Assembly (NCBI GenBank): GCA_049515915.1
Contig: JBEKTP010000001.1
Coordinates: forward strand, 6,855 to 70,854
Source of the DNA: Patescibacteria group bacterium
GTDB taxonomy: Bacteria; Patescibacteriota; UBA1384; UBA12157; JAENIV01
Reading direction: 5' to 3'
DNA: 64,000 nucleotides
The notes under the pieces: model-generated
What the model was told of the DNA's origin: nothing
What the model saw: only the letters and a program-made list of their open reading frames with translations
The model's database searches: none
Part shown: one piece after another, positions 1 to 64,000 of the stretch
Layout: each line of letters begins with the position of its first letter
Position numbering within the stretch: position 1 is the stretch's first letter
Program-made: the position numbers and the translations under genes

Positions 1-225
1 CGTTAGTCACCAGATTGACAATAAAAGGTATCACGAGAAGTCCGGGGATATTTCCTTTTATCGCTTGATAAAAAACAAAGCCATAGGAAATGGCGATCAA
101 AATATACAAAAATGGCCAAACAATACCGAAGAGGTAAGGAGGCGGTGACAGCGGCGGCCGCTTAAAAGTTTTGTAGGTTTTCTGATAGTCCATATTTTTA
201 TTTTACTCCAAACTTTTGATGAATT

Positions 226-240
226 TGACGATTTTTAGTT
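226..240 (-). repeat. recurring intergenic motif AACTAAAAATCGYCRAR (instance 1)
   Basis: The plus strand reads tgacgatttttagtt. It overlaps the last codon and stop of the gene ending at 235. Confidence 0.5.
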
Positions 241-501
241 TATTTTTCTTAATTCTATTTTGACTTTTTCTAATATTTTTTTGCGATTCTCGGGTAAGTT
301 TTTGCCGGCGCGATTGATGTAAAAGGAAAGCATGCTCATGGCCGAATTATACGGCATCCGGGCTTTGCGCCGAGTGCTAGTTTTGGCCGATTTCATTAAG
401 GAACGGGCGATCCGTTTCGGATCATCAAAACTAAAAATTCCCGGCTCCAAATCCAAAGCATTACTTTCTTTTGTAACTTTCCCCGACCAATATTTTTTCA
501 T
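235..501 (-). CDS. DUF3175-like small protein
   Basis: 88 aa; the motif SAMSMLSFYINRAGKNL resembles the DUF3175 family. The start is 8 nt after the intergenic motif instance. Confidence 0.45.
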   Translation of the reverse strand: MKKYWSGKVTKESNALDLEPGIFSFDDPKRIARSLMKSAKTSTRRKARMPYNSAMSMLSFYINRAGKNLPENRKKILEKVKIELRKIN

Positions 502-507
502 AAAATA

Positions 508-527
508 TCTCGGCGATTTTTAGTTCG
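508..527 (-). repeat. recurring intergenic motif (instance 2)
   Basis: The plus strand reads ctcggcgatttttagttcg. It lies right after the protease stop and 8 nt before the ATG of the DUF3175-like gene. Confidence 0.5.
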
Positions 528-924
528 ATTTATATTCTTTAGGTATAATTTCGAATTGCTTTTTACCTACTTCAAAAGTTAATTTAACTTTATTAAAGAA
601 TCCTTCGTGACCGAGAATCCCGAATCCATACGGGTTAATATCTCGTGTGAATATTATCGGCACATCTTTAAAAAGCCAACCGCCAATTTCTAAATCTACT
701 TTGTGAATATAACCTCGACCGGTACCGCATATTCCACCGAAGGGGTATTCGTCGCCTTTTTCCAAATCGATATGAAGTTGTTCGGCAACCTCCGCATGGA
801 CAATTGCTATATCGGCACCAGTATCAATTAACGCTTGATAGGGAAAAGATTTGCCGCCGGATTTAAAAACAACCGGCAAAACCGGTTTGTAAAACATCTG
901 AAATTTTACATATGGAAATTTCAT
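520..924 (-). CDS. retropepsin-like (clan AA) aspartic protease
   Basis: 134 aa; the D-T-G-A active-site signature (LIDTGADIAIV) is typical of retroviral-type aspartyl proteases. It is translationally coupled to the upstream small ORF. Confidence 0.6.
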   Translation of the reverse strand: MKFPYVKFQMFYKPVLPVVFKSGGKSFPYQALIDTGADIAIVHAEVAEQLHIDLEKGDEYPFGGICGTGRGYIHKVDLEIGGWLFKDVPIIFTRDINPYGFGILGHEGFFNKVKLTFEVGKKQFEIIPKEYKSN

Positions 925-925
925 T

Positions 926-1126
926 TTAACAGCCGATGTAGGACAATATTTTTTCAGGAACTTTAAAAGTTAGAGGGACTTTTCTCTTACCATATTTCTT
1001 CTCAAACTTATTTAATGCCTGAGATAGTTTTTTGTCTGCAGAAAGAACCGTCGTCTGATTAGAATCCAAAACCACCCATTGCCCTTTATAATCTTGATAA
1101 ATTTTTGTCTGATCAATAACTTTCAT
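926..1126 (-). CDS. small hypothetical protein, partner of the retropepsin-like protease
   Basis: The likely true start is MKVIDQ at 1126, with a GGAGTG RBS and a TTGGAT-N15-TGnTATAAT promoter-like element upstream. It is about 66 aa and ends 1 nt before the protease start. Confidence 0.4.
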   Translation of the reverse strand: MKVIDQTKIYQDYKGQWVVLDSNQTTVLSADKKLSQALNKFEKKYGKRKVPLTFKVPEKILSYIGC

Positions 1127-1178
1127 TTTCACTCCAACATTATTATAACACAATTATTTGACATCCAAAATTTGGAGG

Positions 1179-1196
1179 TTCGACGATTTTTATTGC
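1179..1196 (-). repeat. recurring intergenic motif (instance 3)
   Basis: The plus strand reads ttcgacgatttttattgc. It is preceded on the minus strand by TTGACG-N14. Confidence 0.5.
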
Positions 1197-1702
1197 TATA
1201 TTATTTCGTCAATTAAACCTGCCTCGAGGGCTTCCCCTGCAGAAAAATATTTGTCTCCCAACGCAGCAGCCTCGATTTGTTTAACTTTCTCGCCACTTCT
1301 AGTAGCATAAATTTCAAAAAATTTTTCATCCAATTTTCTAAAAGTGTTTAATGCTTCCTGAGCATTATCAACATAACCGGCCACTTGAACACTACTTTTA
1401 TGGAGCATCATTTGACTATTAGTTGTCATCAACCTTTTTTCACAAGCTTGTAATATCAAAGACGCCCCAGAAAAAGCAATCCCTGATACAACTCCAACGG
1501 TTTTTCTTTTGCAATTTTTAAGTAAGTCGTAAAGCCCAAGAGCAGTATGAGTATCGCCGCCAGGCGAATTGATAAAAACAGTTACTTCATCATTTTCTTT
1601 AGTGGAATTCATGACCGCTGAAAATCTTGCCGTAAAGTTAACATAAAATTCTTTATTATCTATCGGCCCCGCTACCCAAATTGAATTTTTGTATTCAGTC
1701 AT
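1196..1702 (-). CDS. ClpP-like serine protease (S14 family), stand-alone
   Basis: 168 aa. The INSPGG motif and the GIAFSGASLIL segment (Ser nucleophile) are present, with His in MLHKSS. It is shorter than canonical ClpP. Confidence 0.6.
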   Translation of the reverse strand: MTEYKNSIWVAGPIDNKEFYVNFTARFSAVMNSTKENDEVTVFINSPGGDTHTALGLYDLLKNCKRKTVGVVSGIAFSGASLILQACEKRLMTTNSQMMLHKSSVQVAGYVDNAQEALNTFRKLDEKFFEIYATRSGEKVKQIEAAALGDKYFSAGEALEAGLIDEII

Positions 1703-1740
1703 CGAGTTATCCTTTTTAATTATAATTTTTCAACTTTGAG

Positions 1741-2421
1741 TTAAAAGGGTGTTTCATTGTCTGGACTTTTGTAGCCGTGAGTTATTTGGTCACCAACATG
1801 GCGGTATTTGCACCACTTGCAGTCTTCGGCTTCGGCTGGCAAGGGCCCAGATAAAAGATCATCAATAATTTTGGCGAACCTAAGAAAATGCGCCTCATCG
1901 CAAGGAATTTCCAGCCACTTGGGCGGAAAATCTATTTTAGCAATGCCATTCTTGAACTTCACCATGTCTGGATAAAAAATCAAAAGCCCAAGCTTGGTAA
2001 TTTTTAACGACTCGCCGCTACTCGGATTTTCGAGAGCAAATTTATAAGCGCCGAGCTGGGTTTTATACTTTTCGATTTTATCTTCGGCCGGCTGGCTGAT
2101 TTTTAAGTCAATTAAAGTGTGGGTACCATCGCTATTTTTGACCAATAAATCGTATTTTCCTTTGATGTAAACATTCGTTTCCGGCACCGGCATCGATTCG
2201 ACCCAGCCTTCTTGTTTGATAACTTCTCCCTCAGGTAGATCTTTGGAAATGGATTGTAAATTTCTCCCGACTAAATCTCCTTGGAGCCGACTGTTGATCG
2301 CCGCAAAAACTCCCGGCATCGGCATGCTAGGCTGATAGATTCCAGCTTTGACTTTTAAGCAATAGCAAAGCTTACATTCTTCGTAAAGGTAGGCGAAATC
2401 CGACGGTGACAGTTTATACAT
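1741..2421 (-). CDS. Cas4/RecB-like PD-(D/E)XK nuclease with Cys clusters
   Basis: 226 aa. The D..(I)DLK core and a QxxxY motif (TQLGAY) are present. Cys cluster CKLCYC lies at the N-terminus and C175 plus CKWC near the C-terminus, resembling the Fe-S staple of Cas4/AddB-type nucleases. Confidence 0.55.
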   Translation of the reverse strand: MYKLSPSDFAYLYEECKLCYCLKVKAGIYQPSMPMPGVFAAINSRLQGDLVGRNLQSISKDLPEGEVIKQEGWVESMPVPETNVYIKGKYDLLVKNSDGTHTLIDLKISQPAEDKIEKYKTQLGAYKFALENPSSGESLKITKLGLLIFYPDMVKFKNGIAKIDFPPKWLEIPCDEAHFLRFAKIIDDLLSGPLPAEAEDCKWCKYRHVGDQITHGYKSPDNETPF

Positions 2422-2430
2422 AAAGTTATC

Positions 2431-3342
2431 CTATCTATCCGGTGCGTTATCGTAACCTTGCTTGATAACCGACATAATATAATCGGCATTGGCGTTGTTG
2501 ACAAAATCGTGATACCACAGAGCGGTCGTGCCCCATTTGTAATTCGCCGGAACTTTCTTAAATATCTTTTTGGGATCGTCAATTTTTGTCGATCGAACAT
2601 ACACTCTAATTTTTTCTTTTGACAAGTTCAACGAGCAAAAATTATGATATTGAACTTTATAGCCAATATAATTTTTAACCGGTTTTGCCTGAATACGACT
2701 ATCCAGATTTATTATTCGCTCATGCATTTCCTCGAAAAGTGTTTTCACATTTCCACTGACGCGACTTAAGTGATCGGCAATCGTATATTCTTGAATCTCC
2801 CGACTAACTTCTTTGACTGGTTTAGTTTTTAAAATTGATGAAATCGAAATGTCCGATTTGGGAGTTTCAATTTGCTGAATTTGAAAAATATCATTTGACC
2901 AATCATACTTCCAAAGTTCAAAAGGAACACCTTTAAATCCCAAGGCGTTTGTTTGGTGAGTGTTAAAACTTCGAGCAATAAAAATTACCCGCGCTTGAGA
3001 CCAATCAATTTCTTTTTTTCCAATTTTACTTTCAAGAACAATTTGATAGTCACCTTTGTGGTTTAAGAGCCAGCTTAAGTAAGCCATGCCTTGATCAATG
3101 ACGCTTTCATGAGAATCTTTTTTATATTCTATAAGCACGGGGCCTTTTGTTTCTGAATCGTAGGCAATCGTATCAATCGAAAGTCCCTGACCTCCGAATT
3201 CAGTTCTTAGAAATTCTAAACCAAAAATCTCTTTGAGATTATTGTCAACTAATGTCTGCAACTCAAGTTCACTTTTAAAACTTTCTGACTTAAGGGCCTT
3301 GAACTTGTTATTTTCAATTTTAAATATCGGCATAATACCCAA
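2431..3342 (-). CDS. RecB-family PD-(D/E)XK nuclease domain protein with C-terminal unknown domain
   Basis: 303 aa. The N-terminal IDTIAYD...LIEYKK (D-E-K) is followed by a QGMAY (QxxxY) motif. The C-terminal half is uncharacterised. Confidence 0.5.
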   Translation of the reverse strand: MGIMPIFKIENNKFKALKSESFKSELELQTLVDNNLKEIFGLEFLRTEFGGQGLSIDTIAYDSETKGPVLIEYKKDSHESVIDQGMAYLSWLLNHKGDYQIVLESKIGKKEIDWSQARVIFIARSFNTHQTNALGFKGVPFELWKYDWSNDIFQIQQIETPKSDISISSILKTKPVKEVSREIQEYTIADHLSRVSGNVKTLFEEMHERIINLDSRIQAKPVKNYIGYKVQYHNFCSLNLSKEKIRVYVRSTKIDDPKKIFKKVPANYKWGTTALWYHDFVNNANADYIMSVIKQGYDNAPDR

Positions 3343-3385
3343 ATTATATTACTTTAGGACTTTTTAATCCAGAAACCTCTAGTTT

Positions 3386-3529
3386 TTATTTCTTCTTTGG
3401 TTTCTTTCTTCTTCCCGTTACTAAAGTTCGTGCATATCCTGGTTCTTTTTTCTCTGGCGTATGTGGATTTTGAAGGCCTTTCCCGGCTTTACTTAGCTGA
3501 GCTTTTGTTGGTTTTTTATTTTTTGCCAT
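3386..3529 (-). CDS. small very basic protein (47 aa)
   Basis: It is absent from the ORF track because it is under 60 aa. MAKNKKPTKAQLSKAGKGLQNPHTPEKKEPGYARTLVTGRRKKPKKK is preceded by an AAAGGTGGTGA RBS 7 nt upstream. Confidence 0.35.
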   Translation of the reverse strand: MAKNKKPTKAQLSKAGKGLQNPHTPEKKEPGYARTLVTGRRKKPKKK

Positions 3530-3618
3530 TATTACTCACCACCTTTCTCAATCACTTCTTCAACTTTTTTTTCGCTTCTGCTAAAAGCGCTTTGGATTTT
3601 TGGTGAGCAGTGTGGAAT

Positions 3619-3780
3619 TCAAAATTCCTCAATACCTTGGTACTCCAGTTTCTTTTTGTATTCCGGCATTGTGTCGCCATTTTCCAAGCAAACATCGAGC
3701 ATAAAGGTTTTTGGATTCGCCCAGCTTTCGACATCCACTCGCCCTTCACCGTATTTGCTTTTCACTAAAACACAAGTCAT
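3619..3780 (-). CDS. small hypothetical protein (53 aa)
   Basis: ATG at 3780 is preceded by a strong RBS (AAAAGGAGGTATAA). The track ORF 3552..3749 is in a different frame and is probably spurious. Confidence 0.4.
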   Translation of the reverse strand: MTCVLVKSKYGEGRVDVESWANPKTFMLDVCLENGDTMPEYKKKLEYQGIEEF

Positions 3781-3802
3781 TTATACCTCCTTTTAAAAAT
3801 AT

Positions 3803-3823
3803 TCAATCGACGATTTTTAGTTC
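3803..3823 (-). repeat. recurring intergenic motif (instance 4)
   Basis: The plus strand reads tcaatcgacgatttttagttc. It immediately follows the GNAT stop codon and lies about 20 nt upstream of the RBS of the 53-aa ORF. Confidence 0.5.
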
Positions 3824-4309
3824 TTATGTTAAATCTTTTTGCAATGTTACCAATTCTAATTCTTCATTCGTTTTTTTATTAATAACATTACTAATAACTT
3901 TTCTGCTTGTGATTTGGGTAAAACCGATTTTACGGTAAAATTTGCGTGTTCGTACATAAGGTTCATATTTAATTTTTTCAGATAATGTTTCAACTTTTAA
4001 TTTATTGATGTCTAATGTTATTAATATTTCTTCTAATTCGTGGACTAAAGCTTGACCAATGCCTTTTCTTTGATAGTCTGGTAAAACTCCCAACCAACTT
4101 ATAAACACTTCTCCCTCAAAAGAGCTATAGGTTAGAAAACCAACAATTTTTCCATCACATTCGGCTACATAGCCTTGATGAAAATTCAAATCATTCGGAA
4201 TTTCGAAAGTCAGCGCGTAATTATCAAACCAATCATGAAGATTTTTAGCAATCTTTATTATTTCCGGCCGATCTCGTTGTCCAAGTTTTCTAATTTTAAT
4301 ATTTTGCAT
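3824..4309 (-). CDS. GNAT family N-acetyltransferase
   Basis: 161 aa; the acetyl-CoA binding motif QRKGIGQALV is present. Confidence 0.8.
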   Translation of the reverse strand: MQNIKIRKLGQRDRPEIIKIAKNLHDWFDNYALTFEIPNDLNFHQGYVAECDGKIVGFLTYSSFEGEVFISWLGVLPDYQRKGIGQALVHELEEILITLDINKLKVETLSEKIKYEPYVRTRKFYRKIGFTQITSRKVISNVINKKTNEELELVTLQKDLT

Positions 4310-4321
4310 TTATTTAAATCC

Positions 4322-4339
4322 CTCGACGATTTTTGATTC
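4322..4339 (-). repeat. recurring intergenic motif (instance 5)
   Basis: The plus strand reads ctcgacgatttttgattc. It lies 12 nt upstream of the GNAT ATG, and the minus strand reads TCAAAAATCGTCGAGGGATTT. Confidence 0.5.
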
Positions 4340-4442
4340 ATATTAATTATACTCCAAAAACTATATAAACCTTTATTTTTTAAATAGATATAGTATAATA
4401 AACACGATTTGGATTCCAGCGTCAGAAGGAGGTGAACAAATC

Positions 4443-4763
4443 ATGGCCGATGAGAAGACCTACGCGCAAAGACTGGCTGAGACCCAAGCGATGTCCACCG
4501 AGGAGATTCACGAAGCCATCAGAGCGCGCGAGGCAGCTGGAAAACCCTGCGGCATACTCCACAGGGTATTAGCGGATCGTTCCGACGAGCGGGCCAAAAC
4601 GCTCGGTATCGATCCGCCCAGACCAGGAAGAAAGACGTATTCTGAACGGTACTCCGAGACCAGCTCCATGTCTACAAGCGAGATCAGAGCCAAGATCGCA
4701 GAACGCAGGGCTCAAGGCAAGGAGGTCGGTGTCCTCGAGCGCGTTCTTTCAGAACGTGAGTAG
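4443..4763 (+). CDS. high-GC hypothetical protein with internal tandem duplication
   Basis: 106 aa. Two ~45-aa repeats are present (MSTEEIHEAIRAREAAGKPCGILHRVLADR / MSTSEIRAKIAERRAQGKEVGVLERVLSER). GC is about 57% against about 35-40% flanks. It has a strong RBS (GAAGGAGGTGA) and its own terminator. Confidence 0.5.
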   Translation: MADEKTYAQRLAETQAMSTEEIHEAIRAREAAGKPCGILHRVLADRSDERAKTLGIDPPRPGRKTYSERYSETSSMSTSEIRAKIAERRAQGKEVGVLERVLSERE

Positions 4764-4790
4764 CCGCCCAGGCCAGTTGAACGATCGAAC

Positions 4791-4830
4791 GAAACCGCCT
4801 AGTAGCTTTAAAGCGAACGGCGGTTTTATT
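4791..4830. terminator. bidirectional rho-independent terminator
   Basis: Hairpin AAACCGCC...GGCGGTTT with a T-run on the plus strand and an A-run upstream. It sits between convergent genes (4443..4763 + and 4894..5421 -). Confidence 0.6.
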
Positions 4831-4853
4831 TAGATAGAATAACCCAGAATTTC

Positions 4854-4873
4854 CCTCGGTGATTTTTAGTTCG
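4854..4873 (-). repeat. recurring intergenic motif (instance 6)
   Basis: The plus strand reads cctcggtgatttttagttcg. The minus strand reads TTGACT-N14-TAAAAATCACCGAGGGAAATT, about 20 nt downstream of the last gene of the R-M operon. Confidence 0.5.
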
Positions 4874-4893
4874 TGCTTTTTAAGTCAAGATAC

Positions 4894-5421
4894 CTAACTC
4901 TTTTTCTGGTTTTCTTTTGAATAGTACCAGAGAGCCTTGTCTAATGTTCGCAACGATACTTGATATTTTTCTGATAGTTTTCTTAATTCTTCAGTATATT
5001 TTTCCCAAAATCCAAAATCATAGCTTTTGGGCTGTTGCCATCCTAATGACCAAATAGCTCTGAAATCTAATATTGGATATTTATTTGGATATGCAAAATG
5101 TAAAATTACAGATGCAACCGGCCACGATGCACCTTTAATCAATAATAATGATCCAATGCTCGCTCTTTCATTTTTTGTGGATAATGCGAAGCTAGTTATT
5201 TCTCTAATAAACTCGTCGTCATTATTTTCATAATGTTTCTTGGGACGTTTTGACTTCCAAAGCCCGAGTATTACAAAATGCCTTTTATCCAAGTATTTAT
5301 TTGATAAAAACCAGTTTTTTAATTCCTTTTCATATTTTTCGTCGTCCGTTGCCCGAAAAATTGAATCGTATTTATTGCTATATTCTATTATTTTTTCTCT
5401 TGATAGTTTCATTTCTTTCAA
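4894..5421 (-). CDS. hypothetical protein (175 aa), last gene of the R-M operon
   Basis: Long ORF with a 6-nt gap to the upstream glycosylase-like gene and no recognisable motif. Confidence 0.45.
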   Translation of the reverse strand: MKEMKLSREKIIEYSNKYDSIFRATDDEKYEKELKNWFLSNKYLDKRHFVILGLWKSKRPKKHYENNDDEFIREITSFALSTKNERASIGSLLLIKGASWPVASVILHFAYPNKYPILDFRAIWSLGWQQPKSYDFGFWEKYTEELRKLSEKYQVSLRTLDKALWYYSKENQKKS

Positions 5422-5427
5422 TAATTT

Positions 5428-6204
5428 TTATTTCTCGCTTATTATCTTCGGGCACAATGAATTCAAATAACACTTTTGACAATCTGGATTTTTTGGTCGG
5501 CACCAGTTGTGCCCGATTTCCCAACAAGACAAATCAAAAATTCCAGGATAATCCGGATGAAGTTCGCGGGCAGCATATACCAATTCTTCAGAATTTTCTT
5601 TTTTTGTAAAACCAATCCGCTTAAATACCCGTCTCAAATGAACATCTGGCGAGACATCAATACAAATTTTATCTTTTACTTCAATCTTGAAATCTCTAAC
5701 AAGGATATTAGCGGCCATTGTAGAAATTTTAATCCCTACACCCCTAAATTCTTGAAACCTTTTAACTAGCAAGGCACTACTTGGTTTTCCCAACCAAATA
5801 TTTGCCGCATTGCTTTTATATTTATTTTTTATGTCTTGCAAAGCATAAAAAAAATTCTCAGCCATATCAGTATTGAATCTATGAAGTTTCTTATTATTAA
5901 AAAGTTCAATATATTGTTCTTTGCTTAATTTTAATAATTCAGTTATTTCAAAAGTATTTAACTCTTGAGAGATTTTGTAGGGTATAACCCAAGCTCTTTC
6001 GGCGGGGATTTGCCGATCCATAACACAGGCAAGCACAAATGCGTGTGGATATTTATCCAGATTATTTAATAATTTTTCGGCTTGGTTATTATTAGTAGTA
6101 AAGTTGACAATTTCTTTGGGTCTATCCAAAAGAGCCTGACCACGTTTTATCAGTAATTCGCTAATTTCCGCTTTTTTAAATTCATTATCCATCCAATTCT
6201 CCAT
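5428..6204 (-). CDS. endonuclease III-like HhH-GPD DNA glycosylase with [4Fe-4S] cluster loop
   Basis: 258 aa. An HhH motif with Lys (FRGVGIKISTMAANIL) is followed by IDVSPDVHLRRVFKRIGF, resembling Nth GVGRKTA...VDTHIFRV. The C-terminal C-x6-C-x2-C-x5-C (CRPKNPDCQKCYLNSLC) matches the EndoIII/MutY Fe-S loop. Confidence 0.65.
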   Translation of the reverse strand: MENWMDNEFKKAEISELLIKRGQALLDRPKEIVNFTTNNNQAEKLLNNLDKYPHAFVLACVMDRQIPAERAWVIPYKISQELNTFEITELLKLSKEQYIELFNNKKLHRFNTDMAENFFYALQDIKNKYKSNAANIWLGKPSSALLVKRFQEFRGVGIKISTMAANILVRDFKIEVKDKICIDVSPDVHLRRVFKRIGFTKKENSEELVYAARELHPDYPGIFDLSCWEIGHNWCRPKNPDCQKCYLNSLCPKIISEK

Positions 6205-6240
6205 TCATTGATTTGTGCAAAACCGAATCGAAAAGTTCTT

Positions 6241-7380
6241 TTATAATTCCCCTTCAAATGCGCTAGATAGGATGGATTGTTTGAGAGAGGAAAGATCGGC
6301 GAGCTGGTTTTGCTGAAGGGTTTTGAGTTTTTCGACTTTTTCTCGCAAATTATTGAGATAAGCAACAATCTTTTTTTGTTCCGAAATCGACGGAAGCGGG
6401 ATTCTTTCTTTTTTTAAAATTTTATAATGTCTGCTGTATCCCAAGCTTTCAAGATCTAAATCTTGAAGAGCATAATAAAAATATTTTGGATTGAATTCAT
6501 CTTTCGGATCTATGATTTTGGTGCCATCTGCCCCGATGGCGAAAACAAAATCAATATATTTAAAAATTCGAGTATGGTCTCCAAAAATAATTACCGGCAA
6601 TTCCCCTTGATACGTGGTATATTTATCATTTGTGTAACCGCCAATCAAAGACGCACCTTGATCAACAATTGGATAATTTCCTTCTCTATAGTAATTTGTC
6701 TTAGCAATTCCTTTTATTTTTTTTGGTAACTTTTTAATACATTCGGAAAATTCTATCATTTTATTTTTTTTACTGATATTTTGTAAAACTTTTTTAAGAG
6801 ACGAGCAGAAAATCTGATTTGTTCCTACGAGAGATTTTTGGCGGAGGACGATGGCTTTGTCAATTTTTTCAAAATATTTCTCAATCTTCGCCACGATTTG
6901 TTTTTGGATTTGGAGAGGCGGGATAGGGATTTCGAGATTAGAATATTGTTGGGCATTTATATTGGGTTGTGTAACCTGATTTAGTGTCCTTGAAATAAAG
7001 TTTTTATAATAGGGGCTTAATGAATATAGAAAGAAAAATTTGGGAAGCACTTTATTTTTATCCAGCTTAAACCGAATTAAATAAGATGCGAACAATGCGG
7101 GTTTTGGCAAATCTGTTTTATTAACTAAATACATTCTGCCAACTGAGCCGCTTCGGGCAATTAAAATATCATCATTTTCCAAAGCATATTTTTTGAAAGT
7201 TACTTCATTAGTATCAATAAACTTAGGATTAGCAAGATTTAACATTCCTGAATCATTTATGTCCGTTATCCGAAGATATAAATATGGTTTTTCTTGTAAA
7301 CTTGCTTTAGCCGTAAAACCGTATTGTGGTTTTGTCTTTAATAATTCTCCTATTTTTTTTATCGGCCAGTTAGTTTTCAT
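6241..7380 (-). CDS. hsdS: Type I restriction-modification specificity subunit HsdS
   Basis: 379 aa with two target-recognition-domain halves and conserved LPLPPLQIQKQIVAKIE / IPLPSISEQKKIVAYL repeats. It overlaps the upstream ORF by 4 nt. Confidence 0.85.
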   Translation of the reverse strand: MKTNWPIKKIGELLKTKPQYGFTAKASLQEKPYLYLRITDINDSGMLNLANPKFIDTNEVTFKKYALENDDILIARSGSVGRMYLVNKTDLPKPALFASYLIRFKLDKNKVLPKFFFLYSLSPYYKNFISRTLNQVTQPNINAQQYSNLEIPIPPLQIQKQIVAKIEKYFEKIDKAIVLRQKSLVGTNQIFCSSLKKVLQNISKKNKMIEFSECIKKLPKKIKGIAKTNYYREGNYPIVDQGASLIGGYTNDKYTTYQGELPVIIFGDHTRIFKYIDFVFAIGADGTKIIDPKDEFNPKYFYYALQDLDLESLGYSRHYKILKKERIPLPSISEQKKIVAYLNNLREKVEKLKTLQQNQLADLSSLKQSILSSAFEGEL

Positions 7381-7976
7381 TTTGATTTCCTCATCAGACC
7401 ATTAATGATTTTCCGATCGAAATAAAAAAGGAGTAATCCCAATCTTTGTAAACAGTCAATGAAAACAAAATAAGTAAATTGCCCCATCGGCGTTCGCTGT
7501 AAATCCTGTAAAATCTTTCTTTTTCTCTCATCTATGTGAAAAAACTCAGCGTTAAACCATAAATCCACAATTTCTTCTGTTTTTAAATTTTGATTATTCA
7601 CCTTAAGTCTCATCCCACCGAGAGGGAAATTATCTTTTTTCTCTAATATTTTTCCCCAATTTTCGCGACACCCAACAAGTTCTTTGATGATTTCTTCATT
7701 TTTACAATTTTGAAAAACAAAGTTACAAACTGAATAAAAATTAATCGATGAATTTTCTGCAATAAAATGCCGGAAATCTAAAATAAAGGCTTTTGTCGAT
7801 TGCTCATCCGGACCGGCCGATTTCACAGTTAGACCTTCATTTTCGCTATAGTTTAATTGCAAAGAAACATTTTTATAAAAATTCCTGTTGGAATGAAGTT
7901 TCTGAACTTTATCGTGAAAATCACTTAAAATCCTATCATATTTTTCGTTTACAATATCCTTATTATTAGTTTTCAT
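7377..7976 (-). CDS. hypothetical protein embedded in Type I R-M operon (199 aa)
   Basis: ATGA-type overlaps on both sides (with hsdS and with the 208-aa ORF). No known motif was recognised. Confidence 0.5.
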   Translation of the reverse strand: MKTNNKDIVNEKYDRILSDFHDKVQKLHSNRNFYKNVSLQLNYSENEGLTVKSAGPDEQSTKAFILDFRHFIAENSSINFYSVCNFVFQNCKNEEIIKELVGCRENWGKILEKKDNFPLGGMRLKVNNQNLKTEEIVDLWFNAEFFHIDERKRKILQDLQRTPMGQFTYFVFIDCLQRLGLLLFYFDRKIINGLMRKSK

Positions 7977-8599
7977 TTAACTAATCCAATAAACTTTAAA
8001 AATCTTATTCCTTTTTCAGTAACAATATAGCTGTCATCGATTTTTTGAATCATTATATTTTGTAATAGAACATTAAAAATCGATTCGCGTTCTAATTTAT
8101 CTGGGATTCTGGGCTCATAAATAATGTTGAACAGGTCTTTTGTGAATGACCCAAGATCGTGAGCCCACTTTAAAACAATTTTTGTGTTTGGCACAAAGAA
8201 TAGATTAAGATATAAAAATTCATACAATTCAGACCGTTGAACAAGATAATTGATGAAATTCTCTTTTTCCTGAATTTTTTTTTCCTTTTCTTCAGATTCA
8301 CCTGATATTTTCAAAAATTCTTGATCTAATAAGTTAATTTGTTCTTCTGTCAAAGTAATTCCTTTTTGTTCCAGTGAATTTTCAATCTTTCTGTCAATGT
8401 TTTCCGGTGGCCGCTGAGTCGCTTCCACAGGACCAACTCTAAGAGAGTAAATATTTTTCAGAAATTCTCGGATAGAATCACTGAATTTTAATATAAAAAT
8501 TAGTCCTAAAACGAAAATAGCAACAGGCCATGACAAGACAGCTTTTAAATATTCTGGGATGACTTTAATAATTTCTAATGTCATAAATTTCTTACTCAA
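7973..8599 (-). CDS. hypothetical membrane-anchored protein embedded in Type I R-M operon (208 aa)
   Basis: An N-terminal TM helix (WPVAIFVLGLIFILKF) is followed by a charged helical region. It is abutted to the neighbouring ORFs. Confidence 0.5.
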   Translation of the reverse strand: MSKKFMTLEIIKVIPEYLKAVLSWPVAIFVLGLIFILKFSDSIREFLKNIYSLRVGPVEATQRPPENIDRKIENSLEQKGITLTEEQINLLDQEFLKISGESEEKEKKIQEKENFINYLVQRSELYEFLYLNLFFVPNTKIVLKWAHDLGSFTKDLFNIIYEPRIPDKLERESIFNVLLQNIMIQKIDDSYIVTEKGIRFLKFIGLVK

Positions 8600-9511
8600 T
8601 TATTTTTTGGACGATAAATATTCCTCATGTTTATCAGCTATTTCGAAAAGCCATTGCACAATTTTATCAAGATAGCTTTTTATTTCTTTGGCCTGGCCTT
8701 CGCCAAATGCGATTATTGACAGATATTCTTCTAAGGTTTGTAAAACTAGTACGGATATTGTTTCAATCAGCTGTGGCCTGGGAGTGGCATATTCAAATTT
8801 TGGTAGCCGAAAACCCATCTTATCCTCGTCTCTTTCTAAGTGATCAAAGTCAAGCTCGTGCCAACTACCATGTACATAGTGAGAACTAATTTTGAATACA
8901 AGTTCATATATAGGGTAAAGACCGACATCTTCTGCCTTTCCAGATATTTCTAAGTGTTTCTTTTCGAGTCCCCATTTTGTTTTTTCGAGTTCTTTTTCCT
9001 CAAGATTATCGAGATGTGATCGTTTGTAAGTTTTATTTATACTTTCCAACATCCTTTTTTCAATGGGTAACTTATTATTCCGTTTTTGAATATTTCGAAG
9101 AACGATATTTTCTAGTTGTTTTTCGTAAGCTAACGAAGCCCTTTTATATTTTTTATAAATGTCCGTATCAAAGTATTTTATCAAATAATTTAAATTTATT
9201 ATTGTTTCAGCAAGTGACCTTAAAACAATAAAAGCAATTTCTGTCCTGCGCTCTACGATTAAAAAGGTAAAAGTGTCGTAAAGTTTGTAAATCCTGACGA
9301 GATGCCCTCGAAGAATATCTAATTTTTCTGGTTCAATTTCTTTTTGGGATACAATTCCCGCAATTAAAATGACTGCTTTACGCACATCATTTGCAACAGC
9401 CACAAGATCGACCATAAAATCATTGTTACTATTCCTTTCTTTAGTAATCAATGGCAATTTTAATTCTGGTAATTCTAGCTGGACAAATTCATCTTCCTTT
9501 GGCTCTTTCAT
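8600..9511 (-). CDS. hypothetical alpha-helical protein embedded in Type I R-M operon (303 aa)
   Basis: It overlaps the hsdM stop by 4 nt. An His-rich segment SSHYVHGSWHELDFDH is present. It is possibly a DUF5677-like family member, but that is unverified. Confidence 0.5.
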   Translation of the reverse strand: MKEPKEDEFVQLELPELKLPLITKERNSNNDFMVDLVAVANDVRKAVILIAGIVSQKEIEPEKLDILRGHLVRIYKLYDTFTFLIVERRTEIAFIVLRSLAETIINLNYLIKYFDTDIYKKYKRASLAYEKQLENIVLRNIQKRNNKLPIEKRMLESINKTYKRSHLDNLEEKELEKTKWGLEKKHLEISGKAEDVGLYPIYELVFKISSHYVHGSWHELDFDHLERDEDKMGFRLPKFEYATPRPQLIETISVLVLQTLEEYLSIIAFGEGQAKEIKSYLDKIVQWLFEIADKHEEYLSSKK

Positions 9512-10932
9512 AAATTTAGATTATTTAAAATTTTTTTAATTTCATCTTCTTTTTCTATTATATTTTTAATCAATTCCTCCGGTTTCTTAAGATCTAAATT
9601 CTCTTTCCCATTCGGATTCTTGGCAGAGAGGTCATAATTTTTGGAAATAATTCCTTCATTTTTAACCGCCCAAGAATTTTCAGATTTCGTTTTCTTCTGC
9701 CATTTTTCAAGAGCATCTGCCGTATGTTCGTCTAAAATTGGGTTTTTCTTGGTGTATTTGATACCGGCAGGCGGGTTCAGTTCGTAATACCAAATTTCTT
9801 CGGTTGGTTTGCCTTTTTCAAAAAATAAAAGATTGGTTTTGGGACCTTGGCCGGATGAAGAAACATTGGCAAAAACGCCGGGCGGAAGGCTGATGATGGT
9901 ATGTAAATTACAATTTTCTAAAAGCTCTTTTTTAATATTGACATAGGTTTTTCCAGTTCTAAAAAGCACGCCTTCAGGCAAAACAATTCCGGCTCGGCCG
10001 CCGGCTTTGAGCTTTTTCATCAAATAATACAAGGCTAAAAGTTCGGTATCCGAGGATTTAATCGGAAAACCTTGCAAAACTTCTTTGTCTTCAACGCCAC
10101 CAAAGGGCGGATTAGTCAAAATAATATGGTAGCGTTCGCTTTCCGGAATAGAAGTTAAATCCTCCGCAAAAGTATTAGTTTTGGTAATGTGGGGCGATTG
10201 GAGATTGTGTAAAAGCAGGTTCATAATGCCCAAAAGATAGGGCAGGGATTTGGCTTCATTGCCATAAAAAGTCTCATTTTGGAGAACGGAAAATTGTTTA
10301 GCCGTTAATTTAGGATTTTTTTCTTGGAGGTATTTGAAACTTTCAGCTAAAAATCCACCGGAGCCAGCAAAAGGATCAAAGATTTTCTCGCCGATTTGGG
10401 GATTAATAATTTTTACCATCAGCCGAATAATTGGTCGCGGAGTATAAAATTCACCGGAAGCGCCACCCTCTTGGCCCATCTTTAAAAGCAGTTCTTCGTA
10501 GACTTGGGAAATAATGTGAGTGTCCTCGGGCTTAGAAAAATCAAGTTCATCTAAAAGATTGACGACATCTTTGAAATTGAATGGCGAGTGCATATAGTTG
10601 CGCAGATCATCAAAAAGTGAGGCAATAATGTTTTTTAATGGGGTACCGCGAAGATTTCTTAAATACGGAAACAATTTAATATTTACAAACTCTGATTGTT
10701 CTTTTGCTTCCAGCTTGCTCCAAGCAGACCATTGATATTTTTTTTCGATAACTGGCTGGTATCTTTCCCCAAAAACTTGCGCCCCCAGTCGGCTTTTATG
10801 CTCAATCTGTTCAAAAAGTTTTAAAAATAACATCCAAGAAACTTGTTCGATGTACTGCAAAAGATAGAGTTTGTCACGGCGCATAATATCGCAGGCTGAC
10901 CAGATTTTATTTGAGAGGGTTTGTCTATCCAT
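9508..10932 (-). CDS. hsdM: Type I restriction-modification DNA methyltransferase subunit HsdM (N6-adenine)
   Basis: 474 aa with an HsdM N-terminal domain, the catalytic NPPFG motif (LTNPPFGG) and an AdoMet motif (FDPFAGSGGFL). Confidence 0.9.
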   Translation of the reverse strand: MDRQTLSNKIWSACDIMRRDKLYLLQYIEQVSWMLFLKLFEQIEHKSRLGAQVFGERYQPVIEKKYQWSAWSKLEAKEQSEFVNIKLFPYLRNLRGTPLKNIIASLFDDLRNYMHSPFNFKDVVNLLDELDFSKPEDTHIISQVYEELLLKMGQEGGASGEFYTPRPIIRLMVKIINPQIGEKIFDPFAGSGGFLAESFKYLQEKNPKLTAKQFSVLQNETFYGNEAKSLPYLLGIMNLLLHNLQSPHITKTNTFAEDLTSIPESERYHIILTNPPFGGVEDKEVLQGFPIKSSDTELLALYYLMKKLKAGGRAGIVLPEGVLFRTGKTYVNIKKELLENCNLHTIISLPPGVFANVSSSGQGPKTNLLFFEKGKPTEEIWYYELNPPAGIKYTKKNPILDEHTADALEKWQKKTKSENSWAVKNEGIISKNYDLSAKNPNGKENLDLKKPEELIKNIIEKEDEIKKILNNLNL

Positions 10933-13443
10933 TTAGACTCTTTCCTTTTGATAAAGATATTTTTGTAATTTTTGAATCGCAGACCTGGCTTGTTGGGGCC
11001 CGCCGAGGGAGACAATAATTTTTTCAATCCCGATTTCTTGAAATTTTGGCAAATTGAAAACTTCTTTTCGGGATATGTCTTCGATGCCGCCAATGCGGTA
11101 TTGATCAAGTAGGGCCAAAATAATCGGTTGAGCTTCTCTGCCAAGCGATGATAAAAATTCCTGTTTTCTAATTTCGATTGCCTGGGCCCGTTCATCGCGA
11201 GAAATAATCGGCGCGTCAAAAGCAACATGAGCTAAGACATCAAAAAAGTCAGCGTCTTCGCGATCAATCAGCTTAGCTAGGGCTTCAGGCGAAACGCTTT
11301 GATCTTTTAAATTCGAAAGAAAAGTTTTTCTCTTTTCTTCATCAATCCAGATTTTTTGCAAGTCATCCAAAGTTAGAGCCAGTTTGGCGACTTCTTCTTT
11401 GGAATATTCTTTGTATTCCGCACTTTTTAAGTGATTGCCGCCGACATCAAAAGTAAGATCGGCAGTGGAATAAATGTAGACGTCAACGCCGCCAAGAGTG
11501 ATTTTGTGAGGAGTTTTTCTTTCTTTTTTAAGCTCATAGATTTCTGGTTGGGGTTCAGGGGTGGGAGTGATTCGAAGTTCTCGGCGAACAAAACCGTTGG
11601 CGGAAATTTGCAGGGTAACTTTAATTCTGGGAAGTTTGTCAAAGGCAAAAATTCCGAGTTCATTGGTGGTTGTTTGTAAGTGCTCGTGCGCTTTGGTCAT
11701 CACGGTTACTTTGGCGCCAATAATTGGCGTTTCGGTTTTGGAAATGACAATTTTTCCTTCTAAAAAGCTATCATTAGGACCAATTTCTTCGTCTTCCGCT
11801 TCCTCTTTTTCCTCGGGTGTTAAAACAGAAAATAGTCTGGTGGCATTGACATAATCAATGATGCGAAAATAATATTTACTAGTGGCGGCATCAATGCGAC
11901 TACCACGACCAATAATTTGGTTGAAAAAAACCACTGACGAGATTGGCCGAAGTAAAACAATATTTTTTACCGAAGGCATATCAATGCCCGTGGATAAAAG
12001 ATCAACGGTGGTGGCGATAACCGGTGTTTTCTTTTCCGAATCTTTAAAAGCTTGGGCCAATTCGTGAGCGCCGCCTTCTTCGGAGACAATCGTGACCGCG
12101 TAGTTGGCCGCGCCTTCGGAGGAAAAATGATTTTGTAATTCTTTAGTCATGGCCCGGGCGTGGTCATTATTAACACAAAAAACAATCGTTTTTTCGTAGG
12201 TGCCAAATTTTTTAAGAAGACCGGCGAGATGTTCTGCGATTTTTTTCGTTAGGTTAGGAATGGCGACTCTACGTTCAAACTCACCGGCAGTGTAAAAGGC
12301 TTTGATTTCGTCATCAAATTCTTCGGGATAAAAAACTTCGGCTCCCTGCAATCTTTGTTCTTCAACATCCACGCCGCCTTCTTTATGAAGGTTGGTCAAA
12401 ATTCTCTGGATCATATAATTCGCGAGAAAGCCGTCTTTGATGCCTTGGCGAAGATTATATTCATAAACAGGATTGCCGAAATATTTATAAGTATTAATAT
12501 TATCATCACGCTTTGGAGTAGCGGTCATGCCGAAGTGAATAGCGCCGGAAAAATGTTTTAAAATGTCATACCAAAGATTCCAGCCCGAGCGATGACACTC
12601 ATCAATGATAACCATGTCGAAAAAGTTTTTGGGATAAGTTTCAAAAAGCCGCTTACCATTCTTTTGAGAATAAAGAGTTTGGTAGGTAGTAAAATAAATA
12701 TCTCGCACTTGAGGCGCTTTGCCTTCAATTATCTTTTCGCGGGCGTCTTTAAGAGGACCAAACTCCAATTCATAAGCCTGATCGCGGATGAGCCGGCGGT
12801 CGGCAACAAAAAGAACACGTTTGATATACCCGGATTGGTAGAGTTTCCAGACGGTTTGAAAAGCGACTTTTGTTTTTCCCGAACCTGTCGCCATAGAGAC
12901 CAAAATCCTCTTTTGCTTTTTGACGATGGCTTCGATAACCTTTTGAATAGCTAAAAGTTGATAATAACGAGGATTTTTGCCAAAGGGGGTAATATAGAGC
13001 GGGTATTCAAGCGGATTTTTCTCAAGTTTTTTGGCCAAAACTTTACTGTAACTTTTTAAACGGGCGTAAAGTTCTTCGGGTTTCGGGAATTGTTTGATTG
13101 TTTTTTGAGTATTAGTGATAAAATCAAACTCTTCGATGGCATGGCCATTAGTAGAATAAGCAAAAGAAAGTTCAAGTTTCTCCGCGTAGTCTTTGGCTTG
13201 TTGCATGCCATCCATTGAAGTGTGGTTTTCGTCTTTGGCTTCGACAACCGCGATCGGAAAAGCGTTATTGTGAAATAAAAGATAATCGGCAATCTTATTT
13301 TTTTCTCTTTCAACCCGATCGCCTAAAATATTAACTTTGCCGGCGGTGATTTGAAATTCCCTTTGAGTGTCTTCGTCTTTCCAGCCGGAATCTTTTAATT
13401 GAGGATCAATGAGTTTTGATCTTGTATCGGATTCGTTGAGCAT
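10933..13443 (-). CDS. hsdR: Type I restriction enzyme R subunit HsdR with inserted beta-sandwich domain
   Basis: 836 aa. SF2 helicase motifs are present (MATGSGKT Walker A, DECHR). The C-terminal EcoEI_R_C-like domain is present. An inserted transthyretin/carboxypeptidase-regulatory-like segment (~residues 560-640) is seen. Confidence 0.9.
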   Translation of the reverse strand: MLNESDTRSKLIDPQLKDSGWKDEDTQREFQITAGKVNILGDRVEREKNKIADYLLFHNNAFPIAVVEAKDENHTSMDGMQQAKDYAEKLELSFAYSTNGHAIEEFDFITNTQKTIKQFPKPEELYARLKSYSKVLAKKLEKNPLEYPLYITPFGKNPRYYQLLAIQKVIEAIVKKQKRILVSMATGSGKTKVAFQTVWKLYQSGYIKRVLFVADRRLIRDQAYELEFGPLKDAREKIIEGKAPQVRDIYFTTYQTLYSQKNGKRLFETYPKNFFDMVIIDECHRSGWNLWYDILKHFSGAIHFGMTATPKRDDNINTYKYFGNPVYEYNLRQGIKDGFLANYMIQRILTNLHKEGGVDVEEQRLQGAEVFYPEEFDDEIKAFYTAGEFERRVAIPNLTKKIAEHLAGLLKKFGTYEKTIVFCVNNDHARAMTKELQNHFSSEGAANYAVTIVSEEGGAHELAQAFKDSEKKTPVIATTVDLLSTGIDMPSVKNIVLLRPISSVVFFNQIIGRGSRIDAATSKYYFRIIDYVNATRLFSVLTPEEKEEAEDEEIGPNDSFLEGKIVISKTETPIIGAKVTVMTKAHEHLQTTTNELGIFAFDKLPRIKVTLQISANGFVRRELRITPTPEPQPEIYELKKERKTPHKITLGGVDVYIYSTADLTFDVGGNHLKSAEYKEYSKEEVAKLALTLDDLQKIWIDEEKRKTFLSNLKDQSVSPEALAKLIDREDADFFDVLAHVAFDAPIISRDERAQAIEIRKQEFLSSLGREAQPIILALLDQYRIGGIEDISRKEVFNLPKFQEIGIEKIIVSLGGPQQARSAIQKLQKYLYQKERV

Positions 13444-13535
13444 ATTAAAACAGCCCCTTTCTTATCTCAATTCTACCCCAGTTAATTAATAAAGTCCAGA
13501 GAATTAACGGGGCAAGCTCCAGTAATAGGAAGATA

Positions 13536-14237
13536 TCAATCTTTCATTCTGAGATCGGTGAAGAGGAAGCCGGAGCGGAGGACGGTTTTGCCGACGCGGA
13601 TATCGAGCGGGCGGCGAAAGCCCGGGGCATCGAAAACAAAAGTGTGGAATTCGCCGTTTTCGGCACACGGATCAACGCCTTTTGGCAAAGATTTTAGAAA
13701 ATCCAAATCAAAACTTGCGCCCGCCAGTTTCGGCGGCATTTTTTTAGGATCAAGACAAACCACCTTGGCTTTGAGTCCGCCGTCAATCATTTCGTGGGCG
13801 AGTTTATTCGTGTCCTTTTTCCAAAGCGGAAAAAGCGGCGTTATGCCGGCGGGAAGGAGTTTTTCTTCGCGGTAAGCGCGCACATCTTCCAAAAACAAAT
13901 CGCCGAAAATAATTTTTTCGACGCCACAGCTTTTTGCCTCAAGCATCGCCCGGTGCATTTTTTCTTCGTAAGTATAATTTGCGCAAGCTTTCGGAATGAG
14001 AACTTTGTGTAGCGGGAGACCCAAAGCTTCAGCCTGGGCTGCCAATAAACTTTCGCGAACGCCGTGCATCGAAACCCGCCGGTAACCTTCGGTGATGGTC
14101 GTCATGATTCCGGTAACTTCAATCTCGCCGCTCGCTCTGGCAATTTTTAGCGCCCAAATGCTGTCCTTGCCGGAACTTGAGGCGAGCCACGCCTTGGTTT
14201 TCTTTGGCATGGCAATATCGTATCTCCAATCGTTCAT
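13536..14237 (-). CDS. PP-loop ATP pyrophosphatase, diphthine-ammonia ligase (Dph6)-like / MJ0570 family
   Basis: The PP-loop SSGKDS is present. The track start at 14339 would overlap the NUDIX gene, so the start is probably ATG 14237 (or 14210). Confidence 0.6.
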   Translation of the reverse strand: MNDWRYDIAMPKKTKAWLASSSGKDSIWALKIARASGEIEVTGIMTTITEGYRRVSMHGVRESLLAAQAEALGLPLHKVLIPKACANYTYEEKMHRAMLEAKSCGVEKIIFGDLFLEDVRAYREEKLLPAGITPLFPLWKKDTNKLAHEMIDGGLKAKVVCLDPKKMPPKLAGASFDLDFLKSLPKGVDPCAENGEFHTFVFDAPGFRRPLDIRVGKTVLRSGFLFTDLRMKD

Positions 14238-14254
14238 TTTTGTAAACAACAGGT

Positions 14255-14680
14255 CTATTTGAGATCTTGGATAAGACGATACAACTTCGGATGTAAAGAG
14301 GTCGTAAAATATGTCTTTAGTTCTTCGGGTTTGACCCACTTGAGTTCTTTAAATTTTTCCCCGGCTTTAACTTTCCCGCCAACAATTTCCGCCGTATAAT
14401 AAATTGATAAAAATTGGCGGTTTTCGGGATAGGTTTTAGCAAAAATTACATCTTTGATTTTAACGTCGAGATTGGTTTTCTTTTTGACTTCCGCACTTAA
14501 ATATTTTTCGAGATCATCGCCGTACTTCGGACGGCCACCAGGAAAAGACCAAGTCAGGTTTTTTAAATAGGGATCGTTTTCACGCCGGCCAATTAAAATT
14601 TTGCCGTCTTTTTTAATGACCGCCAGCAAGTTAATCAAAAACACGCCACGATCAAACTCTTGCCAATTTATTTTATCCAT
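14255..14680 (-). CDS. NUDIX hydrolase
   Basis: 141 aa with a Nudix-box-like GGRPKYGDDLEKYLSAEVKKKTNL segment. Confidence 0.65.
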   Translation of the reverse strand: MDKINWQEFDRGVFLINLLAVIKKDGKILIGRRENDPYLKNLTWSFPGGRPKYGDDLEKYLSAEVKKKTNLDVKIKDVIFAKTYPENRQFLSIYYTAEIVGGKVKAGEKFKELKWVKPEELKTYFTTSLHPKLYRLIQDLK

Positions 14681-14806
14681 AATTAAGTTTATATTACTCT
14701 AACTACAAATCAAAATCAAGATAGCGTCCGATGAGCGGTTTGACATTAACCTGTTTTATTATTACTATTAGAATAGACTTAATTACTAAGTGAGGGTTAT
14801 TTATTA

Positions 14807-17065
14807 ATGGCTAGCGAAATTAAGTTTGCGAAAATTACAAACTCAGGGAAACTCCAAGACCGGTTTTTGACGTGTCAATATGCTCAGTCGGAGGATCTTT
14901 CCCGATCAGGCATGGGGGAAATTTTTTCCATTGTGGAAATCTTGTCCCCTTGGTTTCCGACCGCTCAAATCGGCCAGTTAATCATCAATAATTTTAACAA
15001 GCATTACTATCAGGGTGGCAGCACCTCCGACCTGGTTAACTTTGAAGAATCGCTCAAAGGCGTCAATGAAAGTTTGGCTTTAGCGACCCAAGACGGGGAA
15101 ACGGACTGGATCGGTAAACTCAATGCTATTTTAGCCGTCGTTGTCGGCAGCAGTCTGCACATCGCCCCGACCGGCAAAATTGATGCTTACATTTTCCGCG
15201 ACGGAAAAGTCAATCAGTTAACCGAAGGGATGGCCGGGACGGTCGAAGTTCATCCGCTCAAAACTTTTTCCAATGTCATTTCGGGGGAATTAAAACCTCA
15301 CGATAAGGTACTCCTCACCAGCAGCGATCTTTTAAATTATCTTTCCTTAGAATCGATTCAGCAGCTCGTCGCCTTCAATAATCCGTCGGTCGCCGCCTCG
15401 CAAATCGCCAAATTGCTCCGAAAAGCGCGCGGCCGGAACGTCAACCTTGTCATTATCGGTCTTTATTCCAAAGACGAAATCTCGGCCGAACCGGCTACCG
15501 GCGAATTAGAAACAACCTATTATCTAGATAAATCGAGCGATTCGATTTTTCATCGGCTCAAAAATTTATGGCACAATATTTTGGCCCCGATTCTAAAAAT
15601 GACCGGTTCCTCTTTAGCAAAATTAACGACCAAATCTTTTAACGACGCTTCAACTAAATTCAAGAATTTAAGAGAAAAAAAACCAGCCGAAGCAAATGAG
15701 GTCAAAAGTCAAGCTTTACCTCCCTCAACCACCCCCAGCGCCCCCAGCCCGCCTGCCGAGCCGAAAGAAGATCACTTTCATCGCGAGTTTTTAAAAGATA
15801 CCCCGCGCGATGATACCCTTCTTAAAGATGAGCAGATTAACTTCTCGCCGGAATACATTCACTATTATAACGAAAACAAAAAGCCGAAAGAAAGTTATCT
15901 TAGCAAGTTATTCCCGAAAATTTTAGGGGCGATGGCTCGATTCTATCGTTTCGTGATCGCCTTAGCCCAAGATCGGAATCGCCGAAAATATCTCTACATC
16001 GCCGGCGCGGTGGTGCTCATTCTCATCATCGCCTTATTTACGCTCTTTCACGGGAAGGGCACGAAAGTCGGCAACATCCAGGCCCAAAACATTTTAGATC
16101 AGGCCCTTTCTGCCGAAAAAGACGGTAAAAATTCCCTGGCTAACGGCAATCAAGACCAAGCCAAAACTCAGTTTTCTGATGCGATCAGTAAAGCTCAAAG
16201 CATCTTAGGTAACACCTTTGTCGCCAAAGACGCCAATCAAGTTATAACCGATTCCTATAGCCAACTCGATAAGCTCACGGCGACAACCCGCTTTACGAGC
16301 TTAAACGCCCTCTCGACCAGCCCCACCGAGACCAATAATTTCTACGTTTTAAACGGGGAAATCTACTTTATTGGCCCAACGACCATCTATCAAGGCAGTG
16401 TGCTCGGCGGTACACCCGAAAAAGTCGCCGCTTTGCCCAGCGGCAAGGGCAGCATTATCGCCTCCACTCAAGCCAGTCAAATTCTTTACCTTTACACTAA
16501 TAACCAATATATGTTCAGTTTTGATGCCACCAATAACCAGCTCAATCAAATCTTGGTCAGTGGCGGCAAATGGGAAACCGCCAATGCGCTTTCGTATTAC
16601 GTGGGCAGTCTCTATCTCCTTGACGGCGTCCTGGGGCAGATTTATAAGCACACCTCCACTCAAAATACCTTTGCCGCCGGGCAAGCCTATCTGACGAGTA
16701 ACACCTCCACCGTCAAGCAAAGTCTTTCGATGGCCATTGACGGCTCGATCTATGTTTTAAAAAGCACCGGCGACGTAATCGAGTTCCAGCATTCTAAGCT
16801 GCAGGACTTTAAATTAACTGGTCTCCCGACCCCCGCCGATCAACTGGCTAAACCGATTAAAATCTATACCGATTCCGACACCCCCGCTCTTTATATCTTA
16901 GATAACTCCCAGAAAAGAATTGTCGAGTTTGATAAAAACGGCAACTTTATCCATCAATATGCTCTACCAGAAAGATTTAACGATATCAAAGACTTTGACA
17001 TTTCGATTAAATCCCGTAAAATTTGGGTCTTGCAAAAAAACAGCGTCTACGAACTAAATATATGA
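14807..17065 (+). CDS. transmembrane protein with cytoplasmic PP2C-like (degenerate) domain, Pro-rich linker and extracellular beta-propeller-like repeats
   Basis: 752 aa. The N-terminal domain resembles the PP2C fold but has a degenerate GDSR motif (AVVVGSSLHIAPTGKIDAYIFRDGKVNQLTEG). A TM helix at ~400 is followed by six or more repeats of hydrophobic-strand motifs (IYFIGP, YMFSFD, LYLLDG, IYVLKS, LYILDN, IWVLQK). Confidence 0.5.
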   Translation: MASEIKFAKITNSGKLQDRFLTCQYAQSEDLSRSGMGEIFSIVEILSPWFPTAQIGQLIINNFNKHYYQGGSTSDLVNFEESLKGVNESLALATQDGETDWIGKLNAILAVVVGSSLHIAPTGKIDAYIFRDGKVNQLTEGMAGTVEVHPLKTFSNVISGELKPHDKVLLTSSDLLNYLSLESIQQLVAFNNPSVAASQIAKLLRKARGRNVNLVIIGLYSKDEISAEPATGELETTYYLDKSSDSIFHRLKNLWHNILAPILKMTGSSLAKLTTKSFNDASTKFKNLREKKPAEANEVKSQALPPSTTPSAPSPPAEPKEDHFHREFLKDTPRDDTLLKDEQINFSPEYIHYYNENKKPKESYLSKLFPKILGAMARFYRFVIALAQDRNRRKYLYIAGAVVLILIIALFTLFHGKGTKVGNIQAQNILDQALSAEKDGKNSLANGNQDQAKTQFSDAISKAQSILGNTFVAKDANQVITDSYSQLDKLTATTRFTSLNALSTSPTETNNFYVLNGEIYFIGPTTIYQGSVLGGTPEKVAALPSGKGSIIASTQASQILYLYTNNQYMFSFDATNNQLNQILVSGGKWETANALSYYVGSLYLLDGVLGQIYKHTSTQNTFAAGQAYLTSNTSTVKQSLSMAIDGSIYVLKSTGDVIEFQHSKLQDFKLTGLPTPADQLAKPIKIYTDSDTPALYILDNSQKRIVEFDKNGNFIHQYALPERFNDIKDFDISIKSRKIWVLQKNSVYELNI

Positions 17066-18111
17066 ATTTAGACAAAAATTTTTTTTCTTGGCCGCGCATT
17101 ATTATTATCCTCCTTTTTGGGATTGCCATCTGGATTCTGATCCCCAAACTGATCGGCCTCACCCAGGCTCTTCAGCTCCTCCGGCAAATAAAATATTGGG
17201 CTTTAATTTTGGCGCTCGTCGCCGAAGGTTTTTACTATGTCGGTTCGGCCATTCTCACCCGCGCCGTTTTAAGGATGACCGGTGATAAACTGAAATTTAT
17301 CGATGTCATCAAAATTTCGCTGCTTGACTCCTTTTCAATTCAGTTTCTGCCTTTGGGCACTTTCGGCGAAGGGGCAGTCGATTACTATTTTTTAAAAGAG
17401 AAAAAAATTCGGACCGCCCATATTGTTTTAATGTTCATCGCCCGCGTCATTATCGTCTATTTAATTTTTGCTTTTATCTATCTTATCGGCGTCGCTTTCT
17501 CCCCGACGAACCACGGCTTAAGCGCCCGAGCCTTAATCGTTATTTGGATTACCTATCTGGCCGCTTTCGGGTTTTTCTTTTATCTTCTCAGTCTTTATTC
17601 TCGAAAACCGGTTTTGATTCAGCGCGTCGCCAAATTGGCCCGTTTGGCCAACCGGATTTTAAAAATTGTTAAAGTTGGCCGCATTCCACTCAATACTATC
17701 CCCGAACTAGTTCAAAAATTTTATGAAGCTGTCAAAATCCTGGCCAAGAATCGTCATTTACAAATCAATGCCGTTACGGGCGCCATCTTGTTTTGGGGCG
17801 GTGATATCATGTGTCTGTTTTTTGCTCTTTGGGGATTTGGTTATACGCCTCACCTCCCGATGGTGATTTTCGCCTATTCAGCCGCCCGCATTTTATCTTT
17901 AGTCAGTTTTATTCCAGGCGGCCTGGGAATTGTCGAAGGCACTTTAGCCCTCATTTTTATCGGGTTCGGTGTGCCGGCCGGCATCGCTCTGGCCGCCGTT
18001 TTGATTTTCAGACTCATTTCCTTTTGGCTGCCTATTCCCGTCGGCCTGGTTTCATTTTTAAGCTTAAGAAAAAAATATATCCAGGCCCGATTTGAGAACG
18101 TTCTCAGCTAA
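17062..18111 (+). CDS. UPF0104 / flippase-like (lysyl-PG synthase TM-domain-like) membrane protein
   Basis: It has an ATGA overlap with the upstream gene. About 8 TM helices with a Gly-rich C-terminal membrane segment are present. Confidence 0.55.
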   Translation: MNLDKNFFSWPRIIIILLFGIAIWILIPKLIGLTQALQLLRQIKYWALILALVAEGFYYVGSAILTRAVLRMTGDKLKFIDVIKISLLDSFSIQFLPLGTFGEGAVDYYFLKEKKIRTAHIVLMFIARVIIVYLIFAFIYLIGVAFSPTNHGLSARALIVIWITYLAAFGFFFYLLSLYSRKPVLIQRVAKLARLANRILKIVKVGRIPLNTIPELVQKFYEAVKILAKNRHLQINAVTGAILFWGGDIMCLFFALWGFGYTPHLPMVIFAYSAARILSLVSFIPGGLGIVEGTLALIFIGFGVPAGIALAAVLIFRLISFWLPIPVGLVSFLSLRKKYIQARFENVLS

Positions 18112-18170
18112 ATCGGCCGACCCCGCCAGGGTAAATATTATAAGTATATTTGAGTAAATTTTCAGACCAT

Positions 18171-18383
18171 CTACTCGAAATCAACTTCTTGAAGTTGAGA
18201 TTGTCTAAGGATAGAACGAAAAGTGCCAAACGGTATTTCGCGACGATTAGCGGGGACAATAACGGTCAAAGTCGGTCGTCCATGTCTTCGATATTTAACA
18301 TGACTACCTTTTTGAGAGACATAAACAAATTCTTGTTTTTCGAGAACTTTAATAATGTGCTGAGAAGAATATAGTTTAGGCAT
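18171..18383 (-). CDS. hicA: HicA-family mRNA interferase toxin
   Basis: 70 aa, YcfA/HicA-like with the conserved KGSHVKY segment. It overlaps hicB by 8 nt. Confidence 0.7.
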   Translation of the reverse strand: MPKLYSSQHIIKVLEKQEFVYVSQKGSHVKYRRHGRPTLTVIVPANRREIPFGTFRSILRQSQLQEVDFE

Positions 18384-18597
18384 GCTGAAATTGATGCTTG
18401 ACTATCGAAAGATTTTCAATTTTAACAATTTTGGTGGGTTTGTGATCTTCAAAATAGAGTTCTAAGGCTTCATTAAGATTATTCAAAGCCTCTTTTTTGG
18501 TTTTACCAAAACTGGAAACTTCAACATTCAAGCATTGAGCAACATAAAATTTGCCTTCCTTCCAGACCAAGTTTTGTAACTGATAAGAGTTGTTCAT
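18376..18597 (-). CDS. hicB: HicB-family antitoxin (UPF0150-like)
   Basis: 73 aa with a HicB N-terminal-type fold sequence, directly upstream of and overlapping hicA. Confidence 0.6.
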   Translation of the reverse strand: MNNSYQLQNLVWKEGKFYVAQCLNVEVSSFGKTKKEALNNLNEALELYFEDHKPTKIVKIENLSIVKHQFQHA

Positions 18598-18673
18598 ATC
18601 TAATCCTTAATTAAAATATAGACAAATAAAAACTAAAAGTCAAACCGACGAGAATGCTTAATGACCAGAATAA

Positions 18674-20245
18674 CTACATCTTTTCCGGTGCAGAGACACC
18701 CATGAGATCCAAGGTTTTTTTGAGAACTATTTGAGTCGCTTTGATTAATTCAAGTCTCGCCGAAGTGAGATTTTCATCGTCGGAGATGACTTTGCAATGT
18801 TCGTAAAAATTATGGAATTTATTGGCTAGCCCAATCGCATAAAACGGCAAGCGCTGAACTTGATAATCTTCAGCTGTTTCGATCACCACATCGGGCAATT
18901 TGACCAACTCTTTAATCAGCGACAGCTCCGCCGGGTCTTTGATTAAATCCAAATCACTTTTTGATCTTTGATCTTTAATTTTTGATTTCGCGAGGATACT
19001 ATGGATTCTGGCGTGGGCATACTGAATATAATAGACCGGATTTTTTTCCGAACGTTCTTTGGCCAGATCCAAATCAAAATCCATATGCGTGTCAAGTGAC
19101 CTTTCTAAAAAGAAAAAACGTGTGACGTCGGCCCCGACTTCATCAATCAGCTCGTCAAGCGTGACATAAGTGCCGGCCCGTTTGGACATTTTAACTTCTT
19201 GACCTTTTGACATCAATCGCACCAGCTGGGCGATTAAAATTTGAAAGTTAACGCCGGCTTTTAATTCTTCTTCCAAAATTTGGACGCCGGCTTTCATCCG
19301 ACCAATGTAGCCGTGATGATCCGCCCCCCAAATGTCAATTAAAGTATTGTAACCGCGTTTTATTTTAAGATAATGGTAAGCCAAATCGGCCGTAAGATAG
19401 GTATATTCGCCTTTTGAGGTCACCAAAACTCGATCTTTATCGTCAGAAAACTTGGTCGTCTTAAGCCACTGGGCGCCCTCTTGACGATAAATCAAATCAT
19501 TTTTGGTCAAGAGGCCCATCACTTCTTCAACCGGACCTTGAAAGAGGTGGCTTTCCGAAGACCAATGATCAAATTTAATCCCCATTTTTTGAATGGTTTT
19601 TTTAATCGATTCTTCCACCAATATCGCTGCCGCTTCTTGCCCGGCCATCATTGGCTCTTTCGAGGATATTTTCGGGGCGATTTCATCGATATAGGCGCCT
19701 TTATAAACTGCTTCCGCGTCTTTTAAAACCGAATGTCCAAGGGCCAAAATCTGAGCGCCGCGATCGTTAATATAGTACTCGCGCTCAACATTTGCGCCGA
19801 AAGCTTCCAAAACATTGGCCAAAACGTCACCAGTATATCCCCCGCGGCCATTGCCGAGCGTCAACGGACCAGTCGGATTGGCCGAAATAAATTCGAGATT
19901 GACTTTTAAATCTTGACCTAAATCAGAATGACCGTAGCTTTCCCCCGCGTTAATAATCTCGGAAATTTTTTGTTGTAAATAGGGGAGTGATAATTTGAAA
20001 TTGATAAACCCTGGCCCGGCGACACTGGCCTCTTCGATAACCTCATCTTTTTCTATCCTATTTATAATATTATGGGCGACATCCTGCGGGCTTTCCCCTA
20101 TTCCCTTGGCCAAAATCATGGCCGCATTGGTCGAATAATCACCAAATTTTTCGTCGGCCGCTTCAATATTAAAATCCGGTATCTCCACCTTTGGATAGAC
20201 CAACTTCACGGCCTCGATAATTTTTTCCCTTATCAGATCTTTCAT
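18674..20245 (-). CDS. argS: arginine--tRNA ligase
   Basis: 523 aa class I aaRS with a HIGH-region variant and KMSKR (KMSKRAGTY). It has a DALR anticodon-binding-type C-terminus. Confidence 0.9.
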   Translation of the reverse strand: MKDLIREKIIEAVKLVYPKVEIPDFNIEAADEKFGDYSTNAAMILAKGIGESPQDVAHNIINRIEKDEVIEEASVAGPGFINFKLSLPYLQQKISEIINAGESYGHSDLGQDLKVNLEFISANPTGPLTLGNGRGGYTGDVLANVLEAFGANVEREYYINDRGAQILALGHSVLKDAEAVYKGAYIDEIAPKISSKEPMMAGQEAAAILVEESIKKTIQKMGIKFDHWSSESHLFQGPVEEVMGLLTKNDLIYRQEGAQWLKTTKFSDDKDRVLVTSKGEYTYLTADLAYHYLKIKRGYNTLIDIWGADHHGYIGRMKAGVQILEEELKAGVNFQILIAQLVRLMSKGQEVKMSKRAGTYVTLDELIDEVGADVTRFFFLERSLDTHMDFDLDLAKERSEKNPVYYIQYAHARIHSILAKSKIKDQRSKSDLDLIKDPAELSLIKELVKLPDVVIETAEDYQVQRLPFYAIGLANKFHNFYEHCKVISDDENLTSARLELIKATQIVLKKTLDLMGVSAPEKM

Positions 20246-21426
20246 TTTTTTATCTTGGCAAACTTTCGGCCGCCTTTAATTACCAGGCCGGTTTTTATTT
20301 CGATATTTTGAAACGGATCAGAAACTTTTTTATCATTAATCTCAATCGCATTTTGCTCAATTAACCGTTTGGCTTCCGATCTCGATTGTTTAAAGGCCGC
20401 CGCCACAAGATCAATCGCTTTTAACTCATCTTCCGTGATGACCACTGCCGGCATTTTGGCCGGCTGTTCTTTATTGACAAACACTCTTTCAAATTCTTTC
20501 TGGGCTGTGACCGCTTCTTTTTCGGAATGATACAGCTTGACTATTTCAAAAGCTAAACGGGCTTTTTCTTTTCGGGGATCGAACGGTTCCGGAACTTGTT
20601 TCTTAAACCTTTTTGACATGTCGTCAACCTGATTATTGGGAACATCAGTCAACAGCCGAAAATATTTGACGATTAAATCATCGGGGATAGACATCACTTT
20701 CCCAAACATTTGATCAGGTTCTTCCAAGATGCCAATATAATTTCCGACACTTTTCGACATTTTTTGAACCCCATCCGTCCCCTCCAAAAGAGAGAGCATC
20801 ATGACATCTTGAGACGGCTGGCCAAAAGATTTTTGGACTTTTCGGCCCATTAAAAGATTAAATTTCTGGTCGGTGCCGCCGAGCTCAAGATCGGCTTTGA
20901 CACAGACCGAATCATATCCTTGCAAGAGGGGGTACATGGTTTCTAACATATTAATATCCCGATTCTCGGAAAGGCGTTTTTGAAAATCATCTCGCTTCAA
21001 AACCTGTTGAAGAGTGACTTTTGAGCTCAAATCAAACAAAAAAAGTGTGTCTTTTTGGTCATACCATTCACGGTTATAACGCACTTCGGTTTTTTTCAAA
21101 TCCAAAATTTTGCCCACTTGAGCTAAATAAGTCCCCATGTTTTTCTTGACTTCTTCACGGGAAAGGACTTTTCGGGCATCCTGACGCGCTGAGGGATCAC
21201 CAATGGTGGCCGTAAAATCCCCCATAATTAAAACGACCTGATGGCCTAAATCTTGAAACTGTTTTAATTTTCTTAAAGGCACGGTGTGGCCCAAGTGAAG
21301 ATCGGCGGCCGTCGGATCAATGCCAAATTTGAGGCGTAATTTTTGACCGTTTTTTAACTTCTTTTCAAGCGATTCCCGCACAATAATTTCTTCAACTCCC
21401 CTATTGAGCAATTCGTCAATATTCAT
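20242..21426 (-). CDS. tyrS: tyrosine--tRNA ligase
   Basis: 394 aa with HIGH (DLHLGH) and KMSKS motifs and a C-terminal S4 domain. Confidence 0.9.
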   Translation of the reverse strand: MNIDELLNRGVEEIIVRESLEKKLKNGQKLRLKFGIDPTAADLHLGHTVPLRKLKQFQDLGHQVVLIMGDFTATIGDPSARQDARKVLSREEVKKNMGTYLAQVGKILDLKKTEVRYNREWYDQKDTLFLFDLSSKVTLQQVLKRDDFQKRLSENRDINMLETMYPLLQGYDSVCVKADLELGGTDQKFNLLMGRKVQKSFGQPSQDVMMLSLLEGTDGVQKMSKSVGNYIGILEEPDQMFGKVMSIPDDLIVKYFRLLTDVPNNQVDDMSKRFKKQVPEPFDPRKEKARLAFEIVKLYHSEKEAVTAQKEFERVFVNKEQPAKMPAVVITEDELKAIDLVAAAFKQSRSEAKRLIEQNAIEINDKKVSDPFQNIEIKTGLVIKGGRKFAKIKK

Positions 21427-21556
21427 TTGGCTCCTTTTCAGATTGTTATCACTTTCATTTTATCGTAAAACCTGATAATATGTAAAGGTGAAAACCAAAG
21501 GAAAGGGAAATAATTATAACGGCCGAAGATAAAAAGACCGTCACCTTGCTAAAAAT

Positions 21557-24355
21557 ATGAATTTTAAGAAAATATTTCCATTAAGTAACCCCTTAAAAAA
21601 AGTCCCCAAATTTCCGACCTCAAGATTTCGAAAGATCAACTGGAAGAGAATAAAAACCTGGATCCTCCGTCTGGGCCTCGGCTTCCTTCTTTTAATGTTG
21701 GCGCTTTTTCTTTGGTTTGCGAAGGATTTACCGACGCCGGGTCATATTACCAATCTTCAGTCGGCCGCGGCCACTCAAATTTTCGATCGAAACGGCAATG
21801 AACTTTATACAATCCACGGCAATGTCAAACGCATCATGGTCGGTAATAACGACATCCCCACGAACGTGAAAGAAGCAACTTTGACCGCCGAGGACCGGAG
21901 CTTTTATCACGACTACGGGATTAATTTTAAAGGTGTTCTGCGCGCCGCTTACGACGATATTTTTCATGGCAGCGGCGGCTTGGTCGGCGGTTCGTCGATT
22001 ACCCAACAATATGTGAAAAATGCCCTTTTGACTTCCCAAAAAACTTTCACGCGAAAAATTCAGGAAGCCATTTTGGCCATCGAAATTGAAACGATGTATT
22101 CGAAGCCGGATATTTTAACCATGTATCTCAACGAGATTCCCTATGGCTCTTACGCTTACGGCATCGAGGCAGCGTCGGAAACTTTCTTTGGCAAAAAAGC
22201 CAACCAACTGGATTTAGCCGAAGCGGCCACCTTAGCGGCGCTCCCTCAAGCCCCGACTTATTATTCGCCCTATGGGATCCATCCTGACGACCGCTTGGCA
22301 CGGGTGGATTGGATCTTAGATGGTATGGTCACCCAGGGCTATATCACTCAAGATCAGGCCACCGCCGCTAAAGCCGAAGCCAAAAATATCAAATTTGTGC
22401 CTCAAAACGAACAAATCGCCGCCCCCCACTTTGTCATGTATGTCAAAGATTTACTGGCCGAAAAATACGGCGAGCAAATGCTCGAGGAAGGAGGCTTAAA
22501 AGTCTATACCACCCTCGATAGCACTGATCAACAAGCGGCTGAGCAAGCCGTCGCCGACGCCAAACTTTCAAGCGTTAACGCCACCAACGCTTCGCTTGTT
22601 TCGATTGATCCCAAAACCGGGCAGATTCTAGCCATGGTCGGCTCACGGGACTTTTTCAATCAAGCCATCGACGGTCAAGTCAACGTCGCTATTTCGCCGC
22701 GCCAGCCGGGCTCTTCGTTTAAGCCGATTATGTACGCAACCGCCTTTAAAAAACAATTTAGTCCCGGCTATACCCTTTGGGATGTAACAACCAATTTTGG
22801 TAATTACACGCCGCAAGATTACGACGGTAAAACCCGCGGCCCAGTGACGATTCGAACGGCCTTGGCCGGTTCGCTCAATATCCCGGCCGTTAAAACGCTC
22901 GCTTTAACCGGCATCAATAATGTCCTCGATCAAGCTCACAGTATGGGCATTACGACTCTCAACGATCCTTCGCGTTACGGTCTCTCGCTTGTCCTGGGCG
23001 GCGGCGAGGTGACCTTACTCGATGAGACGACCGCTTACGGCGTCTTTGCCAATAACGGCGTTCTGGCGCCGACGACCCCTATTTTGAAAGTCGTCAATCT
23101 CAAAGGAAAAGTGCTCGAACAATATAAAGCCAATCCCAAAAATGTCTTAGACCCGAGCATTTCCTACGAAATTTCCAACATTTTGTCCGACAACAATGCC
23201 CGTTCCTTCGAGTTCGGCAGTCATTCCGCTTTATATTTTTCCGACCGACCGGTCGCCGCCAAAACCGGCACGACTCAAAATAACCGCGATGCTTGGACGG
23301 TCGGCTACACGCCCTCGATCACGGCCGGCGTTTGGGTCGGTAACGACGATAATACCCCGATGTCAGCCGGCGGCGCTGGGGCCATGGCGGCCGCCCCCAT
23401 TTGGCACGAGTACATGGCCAAAGTTCTCAGCGGCACACCCGTCGAGCAGTTTAACCAGCCCAGTAACGTTAAAAGCTGCACCCTTGACCGCTACACCAAC
23501 CAATTACCCAGCGGCGGTCAAACCACGACCGACATCTGCACGCCGTGGCAAATTCCGACGGAACGCGCCCAAAGTGTCGGCACTTTAAGAATTGATAAAT
23601 ACACCGGCAAAATTGCCACCGATGACTGCCCCGATCAGTTTACGGAAACGGAAACTTTCCAGGATATTCATTCCGAACAACCCAACAACCCCGCTTGGGA
23701 AAGCCCCGTCCGAGCCTGGCTGGCGGCGGCCGGGATCTTAACCGTTGCCCCGCCGTCGGGCGATAAAACTTGCGCCGCCACGACCGACCATACAACCATT
23801 AGCCTTTCCGCCCCGGCCGCCGGGACGCAAGTGAGTGGCACAATCAACATCAACGCCTCGGTTAATTCCAATGTTTCCATTGCTAAAGTTGATTTTCTGC
23901 TTGATGGCGTTAATATTGGCACCGCCACGAATAGTCCTTATCAAATAAGCTACGATACGAGCGGCCTGGCTTCAGGGGCTCACAGCCTCAGCGCAATTGC
24001 CACCGATCAATACGGCCTGACGACCACCGCTGATTCCGTCGGCATTATTATCGCCGGCGGCCCGCCGGGTGACGTCACCAATGTTTTGCTGACCCCTGGC
24101 ACCAATACCATTGCCGCTTCCTGGAAAAACCCCAGTGATGCTGACTTGGCTTCGGTCAATATCTACATTTCCACCTCTTCCGGCACCCTCGGCAATCTTT
24201 ACGGCAATTTTAGTGCTTTACCTTCCTCAAACGGGGCCGAATCAATTAGTAGTCTCAAAAATAAAACCACCTACTATGTCACTCTAAGACCGGTGGATTC
24301 ATTGGGTAACGAAAACAATAGCACGACTCAATACTCGACCACCACTTTGCCGTAA
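21557..24355 (+). CDS. mrcA: bifunctional penicillin-binding protein 1A (GT51 transglycosylase + transpeptidase) with C-terminal Ig/FN3-like repeats
   Basis: 932 aa. The GT51 motif (EDRSFYHDYG) and the transpeptidase SxxK/SxN/KTGT motifs (SSFKP, KTGTT) are present. A C-terminal ~250 aa Thr/Ser-rich beta-rich extension is also present. Confidence 0.85.
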   Translation: MNFKKIFPLSNPLKKVPKFPTSRFRKINWKRIKTWILRLGLGFLLLMLALFLWFAKDLPTPGHITNLQSAAATQIFDRNGNELYTIHGNVKRIMVGNNDIPTNVKEATLTAEDRSFYHDYGINFKGVLRAAYDDIFHGSGGLVGGSSITQQYVKNALLTSQKTFTRKIQEAILAIEIETMYSKPDILTMYLNEIPYGSYAYGIEAASETFFGKKANQLDLAEAATLAALPQAPTYYSPYGIHPDDRLARVDWILDGMVTQGYITQDQATAAKAEAKNIKFVPQNEQIAAPHFVMYVKDLLAEKYGEQMLEEGGLKVYTTLDSTDQQAAEQAVADAKLSSVNATNASLVSIDPKTGQILAMVGSRDFFNQAIDGQVNVAISPRQPGSSFKPIMYATAFKKQFSPGYTLWDVTTNFGNYTPQDYDGKTRGPVTIRTALAGSLNIPAVKTLALTGINNVLDQAHSMGITTLNDPSRYGLSLVLGGGEVTLLDETTAYGVFANNGVLAPTTPILKVVNLKGKVLEQYKANPKNVLDPSISYEISNILSDNNARSFEFGSHSALYFSDRPVAAKTGTTQNNRDAWTVGYTPSITAGVWVGNDDNTPMSAGGAGAMAAAPIWHEYMAKVLSGTPVEQFNQPSNVKSCTLDRYTNQLPSGGQTTTDICTPWQIPTERAQSVGTLRIDKYTGKIATDDCPDQFTETETFQDIHSEQPNNPAWESPVRAWLAAAGILTVAPPSGDKTCAATTDHTTISLSAPAAGTQVSGTININASVNSNVSIAKVDFLLDGVNIGTATNSPYQISYDTSGLASGAHSLSAIATDQYGLTTTADSVGIIIAGGPPGDVTNVLLTPGTNTIAASWKNPSDADLASVNIYISTSSGTLGNLYGNFSALPSSNGAESISSLKNKTTYYVTLRPVDSLGNENNSTTQYSTTTLP

Positions 24356-24363
24356 ATAGTTCT

Positions 24364-25299
24364 CTATTTTTTCTTGGGTTGAACAAAGATCATTTTACCG
24401 GCCACCGTTTGGAAGATGCGCACCACCTCGCAATCCACTTCTTTACCGACCAAACTCTGGCCGCCCTCAACGACAATCATTGTACCGTCGGAAAGATATC
24501 CAACGCCCTGGCCCAGCTCTTTACCTTTTTGAATTACCTTGACCCGAATTTCTTCGCCGGGAATTAAAGTCGGTTTAAGACTTTCGGCCAGTTCGTTCAC
24601 ATTTAAAACATCGACTTTTTGAATTTTAGCAACGCGGTTTAAATTATAGTCGGCCGTAATGATTTTGGCATTGCGGCGTTTTGCCGTCTTAATTAACTTT
24701 TGATCAACCGGTTCGCGGGAAGACTCAAGATCATCAATGATTTCAATCTCTAATTTGGCATTACTTTGCATTTTATCCAAAGACTCCAACCCTCGTCGGC
24801 CCTTGGTGCGGCGGATCGGATCTTCGGAATCGGCAACATTTTGCAGTTCAGCCAGGACAAATTGGGGAATTAAAATATTACCTAAGATAAACCCGCTTTG
24901 AGCGATTTGTTCAAGCCGACCATCAATGAGTGAAGAGGTGTCCACGACAATACTGCAACCGGGCGCATTGTTATGTCCCATAATCCGGTCCATAATCCGT
25001 TTGAAAAAAACTGAGGCGGGCTGCCCTTGGGCAATAAACAAATCTAAAACGGCGACCGTGACAAAAACTTCCACAATCATCGGCACCCAGGTACCGTAGG
25101 CGCCCGGCAATCTCGCAAGCGGCGTGGCGGCCAGCGAGCCGATTAATAAGCCCAAAATTAAACCGATTAAACCCATGAAAAAGTAAGGAAATGAAATTTT
25201 TAGCAATCTTCTGGTTAAAAAAAGCAAAATGATCGCCACGCCTAAAATGATGAAAAAAATGGCTAAATTGGTCGCCTCCACATTGGAAAAATTAAACAT
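24364..25299 (-). CDS. membrane-anchored PIN and TRAM domain protein (YacL-like)
   Basis: 311 aa with N-terminal TM helices, a PIN segment (IVVDTSSLIDGRL) and a C-terminal TRAM-like domain. Confidence 0.7.
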   Translation of the reverse strand: MFNFSNVEATNLAIFFIILGVAIILLFLTRRLLKISFPYFFMGLIGLILGLLIGSLAATPLARLPGAYGTWVPMIVEVFVTVAVLDLFIAQGQPASVFFKRIMDRIMGHNNAPGCSIVVDTSSLIDGRLEQIAQSGFILGNILIPQFVLAELQNVADSEDPIRRTKGRRGLESLDKMQSNAKLEIEIIDDLESSREPVDQKLIKTAKRRNAKIITADYNLNRVAKIQKVDVLNVNELAESLKPTLIPGEEIRVKVIQKGKELGQGVGYLSDGTMIVVEGGQSLVGKEVDCEVVRIFQTVAGKMIFVQPKKK

Positions 25300-25311
25300 G
25301 ATTACTCCTTT

Positions 25312-26619
25312 TTAATTCAAATTTTTTTGAATTGAATCAACTAATAATTTTTGATTGATAAATTTTGAAAAACCAAGACGTTTAGCTTCAGTAATACGCT
25401 TATTTTCCATCGAAACTTTGCGAATTTCGCCCGAGAGTCCCACTTCGCCAAAAGCACAAACGCTTGGACTGATTGTTTTACCTTTATAAGCCGAGGCGAT
25501 GGCTAAAGCGACCGCGAGATCGACCGCCGGTTCTTTAACCTTAATCCCCCCCACGATATTGATAAAAATATCCTGATTACTCAAATTTAAGCCCGCTCTT
25601 TTTTGCAAAACGGCCACCAGTAATTGCAAGCGGTTAAGATCGTAGCCGGAAGATTTACGCTGAGGGAAACCAAAAGGCGTCGTCGAAGTTAAGGCTTGAA
25701 CTTCCACTAATAAGGCTCTGGTCCCTTCCATCGTCGCGGTTACGACATTGCCCGAAATATTGGGCGACCGTTCTTCTAAAAATAGTTTTGAAGGATTAGC
25801 CACTTCTTTCAGCCCTTTTTCGGTCATTTCAAAAACGCCGATCTCGTCGGTGGCCCCAAAACGATTTTTCGTCCCCCGTAAAATCCGATGATTATGATAG
25901 CGTTCACCTTCCAAATATAAAACGACATCGACTAAATGTTCCAAGGTTCGGGGCCCAGCAACCGTGCCATCTTTGGTGACATGACCGACTAAGACGACGG
26001 AGGTGGGCGTCGTTTTAGCTAATTGCTGAAGTCTCAAAGCGCATTCCCTCACTTGAACGAGCGAGCCGGGCGTCGAGGGAAAATCATCCGAATAAATGGT
26101 CTGAATGGAATCAATAATAACGAGGTCGGGCTTGACCCTTTCGACCGCCGCCAGAACACCCGCCAAGGAAATATCGGCCAAAACCATAATTTTTTTATTT
26201 TTCAGTCCCATGCGGTCGAAGCGCAATTTTATTTGACCGGGAGACTCTTCGCCGGAGACATAAAGAACATTTGAAAGTTCAGCGGCCACTTCTAAAAGTA
26301 AAGTTGATTTACCGATCCCCGGCTCGCCGCCCAGGAGAATAATCGAACCCGGGACAATGCCGCCTTTATTAGCTGAACCGCCCAAGACCCGATCAAACTC
26401 CCCGATCTTAGTGGAGATGCGCTGAAAATTGGAAGACTTAATTTTATCAATTTCAATTGCTTGGGATGAGGGAATATCTCTTCGTCCTTCGTGTTTAGAG
26501 CTTAATTTAAATTCTTTTAAAGTGTTCCACTGGCCACAATTGTCGCATTTTCCTTGCCACTTTAAATATTCTTCGCCGCAATCTGAACAAACAAAAACCG
26601 TCTGATAATTACTTTTCAT
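25312..26619 (-). CDS. radA: DNA repair protein RadA/Sms
   Basis: 435 aa with an N-terminal C4 zinc finger (CSDCGEEY...CDNCGQW), Walker A GEPGIGKST, the KNRFG motif and a Lon-like C-terminal domain. Confidence 0.9.
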   Translation of the reverse strand: MKSNYQTVFVCSDCGEEYLKWQGKCDNCGQWNTLKEFKLSSKHEGRRDIPSSQAIEIDKIKSSNFQRISTKIGEFDRVLGGSANKGGIVPGSIILLGGEPGIGKSTLLLEVAAELSNVLYVSGEESPGQIKLRFDRMGLKNKKIMVLADISLAGVLAAVERVKPDLVIIDSIQTIYSDDFPSTPGSLVQVRECALRLQQLAKTTPTSVVLVGHVTKDGTVAGPRTLEHLVDVVLYLEGERYHNHRILRGTKNRFGATDEIGVFEMTEKGLKEVANPSKLFLEERSPNISGNVVTATMEGTRALLVEVQALTSTTPFGFPQRKSSGYDLNRLQLLVAVLQKRAGLNLSNQDIFINIVGGIKVKEPAVDLAVALAIASAYKGKTISPSVCAFGEVGLSGEIRKVSMENKRITEAKRLGFSKFINQKLLVDSIQKNLN

Positions 26620-26697
26620 GTGGTTAGATTATACCACAACTTTTAGATAAAAACTCGTCATTTTCCCCGAAATCACCTCCGGCAATTGACAAAAATA

Positions 26698-26725
26698 TTG
26701 ACAGTGCTAACTTCATCGCTATAAT
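26698..26725 (+). promoter_or_regulatory. consensus sigma70-type promoter (TTGACA-N16-TATAAT) driving the high-GC gene
   Basis: -35 TTGACA is at 26698-26703 and -10 TATAAT at 26720-26725. A second TTGACA lies 12 nt upstream. The RBS GGGAGGACAAG sits before the ATG at 26773. Confidence 0.55.
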
Positions 26726-26772
26726 TATATAAGATTGCCTGCGGCTTAATTCCAGCTCTCCGGGAGGACAAG

Positions 26773-27519
26773 ATGACAGCGTTGCCATGCCGTAACCGAA
26801 CTTCAAGCGAGGTCAGAACAGGTATGTTGGAAGCCGACTGCCTCTTCGTCCCACTGGGTCTACCGACGATCAGCACGCCGGCCGTCATGGCGGTAGCAGT
26901 CAAGACGCTTTTTGCCCATGACTTCATCCCGCGCGTCGATTTGGCCCTCAAGACCGAGGTCCTCCAGGCGGCGATCAAAGCCTCTAGACGCACAGACACT
27001 CAGACCGCTCGCCCCGTCATCGCGGCTTTCAACAACATCAACTTCGCCCACAACCAGCTCGCGGTCTGTTTGGGCTTCGACATCATCGAATACGAGGGGG
27101 CGGAGCCGGACGAGCTCGCACCTTTCGCCGCGCTCTGCGCCGAAGCCGGCGTCTACGGACTGGTTCACTTCAATGATCCTGGCGTCCTCGAACTCATGTT
27201 GGCGTCAATCGAGGATCCCAACCTCCTCGCCGCTCACCTCGACTATAACGAATGCCGCCTGAAGGACTATGCCGTCGCCTATCGCCGCGTCGGCCTCGAG
27301 CCTAAAAGCCAAATCGCCATCGTCAGCTGCCCGATTACCTGGGGGACCAGTTGGCAGCGGATTATTCGCCACCAATGCGGCTTTGAGCTGATCCCGGGAC
27401 TCGTCTTGACCGATGTCTTCGCCAAGATCAACCCCAACGACACCGAAGCGATCAAGCACGCCATCGCCAATGCGCGTGAACACTTTACGCCCTTCACTGG
27501 GCACGAACCCGTCGGATGA
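26773..27519 (+). CDS. high-GC hypothetical protein (248 aa), likely horizontally acquired
   Basis: It is the longest ORF in a ~60% GC island (26.75-27.56 kb) inside a ~40% GC genome. It has a perfect promoter and RBS upstream and a terminator downstream. No family was recognised. Confidence 0.5.
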   Translation: MTALPCRNRTSSEVRTGMLEADCLFVPLGLPTISTPAVMAVAVKTLFAHDFIPRVDLALKTEVLQAAIKASRRTDTQTARPVIAAFNNINFAHNQLAVCLGFDIIEYEGAEPDELAPFAALCAEAGVYGLVHFNDPGVLELMLASIEDPNLLAAHLDYNECRLKDYAVAYRRVGLEPKSQIAIVSCPITWGTSWQRIIRHQCGFELIPGLVLTDVFAKINPNDTEAIKHAIANAREHFTPFTGHEPVG

Positions 27520-27533
27520 GATCCGTCAACGAT

Positions 27534-27574
27534 CAGGGCAGTGGGCTCATGCCCCCTGCCCTGCTACTTTATTT
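27534..27574 (+). terminator. rho-independent terminator
   Basis: A GC hairpin CAGGGCAGTGGGCTCATGCCCCCTGCCCTG is followed by TTTATTTGG. Confidence 0.55.
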
Positions 27575-28501
27575 GGAGTTCAAAAGAAGACTTAAAATTG
27601 CCATACGGACATAGAGGCCGTTTTTTATTTGTTCTCGAAAATATAATGATCTTTTGTCCTTATCAACCGCCGGTTCAATCTCGTCAATGCGCGGCAAAGG
27701 ATGCATCAAAATCAGATCTTTTCTGGTTTTTTTCATGATGTTTTCATCAATCACATACCGCCCCTTATATTTTTGATATTGGGCCTGGCTTTTAAATCGC
27801 TCTTTTTGAATTCGCGTCATATATAAAATGTCGAGCTGATTGATATTTTTAATAAGATTTTCAGTTTCGATTATTTTAATCTTATTCTGACCGGTCCGGC
27901 CAATTTCCGCCGGCATTCTAAGCGCTTTAGGTGAAATCAAATAAAAATTTTTTAAACCGATTTTTATAAGCAATTTTAATAATGAATGGACCGTCCGACC
28001 GTTTTTTAAGTCCCCGACCAGCCCGACTTTAACTTCTCTTAGATTTTTAAAATGATTTAAAATCGTCATCGCATCAAGTAACGCTTGAGTTGGATGCTCG
28101 CCCGCCCCATCACCGGCGTTAATAATAGGCACTTTGCTCTTGGCCGCCGCTCTCTCCGCCGCCCCAATTACCGGGTGGCGGACAATTAAAATATCGGCAA
28201 GCTGTGAAAAAGTTTTAATCGTATCTTCAAATGTCTCCCCTTTCGCCACCGAGGAAAAATTCATCCCGGGCATCGCAATGACCTGGCCGCCCAAACGTTG
28301 CATGGCCGCCAGAAAGGAAGCAAAAGTCCGGCTCGATGGTTCGTAAAAAAGGGCCGCCGCAATTTTACCTTTCAGGCGCGGTGTGATTTTAGAAGTTTGA
28401 AACTGCCGCCGCATTTCGGCGGCTTTTTTAAAAATTAATTTTATATCCGCGTCGGAGAGCTGATCGATGGAGATTAGATTTCGAAAAGATAATTTATTCA
28501 T
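27569..28501 (-). CDS. pyrB: aspartate carbamoyltransferase catalytic subunit
   Basis: 310 aa with the carbamoyl-phosphate motif SSRTFASF (STRTR-type), HPTQ, and HPLP (MHPLPRID), which is diagnostic for ATCase over OTCase. Confidence 0.85.
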   Translation of the reverse strand: MNKLSFRNLISIDQLSDADIKLIFKKAAEMRRQFQTSKITPRLKGKIAAALFYEPSSRTFASFLAAMQRLGGQVIAMPGMNFSSVAKGETFEDTIKTFSQLADILIVRHPVIGAAERAAAKSKVPIINAGDGAGEHPTQALLDAMTILNHFKNLREVKVGLVGDLKNGRTVHSLLKLLIKIGLKNFYLISPKALRMPAEIGRTGQNKIKIIETENLIKNINQLDILYMTRIQKERFKSQAQYQKYKGRYVIDENIMKKTRKDLILMHPLPRIDEIEPAVDKDKRSLYFREQIKNGLYVRMAILSLLLNSK

Positions 28502-30197
28502 TTTTTATATCTACAATCTTCAATTGAGGTTTTGACTCCCCGCCCCAAGTATCCTCATCGATCGTGAAGGCCAAATCTATTACTTGATTTTTTAAGTGAT
28601 CGGAAAAAGCGGCCAGATCAAACGCGATCGCTCTAAGATCTCCGACCTTAAAACTTAAATGCTTATCTTCTCTGCCGACCGTTCTCACATCGGTCGCTTT
28701 AATATTTTCTAAAGTAAAGACGGGTCGCGGATTGCCCAGACCAAACGGTTCGAGCTTTTTCAGAGACTGAAGTAAGCGATTGGTAATTTCTTTCTCCGAA
28801 ATTTTAGCCTCAATTTTTATTTTCGGGACTAAATCCTTATCTTTAAGTTTGACCGCCGCAATTTGAAGCAACTGGTCATAAAGGCTTTCCATTTTCGAAA
28901 GTTCGAAAGTCAGACCGGCCGCTTTGGCGTGACCGCCAAAAGAGGTCAACAATTGATTCGATTCTTCGAGCGCTTCAATAATGTTATAGCCATCAATTGA
29001 TCTGGCCGAACCGCGAAAATCCTTTTCTCTTTTTTCACAAACAATGACCGGGCGGGCATATTCCTCCATCAATTTGCCAGCCACCAGGCCAATAATCCCG
29101 TGCGGCCAATCCCGTCCAGAAACGATAATAACTTTTTTTTGATCCAAGCCATCTTGAATAACTTTCTCTTTGGCTGATTTTAAGACGCGATCCAATTCGC
29201 TTTGACGAAGACGATTAATTTGATCAAGTTTTGCCGCGAGCGCCGTTGCCTCTTTGGGGTCTTTGGAGATTAATAAATAAAAACTTTGATTGGCGTGAGC
29301 CATTCGGCCCGGCGCGTTTAATCTTGGCCCGATTTGAAAACCAACCGTGTAAGTATCGATTTTTTCCGGCTCGATACTCGCGGCTTGATAAAGTTTCAAA
29401 AGTCCGATTCTTTTGGTTTTTCTCAAAACGATTAAACCGAATTTGGCAAAAATCCGATTTTCGTCAACCAGCGGCACGATATCGCAGATGGTTGAAATGG
29501 CGACCAGATCTAAGAGCCATTTTAAATAGGGAATATTAATTTTATTAAATTTCTTTGATAAAGCTTGGGCCAGCTTAAAGGCCACGCCACAGCCAGAAAG
29601 CTCGCAAAAAGGATACTTGTCCCCTTTTTGTTTAGGATTAACGACAATACAATCGGGAATTTTTTCGCCTGGTTCGTGGTGATCCAAAATAATCGTTTCG
29701 ATGCCATTTTCTTTAGCATATCCAACTTGATCGAAACTCCGAATCCCCAGATCAACCGTTACCATTAAAGTGACTTTTGCTTTGGCGAATATGTCAATCC
29801 CCTCTTTGTTTAAGCCGTAACCTTCGCTTCGCGAAGGAATATAAGGCACGACTTTCAGCTCAAGTTTAGAAAAGAGATCATAAAGTAACGCCAACCCCGG
29901 AATACCGTCAGCATCGTAATCGCCGAAAATCCCGACAATTTCCTTTTGCAAGACTGCCTGTTCGATTCTTGCGACCGCTTCTTTCATGCCTTTCATCAAT
30001 AAAGGATCGTGCAAACCTTTTTCAAAATCGGGATTTAAAAAAGAGTCCCAATCCTCCTTTTCGATATGACGATTAATAAGCAGCTGCTCAATAACACTTT
30101 CAGATTTTTTAGGTAAAACAACCCAACGTTTAGTCAAATTTTTCCTCGATGATTTCTTGCCCTGAACCCATTGTGGTTTAGGGTTAGTTCGATTCAA
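28494..30197 (-). CDS. recJ: single-stranded-DNA-specific exonuclease RecJ
   Basis: 567 aa with DHH (GDYDADGI) and DHHA1 domains and a C-terminal OB-like region. Confidence 0.85.
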   Translation of the reverse strand: MNRTNPKPQWVQGKKSSRKNLTKRWVVLPKKSESVIEQLLINRHIEKEDWDSFLNPDFEKGLHDPLLMKGMKEAVARIEQAVLQKEIVGIFGDYDADGIPGLALLYDLFSKLELKVVPYIPSRSEGYGLNKEGIDIFAKAKVTLMVTVDLGIRSFDQVGYAKENGIETIILDHHEPGEKIPDCIVVNPKQKGDKYPFCELSGCGVAFKLAQALSKKFNKINIPYLKWLLDLVAISTICDIVPLVDENRIFAKFGLIVLRKTKRIGLLKLYQAASIEPEKIDTYTVGFQIGPRLNAPGRMAHANQSFYLLISKDPKEATALAAKLDQINRLRQSELDRVLKSAKEKVIQDGLDQKKVIIVSGRDWPHGIIGLVAGKLMEEYARPVIVCEKREKDFRGSARSIDGYNIIEALEESNQLLTSFGGHAKAAGLTFELSKMESLYDQLLQIAAVKLKDKDLVPKIKIEAKISEKEITNRLLQSLKKLEPFGLGNPRPVFTLENIKATDVRTVGREDKHLSFKVGDLRAIAFDLAAFSDHLKNQVIDLAFTIDEDTWGGESKPQLKIVDIKNE

Positions 30198-30211
30198 TTA
30201 TATAACAAATA

Positions 30212-32218
30212 CTAATAAAGCAGGACAGCCCCACCGCAATATCTAAAAATGATTAAAACACCGGCGATCAAAAACGGAACAATAAAAGCAGCGTATGTTA
30301 CGTAAAATACATATCTGGACGGTTTTTTAAAGTTTAGCTCAAGCAGCAATAGCGGTCCGGCGAAAAAATAATAAAAGTAAATAAAATATAAATATCTAAA
30401 AAGGGGTGATATCACAAAAATAAACCAAAAAGGCAATTGGGCGAGAATAAAAAAACTTGAACGCGCTGAAAGCGGCACCCACCGATACAAAAGAAAAATG
30501 ATAGTTAAAAATATAACCGGGTAGAGCAAATTAAAAATTGCCGGTCTTATGGGACTGATGAAAGCGATAATTTTTTGTTGGATCGTAAAAAATTTTTTGA
30601 CCGGGTTAAATTTAATATATAATCCAGTACCACCGTTCCAATCCCATAAATAGCTTTGAATGCCGGGATTACTCCAGTAATGGTTGACCCACGTCAACGC
30701 CTCGTTGGGATAGTTAGAATCCAGCATGGTTGTAAAAAGCCGAGTTCTTTCGGCGAGAAAAAGAGGCAGGTTTTGCCAGATTCTTTGATAAAACATTTTA
30801 TTAAATTGGTTAATATCTGATTGGTTTAATTGGAGGTTGAGCGTGCCAGAAAGGGGCGCCCCGTTATTTGGATCGTAATATTCTTCAATATTTTTTAATC
30901 CGATGACCTTATCAACAATGGCGCGATCCCCCGTCGGATTGTCAGAAATATATTTATTGGATAGAATCAGGGCGGCCATCGGATGAAATTTCCAGGCGAG
31001 ATTAGATTCCACTTTTGACCAACGGGGAATATTAAAAACTGCCGGAATAACAAATTTAAAAAATATCAAAAATATTAACGAGACGATGGCAAAAGTTATA
31101 AATGTTTTTTTACTCATCAGGCGACCCCACACAATTACCAATGGCAAAACTAAAAGATAGAGGTAACCGTTGTGACGAATAAGCACCACCAAAATAAAAA
31201 GCAACGATAGGATAAATATTTTTTTAAAACTGAAATTCGTTTTGATGCCTAATTTTTGACGATAACCCAGATAAAAAAGATAAAAACCCCAGAAGACGAC
31301 TAAAAGACTGAAGGGAATGTCTTTCCAGATTGTGATGTTTAGCAAGCCGATGGGGATCGAGAAAATAAAAAGTAAGTAAAATGGCAAAATAAGATAAAAT
31401 TTAATCCCGTTTTTGTAGACGAAATAGAATATATAGCTTGCGAGAGCCGAAGTGGCTAAAATTTGAAAAACAGAAACCGCCGCGAAGGAATCATGAAACT
31501 GCATCAAGGCCATCAGATACAACGTGCTCAAATACGGAAAGGCGTTCGTGATCTCGAAAGTTTTTGTTTGGATTAATTGATTAAAGGAATCGCTGGTGGC
31601 TGCGCCGGGCCATTGCCCGAGTAACCAAAATGAAAAAACTGCGCAAGCAATAAAAAACATTGCCCAAAAAACCCAACGCTGATTTTCAAAAAAAATATAT
31701 TTAATAAAATTTTTCCAATTCAAGCCAAGTCGAGATTTAAAGACAAGAAGTTCGTAAGCTGGCCATCCTATAAGGATGGCCAGCATTATCTGAACTAATA
31801 ATAAAAGAATTCTCGGACTTTCTAATTTTCGCGGATCAATTTGAGCGGAGGCGACATTAGATTTAATTTCGAACGGAATTGAGGTTCCCGACTTCAAAAT
31901 GACTATTTTCCCAGATTCAAGATTAACTTTTTGACCATTACTGATAACCTTAACGCTTTTTAAGGGAAGTTGAGGCAATAAAAAATCTACATCGAGAGTA
32001 CTTTCTTTAATCGAAATAGATCTTTTTTCAATTTCGTTGTATCCCCTCCCGGCATCCCAACTAATTTGAAACGTAGTTCCCGCCGGAAAATTACCGTCAA
32101 GATTTATATAAGAGGGCCCAAAGTAATGGTTTCTTAAAAAGAAAAATAAAAAGAAGCCGACGAAAAACACAAAAGCAATTAATAAGTTTTTCTTTGAACT
32201 TCTAAAAAATGACTTCAT
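30212..32218 (-). CDS. large polytopic membrane protein (>=12 TM) with N-terminal extracytoplasmic domain
   Basis: 668 aa. Hydrophobicity shows one N-terminal TM, a ~130-aa soluble domain, then many TM helices. It is possibly glycosyltransferase/polymerase-like, but no motif was confirmed. Confidence 0.5.
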   Translation of the reverse strand: MKSFFRSSKKNLLIAFVFFVGFFLFFFLRNHYFGPSYINLDGNFPAGTTFQISWDAGRGYNEIEKRSISIKESTLDVDFLLPQLPLKSVKVISNGQKVNLESGKIVILKSGTSIPFEIKSNVASAQIDPRKLESPRILLLLVQIMLAILIGWPAYELLVFKSRLGLNWKNFIKYIFFENQRWVFWAMFFIACAVFSFWLLGQWPGAATSDSFNQLIQTKTFEITNAFPYLSTLYLMALMQFHDSFAAVSVFQILATSALASYIFYFVYKNGIKFYLILPFYLLFIFSIPIGLLNITIWKDIPFSLLVVFWGFYLFYLGYRQKLGIKTNFSFKKIFILSLLFILVVLIRHNGYLYLLVLPLVIVWGRLMSKKTFITFAIVSLIFLIFFKFVIPAVFNIPRWSKVESNLAWKFHPMAALILSNKYISDNPTGDRAIVDKVIGLKNIEEYYDPNNGAPLSGTLNLQLNQSDINQFNKMFYQRIWQNLPLFLAERTRLFTTMLDSNYPNEALTWVNHYWSNPGIQSYLWDWNGGTGLYIKFNPVKKFFTIQQKIIAFISPIRPAIFNLLYPVIFLTIIFLLYRWVPLSARSSFFILAQLPFWFIFVISPLFRYLYFIYFYYFFAGPLLLLELNFKKPSRYVFYVTYAAFIVPFLIAGVLIIFRYCGGAVLLY

Positions 32219-32250
32219 CTTACATTAAGCGTATCAAAAAATCACTTTCC

Positions 32251-33015
32251 TTATTTATAAAAAACTTTGCCGGCGACGCGGAGATCAATATATTGAGTCG
32301 CCTCGTTGGCATGATCTTTTAAAAATGCCGTCAGTTCAGACATTTGGTCATCAACGGATCGAGTGATGTCAAACTTAATTAAGATGCCGCTTTTTAAGGC
32401 CGCGTCGACTTGGAAAGTTGTTTCGTTAATTTCAAAATGATCAACCGGCAGGCCATTTGCGTCGAGCTTCGATTTTACTGAGGAAACAAATTTAATAAAG
32501 TTATCGGTGACGACTTGCTGTTCCGATTTAACCAGTAAACTTTTATTATCTTTGACGACAATTAAACCGCCCGGGTCTGACACTTCAATATAGGCCGTGC
32601 CCAAAGCATCAACTAAATAAAATTGCGCGCCAGTTTGCCAGACTAAGACCGGTGAACGCTGACTGAAGGTTACTTTAATCGCATCAGGGATGCCTCTGGC
32701 GACATTAATACTGACCAGTTCCGGATATTTTGCCAATAAATTATCGCGAATGGCGTTTGGCTGAAAAGTAAAAATATTCTGACCTTTATACTGGGCCAAA
32801 TACTGAGTCACTTGCGGCGGCATATTTTGATCAACAATGATATTTTTAATTTGAAAATAGGGGGACTGAAATATGAAATAATAAATTCCACCTAATAAAA
32901 TCAATATCAGAATTGGTTTGTAAAGTTTAACCCGACGCTTTTTTTTCGGCGGCTCGAAGGGAAGATTGAAAACTTTCGGGTTCCGATACGCATTTTGATT
33001 AGGAGTTCGATTCAA
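32251..33015 (-). CDS. ftsQ: cell division protein FtsQ/DivIB (POTRA domain)
   Basis: 254 aa with a basic N-terminus, a single TM and POTRA-like beta-rich periplasmic part. It is positioned after murB in the dcw cluster. Confidence 0.7.
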   Translation of the reverse strand: MNRTPNQNAYRNPKVFNLPFEPPKKKRRVKLYKPILILILLGGIYYFIFQSPYFQIKNIIVDQNMPPQVTQYLAQYKGQNIFTFQPNAIRDNLLAKYPELVSINVARGIPDAIKVTFSQRSPVLVWQTGAQFYLVDALGTAYIEVSDPGGLIVVKDNKSLLVKSEQQVVTDNFIKFVSSVKSKLDANGLPVDHFEINETTFQVDAALKSGILIKFDITRSVDDQMSELTAFLKDHANEATQYIDLRVAGKVFYK

Positions 33016-33045
33016 ACCTCTCCTTGCTGAAAAAAATTTACTTTA

Positions 33046-34038
33046 CTACCATTGACCGATATATTCGATTTCTTCTTCTAAAGTGATGCCGTATTTTTGG
33101 CGGACGCGTTCGCGCATTTCTTCAATGAGTGAACGAATTTCGGTCGCTTTGGCCCCATTTTTACTTAACACCCAATTGGCATGTTTGGGGGAAACTTCAA
33201 CGGTCGAATATTTCAGTCGTTTAGCGTCCGCTTGATCAAGCATAAACCCGGCCGTTCTTTCCGGAGGAAGCTCCGGCATGCCTTTGGTGCCCGATCCGAT
33301 GACGTTAATTAAAGAGTCAGGAATGGGATTTTTAAAGATACTGCCCGTCGTCAAACCGACGGGTTGGGTGCGGCGACGATATTCTTGATATTCTTTCAGA
33401 TGTCTCATTAGCTTTTCTTTTTGAATCCGAGAAAACTGAAATCTGACCGTTAAAATAACCGGTTTCGTTTTCGATTTGAGGTTTTTTAATTTCGTTTGAC
33501 GATAGCCAAAATTCATCCAGGCCCCATCGACTTGAACGACTTTAGGCAAATTATCTTTGGGGTCAATTTTTAAAAGAGTTAGGCTTTTGACATAACTCCC
33601 GATGGCCGAACCGTGCGCCCCCGCATTGCCGTAAACCGCCCCGCCCACTGTCCCGGGCACGCCGTATAAAAATTCTAATCCCGAAAGATCATGCGAAACT
33701 GATTCCATAATAAGTTTCGTTAAGATGACGCCACTATCGGCAATGACTTGGCTTTTTTCGATCATGAAAGCCACCCGAGCCGCCATGTTTTTAATCACTA
33801 AACCAGGAAAACCATAATCGGAAAAAAGAATATTCGAACCATTACCAAGAATAAAATAAGACAACTTTTGGTTGACGGCCACCTTGACGGCTTTAATTAA
33901 ATCTTCAACCGATTTAGCTTCATAAAAATAGTCAGCGACGCCGCCCACTTTAAAAGTGTTAAAATCTCTCATCACGACTTGTTCTTTCGCCCCCGGCAAA
34001 AGATCGGTAATTTTCTTAGCCATTTTTAAGCACCTCAT
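33046..34038 (-). CDS. murB: UDP-N-acetylenolpyruvoylglucosamine reductase
   Basis: 330 aa with an FAD-binding PCMH-type domain (FKVGGVADYF, GNGSN). An alternative start MAKKIT lies at 34023. Confidence 0.85.
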   Translation of the reverse strand: MRCLKMAKKITDLLPGAKEQVVMRDFNTFKVGGVADYFYEAKSVEDLIKAVKVAVNQKLSYFILGNGSNILFSDYGFPGLVIKNMAARVAFMIEKSQVIADSGVILTKLIMESVSHDLSGLEFLYGVPGTVGGAVYGNAGAHGSAIGSYVKSLTLLKIDPKDNLPKVVQVDGAWMNFGYRQTKLKNLKSKTKPVILTVRFQFSRIQKEKLMRHLKEYQEYRRRTQPVGLTTGSIFKNPIPDSLINVIGSGTKGMPELPPERTAGFMLDQADAKRLKYSTVEVSPKHANWVLSKNGAKATEIRSLIEEMRERVRQKYGITLEEEIEYIGQW

Positions 34039-35416
34039 AGATTCGATCTTGCAGTTTATAGATATCCCCCGCGCCCATCGTCACAATCACGGTTGGCTTC
34101 TTGATATTGTCATTGATTTCCTCGGCAATTTTCTCCCAATCATCAATGAATTTAACATTATGTTGATGCTTGCGTACTTCCAAAGCTAATTCCTGTCCGG
34201 TGATTGTCTGATCTTGCTCGCGCGCCGAGGCGTAAATATCGGTGACGATGACTTTATCAGCTAAATCAAAGGCTTGAGCAAACTCCCGCAGCAGCCCCCG
34301 CGTGCGTGAATAAGTATGGGGCTGAAAAATACACCATATTTTTGCTTTCGGATTCTTTTTTTTAATCGCCTCAAGCGTCAAAGAAATAGCGCGGGGATGA
34401 TGAGCATAATCATCCATTAAGACCACTTCATCAAATTTTCGAATAATTTCAAAGCGTCTTTTTATGCCGCTGAATTCGGCCAGACTTTTTTTAATCAAAG
34501 TTTCTGAAATTCCTAACTTCAAAGCCAAGACGGCCGCCGCGGCGGCGTTGAGGACATTACCTTTGCCGGGCATTTTAAGACTAAAAGGGCCGAAGATTTT
34601 TTCATCGTGTTGGATATTAAAAGAGGTCTTTTCTTCATTTTCAACTAAATCAACCACCTGCCATTTGGCCTCTGGTAAAAAACCGTATGTTTCAAAAACC
34701 CGATCGGCAATGGTATTAGCCAACTTTCTGGCTTTAGCATAATCAGCGCAAAGAACGATGAAACCATTTCTCGGGAGAAGGCAAGCAAAATCATAGAAAG
34801 CCTTAAAAACTTCTTCCTCCGTCGCAAACATATCAGGATGATCTAGCTCAATACTGGTGATAACTTCGATTGCCGGCGAAAGATCTAAAAATTTTGGCGT
34901 CGGATCATCTTGGCTTTTTTTATATTCATCCGCTTCTAAGACAAAATATTCTCCTTGTCCGTGATGCGCGCTGCCTCCTAAGGAAGCGACAATGCCGGCA
35001 CCAATCAAATAACTCGGATCTAAATTAGCGCGTGAAAGAATAAAACTGACCATCGCCGTGGTCGTTGTTTTTCCATGGATGCCACCGACGGCGATCACTT
35101 TTGAACTTTTCGAAAAATGAGCTACCGCTTCGGAATAGGAAATTATTTCAAGATGCTGCCGATGAGCTTCTTTGACTTCGATATTATTTTTATCGTAGGC
35201 GGCGGAGACAACCACTAAATCTGGTTTGGTTTTGAGATTTGCGACGTCAAATTCAAAAACGGGAATTTGAGCTTTTTGTAATTCCTCATCGGTCACAAAA
35301 GTGTTCGCTTCATCGGAACCGGTCACGGTCGACCCCATTTCCTGAGCCAAGATGGCCAGGGCGGCCATGCCCACCCCTTTAATGCCGATAAAATGAATTG
35401 TTTGAAAATTTGTCAT
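34016..35416 (-). CDS. murC: UDP-N-acetylmuramate--L-alanine ligase
   Basis: 466 aa with an N-terminal Rossmann segment (HFIGIKGVGMAALA) and a Mur ligase P-loop (GIHGKTTTTAM). Confidence 0.9.
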   Translation of the reverse strand: MTNFQTIHFIGIKGVGMAALAILAQEMGSTVTGSDEANTFVTDEELQKAQIPVFEFDVANLKTKPDLVVVSAAYDKNNIEVKEAHRQHLEIISYSEAVAHFSKSSKVIAVGGIHGKTTTTAMVSFILSRANLDPSYLIGAGIVASLGGSAHHGQGEYFVLEADEYKKSQDDPTPKFLDLSPAIEVITSIELDHPDMFATEEEVFKAFYDFACLLPRNGFIVLCADYAKARKLANTIADRVFETYGFLPEAKWQVVDLVENEEKTSFNIQHDEKIFGPFSLKMPGKGNVLNAAAAAVLALKLGISETLIKKSLAEFSGIKRRFEIIRKFDEVVLMDDYAHHPRAISLTLEAIKKKNPKAKIWCIFQPHTYSRTRGLLREFAQAFDLADKVIVTDIYASAREQDQTITGQELALEVRKHQHNVKFIDDWEKIAEEINDNIKKPTVIVTMGAGDIYKLQDRIYEVLKNG

Positions 35417-35479
35417 TTAAAAATTTGTTATTTTAAAATTTGTCATTTAATCTTCTCACATTTTAACCTAAATTGACCG

Positions 35480-36718
35480 TTAAATCCAGCCTTTCAGCCA
35501 AATCCGGTGATAAAAAGCCGGCGAGCTGATGGGCCAGCCGATCCAGATCGGGAGAAAATAAACGTATAAAATAATCAAAATTGAAAAATATAAGCCGACC
35601 AGCCATTGACCACCTTCGATTTTCGTTAATTTGTCAAGATAATAGGCAATGCCCAAACTTAAAAAAAGAAATGACGGAATGGCATGGTAGATGAATAAAA
35701 CTCTTTTCACCAAAGCCCAGGGCAACCAAAAGATCAAAAAGGCAGCGAGAATGACTAAACTGGTCTTATCTTTGTTCCTAATCCCGTCGTAAATCATTAA
35801 AGGCACAATAATCAAAGCCGACCACCAACTCAAAGGATTACCCATCCCCACCACCCCCACATATTTACCATTGACTGATTGAAAATACAACCAAATCGGA
35901 CGGAGCATCAAAAACCATGTCCACCATTTCGAACCGTAAGGATGAGTGGCGGTCAAATGAAAATTATAGCCGAGACTTTGTAAATGCCATTGATAGACCT
36001 GTTGGAAAAAATCTCGACCATGAAAATTAAACAAGAAAAAGCTCAAGTAAATAGCGCCCGGTAGAAGAATTAAAGCCAAAAAATAATCATAAATAAATTT
36101 TTTGAAAGGAATTTTTTTAATCAGACCAACTAAGATAAAAATAAAAAACAGAGAAAAGCCATTATATTTGACCGAAGCGGCCAGACCCATGAGCGCCCCG
36201 GCCAAAACCAGATTATAAAATTTTAGATTTTTCGTAAATTTTAAAAAGGCCAAAAAGGAAGCGACAATGAAAAAGGATAAGAAAATATCCATCAGCCCCA
36301 GCCGCGAATAGACGGTCAGCATGCCGTCAAAAGTGATGACCGCGGCGGCAAAGATGCCCGCCAATTTTCCGCCTAATTCTTTGCCGGCAAGATACATGAG
36401 CGGTATTAAAAGAGTGCCAAAAACGACCGACATCATCCGCCAGCCAAACGGTGAGTCGCCAAAAACTTTAATGCCCGAGGCAATGATGAGTTTTCCTAAA
36501 GGCGGATGAATATCAAAAAAAGTGACTCCGTGCAAATAATCCTTGGCAAAGTTAACAAAATAAACCTCATCAAAAATCAAGCTTTTAATTTGACCAAGAT
36601 GATAGATCCGAACTAAAAATCCAATCAAAGTGAGTAAGCCAACAAGAATCCAAGGACGTTGAAAAATATTTTGACAAAATCTATTTTTCATAAGTCGCCT
36701 CAAAAATCGCATCGACAA
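35480..36718 (-). CDS. GT-C fold glycosyltransferase, family 39/83-like (PMT/ArnT-type)
   Basis: 412 aa. A first-loop DE motif (IFDEVYF) and DIHPPLGK are present, followed by >=9 TM helices. It lies between murG and murC. Confidence 0.7.
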   Translation of the reverse strand: MSMRFLRRLMKNRFCQNIFQRPWILVGLLTLIGFLVRIYHLGQIKSLIFDEVYFVNFAKDYLHGVTFFDIHPPLGKLIIASGIKVFGDSPFGWRMMSVVFGTLLIPLMYLAGKELGGKLAGIFAAAVITFDGMLTVYSRLGLMDIFLSFFIVASFLAFLKFTKNLKFYNLVLAGALMGLAASVKYNGFSLFFIFILVGLIKKIPFKKFIYDYFLALILLPGAIYLSFFLFNFHGRDFFQQVYQWHLQSLGYNFHLTATHPYGSKWWTWFLMLRPIWLYFQSVNGKYVGVVGMGNPLSWWSALIIVPLMIYDGIRNKDKTSLVILAAFLIFWLPWALVKRVLFIYHAIPSFLFLSLGIAYYLDKLTKIEGGQWLVGLYFSILIILYVYFLPIWIGWPISSPAFYHRIWLKGWI

Positions 36719-37739
36719 TTTCCGCCACGGCTTGCGGTCTGGCCAAAGCCGCCGCGTGATGACCCAAAAGATCTCGGAGTGAATCGTCGGCCATCAAATC
36801 ATTAATAATGCTTTCAAGCGAACTAGCCGTCAGACCGGCTTCGGAACAGACGATGGCCGCGTTTAAATCGGTATAAACTTTGGCGTTTTTAGTCTGATGG
36901 TTGTTAGCCGATTCGGGCAAGGGAATAATGATGGCGGCTTTTTTCGCCGCGGAAATTTCGGCCAAGGTGCTAGCTCCCGCTCGGGTGACCACCAAATCCG
37001 CGTCGCGGACTAACTTCGACATTTCATAAGAAAAATCAAAAAGATGATAGCTCGGATGCTTAAACTGTGACAATTCTTCATAATCCCCTTCGCCGGAAAG
37101 ATGCCAAACTTCATATTTTTCAATCAATTTCGGCAGGATTTCAGAAATCACTTTATTAATTCGCCTCGAACCTTGCGAGCCGCCGGTGATTAATAACTTT
37201 TTGGTTTCTCCGGTTTTAACCGGCGTTTGATAAAAGTCAGTCTTAATCGGGATACCGGTATAGATTAATCTCTCCAACGGCACCGTTAAATTGGCGTAGT
37301 ATTTGACCGGAAAACCTAAGCAGATTTTTTTCGCTCGCGGCGCCGCCCATAAATTAGCTTGTCCCATGACCGAATCTGATTCGTGAATCACTAAAGGCAC
37401 TTTAAAAAATTTCGCCCAGAAAATGACCGGCACGGTGACATAGCCGCCTTTGGCAAAAATGACCGCCGGTCGAAAAAAAAGGAATAAGAAATATGATTGT
37501 AAAATGCCTAAACCGGTTTTAAAAACATCAAAAATATTGAGGATTGACGAATAGGCTCTTTTTTTGCCCGCGATAATTCGCTTAAAGGTAATCCCCGATT
37601 TTTGCGATAATTCCTTTTCGATTTTAGCCGAACCAACGTATAAAACCTGGTTGCGCTTATTTTTAGAGAGGGCTTCCGCCACCAGAATGACCGGCCAAGC
37701 ATGGCCGGCCGTGCCGCCGCCACAAAGTAAGATTTTCAT
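36681..37739 (-). CDS. murG: undecaprenyldiphospho-muramoylpentapeptide beta-N-acetylglucosaminyltransferase
   Basis: 352 aa with an N-terminal GGGTAGH motif and GT28 architecture. Confidence 0.85.
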   Translation of the reverse strand: MKILLCGGGTAGHAWPVILVAEALSKNKRNQVLYVGSAKIEKELSQKSGITFKRIIAGKKRAYSSILNIFDVFKTGLGILQSYFLFLFFRPAVIFAKGGYVTVPVIFWAKFFKVPLVIHESDSVMGQANLWAAPRAKKICLGFPVKYYANLTVPLERLIYTGIPIKTDFYQTPVKTGETKKLLITGGSQGSRRINKVISEILPKLIEKYEVWHLSGEGDYEELSQFKHPSYHLFDFSYEMSKLVRDADLVVTRAGASTLAEISAAKKAAIIIPLPESANNHQTKNAKVYTDLNAAIVCSEAGLTASSLESIINDLMADDSLRDLLGHHAAALARPQAVAEIVDAIFEATYEK

Positions 37740-38857
37740 ATGGTCTTCTCCATATTCCGGGAAAATTTCGAAATATTTAGCAAAATGCCAATGCCAAAAA
37801 GTGAAAACATCAGTGATGACCCGCCAAAACTAATAAATGGTAACGGGATGCCGGTCATCGGCATGACCGAAAGCATGGACCCGATATTGATAAAGGCCTG
37901 AATGACAATCCAGGTTGTAATGCCCACCGCTAAAAATTTAGCGAAATTATCGGGCGCATTTTTAGCGATCCTAAAGCCGCGTAAGGCAAAAAAGACATAA
38001 GCCCCGATGACTAAAATTGTCCGAACAAAACCGAGCTCTTCACCAATAATCGCAAAAATTGAATCCGTGTGCGCCTGAGGTAAATAAAAATATTTTTGTT
38101 TACTTTGGCCAAAGCCCAAGCCCCAAAGGCCGCCCGAGCCAATGCCCAACAAGGCCTGGTTGATGTGATAAGCCGCTCCTTGAGTTTGGCTGCCAGGATT
38201 TAAAAAAACGGTAAACCTTGACATGCGGTAGGGCGCCGCTTTAATTAAGGCCGCCACCAAAACGACGGCCGAAGCTAAAGCTAAACCTAAATGAGAATAC
38301 CTCGCGCCGGCAATATAAAAGACGACCACGGAAGTGATGACAATGACCATCAATGTTCCCATATCCGGCTCGATAATAATTAAAAACCCTAACACCGCAA
38401 CCAAAAAGAGAAATGGGATAAAGCCAGTCATGAAATTTTTAACGCCTTCGCCTTTTTTCTCCAGCCAAAAGGCCAGATAAATAAGGAAGGTTAACTTCAC
38501 AATTTCGGAAGGTTGAATAATATGACTACCCAGGCCAATCCAACGATGAGCGCCGCCGTAGGCTTTGCCGATACCGGGGAAAAAGACGGCAATCAGTAAA
38601 AGAAGGCTCCCCAAAAATAACGGCAGGGCAATTTTTTTCCAAAAACGATAATCGACTAAATAAGCAATAATCATTAAAACTAGCCCCACGACCAGCGAGA
38701 TAATTTGATGATAAGCGTAATAGTAACTGTTGTTGAAATATTCCTGGGAAGTCACCGCCGAAGCCGAAAATATCATCACAATACCAAATAAACATAACAA
38801 AAAAACGGTCAGGGCTAAAACATAATCTGGTTTACCACCCTCGTGCCTTCGCATCAT
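37736..38857 (-). CDS. ftsW: SEDS-family peptidoglycan glycosyltransferase FtsW
   Basis: 373 aa with 10 TM helices, FtsW/RodA conserved segments and position in the dcw cluster. Confidence 0.85.
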   Translation of the reverse strand: MMRRHEGGKPDYVLALTVFLLCLFGIVMIFSASAVTSQEYFNNSYYYAYHQIISLVVGLVLMIIAYLVDYRFWKKIALPLFLGSLLLLIAVFFPGIGKAYGGAHRWIGLGSHIIQPSEIVKLTFLIYLAFWLEKKGEGVKNFMTGFIPFLFLVAVLGFLIIIEPDMGTLMVIVITSVVVFYIAGARYSHLGLALASAVVLVAALIKAAPYRMSRFTVFLNPGSQTQGAAYHINQALLGIGSGGLWGLGFGQSKQKYFYLPQAHTDSIFAIIGEELGFVRTILVIGAYVFFALRGFRIAKNAPDNFAKFLAVGITTWIVIQAFINIGSMLSVMPMTGIPLPFISFGGSSLMFSLFGIGILLNISKFSRNMEKTI

Positions 38858-40221
38858 TTTAAGACAAGCTCCTTAAACAATTGACCTCTTTCTTGATAAT
38901 TTTTATAGCGGTCAAACGAAGCCGAAGCCGGTGAAAGAATGACCACGTCACCCGGCTGGGCTTTTTCTTGAGCCAGCGATATTGCCTCCGACATTGATTT
39001 AATCCCCGAAATTATCTCAATTTTCGGATTGGAAATTTCTTTGATAATTCTATCGGCCGTCAGCCCGATCGGCACAACCATTTTGACCGTACTTTGGGTA
39101 ATTACATCGGCAAGCTCACGGTAGTCAGCGTTCTTTTCTGATCCGCCCAAAAACAAAATAATTGGCTCAGAAAATGACTTGATGGCGGCGATAGCCGTGT
39201 CGGGGGTCGTGGAGAAAGAATCGTTATAATATTTAACGCCCGAAACTTCGCCTACTAATTCCAAACGATGCTCAAGTCCTTTAAAACCCGCCACCGTATT
39301 TTGAATCGATGAGATGTCAGCCCCAGCTAAATACGCCGCCGTCACCGCAGCGCAGATATTTTCCAAATTATGCGACCCGCGTAATTGAACTTTGGCAATA
39401 TCAATGATTTCTTTTTCAAAATCTTCAGTCCTTAAGATGATTTTTCCATCCAAAACAAAGGCGCCCAAATCGACGGATTTTCTTCTTGAAAAATAATAAA
39501 CTTTGGCCGGTGTTTGGGCGGCAAACTCAAAACTAGTCAAATAGTCAGCGCAGATGACGGCAAAATCAGAATCTTGCTGAAAGTCAACAATATTTTTTTT
39601 GGCTTCGATATATTCCTTCGGACCGCTATGATAATCTAAATGGTCAACTTTAATATCTAAAACCACGGCAATGTGCGGCGATTTTTTAAGATCTTGAAGT
39701 TGAAAACTCGAAAGTTCCAAGATGACAAGATCATTGACTTTTAGTTGATCCAGAAATTCAATCGGGGGTTGGCCAATATTACCGCCCACAAAAACATGCT
39801 TGCCGCTTTGCTTGAGGATCTCGCCGATTAAAGTCGTGGTCGTGCCTTTGCCTTTAGTCCCGGTTACCCCAATAATAGGGGATGGACACCTTGCAAAAAA
39901 CAATTTGGTTTGGGAAGAAATTTCGGCCCCGCTGTTTTTTGCCTCCCGAATTTTTGAATGAAGATAGGGGAGTCCGGGCGTGCGAAAAATAATGTCGTAA
40001 TTTTTAAGATTATCCAAATAGTCTTCGCCGAGTTGATAGTCAATCCCGTCTAAATTCTTTAATCGCGCCAAATTTTCTTTGAGCTCCTCTCTACTCTTTT
40101 GATCGCAAACTGTAACTAAAGCCCCCTCTTTTATCAGATAGGAGACCAAGGCGACATTCTCGTCACCCAAGCCCAAAACAGCTACCCTCTTATTTCTAAG
40201 TTTTTCTTTGATACTCTTCAT
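38854..40221 (-). CDS. murD: UDP-N-acetylmuramoylalanine--D-glutamate ligase
   Basis: It has the Mur ligase P-loop GVTGTKGKGTTTTL. The start was chosen at MKSIKEK (40221) to avoid overlapping pgeF, whereas the track ORF begins at 40302. Confidence 0.85.
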   Translation of the reverse strand: MKSIKEKLRNKRVAVLGLGDENVALVSYLIKEGALVTVCDQKSREELKENLARLKNLDGIDYQLGEDYLDNLKNYDIIFRTPGLPYLHSKIREAKNSGAEISSQTKLFFARCPSPIIGVTGTKGKGTTTTLIGEILKQSGKHVFVGGNIGQPPIEFLDQLKVNDLVILELSSFQLQDLKKSPHIAVVLDIKVDHLDYHSGPKEYIEAKKNIVDFQQDSDFAVICADYLTSFEFAAQTPAKVYYFSRRKSVDLGAFVLDGKIILRTEDFEKEIIDIAKVQLRGSHNLENICAAVTAAYLAGADISSIQNTVAGFKGLEHRLELVGEVSGVKYYNDSFSTTPDTAIAAIKSFSEPIILFLGGSEKNADYRELADVITQSTVKMVVPIGLTADRIIKEISNPKIEIISGIKSMSEAISLAQEKAQPGDVVILSPASASFDRYKNYQERGQLFKELVLK

Positions 40222-40225
40222 AATA

Positions 40226-40972
40226 TTATTCAGTTTTAAGGCCGATGATGGCCGCCGAGACCGGTGCTTTTTCTTGTTCAAGCCGATGACTGCCAAAGAC
40301 ACCGTTATGACAGACCGGGCAAATCTGACTGATTTCGATATTTTGATGGGTTATCCCTGCCTCGTTTAAATCACTCCGGATGGCCTTCCTTAAATCAACA
40401 TAACCGTCTTTATTGCGGACTAAAGAGGCCATCGGATAAAGCCCCAGAAATTTTTTTAACACGTCCCGGCCAATCACAAAATGTCTCTGACAAATCCCCG
40501 GGGCAACGCCAATCATGAGACTTGGCGGCTCGGCCCCACTCATTTGTAAACCATGGATTAAATTGGTCACGATGCCCGCCATAATCCCCCGCCAGCCGGC
40601 GTGAGCGATGCCAATAACATGATTGAGCGGATCATAAGCCAAAATCGGGAAACAATCGGCGGCGGTGACCATCAAATTTAAGCCCCGAGCAGTGGTGACC
40701 AAGCCGTCTACTCCTTTAATATCGTCAGGGGCGGTGGCGCCTTTTCCCTTTTCAGCTAAACCGACGGCGATCACTTTAGCGCCATGAACAATTTCGGGCA
40801 TGACCACCTCGGCCAGATTTAAACCCAACTCTTTAAGAAAATGCTGCCGGTTTTGGATGACTTTGCCCTGCTCGCCCCGGTAAAAACTCATATTGCCGTC
40901 AGCGCGATTGGAAATCCCCTGGCTGATTTCCGGAAATTTGGAAAATAAAGAAAACTTAAAACAAGATTCCAT
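40226..40972 (-). CDS. pgeF: peptidoglycan editing factor PgeF / YfiH (DUF152) family
   Basis: 248 aa with the conserved His/Cys segments of the YfiH laccase-domain family (GIAHAGWRG, CPVCH). It is located inside the dcw cluster. Confidence 0.7.
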   Translation of the reverse strand: MESCFKFSLFSKFPEISQGISNRADGNMSFYRGEQGKVIQNRQHFLKELGLNLAEVVMPEIVHGAKVIAVGLAEKGKGATAPDDIKGVDGLVTTARGLNLMVTAADCFPILAYDPLNHVIGIAHAGWRGIMAGIVTNLIHGLQMSGAEPPSLMIGVAPGICQRHFVIGRDVLKKFLGLYPMASLVRNKDGYVDLRKAIRSDLNEAGITHQNIEISQICPVCHNGVFGSHRLEQEKAPVSAAIIGLKTE

Positions 40973-41090
40973 TACGTTTATTGTATCAAAATGACCGCTT
41001 ATATGGAAGAAGAAATCTTGCTGAGAGTAAAATCCAAGCTTTAAACCCAGTCACTAAGCACTGTTGGATAACCAATTGATAATTCCTTGA

Positions 41091-42116
41091 TTAAATGCCC
41101 CGACCAATGAGGGCAATCATTAAGCCGATGGAGGCCATGATGGCCGAGATTACCCAAAAACGCATCGTCACTTTGGTTTCCGGCCAGCCTAGCGCCTCCA
41201 AATGATGGTGAACCGGGGCGGAAAGAAAGACTTTCTTTTTAAAAACTCTTTTGGAAAAAATTTGAATAATGACCGAAAATGCTTCAATAACAAAGACAAA
41301 ACCGATGATCGGCAAAACCGCCACCGTGTTAGTCAAAAAAGCAATCACGCCCAACGTCATCCCCAAAGCCATCGAGCCCGTATCACCCATAAAAAATCGG
41401 GCGGGATAAATATTAAACCACAAAAAGGCTAGCAAGGCGCCCACCACCGTTCCGCAAAAAGCGGCTAAAGCGAATTTACCCAGGACAAAAGCAATGACAG
41501 CATAGGCGGCGTAGGCAATCACTAACGTGCCGCCCGCCAAACCGTCTAACCCGTCAGTCTCGTTGACGGCAAAAGCAAAAAAGGTAATGACCACCATAAA
41601 CAAAGGAATATACCAGAGTCCGAGCGAATAATCGCCGACCCCGGGTAAATGAAACATATCCCAGCCAAGTTTAAAGTAGAACCACCCCGCGCCTACCACC
41701 GCGATGGTCAGATAGATCAACAATTTATAGCGAAAACGCAACCCGCCGTTATTCGGTCCCCGTCCTTTAATATTGGCTAAATCATCAATCGCCCCGATCA
41801 TGCCGGTGGCAACCAACGCAAATAAAGGTAACCAGGTCCCGGCGCGGGAAAGATTAAAAAGTAAGGTAATAACGGCAACCGTCACCCAGATTAATAAACC
41901 GCCCATCGTCGGCGTATTTTCTTTGCCTTTATGGAGACGATAAAAAATCGGCGCGGTTTTCTCATCGTAACCAGTTTTTCTGATCCTTTTCCCCAGACGG
42001 TTGCGATACAAAAAATCAGTAAATAAGGGCGTCCAGATAACCGCGATAATAAAGGCCAGTGATGTCAACCAAAAAATCTTGGCTAAGTCCGGCACGTAAA
42101 GTTGAATCGTTTCCAT
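41091..42116 (-). CDS. mraY: phospho-N-acetylmuramoyl-pentapeptide-transferase
   Basis: 341 aa with 10 TM helices and conserved NETDGLDGLA and DTGS motifs. Confidence 0.9.
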   Translation of the reverse strand: METIQLYVPDLAKIFWLTSLAFIIAVIWTPLFTDFLYRNRLGKRIRKTGYDEKTAPIFYRLHKGKENTPTMGGLLIWVTVAVITLLFNLSRAGTWLPLFALVATGMIGAIDDLANIKGRGPNNGGLRFRYKLLIYLTIAVVGAGWFYFKLGWDMFHLPGVGDYSLGLWYIPLFMVVITFFAFAVNETDGLDGLAGGTLVIAYAAYAVIAFVLGKFALAAFCGTVVGALLAFLWFNIYPARFFMGDTGSMALGMTLGVIAFLTNTVAVLPIIGFVFVIEAFSVIIQIFSKRVFKKKVFLSAPVHHHLEALGWPETKVTMRFWVISAIMASIGLMIALIGRGI

Positions 42117-42119
42117 AAA

Positions 42120-43304
42120 TTAATCCGCTTTTAAGGCTTCCACGATTTTTTCTAAACCCATGCCTCGGGAGGCCTTAATTAAAATTATATCACCTTTTTG
42201 AATCTCACCCAAAAGGTAAGCAATAACCTCTGCTTGTTTTTCAAAATGTTTTTTTGCCCCGTACAATTTCGCCAATGGGCCAATGGCCAGAACTTCGTCC
42301 GCACTCTCGGCGGCGTATTTTCCAATCAATTGATGCGCTTCCTCTTTGATCGTGCCCAGTTCGAGCATGTCGCCCAAAACGGCAATTTTTCTTGAGCCTT
42401 CTGTTTTTCGCAGCACATCGAGAGCCACCTTCATAGAAAGCGGATTAGCATTATAAGCGTCATCAATTAAGACTGACTTATTTTTTCCTTCAAAAACTTG
42501 CAGGCGGTGTTTTTCACTCTGAATTTCAAGGAGTCCCTTTGTCATATCTTTTTGATCAATCTTAAAAATTTCACCGCAAGAGACCGCGGCCAAAGCCGCA
42601 TAAACATTGCCCACTCCGCCCAAAGTGTTCAAAAAAAGTGAAAACTCATCGACTGATGTTTTGATAGTCAAATCCGTTTTTGGCTGAAAATTGATAATTT
42701 TAGTTTGGATATTTTTTGCCATCACGTCAGCCGATTCGTAAATGGCGAAAGTTTTAATATTCTTGAGATTATTTTTTAACTTTTTTAACTCTTTATCGTC
42801 CACATTTAAAACGACCCAACCATCACTTTTAAGGGCTTCGAGAAGAGTCATTTTTTCTTTGATGAGATTTTCCATTGAGCCAAAAATCTCAAGGTGAGCC
42901 GGCCCAATATTGGTTAAAACCACAATATCGGGTTTAATAAAGCTGGTGATAAAACCAATATCCCCCGGTTTGTCCGCCGCTATTTCTAAAACTAAAAATT
43001 TTACTTTCTTCCCCAAATAGGCCATTAAAGGACTTGATATGAGCGGCCAGAGCCACTGATAAAATATGGCGGGCGATTTTTTAAACCCCAAGACGGCCAG
43101 GCCAACCCCGTTTTGAGTATTGAGATTGCCATAAGATTTTCGGACCTTTTTACCAAACCGAATTTTTAAGACGGCAAAAATGGCCTCTTTGGCGGAAGTT
43201 TTACCGGCCGACCCGGTCACGGCCACTATTTGAGGTTGAGCGCGCTGAAGATAAATCCTCGCCCAAAAGCGAAGATAATTTCGTAATAATTTCGATGGTC
43301 TCAT
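42120..43304 (-). CDS. murF: UDP-N-acetylmuramoyl-tripeptide--D-alanyl-D-alanine ligase, N-terminal domain reduced
   Basis: 394 aa. The P-loop VAVTGSAGKTS lies only ~27 aa from the N-terminus, so the usual N-terminal domain is absent. Confidence 0.75.
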   Translation of the reverse strand: MRPSKLLRNYLRFWARIYLQRAQPQIVAVTGSAGKTSAKEAIFAVLKIRFGKKVRKSYGNLNTQNGVGLAVLGFKKSPAIFYQWLWPLISSPLMAYLGKKVKFLVLEIAADKPGDIGFITSFIKPDIVVLTNIGPAHLEIFGSMENLIKEKMTLLEALKSDGWVVLNVDDKELKKLKNNLKNIKTFAIYESADVMAKNIQTKIINFQPKTDLTIKTSVDEFSLFLNTLGGVGNVYAALAAVSCGEIFKIDQKDMTKGLLEIQSEKHRLQVFEGKNKSVLIDDAYNANPLSMKVALDVLRKTEGSRKIAVLGDMLELGTIKEEAHQLIGKYAAESADEVLAIGPLAKLYGAKKHFEKQAEVIAYLLGEIQKGDIILIKASRGMGLEKIVEALKAD

Positions 43305-43350
43305 TGGCTTTGTTTATTCTACCACTAAACCGGTTGTTTGTCGAGGGAAC

Positions 43351-45045
43351 CTACGATGATGGCGCAATGCCAAAATATTGCAAGAGCCACTGCGCCATTT
43401 CGCCAAAGGCGGGTGCGGCCGAATCCTCCGCCCAAGCCACCGTTTTAGGCTGGTCCAACCGGACAAGCATGACAAATTTAGGATCTTCCGCCGGCGCAAA
43501 GCCAACAAAAGAGCCGATTTGCCGATCAGTATAATAACCACCACTGGGATCAGGAATCTGGGCTGTTCCGGTCTTACCAGCAATATTATAACCAGCCACG
43601 CCGGCTTTTTTACCCTGACCGTCTTTGACGACCGAAACCATCATCTGAGTTACCTCCTGAGCAGTTTGAGCGCTTAAAACCGTTTTAACTTCCTCCGGGC
43701 TCTGCTTATCCACTTTGCCATTGGCTTCATGGATTTCGGAAACAATATATGGTTGCATTAAATGGCCGCCATTGGCAATGCTGGCAATGGCGGTGACAAG
43801 TTGTATGGGGGTAACCGAGATACCCTGACCAAAGGCAATCGTCGCCGCCTGAACATCGGACCATTTTTTTACGTCCGCCATAATGCCGGTCGATTCTGTA
43901 TTTAACTCAATCCCGGTCTTTCGGCCGAACCCAAAATTGGTTAAATATTGAGCTTCGGCCGCCTTACCCAGCTGCTGAGCTACCCAGACCATCCCGACAT
44001 TATCCGAGTTTTCCAAAACATTAGTCATCGTTTCCTTGCCGTAAGCGTGATCGGTGGCCGTGTGAATCTCATAACCATTAACCTTAACCATATTGGAAAA
44101 AGTTTGAGTGGTATCCGGCGTTACTTTGCCCTCATTAATGGCCGCCGCCATGATCAAAGGTTTAAAAACCGAGCCAGGCTCCCAAGCATTCGCAATGACC
44201 GGATTATTAAAAACGTTCTGCTCTCCTGAAGGAACCTGGTTGTAATTATTCGGATCGTAAGTGGGGTTGCCGGCCATGGCGTAAATGGCCCCCGTTTTCG
44301 GATCCATAATCACAATCGAGCCAGAATCGGCTTGATATTTCTTAATTGCTTCGGCCAAGACTTGTTCGGCCTGATATTGAATGGCATGATCAATCGTCAA
44401 AACCAAATCAGAGCCATTTTGGGGATTGATTTCCTCGCCGATACTAAAGAGACGCCCGGTAATATCTTTTTCGGCAGAAAGCAGACCGCTATCGCCTTTA
44501 AGTTCATCGTTATAATACCCTTCAAGACCGTATTGGCCGTCGCCATCTTTATTAACAAATCCTAAAACTTGAGAAGCCAGTTGCCCTTCCGGATAGACCC
44601 GCCCCATCTCCGGTAAAACGGTGACCCCGTTAATTTTTAAGGCGGCAATTTTATTGCCCTCTTCTTCAGTCAGACCATGTTTGATCGGCGGAAGATAGTT
44701 TTTATTATTATTGATCAAATTAAAAATATCCGCCTGACTCATTTGTAAAATGGAGGCTAATTCGCCAGCCACTTGATCGGGATTGGTGATTTGGCTGGGG
44801 ACCGCTAAAACTTGATAGCTTTGAACGTTCGTCGCCAAAGGAAACATATCGGAGGCGTAAATTTGGCCGCGTTGGGAAGGTAATGACTCCTTAACCATAT
44901 ATTGATTTTCCGCCGCCGTGGCGTAAACACCATGCTCAAGAACTTGTTTTTGAAAAAGACGAAAGCCCAAAATCAGGCCTAAAATTACCACCAAGCCAGT
45001 CGCGATGCGAATTCTTTTGTTCCAGACATCGTCTTTAATCATCAC
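43351..45045 (-). CDS. ftsI: peptidoglycan D,D-transpeptidase FtsI (class B PBP)
   Basis: 564 aa with an N-terminal TM and the transpeptidase motifs SVFKP, SDN and KTGT. Confidence 0.85.
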   Translation of the reverse strand: MMIKDDVWNKRIRIATGLVVILGLILGFRLFQKQVLEHGVYATAAENQYMVKESLPSQRGQIYASDMFPLATNVQSYQVLAVPSQITNPDQVAGELASILQMSQADIFNLINNNKNYLPPIKHGLTEEEGNKIAALKINGVTVLPEMGRVYPEGQLASQVLGFVNKDGDGQYGLEGYYNDELKGDSGLLSAEKDITGRLFSIGEEINPQNGSDLVLTIDHAIQYQAEQVLAEAIKKYQADSGSIVIMDPKTGAIYAMAGNPTYDPNNYNQVPSGEQNVFNNPVIANAWEPGSVFKPLIMAAAINEGKVTPDTTQTFSNMVKVNGYEIHTATDHAYGKETMTNVLENSDNVGMVWVAQQLGKAAEAQYLTNFGFGRKTGIELNTESTGIMADVKKWSDVQAATIAFGQGISVTPIQLVTAIASIANGGHLMQPYIVSEIHEANGKVDKQSPEEVKTVLSAQTAQEVTQMMVSVVKDGQGKKAGVAGYNIAGKTGTAQIPDPSGGYYTDRQIGSFVGFAPAEDPKFVMLVRLDQPKTVAWAEDSAAPAFGEMAQWLLQYFGIAPSS

Positions 45046-45097
45046 TTTAAAAAATAATTCCCAATTTTTTAAGATTGAAAGTGAATTTTTTCAGAGA

Positions 45098-45403
45098 CTA
45101 ATTGGTCGGCACCAAACCCATATTCGTCGCACTGGTTTTAATTTCGTTGAGAGACTGCAGCCGGGCCGATTCAACCTGGAGTTGTTTTAAATCCATTTGT
45201 TCATTGCCGACTTTGGTCTGTAAATTCATCACCTGATATTTCAAAGAAGTCGCCTGCGTGCTTTGAGCCAAATAAAACAAGGCCGCCGTCGCGATAAGAG
45301 CAATGGTGACAAATTTCAAAGAAACTGGCCCTAATTTTAATTCACTTTTAACCGTTCTTTTTCGAATTCCCGCTTCCCAACTGTTCGATTGAGTGATGAG
45401 CAT
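45098..45403 (-). CDS. ftsL: FtsL-like cell division protein
   Basis: 101 aa with a single TM followed by a coiled-coil. It is positioned between rsmH and ftsI. Confidence 0.55.
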   Translation of the reverse strand: MLITQSNSWEAGIRKRTVKSELKLGPVSLKFVTIALIATAALFYLAQSTQATSLKYQVMNLQTKVGNEQMDLKQLQVESARLQSLNEIKTSATNMGLVPTN

Positions 45404-45430
45404 TTCCCCTCCAAAGACTTAGATGATTAA

Positions 45431-46306
45431 TCATGTTTTAATGGCTGCCCGGAGCTTGGCCGAGCGCGATCTCGGGTTGGCCCGAATTTCTTCCATAGAT
45501 GCCGTTATCGGCTTCCGTGTTAAAAGAGTCAAATTATTTTCCTTAAAAAACCTTTTAACAATTCTGTCCTCAAGCGAATGAAACGAGATCACGACGATTC
45601 TCCCGCCTGGAGACAAAATTTGTAAAGCTTGTTTTAAACCGCTTTCCAGCACTTTTAATTCATCGTTGGTCGCAATCCGAAAAGCTTGAAATGTTTTGGT
45701 CGCCCAATGAATTCGACCGGTCTGAAATCTTAAAGGGATGACCCGAGAGACAATTTCCACCAGTTCCGCCGTCCGGGTAATCGGCTTTTGCGCTCTTACC
45801 TTAACGATTTCGGCCGCAATTTTAGCCGCCCATGGCTCTTCCCCATAATCTTTTAAAATTCTTTTCAGCTCCTGAAATTTGGCTCGATTAATTATTTGAG
45901 CGGCTGTTATTTGGATTTTGGGCGACATTCTCATATCGAGAGGCGCATCACCCCTAAAAGAGAAGCCACGCTCCTCGGAGGTTAACTGATCAGTGGAAGT
46001 GCCTAAATCAAAGAGAATCCCGGCAATTTCTCCCACTTTCCAATCGCGGATGACTAAACCCAATTCGGCAAAATTCACCTGAGCAAACTGAACCCGTCCA
46101 AGATAATTTTTAAGCTGCTTTTTGGCTTCTTCGATAGCCACCGGGTCCTGATCAATCGCGAGGAGCTGACCTTTGGGAAAAGTTTTTTTCAAGATTTCTC
46201 GAGCATGGCCGCCAAAACCGACGGTGGAATCAATAAAATTTTGGTTGGGTTTTGGTTTTAAAGATTCCAATACTTCAGAGACCAGCACCGGAATGTGTTC
46301 AGGCAT
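45431..46306 (-). CDS. rsmH: 16S rRNA (cytosine1402-N4)-methyltransferase
   Basis: 291 aa with the MraW family N-terminus (HIPVLVSEVLE), SAM motif DSTVGFGGH and position after mraZ. Confidence 0.9.
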   Translation of the reverse strand: MPEHIPVLVSEVLESLKPKPNQNFIDSTVGFGGHAREILKKTFPKGQLLAIDQDPVAIEEAKKQLKNYLGRVQFAQVNFAELGLVIRDWKVGEIAGILFDLGTSTDQLTSEERGFSFRGDAPLDMRMSPKIQITAAQIINRAKFQELKRILKDYGEEPWAAKIAAEIVKVRAQKPITRTAELVEIVSRVIPLRFQTGRIHWATKTFQAFRIATNDELKVLESGLKQALQILSPGGRIVVISFHSLEDRIVKRFFKENNLTLLTRKPITASMEEIRANPRSRSAKLRAAIKT

Positions 46307-46339
46307 TTTTTCCTTTGCGGGCGGCTAGTCTTTAAGGGC

Positions 46340-46540
46340 CGGCTTGTCAGGCTTTAAAAGGCGCGGCGGGCAGGGCGCTGGAAAGAGATTAGCAGCCAGT
46401 GCCCCTCCTTAATTTGCTTTAAGCTTTCGCCTAGAGCAAAAATAACCAATTTTGTTTTGCCCCACGCCGGCCCAATATGGGACGGGCAGGGCCTGAAAAA
46501 TATTTCCGTGCAGCCTTTTGTTTTACCTGGCTGCTAATCT
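46340..46540. ncRNA. candidate structured RNA / palindromic element between mraZ and rsmH (unidentified)
   Basis: The GC-rich 300-nt spacer is atypical for an mraZ-rsmH junction. A perfect 14-nt inverted repeat AGATTAGCAGCCAG / CTGGCTGCTAATCT lies at ~46388 and ~46519. The segment GGGCAGGGC is duplicated. An inner hairpin GCAAAA...TTTTGC is present. Confidence 0.25.
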
Positions 46541-46610
46541 TACAAGAAAGTTTATTCGAGATGGAAAATGCGAGCTGTTAGCGCTCTCTCATTTCCCAGG
46601 CCGAATTTTC

Positions 46611-47042
46611 CTACACCCCCAGATCCATCATGTGTTTTGAAATTTCGTCAGTCTGCTTTTCGGTCGTTTCCTTAAATTTCTGCCAAGCCGATTTCTCCCA
46701 GATCTCTAAACGATTATACAAACCGGCGATCACCGCCTCCCGTTTTAAGTTTGCATATTCCTTAAGATATCCCGGTAGAAGCGCCCTTCCTTGAGAGTCA
46801 AATTCAACCTCCATCGCCCCCGCCAGCATTAATCGGGAAAAAGCGCGTGATTTCGGATCGGAAATTGGCAACTGGGCCAACTTCCCGGCCAAATTTTCCC
46901 ATTCTTTTTTTGTAAAAACCCAAAGACATTTATCCAAACCGCGGGTAATGACCGCCCCACCCCCAAGTTCCCTTCTCATTTTGGAAGGAACAGCCATCCG
47001 ACCTTTCGGGTCGATTATATGTGTGTATTCTCCTATGAACAT
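46611..47042 (-). CDS. mraZ: transcriptional regulator MraZ
   Basis: 143 aa with two MraZ repeats carrying DxxxR (DPKGRMAVP, DSQGRALLP). Confidence 0.85.
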   Translation of the reverse strand: MFIGEYTHIIDPKGRMAVPSKMRRELGGGAVITRGLDKCLWVFTKKEWENLAGKLAQLPISDPKSRAFSRLMLAGAMEVEFDSQGRALLPGYLKEYANLKREAVIAGLYNRLEIWEKSAWQKFKETTEKQTDEISKHMMDLGV

Positions 47043-47060
47043 TGATCTATCTTAGAGTTA

Positions 47061-47086
47061 TCCCCAGCTTCCCTTGGTTTTCCCCA
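47061..47086 (-). promoter_or_regulatory. candidate MraZ operator (three TGGGR direct repeats at ~10-nt spacing)
   Basis: The minus strand reads GTGGGGAAAACCAAGGGAAGCTGGGG between the predicted promoter and the mraZ start. Confidence 0.3.
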
Positions 47087-47115
47087 CTTTTATCCACAAT
47101 TTGACACTCTGGATT

Positions 47116-47144
47116 TATCTTATGTCACCGTGATACCTAAGTCA
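47116..47144 (-). promoter_or_regulatory. putative mraZ/dcw promoter
   Basis: On the minus strand, -35 TTGACT (47144..47139) and -10 TAAGAT (47121..47116) are separated by a 17-nt spacer. Confidence 0.4.
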
Positions 47145-47184
47145 ACATTTTGTCAAGACCTTCAAGCTCAAAAACTCCCCAAAA

Positions 47185-48330
47185 CAAAAAAACACCTCTA
47201 AAAAGAGGTGAAGCCGGGAGCCGCGGAGGAGGCTCCCGGCGTTCAAGCGAACCAGTATGTGGCTACCGGTTCGCAAAAGTTGGGTAGTGCTCGGCAGCAA
47301 TCATGGCCGCCGAGCGGAAGGGTCGAAGAGAGCTTGGATAAGACCCCAAGCTATCTCCGCCAGGCGGTGAGCGGGCGCGCGAGATCACGAGCAGTCGATT
47401 TGGGACCGGTCGCGGGCTCAACCTCTGATGAAACAAGGTTTCGCCCAGCAAACACGCGGCCGAAAGACAAGGCTGCTCGGGCAACGCTCCCGTTTCGGTG
47501 AAGCCCAACAGAGCGCCGGTCAAAACCGGAAAAGCCACGACCTGCATCATGCTCTGTCCCCCGATTACGCCCAAGATACCACACCGAACCGACCAATGAA
47601 CCTTCCATCAAAAGTGCAAGGAGAGGAGCCGCTCAGGACTGTTCATCTTAGAACGGTACTTACCGTTACATTTGCTGGTACTTAACTGTCACTCAGCCGC
47701 AACTAGAGTCCTTCCACCCATAACGCCGTTCGACTTTCGAACAGCTCCTCTAAATCTATTTAACCGCAAGCTTTTGGCAGCGTCAAGACTCTCAACAAAA
47801 AAGATCAAGGCTCGAGACGAATCTCGAGCCTTGTAAATGAAACGGCTTTTGGCCGGGTGATTTTTCGGACTCCGCAGTGACACTGCGGAGTCCGAGTACC
47901 CAGAACCCAGATACATAGGAGATACGGGATCAGGGCGGTGTCCACCGAGGGGGACTAACTGAACGGTGGACACCTTGGCGCGGGAGGGAGTTGCGCTGAT
48001 GAGGGCACTAGGCCTTGGCGATGCCAAGACCCAGTGTAAAGGGAGGGTGCCAGTCCGAAGAAGATCGAGAATGTTTCCCGGCCGTCCGGTCTCCACGGAC
48101 AGCCGGGTTAAAGCAGGAGGTCGCATGACGAGTTGGCTTCGGACGCTGACACCGAAACCAACCCAGGATGAGAGCACTTCCGGCCCTTAAGGGGACCTAA
48201 GGAACCGGAAGTGTCATGAGAGGGAGACGACCCAACGATGGTTAGAAAAGAGCAAGGAGATTGCGTTTCGAGACATTCGATCGCCTCATCTGCCGTTTCT
48301 TCGCTTTTTTGGGTTTGCAAGGATCAGCCT
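47185..48330 (-). ncRNA. GC-rich ORF-free structured region; candidate ncRNA gene(s), unidentified (tmRNA and RNase P RNA were considered but neither was established)
   Basis: About 1.15 kb of ~58% GC with only spurious overlapping ORFs in all frames. It is densely packed with perfect hairpins (GGGAGCC..GGCTCCC, GGACTCCGCAG..CTGCGGAGTCC, GGTGTCCACC..GGTGGACACC, AAGGCTCGAGA-TTCG-TCTCGAGCCTT, CTTCCGG..CCGGAAG). Minus-strand hairpin+U-run terminators lie at ~47800 and at 47185-47210 (CACCTCTTTTTAGAGGTG+T7). Only a weak resemblance to the RNase P segment UAGAUGAAUGACUGUCC was seen (UAAGAUGAACAGUCC at ~47640, minus strand). Confidence 0.3.
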
Positions 48331-48408
48331 TTTGTCACCTCAAAACGCAACCTCAAATCGATAATAACTCAAAAAGTAAGCGCTTGTCAATAAGAACAAT
48401 AATTCTTT

Positions 48409-49728
48409 TTAGAAACTGCCTAATTTCCCAAATAAATAATTTTTGAGTTCTTTGATTGCCACCCGCTCTTGTTTCATCGTATCACGGTCGCGAACGGTGA
48501 CTTTGTTGTCCTTTTCAAAATCGATCGTCACGCAAAATGGCGTGCCGATTTCATCTTGCCTTCTATATCGTCTACCGATACTGCCCGATTCATCATATTC
48601 GATCTCTCCCCAACAAGTTTTGAGGTCTTGATATATTTCTTGGGCTTTGTCCGATAATTTTTTAACTAAAGGTAAAACCGCCACTTTGACCGGCGCGAGT
48701 TTGGGCTCTAGATGAAGAATGATTTCACCACTTTCCGATTTCTCCTCCGGCTCCCCTCGCCCACCCGAGATTTCCTCAAATGCGTCGCAAATTATTGCCA
48801 ACATCAGACGCTCGATCCCTAAAGTTGGTTCAACGACATACGGCAAGATTTTTTCTTTCGTTTCTTCGTCGAAAAATTTCAGATCTTTACCCGATGCTTT
48901 TTCATGAGACGATAAATCAAAATCAGTGCGGTTAGCCACGCCGGCCAGTTCTTTTTTGCCAAAGGGAAAATTATATAAAATATCAACAGTTCTTTTTGAA
49001 TAATGCGCTAAAGATTCCTTCGGGTGCTCGTGATGTTCGATTGATTCTTTTTTAATACCAATTGATAGAACAAACTCCTCCCAATCTTTCAGCCATTCGT
49101 CGAAAGCCTTTTCATCATCGCCTTTTTTAACAAAATATTCGATCTCGGCGATTTCAAACTCGCGGACTCGAAACAAAAAATCTTTCGTATTGATTTCGTT
49201 GCGAAACGATTTTCCAATTTGGGCAATGCCAAATGGCAATTTTTGACGCGAGATTTCCATCACCTGCTTAAAATCGGTCAACATACCTTGAGCGGTCTCG
49301 GGTCTTAGATAGGTCATCGATTCATCATTCTCAATCACCCCGACATTAGTCTTAAACATCGGATTAAACTGCCTGGCCTCGGTGAATTCGTGCTCACCGC
49401 CGGCAGAACATTTTTCTTTGGGCAAATCATCGGCTTTGAAACGCTGATGGCATTTCTTGCATTCAACCAGCTTATCAATAAAATCTTTTTCATGCCCGCT
49501 CGCCTGCCAGACTTGACGATTCATTAAAATCGCCGATTCAAGGCCGACGATATCATCGCGGTCTTCGACAAACTTTTTCCACCAAAGTTTCTTGAGATTA
49601 TTCTTGAAAGTGACGCCATACGGCCCAAAATCATAAATCCCCGAAAGGCCACCATAAATCTCCGAACCCGGCATCACAAAACCCCGTCTTTTCGCCCATG
49701 AAACAATTTTTTCTAAATTCTTTTCCAT
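48409..49728 (-). CDS. glyQS: glycine--tRNA ligase (dimeric alpha2 type)
   Basis: Class II aaRS N-terminus (FVMPGSEIYGGLSGIYDFGPYG). The start was chosen at MEKNLEK (49728) with an AGGAG RBS. The track start 49776 would overlap recO. Confidence 0.9.
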   Translation of the reverse strand: MEKNLEKIVSWAKRRGFVMPGSEIYGGLSGIYDFGPYGVTFKNNLKKLWWKKFVEDRDDIVGLESAILMNRQVWQASGHEKDFIDKLVECKKCHQRFKADDLPKEKCSAGGEHEFTEARQFNPMFKTNVGVIENDESMTYLRPETAQGMLTDFKQVMEISRQKLPFGIAQIGKSFRNEINTKDFLFRVREFEIAEIEYFVKKGDDEKAFDEWLKDWEEFVLSIGIKKESIEHHEHPKESLAHYSKRTVDILYNFPFGKKELAGVANRTDFDLSSHEKASGKDLKFFDEETKEKILPYVVEPTLGIERLMLAIICDAFEEISGGRGEPEEKSESGEIILHLEPKLAPVKVAVLPLVKKLSDKAQEIYQDLKTCWGEIEYDESGSIGRRYRRQDEIGTPFCVTIDFEKDNKVTVRDRDTMKQERVAIKELKNYLFGKLGSF

Positions 49729-49768
49729 ATTTTCTCCTAATTTCAATATATCAGAAACGGCGAGGATT

Positions 49769-50494
49769 TCATACAAATTTTCTCGATTTGAATTCCTCTT
49801 GCCGAATATGACGAATGTAATTTTTCACAATCTCAATGATATCTTTTTCTTGTTTTGGGGAAATTTTGATTCGATCGATAATGGAAATATTTTCTTTGAG
49901 AAAAAGCCTTAAAACTTTAATCGATTCGGCGGAAATTTTATCGGCGTAACCGCCGCATTGACGACAAACCAGACCGCCTTCTTCAAAATCAAAAGAGTTA
50001 CCTTGGGATTCCACTAAATTTAAACATTTAAGACATTTTTTCAGTTCCGGCTCGTAGCCAATGGTTTTTAAAAAATTAATTTCAAAATAGGGCAAGCAAA
50101 GTTGTTTTGAGCTACCGTGGTCAAGTCGGGTTAAGGTTTTTAACAAAAGTTCAAAAATTTCCAGATGTTTTTCATTTTCCACCGTTAAACGGTCGACGAT
50201 TTCCGCTAAATAATGGGAGAGATTGGTGTGACCTAAATTATTTCGAATCTGAAGAAATGGCTTGATAATCTCCGCTTCGGTGATAATATCCAAATTTCGC
50301 CCTTCGGCAATAACTAAGCTCGTCAGGCAAAAAAGCTCGAGATGACCGCCGAGCCGGGAGTTCTGTTTTCTCGCTCCCTTCGCGATGGCTTTAATCTTGC
50401 CTTTTTCATAAGTAAAAATGGTCAAAAGCCGGTCGGCTTCACCAAAATGAGTTCTCTTTAAAATAATCCCCCGGGCTTTGTAATTGGCCATCAA
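49769..50494 (-). CDS. recO: DNA repair protein RecO
   Basis: 241 aa with a RecO N-terminal OB-fold (YKARGIILKRTHFGEADRLLTIFT) and a C-terminal Cys zinc motif (CLKC...CRQC). Confidence 0.8.
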   Translation of the reverse strand: MMANYKARGIILKRTHFGEADRLLTIFTYEKGKIKAIAKGARKQNSRLGGHLELFCLTSLVIAEGRNLDIITEAEIIKPFLQIRNNLGHTNLSHYLAEIVDRLTVENEKHLEIFELLLKTLTRLDHGSSKQLCLPYFEINFLKTIGYEPELKKCLKCLNLVESQGNSFDFEEGGLVCRQCGGYADKISAESIKVLRLFLKENISIIDRIKISPKQEKDIIEIVKNYIRHIRQEEFKSRKFV

Positions 50495-50495
50495 A

Positions 50496-51284
50496 TTAAG
50501 TGGCGGGTTTAAACTCCGGTGCCACCAGGCCGTTTTTCTTTAACTTGGAAATCATCGCCTTGTGGGCCAGCTGTAACTGTTCAGGCGTGTTGACGCCTTT
50601 CCACTGACTGGCATTAATCTTGTGGGCGATCACTCGCCGGCCTTCGTGATTGGCAATTTCAATTAAATCAGTCAAAAAATATTCGCCCGTGGGGTTGCGT
50701 TTGATTTTTTTTAAAGCCGGCCACAAAAAAGAAGTTTTAAAGACATAACAGGCGGCATTGATTTCCTTGATCTTTTTTTCGGCCGATCGAGCCAATTTTT
50801 CTTCGACAATACCGGTAACGTGGCCGGTCTCGTCACGGATGACCCGCCCCAAACCGGTTGGATCATTCTTTTGGACCGTCAGCATCGTAATCGACGGGCT
50901 TTTTTCTCGGTGTAAATCCACCAGTTCTGTAATGGTATCGGGATTATAAAAAGCGCTATCGTCCCCCATCACGACGACCACATCTTCGACATTTTTGGGG
51001 ACTTTCGCTTCGGCAGACATAACTGCATGAGCTGTTCCTAACCGTCGAGGCTGTTCGGCATAAATGACTTTACTGCCAAGGTGTTCTTTTATTTTTTCGC
51101 CACAAAAACCCACCACCACGACCGGTTTTAAAAAACCAGCTTTGTTCAAGTTATCCAAGCTATAATCAATCATCGGAATACCGGCAATCGGGAGCATTAC
51201 TTTGGGTAATTCTTTACAATTCAGCCGGGTGCCTTTGCCCGCCGCCAAAACGATCGCTTGGACTGGATTCGTTTTATGATTCAT
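50496..51284 (-). CDS. sugar-phosphate nucleotidyltransferase (GlmU N-terminal-domain-like)
   Basis: 262 aa with the LAAGKGTRL nucleotide-binding motif and the GT-A-like fold typical of NTP-transferases. It has no acetyltransferase hexapeptide domain. Confidence 0.7.
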   Translation of the reverse strand: MNHKTNPVQAIVLAAGKGTRLNCKELPKVMLPIAGIPMIDYSLDNLNKAGFLKPVVVVGFCGEKIKEHLGSKVIYAEQPRRLGTAHAVMSAEAKVPKNVEDVVVVMGDDSAFYNPDTITELVDLHREKSPSITMLTVQKNDPTGLGRVIRDETGHVTGIVEEKLARSAEKKIKEINAACYVFKTSFLWPALKKIKRNPTGEYFLTDLIEIANHEGRRVIAHKINASQWKGVNTPEQLQLAHKAMISKLKKNGLVAPEFKPAT

Positions 51285-51357
51285 TTCATTCTCCGTCTAT
51301 CAGAATTATTTTAACGCATAAATACAAGTTTGAAAAGAGCGAGAAGAGTCTCGTCTA

Positions 51358-52209
51358 TTATTTTTGACAAGTCGGACAATAATGAGTCCCCCGGCCGCCA
51401 ATGGTCATTCTTTTAACCACCCCGCCGCAGCCGCCTAAACAGGGTTGGCCGACCCGATGATAGACTTTAAGATAATTTTGCATCCCGCCTTTAACCCCTA
51501 AAGCGTTGACATAATCCCGGTCTGATGTTCCTCCATATTTTAACCCAAGTTTTAAAACTTTCAAGACGCTTACGTTAATTTTTTGCCATTCCGCCATCGA
51601 GAGATCTCTAAGTTTCCTCGTCGGCAGCACACCAGCAAGAAATAATGATTCGTCAACATAAATATTGCCAATGCCGGCGATGATTTCCTGATCAGTTAAA
51701 AATTGTTTGATATTCCGATTGGGAATTTTTTTGGCTTTTCTTAACAGGTAATCCACCGTAAAATCCGAAGTGAAGGGTTCGACGCCGTAGCCTTCAAAAA
51801 TTTCCCGAAGTTCTATGTCGGTTAAAACTTTACACCAACCGAACTTTCTTAAATCGTTGAAAAAGAGTTTGCTCCCATTTTTAAATGTAAATATTAACCG
51901 GGTGTTGGTATTGGGCAGTTTGGCATGCCAATCGTGTGAAGGATGGCCGCCGGCCATACGCTCACCGTTTTCGACATAAATTAATTGGCCGGTCAACTTT
52001 AAATGAAATAACAAGTTAAAACCGTTGGATAATTTCATCGAAATCAATTTAGCGCGACGACCAATTTCTTCGATCTTGGCGCCAAGGATATTTTCTTTGT
52101 CACCCTGAAAAGATTTGGTCGTTTCAATTTTAATATCAACTATCTCCTTGCCGATAATCTTTTTGGCTAGACCTTTTTTAATTGTTTCAATTTCGGGAAG
52201 CTCTGGCAT
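51358..52209 (-). CDS. mutM: formamidopyrimidine-DNA glycosylase (Fpg/MutM)
   Basis: It has the N-terminal catalytic PELPEVE, an H2TH domain and a C-terminal zinc finger (CPTC). The start was chosen at MPELPE (52209). Confidence 0.85.
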   Translation of the reverse strand: MPELPEIETIKKGLAKKIIGKEIVDIKIETTKSFQGDKENILGAKIEEIGRRAKLISMKLSNGFNLLFHLKLTGQLIYVENGERMAGGHPSHDWHAKLPNTNTRLIFTFKNGSKLFFNDLRKFGWCKVLTDIELREIFEGYGVEPFTSDFTVDYLLRKAKKIPNRNIKQFLTDQEIIAGIGNIYVDESLFLAGVLPTRKLRDLSMAEWQKINVSVLKVLKLGLKYGGTSDRDYVNALGVKGGMQNYLKVYHRVGQPCLGGCGGVVKRMTIGGRGTHYCPTCQK

Positions 52210-52228
52210 GATATTACCCTTTTGATTT

Positions 52229-53482
52229 TTAAAACAAACTTTCCTGTGACGGCGCACCAGTATTTTTGCTTAGAACCTTGACTTTACCGTAAACTCCGTC
52301 ATAGCCAGGTTCGGTTTCGACTTGACCTATTCTTGCGTTCATTATTCCGGCGGCGATTTGGGGAGGCAGATTATTTTTTAATTCTCCCTCGCCCAGATCT
52401 AAGAGAATCTTAAATTCACTTCCAAGAGTGTTGATAATTTTAAGATATTCTTGCTGAACTTTTTGGCTCGAGGGAGTTACTTTCAGTGCTTCGGCGATAA
52501 TTTCTAAGAGAGGCACCAGATGGACCGAACCAGGAAAATTATTACTTTGAAATCCGACCGGACGGTCGGCCAATTCTTCAACGCGATTGAGGACGCCGAT
52601 GGTCAGTTTCCGACCGCACTTAGGACAAATATTATCAGGATATTTGGTTTCAAACGGATTGGCAACAAGATTACAATTGCGATGGCCGTCAAAATGATAT
52701 TTTCCCTCTTCCGGATAAAATTCGATGGTATTTAAAAATCTTTTTGGATCTTTAGTCTTTATAATGTTGGCGATCTCATTGTAAGTAAAATTATTTTTAT
52801 CGAGTTCAAAAACATTGGCCTCGCGGCCTAAATTGGCCGGACTGTGGGCATCGGAGTTCGAAATTAAGGTTATTTTATCAAGAGCTGATAATCGCCAATT
52901 CATTTCTGGGTCAGACGATAAGCCCGTTTCGATACTGTAGATATTATTCGATAATTCCTCATAGCACTCCTTAATCGAATCAAAGCCAGAGTTCGAGCCG
53001 AAAATACTAAACCACGGCGTCCAGGCGTGGGCCGGGATAATCAGACACTGCGGATTGATTTCAAGAATAATTTTAGCGAGATCCTTGGCAGAAATCCCTA
53101 ATATCGGCCGGCCGTCAGAATAAAGTTTACCTAAGTTGGTGAGGCGATCAATAATCTTGGCCACCGTCGTAAAATTAGGAGCAACAAGAACAGTATGGAC
53201 TCGACGGCCCTTACTTCCTTGATTATACATATTTGATATTTCGGCTGTAAGAATAAATTTCGGATCCTCGGCACGCGAATTTTTAAGTTTCAAAATACCA
53301 CTACCGTCTTCCATCAATTTTTCTTTTAGGTTGGAAAACCAAAACGGATGGGTAAAATCACCCGTGCCGACAAGATCAATCCCTTTGTATTTGGCATAGG
53401 TGGCGATGTGATCAATGTCCATATCGCGGGAAGTGGCCCGAGAATATTTAGAATGGATATGAAAATCAGCAATGATACGCAT
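52229..53482 (-). CDS. PHP-domain protein of the endonuclease Q (TIGR00375) type
   Basis: 417 aa with an N-terminal PHP metal motif (ADFHIHSKYS) and an internal C4 zinc finger (CPKCGRK). Its length and layout resemble archaeal/bacterial EndoQ. Confidence 0.5.
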   Translation of the reverse strand: MRIIADFHIHSKYSRATSRDMDIDHIATYAKYKGIDLVGTGDFTHPFWFSNLKEKLMEDGSGILKLKNSRAEDPKFILTAEISNMYNQGSKGRRVHTVLVAPNFTTVAKIIDRLTNLGKLYSDGRPILGISAKDLAKIILEINPQCLIIPAHAWTPWFSIFGSNSGFDSIKECYEELSNNIYSIETGLSSDPEMNWRLSALDKITLISNSDAHSPANLGREANVFELDKNNFTYNEIANIIKTKDPKRFLNTIEFYPEEGKYHFDGHRNCNLVANPFETKYPDNICPKCGRKLTIGVLNRVEELADRPVGFQSNNFPGSVHLVPLLEIIAEALKVTPSSQKVQQEYLKIINTLGSEFKILLDLGEGELKNNLPPQIAAGIMNARIGQVETEPGYDGVYGKVKVLSKNTGAPSQESLF

Positions 53483-53573
53483 AATTAAATGTTAAAACAA
53501 TAATAAGAATGATAAAGGATTATTCTTTTTGTTTTGAGTTGAAGTTTTTACTTTTGAGTTTCTAGCTTTAAAC

Positions 53574-53843
53574 TTATTTCTCCCACGGTTTATCCGGATG
53601 CATTTTAATGATGAAATCGTAACGGGTTTGAGGATTATTATTTTTAACCGGCTTGCCATTAGAATAGACCGTATTGAGTGGGTCACCATAAGGGTTAAGA
53701 TCATTTTTAGCAATCCAAGTGTCAATTTGGCGATCTTCTTTATTAAGTTTTGGTCCAACGTAAGTATAAACGACCATGCCAATGATGCCAAGTGTCAGGA
53801 TGATAAATAATATCATCGAGATCCTAATCGAGGTTTTTTTCAT
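53574..53843 (-). CDS. small membrane-anchored hypothetical protein
   Basis: 89 aa with an N-terminal TM helix and a hydrophilic tail. Confidence 0.4.
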   Translation of the reverse strand: MKKTSIRISMILFIILTLGIIGMVVYTYVGPKLNKEDRQIDTWIAKNDLNPYGDPLNTVYSNGKPVKNNNPQTRYDFIIKMHPDKPWEK

Positions 53844-53975
53844 TGAGACCCTCCTCTATTAGATTATAACAAAAAAACGTCATTAATGCACTCTATTTTT
53901 TAGGGATTCTAAAAAGTCCTGTTTACCGATAAGCATTAAGTGCTTCGATATATTCGGGACGAGTCGTAATCTAAA

Positions 53976-54094
<119 letters not shown>

Positions 54095-54388
54095 TTTAAA
54101 TTACGAGATATTTTTTTCAGTGTCTTAATAGTTGTTCTAACCTAATACCTCCAAAATGGAGAAAGGTTTTCTCGGTCTATTAGTACTCCTCGGCTGAACA
54201 TCTTACGATGCTTACACCTAGAGCCTATCAACCCTGTGGTCTACAGGGAACCTTAACGAAGTCTAATCTTAAGGCGGGCTTCCCGCTTATATGCTTTCAG
54301 CGGTTATCCCAACCGAACATAGCTACCCAGCAATGCCCTTGGTAGGACAACTGGTACACCAGAGGTTCGTCCGCTCCGGTCCTCTCGT

Positions 54389-54691
54389 CAAGTGCATCCT
54401 TTATTTCTAAAGGCTTAGACTATATCTTCATCCGCCAGGTGGCGGAGTCGGCGTGTGATACCAATATAATTCGATTACCATCAAATTGGTATCTCGATCT
54501 TTCGATCTCAGTCGTTACGGGGTCACCCCGATTAATATCAGGGGACTTCCCACGGTATTCCCTTTCAAAACTTATGGTTTTTTAAGTTTCTTGAAATTTC
54601 ATTAAACCATAGATTTCATGAAGGCTCCACCGTTATTAGCCGAATTTTCAATCCCGATTACTCGGGAAAGTAGCAATGCGCTTTCGCGCCT
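54389..54691 (-). mobile_element. group I intron 1 in 23S (ORF-less, about 300 nt), inserted between CCUAGU and ACGAGAGGACC (sarcin-ricin loop region)
   Basis: The exon junction was reconstructed from flanking conserved 23S sequence. The group I core S-element GATATAGTC (plus agactatatc at 54417-54426) lies ~30 nt before the 3' splice G. It shares the internal GGGGTGACCCCGTAACGAC element with introns 2 and 3. Confidence 0.65.
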
Positions 54692-54750
54692 ACTAGGAGC
54701 AGACCCTCTCAAACTTCAACGATCACAGCAGATTAGGACCGAACTGTCTT

Positions 54751-55441
54751 CGCTTTTATCCATTATTACTAATGGTGCAGACTATATCTTCTTCCTTATC
54801 ATCCACCGATGAATAAGGAGTTGGCGTGTGTTCCGATAAATCGGAACTCAAGCTGATTGCCTAGATCAGCTATCAGTCGTTACGGGGAAAGATTATTTTC
54901 TGTCAGATACTTTAACACTTGTGGTGTGAAATTTTTCCGTTTCTTTGAAAAGTTATATTTAGCAGTGTTATCAACAAGTTGGCAAAAACTAATAAACTGT
55001 TTCTTTGATGGTTTTGGGGGTATTTTTTCAAACAGTAACAAATTTTGCGCTTGTTTCTTCTTTAAACGTAGATAAGGTAAAATCTTATGAACAACCGTGA
55101 TTACCGGCATAATTCCAACAATTGTGTATTCCGCCATGTTATCATTTCTTGTTCGAATGTAACCTGTCTTTAATAAAGATTTTAACCATTCAAGATGTCT
55201 AATATTTTGCTTGTGTTGATAGAAAACGAGACTTAATCTGATTTGAAAACCAAATTTATAGCCTTTTCTTTTTATCAACTGTGCCATTAGACATCCATCT
55301 CCATCTAAAAACCCTGCAATATAGGCTTTTATTTCTTCTGACATAATAAATCTTTCTTCCCACGGTATTACCCTCTTAACATTCGGTTGAATTAAGGAGG
55401 GCTTCACCGTTATTAGCCAAATTTATTATACAATTACTCGT
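54751..55441 (-). mobile_element. group I intron 2 in 23S with LAGLIDADG homing endonuclease ORF, inserted at GAACGUCGU^GAGACAG (I-CreI-type L2593-like site)
   Basis: The flanking exons match E. coli 23S ~2580-2610. S-element GATATAGTCTG is at 54778-54789. The 3' tail CACCATTAGTAATAATGGATAAAAGCG is similar to intron 3. Confidence 0.7.
54880..55407 (-). CDS. LAGLIDADG homing endonuclease (single-motif, I-CreI-like) encoded in 23S group I intron 2
   Basis: 175 aa with the motif YIAGFLDGDGCLMAQL. Confidence 0.8.
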   Translation of the reverse strand: MKPSLIQPNVKRVIPWEERFIMSEEIKAYIAGFLDGDGCLMAQLIKRKGYKFGFQIRLSLVFYQHKQNIRHLEWLKSLLKTGYIRTRNDNMAEYTIVGIMPVITVVHKILPYLRLKKKQAQNLLLFEKIPPKPSKKQFISFCQLVDNTAKYNFSKKRKNFTPQVLKYLTENNLSP

Positions 55442-55549
55442 ATAAGTCGCAAATAATTTACGACGTTCTGAACCCAGCTCGCGTACCCTTTTAATTGGCG
55501 AACAGCCAAACCCTTGGGACGTACTTCCGCCCCAGGATAGGATGAGCCG

Positions 55550-55868
55550 ACATCGTACCTTAATCCATAATTACTTATGGTGTAGACTATATCTTTATCC
55601 TACAACCGGACTTTAGGCATAAAGCCATATCCTTGGTTTTTTGTAGTAGGAATCGGCGTATTATTTGACTTTTTATAACTACCAAAGTCAAATCTCATCT
55701 TTCGATTCAGTCGTTACGGGGTCACCCCGATAGATATCGGAGGACTTCCCACGGTATTGCCCTTGTTGATTCTTATATTTTACCGAACATATTACGAACA
55801 AACAATAGGGGTTCACCGTTATAAGCCGATTTTTGGTATAGAATTACTTCTATAGCACCCCAATGTTA
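55550..55868 (-). mobile_element. group I intron 3 in 23S (ORF-less, about 320 nt), inserted in GGCACCU^CGAUGUCGG (L2500-region site)
   Basis: The exon junction was reconstructed. S-element agactatatc is at 55575-55584. The 5' region GGGGTTCACCGTTATAAGCC is similar to the intron 1/2 5' regions. Confidence 0.65.
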
Positions 55869-56372
55869 AGGTGCCAAACCGCATCGTCTATGTGGGCTAT
55901 TGGATGCGATCAGCCTGTTATCCCCGGAGTAGCTTTTATCCGTTGAGCTCTGGCCATATCACTTTGTGCCAGAGGATCACTAACCCCAACTTTCGTTGCT
56001 GCGCGACTTGTAGGTCTTGCAGTCAAGCTGGCTTATGCGTTTGCACTATCGCTCTGATTTCCATACAGAGCTAGCCAACCTTTGGGCGACTCCGTTACAA
56101 TTTAGGAGTCAACCGCCCCAGTTAAACTACCCACCTGACACTGTCCCTTCGTTCATTACGAGGGTTAGAATCAAACTCCCAACAGGATGGTGTTACACTT
56201 TCGTCCCCGAAGGGACTCCCATCTGCTCTATACAATTGAAAATTTAATTCAATATCAAGCTATAGTAAAGCTTCACGGGGTCTTTCCGTCTTGCTGCGAT
56301 TAACCGGCATCTTTACCGGCATTGTAATTTCACCGAGCCCTTCCCAGAGACAGTTTTCAGATTGTTATGCCA

Positions 56373-56404
<32 letters not shown>

Positions 56405-56425
56405 ATTCGCTACCATAGAACGGTT

Positions 56426-57137
56426 CATTTGTGTTTATGGCTGATTTTACAGCCCTGTATGTCTCCATACAGATCGGACTATATCATCCCACCTTGCGGC
56501 GGGTCTAGCGTATAGTCTCTGAGGATTCTCCATAAATATCCTTAAAACAATATTTTCTTGTTCTGCCAGCACCAACATTCAATTTCTCTCTTAAGAAAAC
56601 TATCTCTCGCAAACCTTTATCTGTTAAATGCTCACCATTCATTAGATTGGCTATCTGACAAAATATTTTGAAATTTTGCTTTTTACTTGCGGAGAAAAAA
56701 TTAAACTTTCTAAAGAATGGGATTATTTTTTCTTTAATCATCGCAAAGTTACAAACGTCATATATAAATAATCCATCTTGTCTCCGTTTAATTTTTCCGC
56801 AACCTAAATATCGTTTCATTATGGTGAGAATAGTTATATCTCGTTGAGAAACATTAAAGCAAAGACACACTTGCCATTTTTGCTTGTAATCTTGTTTATT
56901 TCTCAATGAAACATTAAAACTTCCTTCACCATCAACAAATCCTGCAAAATAGTAACCTATTTTATCAGGAATTTGTTTGAGCCAGTTTTCGCTCACTTGA
57001 CCTCCTTTGGAGCCTTTCCTGCTGATTGTCTCTATTCTTTGGATTTTTAGGTATAGTTAACTATTCTATAACCTACCAAAGACTTAACAAGATTTTCCAG
57101 CATATAGCTAGATTTTATAACTACTAACCGTTATTTA
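56426..57137 (-). mobile_element. group I intron 4 in 23S with LAGLIDADG ORF, inserted at GGUAACUAU^AACCGUUCUAUGGUAGCG (L1917-region site)
   Basis: The spliced junction restores the conserved CGTAACTATAACGGTCCTAAGGTAGCG-like sequence. S-element GATATAGTCC is at 56476-56485. Confidence 0.7.
56505..56996 (-). CDS. LAGLIDADG homing endonuclease encoded in 23S group I intron 4
   Basis: 163 aa with the motif YFAGFVDGEGSFNVSL. Confidence 0.8.
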   Translation of the reverse strand: MSENWLKQIPDKIGYYFAGFVDGEGSFNVSLRNKQDYKQKWQVCLCFNVSQRDITILTIMKRYLGCGKIKRRQDGLFIYDVCNFAMIKEKIIPFFRKFNFFSASKKQNFKIFCQIANLMNGEHLTDKGLREIVFLREKLNVGAGRTRKYCFKDIYGESSETIR

Positions 57138-57860
57138 ATAGTTACCGCTGCCGTTCACTAGGGCTTAAGTTCAAGCCTAGCTCTGACTTGCGTCAGAAGA
57201 TCAGCTCTCCCCGTAACCTACTAGCACTGGGCAGGCATCAGCCCCTATACATCCCCATAATGGGTTCGCAGGGACCTAAGTTTTTGCTAAACAGTCATCT
57301 GAAATACGTTTGTTGCAGCCACCTTACGGTGGCAGTGCTTCTCCCGAAGTTACACACGCTTTTTTGCCGAGTTCCTTTGGGAAAGTTAGCTCGATCACCT
57401 TGGTATCCTCTACCCATCTACCTGAGTCGGTTTGCGGTACGGGTGCTAAAAGGAGTGGATTACAGCTTTTCTCGTCACCGCTTCAGCCTTACCTTTCAAC
57501 CATACGATTGGCAGACCTCTACGATGCGTCACTGTAATATAATCTTTTAACAGTCGACGAATATCAACGCCGTGTCCATCGCCCTCGCGGGCTTAGGCCC
57601 GACTAACCCCCCGCCGATTATCGTTACGGGGGAAACCTAAGATATTTGGTGGGCAGGTTTCTCACCTGCCTAATTCGTTACTCATACCAACATTCTCACT
57701 TCTTGGCCGTCCAGCAAACCTCACAGTTTGCCTTCACCCAGCCAAGAACGCTCCCCTACCACTCCAGTAAACTGGAGTCCGCATCTTCGGTGATAGTTTT
57801 GAGCCCCGATGAATTTTCGGCGCCACAAACCTTGACCAGTGAGCTGTTACGCTTTCTTTA

Positions 57861-57891
<31 letters not shown>

Positions 57892-58451
57892 TTGTCTAAG
57901 GATTGTGACATCCTTTTCCACTTAAACTATACTCTGGGACCTTAGATGGCGGTCTGGATTCTTTTCCTTTTGACTGTGAAGCTTAGCCCCCACAGTCTGA
58001 CTGCTCGAAAATCCAAAACGGAATTTGGAGTTTGATTAGCCTTCCGGCTTTCGCCGGAATAAGCCATCCAGAGCTCTACCTCCGAATTTTAACTTCGAGC
58101 GCTATACCTAAATATATTTCGGGGAGAACCAGCTATTTCCGGGTTCGATTAGCATTTTACCTCTATCCTCAAGTCATCACATAGCTTTGCAACGCTATAG
58201 CGTGCGGGCCTCCCTCACAGCTTTCGCTGGAGTTCACCCTGCTCAAGGATAGATCACCCGGTTTCGGGTTTAGTGTATGCCACTAGCGCCCTTTCGGACT
58301 CGGTTTCCCTATGCCTTCCCACAAAAAGTGGTTAAGCTAACGCGACATACAGCTAACTCGTTGGTTCATTCTACAAAAGGCACGCCGTCACCCTTGCGGG
58401 GCTCCGACTCCTTGTAAGCATATGGTTTCAGGTACTATTTCACTCCCCAAT

Positions 58452-58501
<50 letters not shown>

Positions 58502-59842
58502 GGAAGATATTTAGCCTTAGGAGATGATCCTCCCATCTTCCTGCTGGATTTCACGTGTCCAGCAGTACTTGCCTTTACGTCTCAAAGAGACGCAAAGTAA
58601 TGATGGCAGTAAAAGTTTACTTTTCGCTTACGGGACTGTTACCCTCTTTGGTCGTCCTTTCCAGGTTCATTTAGCTAAATAAACTCACTTACCATCATCA
58701 GGCTGTTCCCTTTTCGCTCGCCACTACTAAGGGAATCACATATTGGCGCAAACCTTTCGGCTCGCGCGAATATCTCACTTTTGGTGAGTCTTGTTTTCTT
58801 TTCCACGCCTTACTAAGATGTTTCAGTTCAGGCGGTTCCCTTCCGGTTCCACCTTCCCGACACGAAATGATTGTAAAGGCCTTTTAATTTGGATCCTATA
58901 ATTTAATAGATCCTAAAGGCTCATCTCATGCCGGGAATGCGAAACCGGACTGTCGCCTCTTCGGCGACCGGGTTGCCCCATTCGGAAATCTTCGGATCAA
59001 AGGATGTTTGGCTCCTCCCCGAAGCGTATCGCACGCCTACTGCGTCCTTCATCGGTCTTCCATGCCTAGGCATCCACCTTATGCTCTTATTGAAAACCAA
59101 ATATTAGGTAGAACAACTACCAAGACACTGAATACTTCACTTGTTAAAGTTCAATGAGATAGTCGGATCATCAGATAATCTGATATTTTAAACCTCATCA
59201 ATTAATTCTCTGAATATCTGACCATCTCTAAACCAAAAACCGCCTTTCGGCGGATGAAACACAACTCAAAATTTGGATTTAAGTTTAAGTTTATCCGTCG
59301 ACCCCCTCGAATAATTTGTTGCTAATATACATCAGAAATGACTCCTTATATTCGTCTGAATTAATTTTAACAAGACTCAATAAATTTGTCAAGCAAGGTT
59401 AAAAGTGAGGTGGCGCCCGCCTTGATGGCGGGCGCCGTAGAAATCATGGCGAGAAGCTTGTATTTGTGATTTGTAGGTCTTGGTGGATACATCTGATACG
59501 TATAACAAGCTTCTCGCCAATACTTTGAGACGAAACGGTCGGGGGCCTGTAGTCAGGCCCCCGACCTCCCGAGGCCGGAACTGTCAAGCTCAAGTCAGGA
59601 AAGCACAGTCGGGGTTAACCCGGTCCGCTCTCCCGAAGAGCGTCTGACTGCGATCCGATCGCTCGGGCCCGCCATCAACCAACAACTCGAGAGGGCGGGT
59701 TTAGCGAACGAAGCAACAACTGCCCGGCCCGTTTCTGTTTTTGTGGGATGATGGCCTCATTCAAAGACACAAGTAATCACATTATACAAGTTTTTTGGCT
59801 CGTGTCAAGATAGACATTATTTCTCTTTAAAACACAAAAAAC

Positions 59843-59880
59843 GGGCTGGAGTACTCCCATAACCCGTTTTTTGTGTTTAA
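59843..59880. terminator. bidirectional rho-independent terminator
   Basis: CACAAAAAACGGGCT...AACCCGTTTTTTGTG hairpin flanked by A/T runs, immediately downstream of the minus-strand gene at 59890..60567 and upstream of the rRNA leader. Confidence 0.55.
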
Positions 59881-59889
59881 TATAGCTCT

Positions 59890-60567
59890 CTACTTTAATT
59901 CTTTGCGAATTTTCTCCAAGATATCTTTGGCAACGCCTTGTCCGCCCAGACCGAAAGCCAGTCCACCGGCGATCGCCAAGAAAGCAACTAAACCGATAAA
60001 GAATGTACCAATCAAATTTTCGGCCACGCCCAATTGGCTTAAAACAGCTAAGAAGGTAAAGATAATAATCGAATAGCGAACAATTGCGGCCACGGCTTCA
60101 GAGGCGGCAAAATTGGCGGCCAGCATGGTACCTTTGACCACGTTCGAAAGAAAATGAGCCAAAACCAAGCCAATCAAAAGAATCGCACCTGCCGCAATGA
60201 CCGACGGAGTGAAAGCGAGAATTCGGTTAAGAAAGTCGGCCACACTAGGCAATTGTAAAGTATTCGCCGCCGCGATGAAGGCCACCAAATAGATAATCCA
60301 CTTGGCCACGCCCGCTAAAAGAGCGGTCGTATCTTTATCAATGTTGCCTTTTTTGAGAAGATCCTCAACTTTGGCCTTTTCGAAGAGTGTCTGCAGTCCG
60401 ATGATTCTAAAAAGCCGGTCGATAACCATCGCCACCAGCATGCCGACAATCCAACCAAGTACCAGAATAATGAAGGCACCAACGATATTCGGCAGAAAGT
60501 TAATGAACCGATCCCAAATACTCCTCCAGCTGTCCGAAACCGCGGTTGACCAATCTGTAATAACCAT
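59890..60567 (-). CDS. membrane protein with repeated TM-helix modules (mechanosensitive-channel/CmpX-like)
   Basis: 225 aa with 5-6 TM helices and Ala/Gly-rich repeats (LAFGLGGQGVAKD). The family assignment is tentative. Confidence 0.45.
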   Translation of the reverse strand: MVITDWSTAVSDSWRSIWDRFINFLPNIVGAFIILVLGWIVGMLVAMVIDRLFRIIGLQTLFEKAKVEDLLKKGNIDKDTTALLAGVAKWIIYLVAFIAAANTLQLPSVADFLNRILAFTPSVIAAGAILLIGLVLAHFLSNVVKGTMLAANFAASEAVAAIVRYSIIIFTFLAVLSQLGVAENLIGTFFIGLVAFLAIAGGLAFGLGGQGVAKDILEKIRKELK

Positions 60568-60777
60568 GATTTACCTTAGAAGGATTTAGATGGATTTAAC
60601 AGATCCATCTAGTATTATAACTTGCCTGTCCCGACCAAAGTCGGCTAACAGAGATAGATCGACCCTTTTCTCCCGTGAAATTTTACAAAAGTTAAGGGAT
60701 TTCTATCCACCCCCAGAATATGGCTTTAGAAATCAAAAATCAATCTAAATGTCAACCCCCACACCTAAACCTTGAGA

Positions 60778-61563
60778 TTACGGGGTCGAAATGATTTTAA
60801 GCGGATTATCGTGAATTTTTTGCTTGAGTTGTTGGCTAGTTAAAGTTTTATCCAACACTAAGCCGTGGCAAAGAGGAATAAACGATAAAAATGAGGCAAA
60901 ACCCGTCCCTTTTGGTCGCGGGATAGGCGCGTAGTCAGAGGAAACACAATCAATCGTCCCGTCCTTAAGTGCCGCTTTAATTGCCTTGATATCTTCGATA
61001 TCACCCAGCGGTGGATTAACCGGCTTATCTTCAACTTCGCTATTATAGCTAAAATAATGTGGGCAAGTCTCAGCGGTAAATCTTAGGCCCCGTCTTTTGT
61101 ATTCGCGAATGACATTAATAGTTGAGGCTTTAGAAATATGTTGAAGATGCAGCCTTCCGCCAACTTTTGATAACACCTGGAGATATTTTTCGACCATTTC
61201 CGTCTCTGGCTCGGCATGAAGCATCACTAAAACATTCTTTTTCAATACCGTCGCGAGTAATTGTAAATCTTTCAGACAATCGCCATCGTCGGAAAATCCA
61301 GCCACATATGGTTTAATTGAATCGATATCAGCCAGATCTTTTCCCTTCCGGCCAATCGTAATCGCACTGACCGGCATGGCTTTAATATGTCTTTTTTTCT
61401 TCAACGACGCTTTGATGGCTGCCACATTATCTAAGCAGGGATGAGTATTGGCCATATATAAAACCATTCCAATCCCCGCTTCTTTGGCTAATCGCGTATG
61501 GAATGGGATATTGTCTCTGAGATGCGTATGCAAATCAATTACTTCATATCCTAAATTAATCAT
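60778..61563 (-). CDS. pyrC: dihydroorotase-like metal-dependent amidohydrolase (short form)
   Basis: 261 aa with the N-terminal DLHTHLR (HxH metal site), carbamylation-region Lys in MLHAEP/ETCPHY and a C-terminal DCVSSDYAP (Asp). It is shorter than canonical PyrC, so the function is tentative. Confidence 0.55.
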   Translation of the reverse strand: MINLGYEVIDLHTHLRDNIPFHTRLAKEAGIGMVLYMANTHPCLDNVAAIKASLKKKRHIKAMPVSAITIGRKGKDLADIDSIKPYVAGFSDDGDCLKDLQLLATVLKKNVLVMLHAEPETEMVEKYLQVLSKVGGRLHLQHISKASTINVIREYKRRGLRFTAETCPHYFSYNSEVEDKPVNPPLGDIEDIKAIKAALKDGTIDCVSSDYAPIPRPKGTGFASFLSFIPLCHGLVLDKTLTSQQLKQKIHDNPLKIISTP

Positions 61564-61568
61564 TTTTG

Positions 61569-61641
61569 TGGACCGTGCCGGATTCGAACCGGCGACCTCG
61601 ACATTGCAAATGTCGCGCTCTACCAGCTAAGCTAACGGCCC
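61569..61641 (-). tRNA. tRNA-Ala (anticodon UGC)
   Basis: The minus strand reads GGGCCGTTAGCTTAGCTGGTAGAGCGCGACATTTGCAATGTCGAGGTCGCCGGTTCGAATCCGGCACGGTCCA. It has the G3:U70 identity pair, a TGC anticodon in a 7-nt loop and a GGTTCGAATCC T-arm. Confidence 0.85.
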
Positions 61642-61653
61642 ATCGTATCTATT

Positions 61654-61866
61654 TTACCAATGAACAGTCGTGACAAAAACTAAACTGCCGATGATAAGAA
61701 TGATGCCAATCAATTTCCAAACGGTGTAGGTGCTGCCGGCACCTAGTCTGATCTCGGCCCAGTCCATTTTGCCAAACATTCGGACAATCGGCTCGGTGTA
61801 CATTAAAATCAAAAGTCCAAGAGCGGTGCAAGCTAAAAAAATTAAAACCTTTTCAATAAAAACCAT
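61654..61866 (-). CDS. small two-TM membrane protein
   Basis: 70 aa with two hydrophobic helices. Confidence 0.4.
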   Translation of the reverse strand: MVFIEKVLIFLACTALGLLILMYTEPIVRMFGKMDWAEIRLGAGSTYTVWKLIGIILIIGSLVFVTTVHW

Positions 61867-61877
61867 CTTTCCTCCGT

Positions 61878-62381
61878 CTACTTAAAGATAAGCCAAAGAC
61901 TGCCGGCGATAATAATGACTTCGCTTAAAAGTCCCCAATACCATTTCTTGGGATCTAGATTGTAATGGACTCGGTGGTGTAAATAATGAATTTGTTTTAA
62001 GACTGGCCAGGAAAGCGTCGGGTAAAAGACCGGATTATCCAAAATATCAACCGCCATCCCTAAAAACCCGCCCAATATAATCCAGCCAAAGTTTGGCCGG
62101 CCGTAAAACAAGACAACCACCAGAATCCAAGCAAAAATAAATTCTAAAATTACGAAAAGGTAAATCCAGAGCGGCCACGGCCGATCATGGCGGTGCACTT
62201 CCTCAAGCTTAACGACTTTCTGGTAGCCCAGTTGTCTTTGATTGTGAAAAGTGCCCGGATCAAGATGTGGCAAGGCATCCAAAACGAAGTGGGAAAAAAA
62301 GGCCAGCGTTAATCCTAAAGGAATATTTTTGGTGTTCGCCACAATCGCCGCGCCGGTCAAAAGATGGGGTGTGATCGTCAT
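61878..62381 (-). CDS. membrane-bound metal-dependent hydrolase-like protein (DUF457/YdjM-like)
   Basis: 167 aa with 4 TM helices and His-rich motifs (HFVLDALPH, HYLHHRVH). Confidence 0.45.
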   Translation of the reverse strand: MTITPHLLTGAAIVANTKNIPLGLTLAFFSHFVLDALPHLDPGTFHNQRQLGYQKVVKLEEVHRHDRPWPLWIYLFVILEFIFAWILVVVLFYGRPNFGWIILGGFLGMAVDILDNPVFYPTLSWPVLKQIHYLHHRVHYNLDPKKWYWGLLSEVIIIAGSLWLIFK

Positions 62382-62440
62382 TTTAAAACCGATCCGATAG
62401 TAACTTGAATTTTATCATTTCTAAAGAACGTTTTCAAGTC

Positions 62441-64000
62441 TTAGGAGATATCCGACAAACTGACATGCAAAACGCCATGTTCTTTGATAACGCCTTCGAG
62501 CATTTTTTTAGCCAAGAGATTTTCGATTTTTTCTTCCATCACCCGGCGCAAAGGACGCGCGCCAAATTCCTGGTTATACCCCAACTCAATTAATTTCGCT
62601 AAGGCCGCGCTTTCCACTTCGACGCGGATTTTTCGTTCCTCGAGTTGTTTATTAATTTCACCAATCATCAAGCCCGCCACTAAAGTGAGATTTTCCCTTG
62701 TCAGCGGCTTAAAGGTAATGACGCCATCAAAACGGTTTAAGAACTCCGGCGTAAAAATGGCTTGCTTTTGAAGCTGATCAATTAAAGTAGTTTTTAACTG
62801 CTCGGCGCTGAGCCGACCGACATTTTCCCGGATAAATTCTGAGCCAGCGTTGGAAGTACCAATAATAATGGAATTAGTAAAATCGCTGACTTTACCGCGC
62901 GGATCGGTCAAGCGGCCGTCCTCGAAAACTTGCAAGAAAATATTAAGGACATTTTTATCGGCCTTTTCGAGTTCGTCTAATAAAATCAGCGAGAAAGGTT
63001 TAGCCAAAATCGCATCGGTTAAAATGCCGGCCGGATTTTGAACCGTTCCAATCAGCCGATCGAGCGAATCCGGTTGTTCATATTCGCTCATATCTAAGCG
63101 AATCATATTTTTTTCACTGCCGAAGTAACTTTCCGCCAGAGCTTTGGCCGTTTCGGTTTTGCCGACACCGGTCGGGCCTAAAAATAAAAATACCCCGGCG
63201 GGTCGCTTGCCCGTCGTCAAACCTGACCGGACCCGCCGTAAAGCATTGGCGACCGCGTTAATTGCTTCGTCCTGCCCAATAACTCGTTGGTGCAGAATCG
63301 ATTCTAAATTGAGAAGCCGGTCTTTTTCTTTCTCGCCGACTTGGCCAATCGGCACATTGGTTCTTTTGGAAACCAAGCTTTCAATTTCGGCTGGCGTGAC
63401 GATTTTAATTTTTTCACCCTGTAGCCCGACCGCCGATTCTTCCAGCAATCTCAAGGCTTTTTCCGGAAACGGCACTTCGTGAATATAACGCGCTGAGAGC
63501 TCCACGATTTTTTTGAGCGTCTGATACGGATAGAAAACATTATATTTATATTCGACGTAATTAACCGATTCCAACAAAATGGGCGGGACATCTTCAGGCT
63601 CAGGGGCGGCGACCTCGATTTTTTCCATTGCTTCCTCAATGCCTGTTCGACGTCTGACCACCGAAAAATAATCATCGGGGCTGACAGAGGCAATAATTCT
63701 AAGGTTTGAACTTTCCAAATAGGGAATTAAAATCTGCGAGGCATCAACGCCGCCGACGTCATTGGCCGCTGCGCTTCCGCCGAGCAAACTTTGAAAATTA
63801 TTAATATAGAGAATAATATTGCCCGCCCCGACCGCATCCGAAAGCGAGCCTTCCAGTCTGGCTCTGACGGTGCCCGCCTCGGCGCCAGCTAAAAGTTTAC
63901 CGATATTAAGTTCGCGAATTCGTTTATATTTCAAGGCCGGTAAACACCTTCCCCTTGCCAATTTTAAGGCGAGCGCGTTAATAATGGTTTGCTTGCCGAC
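62441..64000 (-). CDS. clpC: Clp ATPase (ClpC/ClpB family) AAA+ chaperone, 3' part; the gene continues beyond the window end
   Basis: The D2 AAA+ module (GPTGVGKTETAKALAE Walker A, LLDELEKA Walker B-region, sensor 2 GARPLRRVMEE) is preceded by part of D1 (signature at ~63.7-63.9 kb). No start lies within the window. Confidence 0.8.
   Translation of the reverse strand, partial: VGKQTIINALALKLARGRCLPALKYKRIRELNIGKLLAGAEAGTVRARLEGSLSDAVGAGNIILYINNFQSLLGGSAAANDVGGVDASQILIPYLESSNLRIIASVSPDDYFSVVRRRTGIEEAMEKIEVAAPEPEDVPPILLESVNYVEYKYNVFYPYQTLKKIVELSARYIHEVPFPEKALRLLEESAVGLQGEKIKIVTPAEIESLVSKRTNVPIGQVGEKEKDRLLNLESILHQRVIGQDEAINAVANALRRVRSGLTTGKRPAGVFLFLGPTGVGKTETAKALAESYFGSEKNMIRLDMSEYEQPDSLDRLIGTVQNPAGILTDAILAKPFSLILLDELEKADKNVLNIFLQVFEDGRLTDPRGKVSDFTNSIIIGTSNAGSEFIRENVGRLSAEQLKTTLIDQLQKQAIFTPEFLNRFDGVITFKPLTRENLTLVAGLMIGEINKQLEERKIRVEVESAALAKLIELGYNQEFGARPLRRVMEEKIENLLAKKMLEGVIKEHGVLHVSLSDIS

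Follow-up and report, generated by a model that had tools for sequence, protein, structure and literature searches.

A type I restriction operon of an uncultured candidate-phylum bacterium ends with two genes encoding small single-domain proteins of the HhH-GPD fold, HhH258 (258 residues) and p175 (175 residues), which, we propose, make up a base-excision module accessory to a restriction/defence island gained by horizontal transfer. The role that we favour for this module is that of a defence accessory, a reading to which we assign a probability of roughly 0.4.

All genes of the operon lie on the minus strand of the window, that is, the whole 64-kb stretch of DNA that was analysed. The first, hsdR (10933..13443), encodes a type I restriction subunit of 836 residues that includes a CarboxypepD_reg-like insert (Pfam ResIII, 7.6e-41; EcoEI_R_C, 3e-24; HSDR_N), and is followed by hsdM (9508..10932), encoding a 474-residue N6-adenine methyltransferase subunit (N6_Mtase, 1e-60; HsdM_N, 2.8e-14). 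The 379-residue specificity subunit encoded by hsdS (6241..7380) harbors two stretches matching Methylase_S (1.4e-25). Pfam thus identified all three subunits of what a previous sequence-only reading had described as an hsdRMS operon, the correction to that description being that three more genes lie between hsdM and hsdS. One encodes a 303-residue protein (8600..9511; Pfam DUF5677, 8e-22) and overlaps hsdM by 4 nt; the other two are ORFs of 208 residues (7973..8599; 203 residues in public gene calls) and 199 residues (7377..7976), both devoid of a family match, the latter overlapping each of its neighbors by 4 nt. The DUF5677 protein also yielded a weak PADLOC match to DitA (1e-6). HhH258 (5428..6204) and p175 (4894..5421) close the operon. 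From the first-called starts, HhH258 begins 36 nt past hsdS and ends 6 nt before p175, exactly as had been reported. The likelier starts are ATG 6192 for HhH258, which is preceded by a GGAG 7 nt upstream and yields the 254-residue form chosen by public gene callers, and ATG 5412 for p175, which yields a 172-residue protein; with these, the two gaps become 48 and 15 nt, respectively.

No terminator-like site was found between the minus-strand genes of the operon, the only two matches on that strand (10004-9989 and 5557-5542) both being intragenic. The hairpin that had been placed at 4791-4830 as the first terminator of the stretch proved real at 4826-4792, between p175 and the convergent ORF at 4443-4763, with an 8-bp stem AAACCGCC/GGCGGUUU (-17.5 kcal/mol, z -2.47) and a weak U tail, and is a candidate bidirectional terminator. 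Terminator-like sites were in total at chance level (7 found versus 9.1 expected). A promoter or terminator separating HhH258 from hsdS had been named as a finding that would disprove their linkage; promoter-like matches, too, were at chance frequency (28 versus 26.3 expected). Since the genes are tightly packed on the same strand with no intergenic terminator-like site, their sequence arrangement makes co-transcription of the hsd genes, HhH258 and p175 plausible.

The island carrying the operon has a GC content of 30-37%, compared to ~43% for the rest of the window, and ends at a tRNA-Pro adjoining a Replic_Relax-like gene. At the opposite end of the island, no direct repeat matching the end of the tRNA gene, such as would mark an attachment site, was found; what surfaced instead was an island-specific 17-nt intergenic motif, GAACTAAAAATCACCGA, present in six copies (0.5 expected) that are all located on the minus strand between positions 225 and 4872. 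Its first copy (4856..4872) marks the start of the next island module. The presence of other base-excision repair enzymes elsewhere in the window was confirmed, the genes for Fpg (51358-52209) and EndoQ (52229-53482) both being located in core DNA. Within the 64 kb, HhH258 was the sole Nth-like ORF, and its Fe-S loop motif had no second copy.

HhH258 displays the two-domain all-alpha organization of the HhH-GPD fold, the HhH lying where the domains meet, and is ~10-14% identical to solved enzymes. In line with the sequence-only reading, it retains the catalytic architecture of endonuclease III (Nth), and this architecture is kept across the family: the lysine of its HhH motif GVGIK (G155-V-G157-I-K159) and D187 of the IDVSPD segment are found in 78/78 members, and each cysteine of the loop C235-x6-C242-x2-C245-x5-C251 in 76-77 of the 78. 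As in endonuclease III, this loop is a putative [4Fe-4S] cluster site. The family profile aligned 'ISPDVHVKRV...C..C' to the Asp and Fe-S loops of Bacillus stearothermophilus endonuclease III (E 3.5e-5), with D187 facing the Asp of 'IAVDTHV' in 1p59/1orn and a Lys-Asp spacing of 28 residues, not 18. The divergence that had been noticed in the N-terminal half was reflected in the scores obtained against Pfam HhH-GPD (16.1 bits; gathering score 26.2) and TIGR03252 (58.1 bits; cut-off 136.5), the latter match covering residues 38-161 only; HhH258 is 24% identical to a Tsukamurella TIGR03252-type protein. Scores against TIGR01083 (Nth; 18.2 bits, cut-off 211.7) and mutY (17.8 bits, cut-off 286.5) agree with the view that HhH258 is something other than a canonical housekeeping Nth.

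The 175-residue protein, for its part, had been listed as being of unknown function and turned out to be an Ogg2-like HhH-GPD fold protein. Catalysis by Ogg2 uses the HhH lysine. In p175, the corresponding position, assigned from a HMMER alignment together with the +18 spacing to D119, is occupied by Pro101; proline is found there in 74 of 77 family members and lysine in none, and all 77 retain Asp119, whose +18 distance from the HhH position is the canonical one. A WKSxR motif peculiar to the family is invariant, and p175 scored 12.9 bits against PRK01229 (Ogg2; cut-off 183). Domains resembling p175 are fused to DUF429, a predicted RNase-H-fold nuclease, in two proteins and to EcsC in two; HhH258 and p175 of the window are both single-domain proteins. 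Neither has a place in any curated family. Profile-profile comparison of the HhH258 and p175 families gave no signal (probability 0.2), ruling out that the two are recent paralogues. A nonsense variant of p175 at one homologue locus (L005) was considered as a sign of decay and dropped, all five changes in this short contig being G>T, C>A or G>A.

Both families are large, strongly conserved and spread across Bacteria and Archaea; CPR bacteria, DPANN archaea and anaerobes often have them, and strong purifying selection acts on their catalytic residues. The two were almost absent from 72,556 plasmids, where each had one distant and uninformative match: a TIGR03252-type protein in Tsukamurella for HhH258, and, for p175, a similar but truncated ORF in Deinococcus in the vicinity of recA and a GIY-YIG gene. 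Among the viral contigs searched, four related phage-like contigs carried an HhH258 homologue and none a p175 homologue. The families were found undescribed in the literature on the Fe-S cluster loop, TIGR03252, DUF2400, the OGG fold and endonuclease III in relation to defence islands, and PADLOC-DB v2 models gave no meaningful match for either protein. Pairing of the two genes is rare, being seen in the window and in one other lineage (L114-116). The near absence from plasmids, the scarcity in viral contigs, the lack of a PADLOC match and the rarity of the pairing speak against the defence role that we favour, as does the mixture of contexts described below.

The association with restriction suspected from this operon extended beyond a single occurrence, to many clades of unrelated genomes. 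DNA methyltransferase and restriction-modification (R-M) genes were ~10-20 times enriched near homologues of both proteins, relative to a background that is a literature average of ~6 R-M genes per genome (7764 + 6446 genes in 2261 genomes; PMC4176335) and not a set of matched control genes from the same genomes. The flanks of HhH258-family genes contained 19 DNA methyltransferase genes in 0.85 Mb and those of p175-family genes 11 in 0.64 Mb, with a density of ~20-32 per Mb within 7.5 kb of the homologues and lower values farther out; a methyltransferase gene was present at 10 of the 24 HhH258 loci and 6 of the 14 p175 loci that were 15 kb or longer. At neighbor positions ±2/±3, the Pfam families most often seen were DNA_methylase, DEAD/Helicase_C, ResIII and N6_N4_Mtase. 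Homologues were repeatedly the last gene or genes of type I, IIG and III clusters, or followed GmrSD-like genes. HhH258 was thus arranged in the orders Mod-Mod-AAA-Res-HhH258-PDDEXK_1 (type III; L025), HsdM-ORF6N-HsdS-Abi_2-HsdR-GmrSD_N-HhH258 (L047), GmrSD_N-UvrD-HhH258 (L166) and Type IIG-x-HhH258-DUF2779 (L008), and lay 2 nt past a large methyltransferase cluster at L083. Similarly, p175 ended the arrays HsdM-x-HsdS-x-HsdR-p175 (5-nt gap; L148) and HsdR-YgjP-HNH-PDDEXK_1-UDG-p175 (L179), and had as its neighbor a further glycosylase gene, or one for a small nuclease of the PD-(D/E)XK, Mrr or HNH type, far more frequently than expected of random genes. Of the co-occurrence with hsdS that had been put forward, the R-M enrichment across loci was recovered; it was specific neither to hsdS nor to type I systems. 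Members linked to R-M genes turn up in many separate clades across the family tree and so appear to have been recruited independently. A narrower search, in which the HsdR, HsdM, HsdS and p175 proteins of the window were used in tblastn against 80 + 80 homologue loci, had returned 2-4 R-M matches, and the same seeds yielded no 258/175 pairs in the GTDB set; the absence of association with restriction suggested by this search was overturned upon use of seeds from other methylase classes and Pfam annotation.

We propose, then, that the hsdR promoter probably drives transcription of HhH258 and p175 along with that of the type I genes. HhH258 would be an active [4Fe-4S] HhH-GPD enzyme flipping a base out of the duplex, with Asp187 helping to expel the base and Lys159 attacking C1' to form a Schiff base and cut the strand by beta-elimination; p175, lacking the lysine, may be a monofunctional glycosylase that relies on Asp119, or else a reader that flips bases. 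Their targets would be non-canonical (modified) bases in incoming DNA, such that the module would resemble a type IV, modification-directed arm acting against phages whose modifications evade the methylation-sensitive type I enzyme, and the nicks or abasic sites left in both strands, on which nearby nucleases may act further, would bring replication to a stop. A bolder version of this proposal, which we regard as doubtful, casts HhH258 as a modification-dependent Fe-S glycosylase/lyase restriction enzyme whose recognition is gated or widened by p175. HhH258, a restriction enzyme of a kind not recognised before, would in that case excise a modified or methylated base from foreign DNA and itself nick the strand, breaks arising where both strands are modified, and the pair would constitute a portable 'base-excision type IV' module able to attach to systems of types I, IIG and III and to GmrSD-like genes in both Bacteria and Archaea.

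It is possible, if somewhat less than probable, that both enzymes instead remove damaged bases (oxidised, deaminated or aberrantly methylated) from the DNA of the host, as repair enzymes that travel with R-M systems and mobile islands because methyltransferases and nucleases are less costly to carry in their presence. Models for such restriction-linked repair are Vsr, which serves Dcm, and Mig.Mth, which serves M.MthTI. A Vsr-Dcm fusion occurs at one homologue locus (L006), and C5-methyltransferases are the top family at neighbor positions ±2/±3 (5/127). The partner systems as a whole, in contrast, span m6A type I and III, N4/N6 and C5 chemistries, and some are GmrSD-like type IV systems without a methylase, so that no single methylation-derived lesion explains the R-M link; the system of the window is itself an m6A system without a T:G-type problem, type I and III cleavage produces double-strand breaks that fall outside glycosylase repair, and the host already carries Fpg and EndoQ in its core DNA. 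Consistent with repair, on the other hand, are the intact Nth-type catalytic set of HhH258 and a number of neighbors: lexA-dinB upstream and addAB downstream at L173 (Thermotomaculum), xseA-xseB at L087, L094 and L108, a spore-photoproduct-lyase-like gene at L116, an EEP/AP-endonuclease-like gene at L092, UDG and canonical HhH-GPD genes adjoining p175, RecQ-like helicase genes near some homologues, and UvrD and DprA genes. The 50-60% sequence identity between bacterial and archaeal family members, moreover, seems better matched by a fixed lesion than by an arms race.

That the neighborhood is incidental, the two genes being stand-alone base-excision repair genes of small-genome or anaerobic organisms with no functional tie to restriction, strikes us as unlikely. 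Repair genes would under this explanation share variable regions with R-M genes because they readily undergo horizontal transfer. Roughly half of the well-sampled homologue loci indeed have no R-M genes and show housekeeping or repair contexts (L175, L177 and L178 being examples of the former), and immediate neighbors are heterogeneous and often housekeeping genes, including tRNA synthetases. All-against-all clustering of neighbors revealed no conserved partner gene for HhH258 and, for p175, only xseAB and a lineage-specific synteny with aroD/aroE (9 loci). To be set against these loci are the many independent clades in which a homologue is the last gene of an R-M cluster, adjacent, on the same strand and 0-150 nt away, the presence of a methyltransferase gene at 40% of the well-sampled loci where a few per cent would be expected, and the glycosylase and small nuclease genes that adjoin p175. 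Same-strand genes without terminators would be the norm in this compact genome, however, and a methyltransferase density raised out to 7.5 kb speaks for an association on the scale of the island as well as of the operon. HhH258 could also be the only Nth-type enzyme of the organism, since 64 kb contain no other Nth-like gene.

We consider it quite improbable that the window encodes a split END-like system, with p175 as a flip-out sensor of modified bases handing the DNA to a separately encoded cutter (the lyase of HhH258, the motor-nuclease HsdR, or a nuclease of the PD-(D/E)XK, Mrr or HNH type encoded nearby), for even though the proline of p175, its DUF429 and EcsC fusions, the small nuclease genes recurring beside it, and a weak match of one relative to Pfam PF21790 (OGG-like; E 0.0094), the family that HHpred matches to the END-nuclease sensor domain (PMC12191111), are all compatible with such a sensor, Asp119 is universally kept where END sensors have lost their catalytic residues (PMC12191111), p175 of the window had no match to PF21790 in the Pfam search, and the bulk of the family is stand-alone and lacks a fixed nuclease partner.

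Whether as a defence accessory or as a repair module, HhH258 and p175 represent two uncharacterised and very conserved families that repeatedly end R-M operons of differing type, and both consist of small proteins of one domain that can be tested directly. To our knowledge, HhH-GPD modules have so far been seen in defence only as the catalytically dead sensors of END nucleases, whereas the HhH258 and p175 families look catalytically intact. Should they act on foreign DNA, as we favour, an Fe-S glycosylase/lyase would join the mechanisms of restriction and might provide tools for the detection of modified bases; should they repair host DNA, R-M systems would be shown to bring base-excision repair of their own as a matter of routine, with consequences for what such systems cost to carry.

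Compared to endonuclease III and MutY, HhH258 shares the GxGxK lysine and the C-x6-C-x2-C-x5-C loop, but its N-terminal half is closer to TIGR03252 (58 bits, below cut-off) and its gene resides in a genomic island, homologues often being located beside R-M genes. Compared to the 8-oxoguanine glycosylases of the Ogg2 type (Tm1821 and archaeal Ogg), p175 is shorter (172-175 residues), has Pro for Lys and its own WKSxR motif, and keeps the Asp. The relationship of HhH258 to the ROS1/DME 5-methylcytosine glycosylase/lyases, which are large eukaryotic proteins with a discontinuous domain, is at the level of the superfamily only. The analogies drawn earlier with R.PabI and Brig1 do not denote family kinship. 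The fold of R.PabI differs from HhH-GPD; in the R.PabI family, an R-M system restricts DNA through base excision and AP-lyase activity. A cognate methylase accompanies R.PabI, whose target is a specific sequence in its unmethylated state, and the review of this family never mentions HhH or endonuclease III (PMC10273834). The thymine mismatch glycosylase Mig.Mth (PDB 1kea) serves a C5-methylase system, whereas the HhH258 family accompanies all methylase classes; the former has a tyrosine at the position of the lysine present in HhH258, and its Y126K substitution yields a lyase (PMC9945173). Brig1, Brig2 and Brig3, which excise modified bases in defence and are likewise encoded by single small genes of defence loci, illustrate the logic proposed here, in which excision of a modified phage base leaves abasic sites that block replication; they are not relatives because they belong to the UDG superfamily (PMC13160076), without Fe-S cluster or lyase lysine, whereas HhH258 and p175 have the HhH-GPD fold. 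END nucleases, finally, share with our proteins an HhH-GPD/Ogg-like module encoded in defence islands, and some p175 relatives are fused in like manner (DUF429). Their Ogg/EndoIII-like domain, fused to a nuclease or McrB domain, is an inactivated sensor of hypermodified bases (PMC12191111), whereas HhH258 keeps both Lys and Asp, p175 keeps the Asp, and the two are stand-alone proteins without PLD, NucS-like or McrB domain. By analogy, Brig1-3 and the END sensors may serve as precedent for the use of glycosylase folds in defence.

The window belongs to a metagenomic contig of 132.7 kb recovered from peatland, in a bin assigned to a Patescibacteria bacterium. On its minus strand, Pfam matches placed hsdR (13443-10933), hsdM (10932-9508) and hsdS (7380-6241), followed by the called ORFs of HhH258, a 258-aa Fe-S HhH-GPD protein (6204-5428), and of p175, a 175-aa protein with an Ogg2-like HhH-GPD fold (5421-4894). 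Junctions from hsdR through hsdS were 0 nt or overlapped by 4 nt; the gap from hsdS to HhH258 was 36 nt (48 nt to ATG 6192, the better start codon, with GGAG lying 7 nt before it), and that from HhH258 to p175 was 6 nt (15 nt to ATG 5412). NCBI gives the identical protein, at 254 aa, the name 'iron-sulfur cluster loop'. Terminator-like and promoter-like matches across 4300-13800 were at chance level, with none inside the intergenic gaps of the cluster, and the hairpin at 4826-4792 was the first convincing one downstream along it. The sequence-only reading, which had put a glycosylase gene and a 175-aa ORF behind hsdS at gaps of 36 and 6 nt and no terminator before the hairpin, was borne out, and a single transcript for the whole cluster is plausible. 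A DUF5677 gene (weak PADLOC DitA match, 1e-6) and two ORFs without family (208 and 199 aa) are wedged between hsdM and hsdS on the same strand (within 7377-9511), a place where type I operons typically carry accessory defence genes. Unusually for the R subunit of a type I system, HsdR has a beta-sandwich domain resembling CarboxypepD_reg (residues 562-640), which separates the helicase core from EcoEI_R_C.

The GC content of the cluster stretch was 30-37%, versus ~43% for the window. In L001, the longer locus covering this region, the low-GC island spans ~15 kb (L001:2750-18263), reaching from hsdR (window 13443) past the start of the window to a tRNA-Pro(GGG) gene (L001:18190-18263) beside a Replic_Relax-like gene; a search at the island for a direct repeat of the tRNA-Pro end found none. 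Its other genes are GNAT, DUF5655, PDDEXK_1, ClpP-like, DUF5678, aspartic-protease-like, DUF3175 and TspO. A 17-nt motif, GAACTAAAAATCGTCGA, occurred in six minus-strand copies with up to 3 mismatches (0.5 expected; 225-241, 510-526, 1180-1196, 3807-3823, 4323-4339 and 4856-4872), with another at L001:16408-16425. All window copies fall between genes in the part of the island downstream of p175, with none in the remaining 59 kb, and the motif resembles a promoter or operator that the small genes of a separate module would share. Elsewhere, in normal-GC DNA at 51-53 kb, adjacent, overlapping minus-strand genes (51358-53482) encode Endonuclease Q (417 aa; 1e-50 to PfuEndoQ) and Fpg (283 aa counted from MPELPEIE; 7e-45), as anticipated from sequence inspection; this pair is the host's core equipment for repairing base damage. 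No second Nth-like ORF was found within the 64-kb window.

When the window's own Hsd proteins were used as tblastn queries against 80 GTDB loci, HsdR-like matches appeared in 2 of the 80, and p175 was beside an HhH258 homologue in none. Outside the window the pair was found in one other lineage only (L114-116, peat), without an R-M system and near a spore-photoproduct-lyase-like gene, and immediate neighbours of the homologues were heterogeneous. This test, which had pointed to an incidental restriction neighbourhood, was too narrow: Pfam annotation of individual loci revealed varied R-M systems. In L116 (9644-10543) the p175 ORF is extendable by ~119 codons upstream, including a hydrophobic stretch, and may be an ORF-calling artefact or a membrane-anchored variant.

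HhH258 homologues closed a wide variety of systems as their final gene, on the same strand, including Mod-Mod-AAA_15/21-Res (type III)-HhH258-PDDEXK_1 in L025 (Paceibacterota), HsdM-ORF6N-HsdS-Abi_2-HsdR-GmrSD_N-HhH258 in L047 (Marinilabiliales), DUF3800...GmrSD_N-UvrD-HhH258 in L166 and type IIG enzyme-x-HhH258-DUF2779 in L008. Further such loci had a type III-like Mod and an 822-aa gene upstream (L041), a 1025-aa methylase cluster followed by HhH258 after 2 nt (L083), C5-methylases (L077, L078), the same methylase-231 aa-~500 aa module in two phyla (L021, L022), an EcoO109I-type R-M system with toxin-antitoxin genes (L174), or HsdM-HsdS downstream with an HSDR_N-like gene 5 nt before HhH258 (L176). 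In three DPANN archaeal loci, HhH258 is immediately linked, at 5-15 nt, to the gene of a predicted exonuclease of 480-488 aa with DUF2779 and RNase_H_2 (L006:10755-12209, L008:10758-12200, L028:6464-7930).

The p175 homologues had comparable company: HsdM-x-HsdS-x-HsdR-p175 with a 5-nt gap (L148), HsdR-YgjP-HNH-PDDEXK_1-UDG-p175-x-Dam (L179), Mod-Res-EEP-AAA_21/RloB-x-p175 (L092), a position between HsdM-like and HsdS-like genes (L136), an adjoining Mrr-type gene (L087, L098) or a GmrSD-like gene (L132). Another glycosylase gene often adjoins p175, of the UDG superfamily in L179 (2670-10946) and L164/L165 and canonical HhH-GPD in L132/L133. A 225-260-aa PDDEXK_1 nuclease gene lies near p175 in five loci (listed with L179, L164/L165, L132/L133, L092, L093, L108 and L109); the window's own is at 1741-2421, and in L025 it directly follows HhH258. 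These may form a recurrent glycosylase and small-nuclease set. A metagenomic p175 variant (L005:2033-2560) carries the nonsense codon E33* and three missense changes; every one of them is a G>T, C>A or G>A change, which makes sequencing errors (low coverage or oxidation) likelier than gene decay.

Using phmmer seeds for three DNA-methylase classes, we counted 19 methylase genes in 0.85 Mb of flanks at 80 HhH258 loci (20-32 per Mb within 7.5 kb, 6.6 per Mb at 7.5-10 kb) and 11 in 0.64 Mb at 80 p175 loci. In loci 15 kb or longer, a methylase was present in 10 of 24 (HhH258) and 6 of 14 (p175), as against none below 5 kb, so that short contigs hide the signal. The top Pfam families at positions ±2/±3 (127 proteins) were DNA_methylase (5), DEAD/Helicase_C (5), ResIII (4) and N6_N4_Mtase (3). 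A survey of 2261 genomes counted 7764 and 6446 R-M genes, ~6 genes and ~two systems per genome (PMC4176335), which puts the background at some 1-3 R-M genes per Mb, with methylases making up a fraction of them. Enrichment is thus roughly ten-fold or more against this literature background rather than matched controls. R-M-linked members were scattered across the family's neighbour-joining tree, indicating that the juxtaposition arose many times.

R-M genes were absent, however, at about half of the well-sampled loci, several of them repair or housekeeping settings: lexA-dinB-x-HhH258...addAB in a complete Thermotomaculum genome, xseA-xseB-p175 (three loci), aroD/aroE-p175 (nine loci), ScpA/ScpB with RNase HII and MgtE, tRNA synthetases, and SRP54. 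Among 72,556 plasmids both families were almost wholly missing, viral contigs rarely carried them, and no PADLOC model matched HhH258 or p175. Four related phage-like IMG/VR contigs (L168-L171) carry an HhH258 homologue (45-51% identity, match at 8001-8687) as the lone plus-strand gene amid minus-strand genes, with no methylase seed match near it.

Two predictions are well supported: that HhH258 works as a base-flipping glycosylase and AP lyase (Lys159, Asp187) with an Fe-S cluster, and that p175 takes up a flipped base in a pocket like that of Ogg2, where any catalysis would be monofunctional through Asp119. By inference, the two genes form a functional part of the R-M island. Our preferred reading, at a probability of about 0.4, is a modification-directed, type IV-like arm attacking DNA with non-canonical bases, which would accompany the type I system as GmrSD, Mrr or McrBC genes do. 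The earlier proposal of base-excision restriction or repair coupling is partly supported, with the enrichment of R-M genes around both families speaking for it and the R-M-free half of the loci against it. Restriction-linked or island-borne repair, for which the lexA-dinB and xseA-xseB settings speak, is a somewhat less probable rival. Less probable again is incidental hitch-hiking of ordinary base-excision repair genes, with housekeeping neighbours in its favour and repeated juxtaposition to R-M systems against it. Least probable is p175 as a non-catalytic sensor serving a separate nuclease, which overlaps with the first of these readings.

Mig.Mth is one precedent for such glycosylase-type systems. 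Others are Brig1-3 with their UDG fold (PMC13160076), R.PabI (PMC10273834), and the END nucleases, whose Ogg/EndoIII-like sensor is inactive (PMC12191111). None of the four is a family relative of HhH258 or p175, and the literature searches turned up no description of either family or its R-M linkage. Glycosylase genes attached to restriction systems are as such already known; new here is that they encode the HhH-GPD fold with its catalytic residues intact.

Follow-up and report, generated by a model that had tools for sequence, protein, structure and literature searches.

Three probably independent accessory genes lie between hsdM and hsdS in a Type I restriction-modification operon of a Patescibacteria genome

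The hsdM-hsdS gap of a Type I restriction-modification (R-M) operon in a metagenome-assembled genome of Patescibacteria is occupied by three unrelated passenger genes, here termed A, B and C, which are stacked one after the other and do not form a single three-component system. The families of A and C are recurrently embedded in R-M operons, and this recurrence beside R-M systems makes both of them candidate anti-virus genes. With moderate confidence, we favor a reading in which the three are independent embedded accessory genes, whose most likely role, as we infer it from their surroundings, is that of a second line against phages. The defence function, the effector chemistry and the contact with the R-M complex considered below are putative.

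An intact Type I R-M operon carries three additional genes

In the stretch of DNA that was analysed (the window, 64,000 nucleotides), ORFs and junctions were read directly and gave the minus-strand order hsdR-hsdM-A-B-C-hsdS:

hsdR, 13443..10933, minus strand: 836 aa; Pfam HSDR_N, ResIII, Helicase_C and EcoEI_R_C; PADLOC REase_I (8e-145)
hsdM, 10932..9508, minus strand: 474 aa; Pfam HsdM_N and N6_Mtase (1e-60); PADLOC MTase_I (1.6e-144)
gene A, 9511..8600, minus strand: 303 aa; DUF5677
gene B, 8599..7973, minus strand: 208 aa with a TTG start, or 203 aa if the ATG codon at 8584 is used
gene C, 7976..7377, minus strand: 199 aa; large unnamed family
hsdS, 7380..6241, minus strand: 379 aa with two target-recognition domains; Pfam Methylase_S (twice); PADLOC Specificity_I (6.8e-58)

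Pfam and PADLOC matches indicate that the operon is intact, with HsdR, HsdM (an N6 adenine methyltransferase) and HsdS all encoded together; HsdR displays a CarboxypepD_reg-like insertion at residues 562-640. The three ORFs which a first-pass annotation had placed between hsdM and hsdS were confirmed at this position and are genuine intact genes, having homologues with protein-level conservation and invariant polar residues. The same annotation described an overlap or direct abutment at every junction, and 4-nt ATGA overlaps were indeed found at hsdM/A, B/C and C/hsdS; at the remaining junction, A and B abut only if B starts at TTG and are separated by a 15-nt gap if translation begins at the ATG codon (8584) that other gene callers picked. 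Given the overlapping stop and start codons, A, B and C are likely to be translationally coupled to HsdM and HsdS, and their spacing suggests that they are probably co-transcribed from the R-M transcript. In a consensus scan of positions 3300-14900, terminator-like and promoter-like sites were no more frequent than in shuffled sequences; between 7377 and 9511 it listed only five weak (9 of 12) promoter-like matches. This outcome agrees with co-transcription but is uninformative as proof of it, as the counts correspond to the shuffled expectation. GC3 amounts to 0.26-0.29 across the block A-B-C-hsdS-D-E as compared to 0.37-0.38 for hsdR and hsdM, and the lower value of this AT-richer block fits exchangeable cargo.

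A, B and C are not found together elsewhere

We retrieved about 25 loci with homologues of A, 80 loci of the C family using an 11-sequence C alignment, and 4 loci of B, the latter number being below any statistic since B homologues are few and their contigs short. Among these approximately 110 loci, A, B and C never occurred together outside the present genome: by tblastn and HMM searches, neither A nor B was detected in the 80 C loci, neither B nor C in the A loci, and neither A nor C in the B loci. Elsewhere the hsdM-hsdS gap is filled by A, following an OLD nuclease gene (L112-115), or by C alone (L029, L033), in each case without the other two.

These observations go against the initial proposal that a membrane anchor and two cytosolic partners make up one module, that is, a lineage-specific three-component system with B as the membrane sensor and A and C as its cytosolic partners. 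The genes are contiguous, co-oriented, overlapping and of similarly low GC, and at least 23 contigs, which come from numerous samples, all preserve the A-B-C arrangement; these points speak for such a system. However, these contigs are 100% identical and represent one genome, and thus do not constitute independent support. Furthermore, no other locus retrieved pairs any two of the three genes, A and C each occupy the same slot elsewhere without the others, and the recurrent partner of A is a different ORF, X, rather than B. We consider a three-component module very unlikely and retain the reading of three independent passengers.

Two kinds of hidden relationship were also rejected. A and C are not remote homologues (hhalign probability 0.4%), and the ORFs that follow A in L015 and L109 (X and Y) are not divergent forms of B or C as judged by blastp, hmmsearch and hhalign.

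Gene A is a DUF5677 protein associated with at least six kinds of R-M-type operon

The 303-aa product of gene A had been described as possibly DUF5677-like, and this proved correct. It matches Pfam DUF5677 (PF18928) over model positions 3-165 of 166 with 78.5 bits against a cut-off of 27.1 (E=8e-22), and on the basis of this profile match we confidently assign A to the family. All 24 A homologues, which share 28-63% identity, likewise carry DUF5677. The protein is all-helical with a core that may be HEPN-like, and its conserved positions comprise an SSHxVHGxWHxL motif together with R73, K76, R89, E91, R98, N106, E130, E151 and R153; the homologue alignment contains no conserved copy of the canonical HEPN Rx4-6H motif.

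Application of PADLOC to the locus, a check suggested at the outset, recovered the Type I components and a remote match of A to the DitA profile, but nothing for B or C. The match covers positions 248-420 of 486, in the C-terminal half of DitA only (E=1.1e-6, 25.8 bits), and implies that DitA seems to carry a DUF5677-like domain. Anti-phage activity has been reported for Aditi (DitA and DitB), with a mechanism that is not known (Millman et al. 2022), and we found none described in the literature. In comparison with DitA, the 303-aa A protein lacks the N-terminal half, and in contrast to Aditi a DitB-like partner was not found here, B and C being devoid of PADLOC matches at E≤1.

The suggested inspection of gene neighbourhoods gave a positive answer for both A and C. 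Homologues of A with 55-63% identity either directly follow R-M genes or sit inside them, and overall, R-M-type operons of at least six kinds have an A homologue inside or directly behind them; the set includes three hsdM-hsdS gaps of Type I:

EcoRI_methylase and GmrSD_N/HNH genes, then A
Type IIG Eco57I/TaqI_C enzyme, then A-X
ResIII/HI_1054, then A (L019)
hsdM-OLD-A-hsdS (L112-115)
A-X-Y-hsdS
A homologue of 37% identity, with an SNF2/NOV_C helicase on one side and a DUF1156 methylase on the other

X, a frequent partner of A in these operons, is absent from the present locus. In L015-18, X is disrupted by a DDE_3 transposase, and in L111 it is split. Plasmid records contained no A. A pattern scan of IMG/VR returned one distant A relative and no relatives of B or C, and a phage origin of the three genes was rejected. 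The papers on DUF5677 that were searched mention neither the R-M embedding of the A subfamily nor its partner X, and DUF5677 is absent from the supplements of Payne et al.

Gene C belongs to a large unnamed family often located immediately upstream of hsdS

A word-indexed search gave a single homologue of C, which would have made it an orphan; this was overturned by a full HMMER scan that identified at least 541 cluster representatives (50% identity) at E≤1e-3. The members are single-domain proteins of about 190 aa which keep their full length and conserve R69, N142 and H147 as well as the motifs KAFLLDFRPF and DLWLNxEFFHxD. The structure of C is predicted with very high confidence (AF2 pLDDT 94.5), and fold searches returned no convincing relatives, the matches being generic helical bundles. 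When C and 67 members of its family were compared with Pfam, NCBIfam, PADLOC and PHROG, only single chance-level matches were obtained, and no recognisable toxin or nuclease domain was found in the family. Although the spacing N142-x4-H147 is present, the HEPN motif was not found in C, in which R69 is the sole conserved arginine. Both A and C lack a conserved copy of this Rx4-6H motif, which is canonical for the HEPN superfamily (MNT-HEPN toxins, Abi HEPN proteins and the nuclease domain of PrrC/RloC).

Of 20 non-redundant loci with good flanks, 9 have C in the vicinity of Hsd or Eco57I-type genes, and in five of these nine it is located immediately 5' of hsdS, as at the present locus. The gene orders are hsdM-C-hsdS (L029, L033), hsdM-x-C-hsdS (L063) and hsdM-cargo-C-hsdS (L038/39, L042). 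Each of these five C genes runs into the called hsdS ORF, the overlap measuring 4, 11, 11 and 14 nt in L033, L038, L063 and L042, respectively; in L029 and L033, where C is the sole gene between hsdM and hsdS, it is also coupled to hsdM (a 4-nt overlap and a 1-nt gap). Other members follow EcoRI_methylase, GmrSD/HNH and Mrr genes (L031) or an N6_N4 methyltransferase-Mrr fusion (L076), and with L093 these represent C genes that close R-M operons of other types than Type I, at their 3' end, where HsdS is absent. In some loci C relatives adjoin TIR, Fic, RhuM or Abi_alpha genes, and about half of the C-family loci, chiefly those of distant members, have no recognisable adjoining R-M genes. One C-family gene lies between Ro60 and RtcB, and a distant member (24.7% identity) annotated as 'hypothetical protein' is carried in a cassette-like array by plasmid pHRM2a.

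The position of C directly 5' of hsdS in five other Type I operons, its overlap with hsdS, its additional coupling to hsdM where it is the only intervening gene and the lack of a recognisable toxin or nuclease domain would all be compatible with C, and perhaps A, being a part of the R-M machinery: a fourth subunit, an assembly factor or a regulator, synthesised in step with HsdM and HsdS, that for instance adjusts the balance of methylase and nuclease or takes part in restriction alleviation. We consider this unlikely. Most Type I systems of the EcoKI type function without a C-like gene, C members are found in R-M operons that have no HsdS and in loci wholly without R-M genes, and C does not carry the HTH domain typical of R-M controller proteins. 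The interpretation of C as an independent embedded gene is preferred.

Comparison with known embedded systems points to a probable back-up role

Type I loci had been expected to host additional defence modules, and this is well described. Examples are PrrC, the TgvAB genes embedded in the Type I R-M system of Vibrio cholerae VPI-2 (PMC11411939) and the candidates collected by 'guilt-by-embedding', which takes genes inside Type I R-M systems as defence candidates and leaves more than half of the embedded genes unassigned (Payne et al. 2024, 10.1101/2024.01.29.577857). In the cases assayed, embedding in Type I R-M predicted a defence function (PMC11411939; 10.1101/2024.01.29.577857). The suggestion that the present arrangement had not been described thus does not extend to the embedding phenomenon itself, whereas it agrees with the finding that none of the libraries searched has a model for the B or C family (no significant hit in Pfam, NCBIfam, PHROGs or PADLOC).

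Like PrrC in EcoprrI, TgvAB and the HEC/PDC candidates of Payne et al., A, B and C are nested among hsd genes, co-oriented and tightly spaced, and the cargo differs between related operons, the same slot being occupied elsewhere by OLD nuclease, RhuM, Fic or Abi_alpha genes. The differences are equally clear. A, B and C match no PDC/HEC model of PADLOC v2; they have no P-loop or ABC ATPase domain and measure 199-303 aa, whereas PrrC/RloC combine an N-terminal ABC ATPase with a nuclease in about 400-800 aa; they lack the DUF262/DUF1524 of TgvAB; and the single gap considered here houses a stack of three unrelated passengers. Sequence and profile searches of the three proteins against the PDB gave nothing below E=0.01.

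In the mechanism that we propose, A, B and C would each be produced from the R-M transcript in coupling with HsdM and HsdS translation, and such accessory genes, much like PrrC, TgvAB and the Payne candidates, would back up or guard the R-M system. A and C would be latent effectors whose activity, perhaps directed at nucleic acid, relies on the conserved His/Arg/Asn sites. A more specific and rather speculative version, to which we give little credence, is that the C family is a widespread companion of R-M enzymes, made at a constant ratio to HsdM and HsdS, and that C binds physically to the methylase core as a latent effector or 'guardian' which fires when a phage disables R-M, combining a new fold and an R/N/H site with PrrC-like logic, and that A is a second, independent guardian.

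The three genes might instead be hitchhikers without a defence role, either selfish genes of the addiction or toxin type or decaying cargo, lodged in a recombination-prone slot beside the exchangeable hsdS. The AT-rich block suggests a horizontal origin, the same slot in related loci contains an inserted transposase or a split gene (X in L015-18 and L111), and the one DUF5677 ORF that was assayed, in Enterococcus, did not number among the genes with defence activity (PMC12632615). Against this, all three ORFs are intact with invariant polar residues, the large C family keeps its full length, none of the three proteins contains a mobility domain, and repeated occurrence beside R-M systems of many unrelated types, and beside other defence genes, is how defence genes are distributed. 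We regard hitchhiking as improbable, with a back-up anti-phage role remaining the favored reading.

The locus introduces no new principle, as back-up defence by embedded genes is an established logic, but it adds two concrete families to the embedded-gene set as new candidates of a known kind. The C family combines the lack of any Pfam, NCBIfam, PADLOC or PHROG model with a very confidently predicted structure and a strikingly constant place 5' of hsdS. The A subfamily of DUF5677 is tied to R-M-type operons of at least six kinds and remotely linked to DitA, so that the guardian reading of A, if true, would offer an initial way into how Aditi works. As short single genes with few invariant polar residues, A and C are easily tested by cloning and point mutation, and their host belongs to the Patescibacteria (CPR), a group with a poorly known defence repertoire.

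Gene B encodes a rare membrane-anchored protein

B belongs to a rare family, with six proteins including B itself (five homologues) among 5.8e9 searched. The membrane anchor assigned to it at first reading was borne out: a 19-residue segment at aa 21-39 reaches a Kyte-Doolittle mean of 2.31 and is kept among the homologues, indicating an N-terminal transmembrane helix. This helix is followed by a linker that is charged or coiled and by a C-terminal domain (aa ~120-208) that is conserved. Residues 175-203 gave only sub-threshold matches to HTH_45 (E=0.017) and Sso10a (E=0.049), according to which the C-terminus may be winged-helix-like. The genes beside B in L009, L010 and L014 were compared by blastp, hmmsearch and hhalign and rejected as divergent B or C; they are also unrelated to one another. 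In L010, B is embedded for a second time in a Type I operon, just 5' of hsdS.

A three-gene insertion in a Type I R-M operon

The R-M operon runs without breaks from hsdR to hsdS on the minus strand of the window, and its genes are likely to be co-transcribed given their tight spacing.

13443..10933, minus strand: hsdR, 836 aa
10932..9508, minus strand: hsdM, 474 aa
9511..8600, minus strand: gene A, 303 aa
8599..7973, minus strand: gene B, 208 aa from a TTG start
7976..7377, minus strand: gene C, 199 aa
7380..6241, minus strand: hsdS, 379 aa

All three Hsd subunits were matched with very strong scores in Pfam and PADLOC, and the R-M system therefore looks intact. These matches, together with the ORF coordinates and junctions, confirm the insertion of three genes between hsdM and hsdS proposed in the first-pass annotation. 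Its claim that every junction overlaps or abuts holds for hsdM/A, B/C and C/hsdS, which display ATGA overlaps, whereas A and B abut only if B initiates at the TTG directly following the TAA stop of A; gene callers elsewhere place the start at an ATG 15 nt past this TTG, giving a B of 203 aa. A promoter and terminator consensus scan of the operon region revealed no departure from shuffled sequence. An identical copy of the locus occurs in 23 or more contigs drawn from numerous samples.

A is repeatedly found with different R-M systems

A, suspected at first pass of being DUF5677-like, is a confident member of that family (Pfam E=8e-22, 78.5 bits, cut-off 27.1). Its only match in the defence library was DitA (E=1.1e-6; profile positions 248-420 of 486) of Aditi, a two-gene anti-phage system whose proteins were reported without recognisable domain (Millman et al. 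2022) and which was still unclassified in a 2024 survey. We retrieved 24 homologs of A, 15 of them at 54-63% identity. Besides the His-rich motif SSHxVHGxWHxL, the alignment displays many invariant polar residues (R73, K76, R89, E91, R98, N106, E130, E151, R153); the core appears HEPN-like and lacks the HEPN-defining motif.

Gene orders around A homologs (L-numbers, retrieved loci; X and Y, genes near A)
L001-L004: EcoRI_methylase, GmrSD_N/HNH, A
L015-L022: Type IIG enzyme (Eco57I/N6_Mtase/TaqI_C), A, X
L019: ResIII, HI_1054, A
L112-L115: hsdM, OLD-family nuclease, A, hsdS (A overlaps hsdS)
L109/110: A, X, Y, hsdS
L023 (37% relative of A): SNF2/NOV_C helicase, A, DUF1156 methyltransferase (genes overlap)

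The first-pass annotation had asked whether homologs of the 303-aa protein recur inside other Type I R-M operons; since the contigs traced for close homologs place them in or beside several operon types, A is repeatedly associated with R-M systems, and not with a single type of them. In its gene order L023 appears similar to Hma (helicase-methylase-ATPase) systems as described by Payne et al. The R-M link was absent in L006 and L024-L026. A preprint reported DUF5677 to be over-represented next to serine recombinases within defence islands, but the DUF5677 ORF assayed there did not number among the active genes (PMC12632615). Additionally, in a Candidatus Omnitrophota MAG (L027, 5855-7795) the domain forms the C-terminus of a family-2 glycosyltransferase fusion (646 aa) adjoining a polysaccharide deacetylase, so that DUF5677 also occurs outside R-M settings.

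In four contexts A is followed by X, a 172-aa protein (sequence start MRIAWLVQWGCH) with no Pfam family, and A-X may constitute a two-gene module. X copies were mapped at L109 1311-1829, L110 988-1563 and L019 4515-4793, and disrupted copies at L015 3573-3863 and 4969-5193 and at L111 542-1064; the gene is interrupted by a DDE_3 transposase in L015-18 and broken into two ORFs in L111. The window carries no X. A relationship between X and B was considered and rejected, the two being unrelated on comparison.

C belongs to a large family with recurrent Hsd neighbours

A word-indexed search returned one homolog of C, and an exhaustive HMMER search of 1.84 billion representatives returned 541 clusters at E<=1e-3, 109 of them at E<=1e-10. 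Members are nearly all single-domain proteins of 180-210 aa; for the 67 scanned, Pfam and PADLOC gave no family match apart from isolated hits at chance level, and a RefSeq plasmid copy is labelled 'hypothetical protein'. Conservation is complete at H147 and nearly so at R69 and N142, the three lying within the motifs KAFLLDFRPF and DLWLNxEFFHxD. These conserved His, Arg and Asn residues, with the HEPN-like core of A, suggest that A and C could be nucleic-acid-directed effectors, although neither shows the canonical HEPN Rx4-6H motif.

In 80 metagenomic C loci, iterated HMMs seeded with the window Hsd proteins detected Hsd-like genes in 16. Of the 26 loci flanked by 2.5 kb or more on each side, 11 had them (9/20 once near-identical copies were collapsed). 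The closest relatives of C (L029, L033, L038/39, L042, L063) repeat the arrangement of the window, C overlapping the called hsdS ORF in each.

Gene orders around C relatives
L029, L033: hsdM-C-hsdS-...-hsdR
L063: hsdM-121aa-C-hsdS
L038/39: hsdM-RhuM-245aa-C-hsdS
L042: hsdM, four small ORFs, C-hsdS
L031: EcoRI_methylase-GmrSD/HNH-Mrr operon, C at end (the operon type bearing A in L001-4)
L076: N6_N4 methylase-Mrr fusion, then C
L064, L093, L103: C near Eco57I-type methylases

The constant, translationally coupled position of C 5' of hsdS keeps alive a less likely alternative in which C acts upon the methylase core or together with it. C also adjoins a TIR effector-domain protein in L046, and the Fic and Abi_alpha genes of other C loci lie beside C (Fic, L047) or 3' of hsdS (Abi_alpha, L033).

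More distant members occupy unrelated, non-defence places. One is flanked by a Ro60/TROVE-vWA gene on one side and by a gene for an intein-containing RtcB RNA ligase on the other (L096, 4210-9569), an RNA-repair type of neighbourhood which may indicate that the family has a function connected with RNA. On plasmid pHRM2a (L116, NC_012109.1, 6309-6953) a 25%-identical member sits among short same-strand genes, including lnu(F), a TIR-domain protein and the HigB toxin, in what looks like a cassette array.

B is a rare membrane-anchored protein

Among 5.8 billion proteins searched, the B family comprises six, sharing a single, strongly hydrophobic helix near the N-terminus (aa 21-39 in B, Kyte-Doolittle 2.31), a charged linker and a conserved C-terminal domain with motifs YLNLxxVPxTK and GxxFLxxIG. 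Sub-threshold winged-helix matches at aa 175-203 (HTH_45 E=0.017, Sso10a E=0.049) offer a lead only towards a winged-helix C-terminus. The order AAA_21 ATPase, B homolog (48%), 128-aa ORF, hsdS in L010 is a second Type I embedding. Another homolog, at 32%, is located in L009, two genes away from a serine resolvase. Comparison across B loci detected no kinship among B's neighbours, or with A or C.

Probably independent passengers in one slot

The first-pass reading of A, B and C as a single module is not supported by these neighbourhoods: 0/80 C loci carry an A or B relative, and B's neighbours are unrelated to A or C. The three genes are more probably independent passengers forming a mosaic in one slot. 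In related operons the hsdM-hsdS slot holds a single passenger or several of different kinds, such as OLD nuclease, RhuM or unnamed small ORFs. Embedding of defence genes is known for Type I R-M, BREX, DISARM and Hma systems (PMC11411939; Payne et al. 2024, 10.1101/2024.01.29.577857), PrrC being the classical guardian example, and the window displays the same pattern of nested genes. By this pattern A and C qualify as candidate anti-phage genes, and B does so with less security; for A and C, neighbourhood evidence upholds the defence association suggested at first pass. The novelty is moderate, new families in an arrangement of known kind, and among these families that of C offers the best lead.

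A composition step within the operon

Composition changes inside the operon, 4894-9511 being AT-richer than 9508-13443. A through hsdS and the two following genes, D and E, have GC 0.30-0.34 and GC3 0.26-0.29, against 0.38-0.41 and 0.37-0.38 for hsdR and hsdM (window average GC 0.42). This step suggests an outside origin for hsdS and its cargo, and the AT-rich block fits an exchangeable cargo-plus-specificity segment.

6204..5428, minus strand: gene D, 258 aa, HhH-GPD/endonuclease III-like
5421..4894, minus strand: gene E, 175 aa, phrog_24538 match (2e-6)

D and E (4894-6204, minus) share the orientation of hsdS and the AT-rich block, with gaps of 36 nt and 6 nt, and may be part of the same operon. 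D carries a C-terminal Cys cluster typical of a 4Fe-4S loop (TIGR03252 E=8.6e-16, under that model's cut-off). E bears a weak resemblance to an N-glycosylase/DNA lyase, and relatives at 26% are encoded by Haloarcula pleomorphic viruses 3 and 4.

HsdR (10933-13443, minus) contains at aa 562-640, between the helicase core and EcoEI_R_C, a beta-sandwich domain resembling CarboxypepD_reg (Pfam E=2.5e-9 and 2.7e-8); such an insertion is not known from model Type I enzymes. Finally, about 1.5 kb past E, a DUF5655 protein (~300 aa) and a PDDEXK_1 nuclease-family protein (1741-3342, minus), assigned from Pfam marks on the identical contig L007 (11252-12612), may form another defence-type pair nearby.

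Follow-up and report, generated by a model that had tools for sequence, protein, structure and literature searches.

The stretch of DNA analysed here, 64 kb from a Patescibacteria group bacterium (hereafter the window), carries between radA on one side and pyrB on the other an open reading frame for 248 amino acids that we term ORF248. Together with its promoter, open leader and terminator the coding sequence would form a self-contained expression cassette (26686..27576), and the individual features are collected in Table 1. The pyrB gene overlaps recJ (28494..30197) by 8 nt. On the radA strand the sequence TGgTATAAT lies 8 nt before the ATG, a position that suggests a leaderless radA mRNA. 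Contigs from JGI, ENA, Logan and NCBI, more than 20 in all, show the same arrangement, and an assembly artefact is thereby ruled out. The cassette lies in an island of high GC content. Measured over 200 nt at a time between 26700 and 27600, the GC content is 0.54-0.63, compared to 0.33-0.47 in the flanks and a mean of 0.42 over the 64 kb. ORF248 has a GC content of 0.594 and a GC3 of 0.743, the top values among the roughly 57 open reading frames of at least 100 amino acids in the window, and the GC content of its codon positions 1, 2 and 3 is 0.61, 0.43 and 0.75. The GC-rich island described in the original prediction (0.59 in the ORF against the mean of 0.42) is thus confirmed, and all elements described there were found in place. 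The protein of 'gene 1' (4443..4763), which had been grouped with ORF248, is unrelated to it in sequence.

Table 1. Features of the ORF248 cassette and the genes on either side of it (window coordinates).
Feature	Coordinates	Strand	Description
radA	25312..26619	-	Divergent from the cassette; Pfam Zn_ribbon_LapB, AAA_25, ChlI
Second TTGACA box, upstream	26686..26691	+	Read from sequence; 28 nt from the -10 hexamer
Sigma-70-type consensus promoter, TTGACA-N16-TATAAT	26698..26725	+	12/12 match; TTGACA at 26698-26703, TATAAT at 26720-26725, spacer 16 nt
Short 5' leader with Shine-Dalgarno sequence	26732..26772	+	Read from sequence; GGGAGGA at 26762-26768
ORF248 coding sequence	26773..27519	+	248-aa acidic protein, pI 5.5, 27 kDa; orphan family
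Intrinsic terminator	27534..27576	+	Hairpin 27534-27563, U-rich tract 27564-27576
pyrB (aspartate carbamoyltransferase)	27569..28501	-	Convergent with the cassette; Pfam OTCace_N, OTCace

Two other loci that carry the gene serve as references throughout, one from a strain at 95% ANI (L001) and one from a more distant relative (L092). Perfect promoters of the form TTGACA-N16-18-TATAAT occur twice in the 64 kb, against 0.06 expected from shuffled sequences. One of them belongs to ORF248, and the other (59808..59781, minus strand) precedes the 23S rRNA by about 680 nt. The ORF248 promoter had been called the best in the window, which is correct as to the perfect consensus, but it shares this rank with the second one. 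Both hexamers are intact in the two reference loci. The spacer differs in sequence in L001, where it measures 17 nt, and is unrelated in L092, where it measures 16 nt. The additional TTGACA box upstream is shared by the window and L001 but missing in L092; given its distance to the -10 hexamer it is probably not a functional -35 element. Transcription is predicted to start near 26732. The GGGAGGA ribosome-binding site that had been proposed was found, its GGAGG placed 5 nt ahead of the ATG, and the Shine-Dalgarno sequence of L092, AAGGAGGA, keeps the same 5-nt spacing. The leader folds more weakly than shuffled controls (z +2.1), and hence the ribosome-binding site appears to be open.

At the other end of the cassette a hairpin of -27.3 kcal/mol (z -4.2), built from a 13-nt inverted repeat with 92% complementarity, is followed by CUACUUUAUUU. 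A GC-rich hairpin with a U-tract directly behind it, 3' of the stop codon, is what characterizes a Rho-independent terminator. As had been predicted, the terminator overlaps the stop codon of pyrB (27569-27571), which lies in the U-tract, and it extends over the last pyrB codons. Its structure is kept in L001 and L092; the equivalent hairpin of L092 (-27.5 kcal/mol) differs in the bases of the stem, while the start of the 3'UTR, GATCCG..CAGGGCAG, is common to L092 and the window. Such a terminator would stop a strong transcript from running antisense into pyrB-recJ. Judged from these exceptionally strong and conserved signals, high expression of ORF248 is plausible. In L001 the consensus promoter is cut off from the gene by a 767-bp remnant of IS1595, inserted downstream of the -10 box and upstream of the ribosome-binding site. 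The ORF has nevertheless remained intact, which indicates that a direct link of promoter and gene is not indispensable. The remnant is a secondary insertion and is confined to this one strain.

ORF248 is a real protein-coding gene under purifying selection. Its frame is free of stop codons in the window, L001 and L092, while the other five frames contain 2-22 stops, and all gaps in the three-way alignment of the orthologs are whole codons. In the comparison with L001 the pN/pS ratio is 0.44 (p=0.001), and with L092 it is 0.63 (p=2e-4). Differences to L092 are distributed over the three codon positions as 87/79/126, with a significant excess at the third position (p=0.0015). It is the combination of codon periodicity, in-frame indels and a pN/pS below 1 that establishes the coding status. 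Alternatively, the ORF might be an artefact and the island the gene of a structured non-coding RNA, comparable to other GC-rich units with promoter and terminator in the window. The GC-rich stretches at 47190-48360 and 59400-59810 indeed lack codon periodicity and come with strong promoters and terminators, and the whole ORF248 transcript folds with z-scores of -2.1 (window) and -5.0 (L092). However, the excess folding energy in the window stems mainly from the terminator hairpin, and once this hairpin is discounted folding of the whole transcript is not consistently exceptional. No Rfam match was obtained even at E<=1, the Shine-Dalgarno sequence and the start codon are conserved, and the strong three-base periodicity and the selection against amino-acid changes described above are those of a coding sequence. 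We therefore regard the non-coding reading as hardly credible.

The protein evolves fast. The dN/dS of ORF248 is 0.41 compared to 0.02-0.15 for its neighbours, and its rate of evolution is about twice theirs. Such fast evolution is not what is usually seen in very highly expressed proteins and counts against the explanation that we favor below. Relaxed selection in L001 after the IS insertion was considered as well, but there is no sign of it, since the amino-acid changes between the window and L001, polarised with L092, are divided 7 vs 6. Loss of GC at third positions in L001 amounts to 18 vs 10, by eye too small a difference for significance.

No recognisable family had been seen in the ORF248 protein, and this is supported by searches of Pfam, NCBIfam, PHROGs, PADLOC and the PDB sequences, none of which gave a significant match. 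For none of the three orthologs did Pfam return a match, even with the threshold set to E<=10. Word-indexed and exhaustive HMMER searches, covering a 5.8-billion-cluster collection and 1.84 billion cluster representatives, returned only three protein clusters among about 15 billion proteins. One distant ortholog (P0003) was gained by the exhaustive HMMER search, and a profile search that included it retrieved nothing further. A scan of the JGI metagenomes yielded one identical locus and nothing else, tblastn against plasmids found nothing significant, and a second copy, sought by tblastn in all fetched loci, was not found. All three clusters belong to one clade of Patescibacteria. We take the ORF248 product to be a cytoplasmic protein that is restricted to this lineage and belongs to a sequence family not seen before.

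Structure prediction offers a lead to the nature of this protein. With a three-sequence alignment, one of five AF2 models folded, with a pLDDT of 65.5, a pTM of 0.70 and alternating strands and helices; residues 185-209 have a pLDDT below 50. A two-sequence alignment gave a pLDDT of 35 and no fold. The predicted protein is probably of the alpha/beta type and resembles a (beta-alpha)8 (TIM) barrel, although AF2 may force a barrel fold onto any sequence whose pattern is beta/alpha. A barrel of this type would most likely act as an enzyme or as a small-ligand-binding protein. The PDB profile search returned only noise with E values of 0.5-1.7, IGPS among it (E about 1). The sole invariant lysine is K228, located in the predicted C-terminal helix 224-236. 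Further conserved residues are Cys23, Cys122, His49, His155, His200, Asp56, Asp135 and Asp214. In a set of three orthologs, two of them close to each other, invariant residues are weakly informative. From the position of K228 in the last helix it follows that the Schiff-base and catalytic lysines of the barrel families that ORF248 resembles are missing. By eye, the segment VDLALKTE is similar to LEVTLRTE of KDPG aldolase, and ELML is common to both; the hhalign hit covers the same 16 columns and is not significant. The KDPG/KHG aldolase family (PF01081) was accordingly rejected, with a probability of 0.1 and an E value of 0.53 against the Eda alignment, no Pfam match, and no conserved Schiff-base lysine on strand beta-6. 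The barrels of OMP decarboxylase (OMPDC), IGPS, PdxS and triose-phosphate isomerase carry one or more catalytic lysines on their strands, e.g. in the DxKxxD motif of OMPDC. These families were rejected as well, because ORF248 has no invariant strand lysine and matches none of them in Pfam or NCBIfam.

The junction of radA and pyrB was also compared among related genomes, where the original prediction had proposed to look for an empty site. Such sites exist: L094 and L095 show the order recJ-pyrB-radA with a pyrB-radA spacer of 75-77 bp that holds no ORF, and in L012 recJ overlaps radA. Relative to these genomes ORF248 is an insertion. The original prediction had further proposed that the gene was acquired recently from a high-GC donor, so that its GC content would be donor composition not yet ameliorated. 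Consistent with this are, besides the empty sites, the GC content itself, an amino-acid composition typical of high-GC proteomes (Ala 12.9%, Lys 2.8%), and the IS1595 remnant that adjoins the gene in L001. However, the L092 ortholog occupies the same site, is oriented in the same way and matches ORF248 in composition (GC 0.61, GC3 0.77), an observation that the prediction itself had named as a refutation. The RadA, PyrB, RecJ and PIN-TRAM proteins of this locus are only 70-87% identical to those of the window, and the ORF248 orthologs share 44-48% identity. Compared with L001, ORF248 has a dS of 0.17, in line with 0.14-0.26 in its neighbours, which argues for inheritance together with them. 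A donor homolog is found neither in the 1.84 billion representatives nor in the 5.8-billion-cluster collection, and homologs outside the clade are missing among all of the about 15 billion proteins. The cassette flanks show no terminal direct or inverted repeats and no target-site duplication, and the IS1595 remnant, confined to one strain, is secondary. Of the proposed horizontal acquisition the insertion stands, while its recency and the high-GC donor do not, and we consider recent transfer very unlikely.

The flanks have had different histories. Trees of PyrB and RecJ group the window with L092 (189/200 and 200/200 bootstraps), and the presence of ORF248 follows them. The RadA tree, in contrast, groups L092 with L094 (196/200), and the identity between L094 and L095 is 97% for RadA but 80% for PyrB. 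Since these phylogenies are in conflict, the radA|pyrB junction is a recombination breakpoint, and it bears on DNA exchange among uncultivated related lineages. We propose that the cassette entered the 75-77-bp pyrB-radA spacer head-to-head with radA and tail-to-tail with pyrB, that this would have happened in the ancestor of a small Microgenomates-like subclade of Patescibacteria before the split of the window and L092 lineages, and that the cassette has since been inherited with the pyrB/recJ flank. Depending on the species tree, there may have been a loss in L094 and L095 rather than a gain.

The high GC content of ORF248 would have three sources. The first is the protein, which is rich in Ala, Pro, Arg and Val and poor in Lys, Ser and Ile. 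The second is the C-rich third positions common to all plus-strand genes of the region. Amino-acid composition and this strand effect of the native plus-strand genes account for about half of the GC excess: the GC content and GC3 expected from the protein composition and the native plus-strand codon usage are 0.53 and 0.56, compared to 0.594 and 0.743 observed, and the residual excess over this expectation is significant for both NNY (p=1e-8) and NNR (p=3e-4) codons. The third part would then be a gene-specific preference for G- or C-ending codons, actively maintained in both lineages during synonymous turnover. At two-fold sites with identical residues the codon is the same in 0.70 of the cases, against 0.61 if codons were independent, and four-fold sites are also near saturation between the orthologs (44 two-fold and 57 four-fold sites). 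Despite this turnover, 0.70-0.77 of the two-fold sites are GC-ending in both orthologs, compared to 0.19-0.37 in five native genes. The synonymous sites have thus been nearly randomised between the orthologs and both were kept GC-ending, so that the bias is maintained and gene-specific. A preference that persists while the synonymous sites turn over is not that of unameliorated donor DNA.

A slower version of the foreign-origin scenario deserves separate consideration, in which an old transfer from an unsampled high-GC donor would be followed by slow, neutral and still unfinished amelioration of GC3. Amino-acid composition and GC3 both lean toward high GC, the residual bias favours C over T and G over A, and the few sites of the saturation test (44 and 57) leave wide confidence limits. 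Yet the residual excess identity of about 0.2 is near that of the neighbours (0.11-0.16), and both orthologs remain 0.34-0.40 above the native GC-ending level, which by our own arithmetic back-extrapolates to an ancestral fraction greater than 1. The native GC4 values of the two genomes have drifted apart (0.60-0.74 vs 0.45-0.60), whereas ORF248 kept 0.84 and 0.79. Slow amelioration therefore appears doubtful. GC-biased gene conversion at a recombination hotspot could in principle keep the locus GC-rich, and both the phylogenetic breakpoint at the radA|pyrB junction and the GC-general nature of the residual bias would fit. However, the same exchanges also involved radA and pyrB, which directly adjoin the cassette, and yet their GC3 is an ordinary 0.43-0.44, and the step in GC content falls at the cassette boundaries instead of following the gradient of a conversion tract. 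This makes gene conversion highly improbable as the cause.

Translational selection has to be weighed as well. A very highly expressed gene might simply use the optimal codons of the genome, NNC over NNU. C-ending codons of two-fold NNY families are usually the optimal ones, as Sharp et al. reportedly described in 2005. The consensus promoter, the consensus Shine-Dalgarno sequence and the open leader are what this explanation would predict, and ORF248 has an NNC/(NNC+NNT) ratio of 0.75, its L092 ortholog one of 0.76. The bias is missing, however, in the one ribosomal-protein gene of the organism that the comparison covered: the ribosomal protein L33 has a GC3 of 0.33 and NNC in 2/11 cases, compared to 0.74 and 49/65 in ORF248, although with only 59 codons L33 is a weak comparison, and the GC3 of ClpB and ClpP is 0.25 and 0.42. 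A C3-specific bias was considered as a mark of translational selection and discarded, as the same C3 trend is seen in all native plus-strand genes, the G-ending NNR codons are raised too and L33 lacks the bias. For Lys, Glu and Gln the G-ending codons make up 17/29 vs 70/279, which is not expected of optimal-codon selection. In slow growers that have one rRNA operon, translational selection is usually weak. A search of the full-text literature on codon usage and high expression in Patescibacteria returned nothing relevant. Taken together, we consider ordinary translational selection unlikely.

The leading, as yet unproven, candidate for the cause of the maintained bias would be selection acting on either the mRNA or the DNA of a gene with very strong transcription. 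We tentatively propose, as a possibility to which we give less than even weight, that ORF248 represents a new, fast-evolving, TIM-barrel-like family of one Patescibacteria subclade, whose GC-rich synonymous composition is held by gene-specific selection (e.g. for a stable mRNA, or at the DNA level in a head-on gene with extremely strong transcription) and caused neither by foreign ancestry nor by ordinary optimal-codon selection. For the cassette as a whole, an old insertion that carries a barrel-like orphan with a maintained bias is the explanation that we find somewhat more probable than its opposite. If the proposed gene-specific selection is real, the GC-rich synonymous sites of one gene in an AT-rich, slow-growing, symbiont-like bacterium would be selected, with mRNA stability, nuclease avoidance or transcription-replication conflict as candidate causes, and GC islands that look foreign in AT-rich reduced genomes may be stable and selected features and not signs of a recent transfer. 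Horizontal-transfer screens that rely on composition would misdate ORF248, since the anomaly in its GC content is old and maintained and keeps its position across lineages. Most of the lineage-specific biology of the Patescibacteria/CPR remains uncharacterised, and ORF248, which belongs to no known family and is probably strongly expressed, is a compact candidate for characterisation in this group.

The behavior of ORF248 can be compared with several known systems. Lawrence and Ochman are said to have argued in 1997 that the GC3 of foreign genes relaxes toward the host value at approximately the synonymous substitution rate. ORF248 violates the expectation of this amelioration model, with GC-ending fractions of 0.70-0.77 in both orthologs despite a near-random codon identity. 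With the small (beta-alpha)8 barrels of the ribulose-phosphate-binding and class I aldolase superfamilies (Eda, TrpC, OMP decarboxylase, PdxS) the comparison is one of predicted fold, as ORF248 shares no significant sequence or profile similarity with them. Highly expressed, codon-adapted genes such as those for ribosomal proteins and EF-Tu have in common with ORF248 the -35 and -10 elements, the Shine-Dalgarno sequence, the unstructured leader, the strong terminator and a synonymous bias. ORF248 differs from them in that the bias is lacking in L33, that G-ending codons are included and that the protein evolves fast. The class of lineage-specific ORFan genes and small genomic islets matches in other respects, namely the insertion of a single gene between housekeeping genes, an empty site in relatives, homologs confined to a narrow clade, and atypical GC content and codons. 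Unlike the members of this class, ORF248 is not flanked by mobility genes or repeats, its atypical composition shows no decay across a divergence that saturates synonymous sites, and its consensus, host-type expression signals are conserved across lineages.

ORF248, the 248-aa open reading frame between radA and pyrB, is a protein-coding gene and not an RNA. Three orthologs are available, namely that of the window, one from L001, a strain of about 95% ANI (about 95% nucleotide identity, 88% amino acid identity), and one from the more diverged relative L092 (44-48% amino acid identity). The frame is open in all three, while the other five frames contain 2-22 stops, and every indel in the ortholog alignment is a whole number of codons. 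Differences are skewed to third codon positions (87/79/126, p=0.0015) and pN/pS is 0.44 against L001 (p=0.001) and 0.63 against L092 (p=2e-4). GC by codon position is 0.61/0.43/0.75, a periodicity that is absent from the other GC-rich stretches of the window (47.2-48.4 kb). An Rfam scan of the locus gave no match, even at E<=1. Folding is not consistently exceptional across the orthologs, since in the window the terminator accounts for essentially all of the surplus in folding energy of the full transcript, while the whole transcript of L092 has a z of -5.0. The original prediction had named an artefact of a GC-rich non-coding RNA as one of the outcomes that would overturn it; the open frames, the pN/pS values and the empty Rfam scan speak against such an artefact. 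The identical GGAGG-N5-ATG in L092 and the window favours a start at the upstream ATG, which gives 248 aa, rather than at Met18 as in the NCBI record.

The elements that had been described around the gene are all present (see table), and Pfam agrees with the identities of radA and pyrB. Four data sources together yield more than 20 independent contigs with the same layout, and the locus is therefore not an assembly chimera. In 200-nt windows GC is 0.54-0.63 over ORF248 versus 0.33-0.47 in the flanks and a mean of 0.42 over 64 kb, and its GC3 of about 0.75 is the highest among the ORFs of 100 aa or longer, which number about 57. The promoter, formed by the second TTGACA box and TATAAT, matches the consensus at 12/12 positions with a 16-nt spacer; perfect TTGACA-N16-18-TATAAT occurs twice in the 64-kb window, where 0.06 would be expected.

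Features of the cassette and of other regions (window coordinates; residue numbers for the AF2 strands)
Feature	Position	Strand	Remark
ORF248	26773..27519	+	248 aa
Two TTGACA boxes	start 26686 and 26698	+	upstream of ORF248
TATAAT	26720-26725	+	upstream of ORF248
GGGAGGA	26762-26768	+	GGAGG ends 5 nt 5' of ORF248 ATG
Terminator hairpin	27534-27563	+	-27.3 kcal/mol, z -4.2, then CUACUUUAUUU
AF2 strands of ORF248 protein	24-28, 52-56, 83-85, 104-108, 128-133, 181-185, 195-208		alternate with helices
TATAAT hexamer before radA	26633..26628	-	within 26617..26636
pyrB	27569..28501	-	
Gene 1	4443..4763	+	106 aa, GC 0.58, GC3 0.62
GC-rich stretch	47190..48360	-	about 1.15 kb, GC 0.53-0.61
Its promoter	48390..48361	-	TTGACA-N18-TATTAT
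Its two strong intrinsic terminators	47833..47806 and 47210..47193	-	
Other perfect TTGACA-N16-TATAAT	59808..59781	-	about 680 nt upstream of 23S rRNA
GC-rich stretch	59400..59810	-	about 350 nt
GC hairpin	about 59436..59412		end of the 350-nt stretch
23S rRNA gene	55378..59103	-	3.7 kb
Group I intron	55564..55878		in 23S rRNA gene
AT-rich ORF	56505..56996		163 aa, in 23S rRNA gene

The consensus promoter is kept in the window, L001 and L092 with spacers of 16, 17 and 16 nt that differ in sequence; that of L092 is a perfect TTGACA-N16-TATAAT with a spacer unrelated to that of the window. The leader of 41 nt is unstructured (folding z +2.1) and carries a consensus Shine-Dalgarno site. The CUACUUUAUUU that follows the hairpin extends over the stop codon of pyrB, which is convergent with ORF248. 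The L092 hairpin uses other stem bases at equal energy (-27.5 kcal/mol), and both 3'UTRs begin alike, GATCCG..CAGGGCAG. Judged from these signals ORF248 is plausibly highly expressed: the cassette would express a cytoplasmic protein of barrel type strongly and constitutively, and its terminator would keep antisense read-through out of the convergent pyrB-recJ unit. Two observations complicate this view. In L001 a 767-bp IS1595 remnant (L001 9186..9952) with a 109-aa fragment of an IS1595-family transposase, bordered by a 5-bp TTATA duplication (window 26725..26729), separates the -10 box from the ribosome-binding site; the L001 ortholog is nevertheless intact and has no lineage-specific excess of changes (7 vs 6). 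The protein also evolves fast (dN/dS 0.41 versus 0.02-0.15 in neighbour genes), which is atypical of a highly expressed gene. On the opposite strand, a TGgTATAAT ends 8 nt 5' of the radA ATG and no Shine-Dalgarno site is present, which suggests that the radA mRNA is leaderless; -10-like hexamers are also found 6-10 nt before the radA start in L092 (TATACT) and in the relatives L094 and L095 (TATAAT/ATTATA), which have no ORF248 at this site.

The gene had been taken for a recent acquisition from a high-GC donor. L092, with RadA, PyrB, RecJ and PIN-TRAM 70-87% identical to those of the window, carries the ortholog in the same position and orientation, with a GC of 0.61 and a GC3 of 0.77 against flanks of 0.39-0.43. 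Such an equal-GC ortholog is what the original prediction itself had named as refuting recency, and recent acquisition is therefore not supported. Against L001 the dS of ORF248 (0.17) matches that of its neighbours (0.14-0.26), and it was thus inherited together with them. Empty sites do exist among relatives: L094 and L095 (PyrB 61-63%, RadA 75% identical) read recJ-pyrB-(75-77 bp)-radA-PIN/TRAM, while in L012 (RadA 59%) recJ directly overlaps radA, with neither pyrB nor ORF248. Hence, the cassette of about 870 bp was inserted, or was lost in those lineages; in either case it predates the split of the window and L092.

Outgroup-rooted NJ trees (200 bootstraps) of the window, L092, L094 and L095 conflict across the cassette. 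RadA places L092 with L094/L095 (196/200), while RecJ (200/200) and PyrB (189/200) group the window with L092; identity between L094 and L095 is 97% for RadA and 80% for PyrB. These related, uncultivated lineages have therefore recombined with a breakpoint at the radA|pyrB junction, and presence of ORF248 tracks the pyrB/recJ side; either flank may have been the one exchanged. The pyrB of this clade is a solitary gene between recJ and radA; in the more distant Microgenomates relatives L096 and L097 it lies within a full pyrimidine cluster that comprises two adjacent OTCase-fold genes, pyrC, pyrD, pyrF, phosphoribosyltransferases and prs.

The GC of ORF248 (0.594 versus about 0.42 in the window) stems in part from its residues (Ala 12.9, Pro 6.5, Arg 5.2, Lys 2.8% versus native 7.7, 4.0, 3.9, 7.9%). 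With this composition, native minus strand codon usage predicts a GC of 0.494, and plus strand usage a GC of 0.530 and a GC3 of 0.56, against the observed 0.594 and 0.743. The strand effect (window 14800..53500) is seen in native plus genes with C3 0.37 and T3 0.28 and minus genes with C3 0.22 and T3 0.33. Native genes favour C at four-fold sites, yet their two-fold NNY sites favour T, a contrast that would not arise from mutation bias alone. A residual bias specific to ORF248 remains for C over T (55/72 vs 236/572, p=1e-8) and G over A (17/29 vs 70/279, p=3e-4). The key test compares two-fold sites beneath identical residues in the window and L092: the codon is the same in 0.70 of 44 sites versus 0.61 if independent, and 0.70-0.77 are GC-ending in both orthologs versus 0.19-0.37 for five native genes in both genomes. 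At 57 four-fold sites 0.51 are the same versus 0.38 expected, with GC4 of 0.84 and 0.79. By our own arithmetic, neutral relaxation at the observed turnover needs an ancestral GC-ending fraction above 1, so the GC-rich bias appears to be maintained, in a small sample of 44 and 57 sites. Translational selection is treated only as a rival account of it, since L33, the one ribosomal-protein gene compared (GC3 0.33, NNC 2/11), and ClpB (0.25) lack the bias, and selection for optimal codons does not predict the raised G-ending codons. That biased gene conversion keeps the gene GC-rich is unlikely, because GC3 is ordinary in the adjoining radA and pyrB, which recombine equally.

Other GC-rich segments occur in the window. 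Gene 1, the other high-GC gene of the original prediction, has a strong ribosome-binding site (GAAGGAGG) and encodes an internal tandem duplication with a unit of about 45 aa (KTYAQRLAETQAMSTEEI.. / KTYSERYSETSSMSTSEI..) that gave no match in Pfam. It lies within a low-GC (0.30-0.34) type I restriction-modification island, is found on at least 23 contigs and is unrelated in sequence to ORF248. Codon periodicity is absent from the stretch that separates mraZ from the gene of a class II aminoacyl-tRNA synthetase, and neither Pfam nor Rfam matches it even at E<=1; with its promoter and terminators it has the look of a pair of unannotated structured RNAs, roughly 500-600 nt each. Downstream of the other perfect promoter an apparently untranslated GC-rich stretch ends at a hairpin, followed by a second promoter-like site and the 23S rRNA; it has no credible Rfam match (best RNA-OUT, 26.6 bits versus a gathering score of 41). 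The 23S rRNA gene contains a group I intron and AT-rich ORFs; the equivalent region of contig L099 (15386..17502) has 163- and 154-aa ORFs annotated as LAGLIDADG homing endonucleases, and past the window end the probable 16S region has a further LAGLIDADG ORF.

Word-indexed and exhaustive HMMER searches of about 15 billion proteins returned only three clusters of ORF248 homologs, all in one Patescibacteria clade, and a metagenome DNA scan added one further, identical locus. The closest named PyrB relatives are Levy-, Roizman- and Gottesmanbacteria, and the organism is therefore Microgenomates-like. Of the original interpretation the insertion and the absence of a recognisable family hold, while recency falls and no high-GC donor is identifiable. 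ORF248 represents a new protein family of narrow distribution, whose fold is probably a known one. The protein (27 kDa, pI 5.5, GRAVY 0.15) shows on inspection neither a long hydrophobic segment nor an N-terminus resembling a signal, and by eye short hydrophobic strands and amphipathic helices alternate about eight times. AF2 gave a pLDDT of 35 from a two-sequence alignment and, from three sequences, one model at pLDDT 65.5 and pTM 0.70. A local resemblance to Eda, the KDPG/KHG aldolase of E. coli (query 100% identical to 1eua), was not significant (hhalign probability 0.1). D56, D135, H155, D214, C23 and C122 are invariant in the three orthologs and hint at acid-base or metal chemistry, a lead drawn from three sequences. 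The only invariant Lys is K228, within the last helix, and the ORF248 family therefore lacks the catalytic lysine that characterises aldolase, OMPDC, IGPS, PdxS and TIM barrels.
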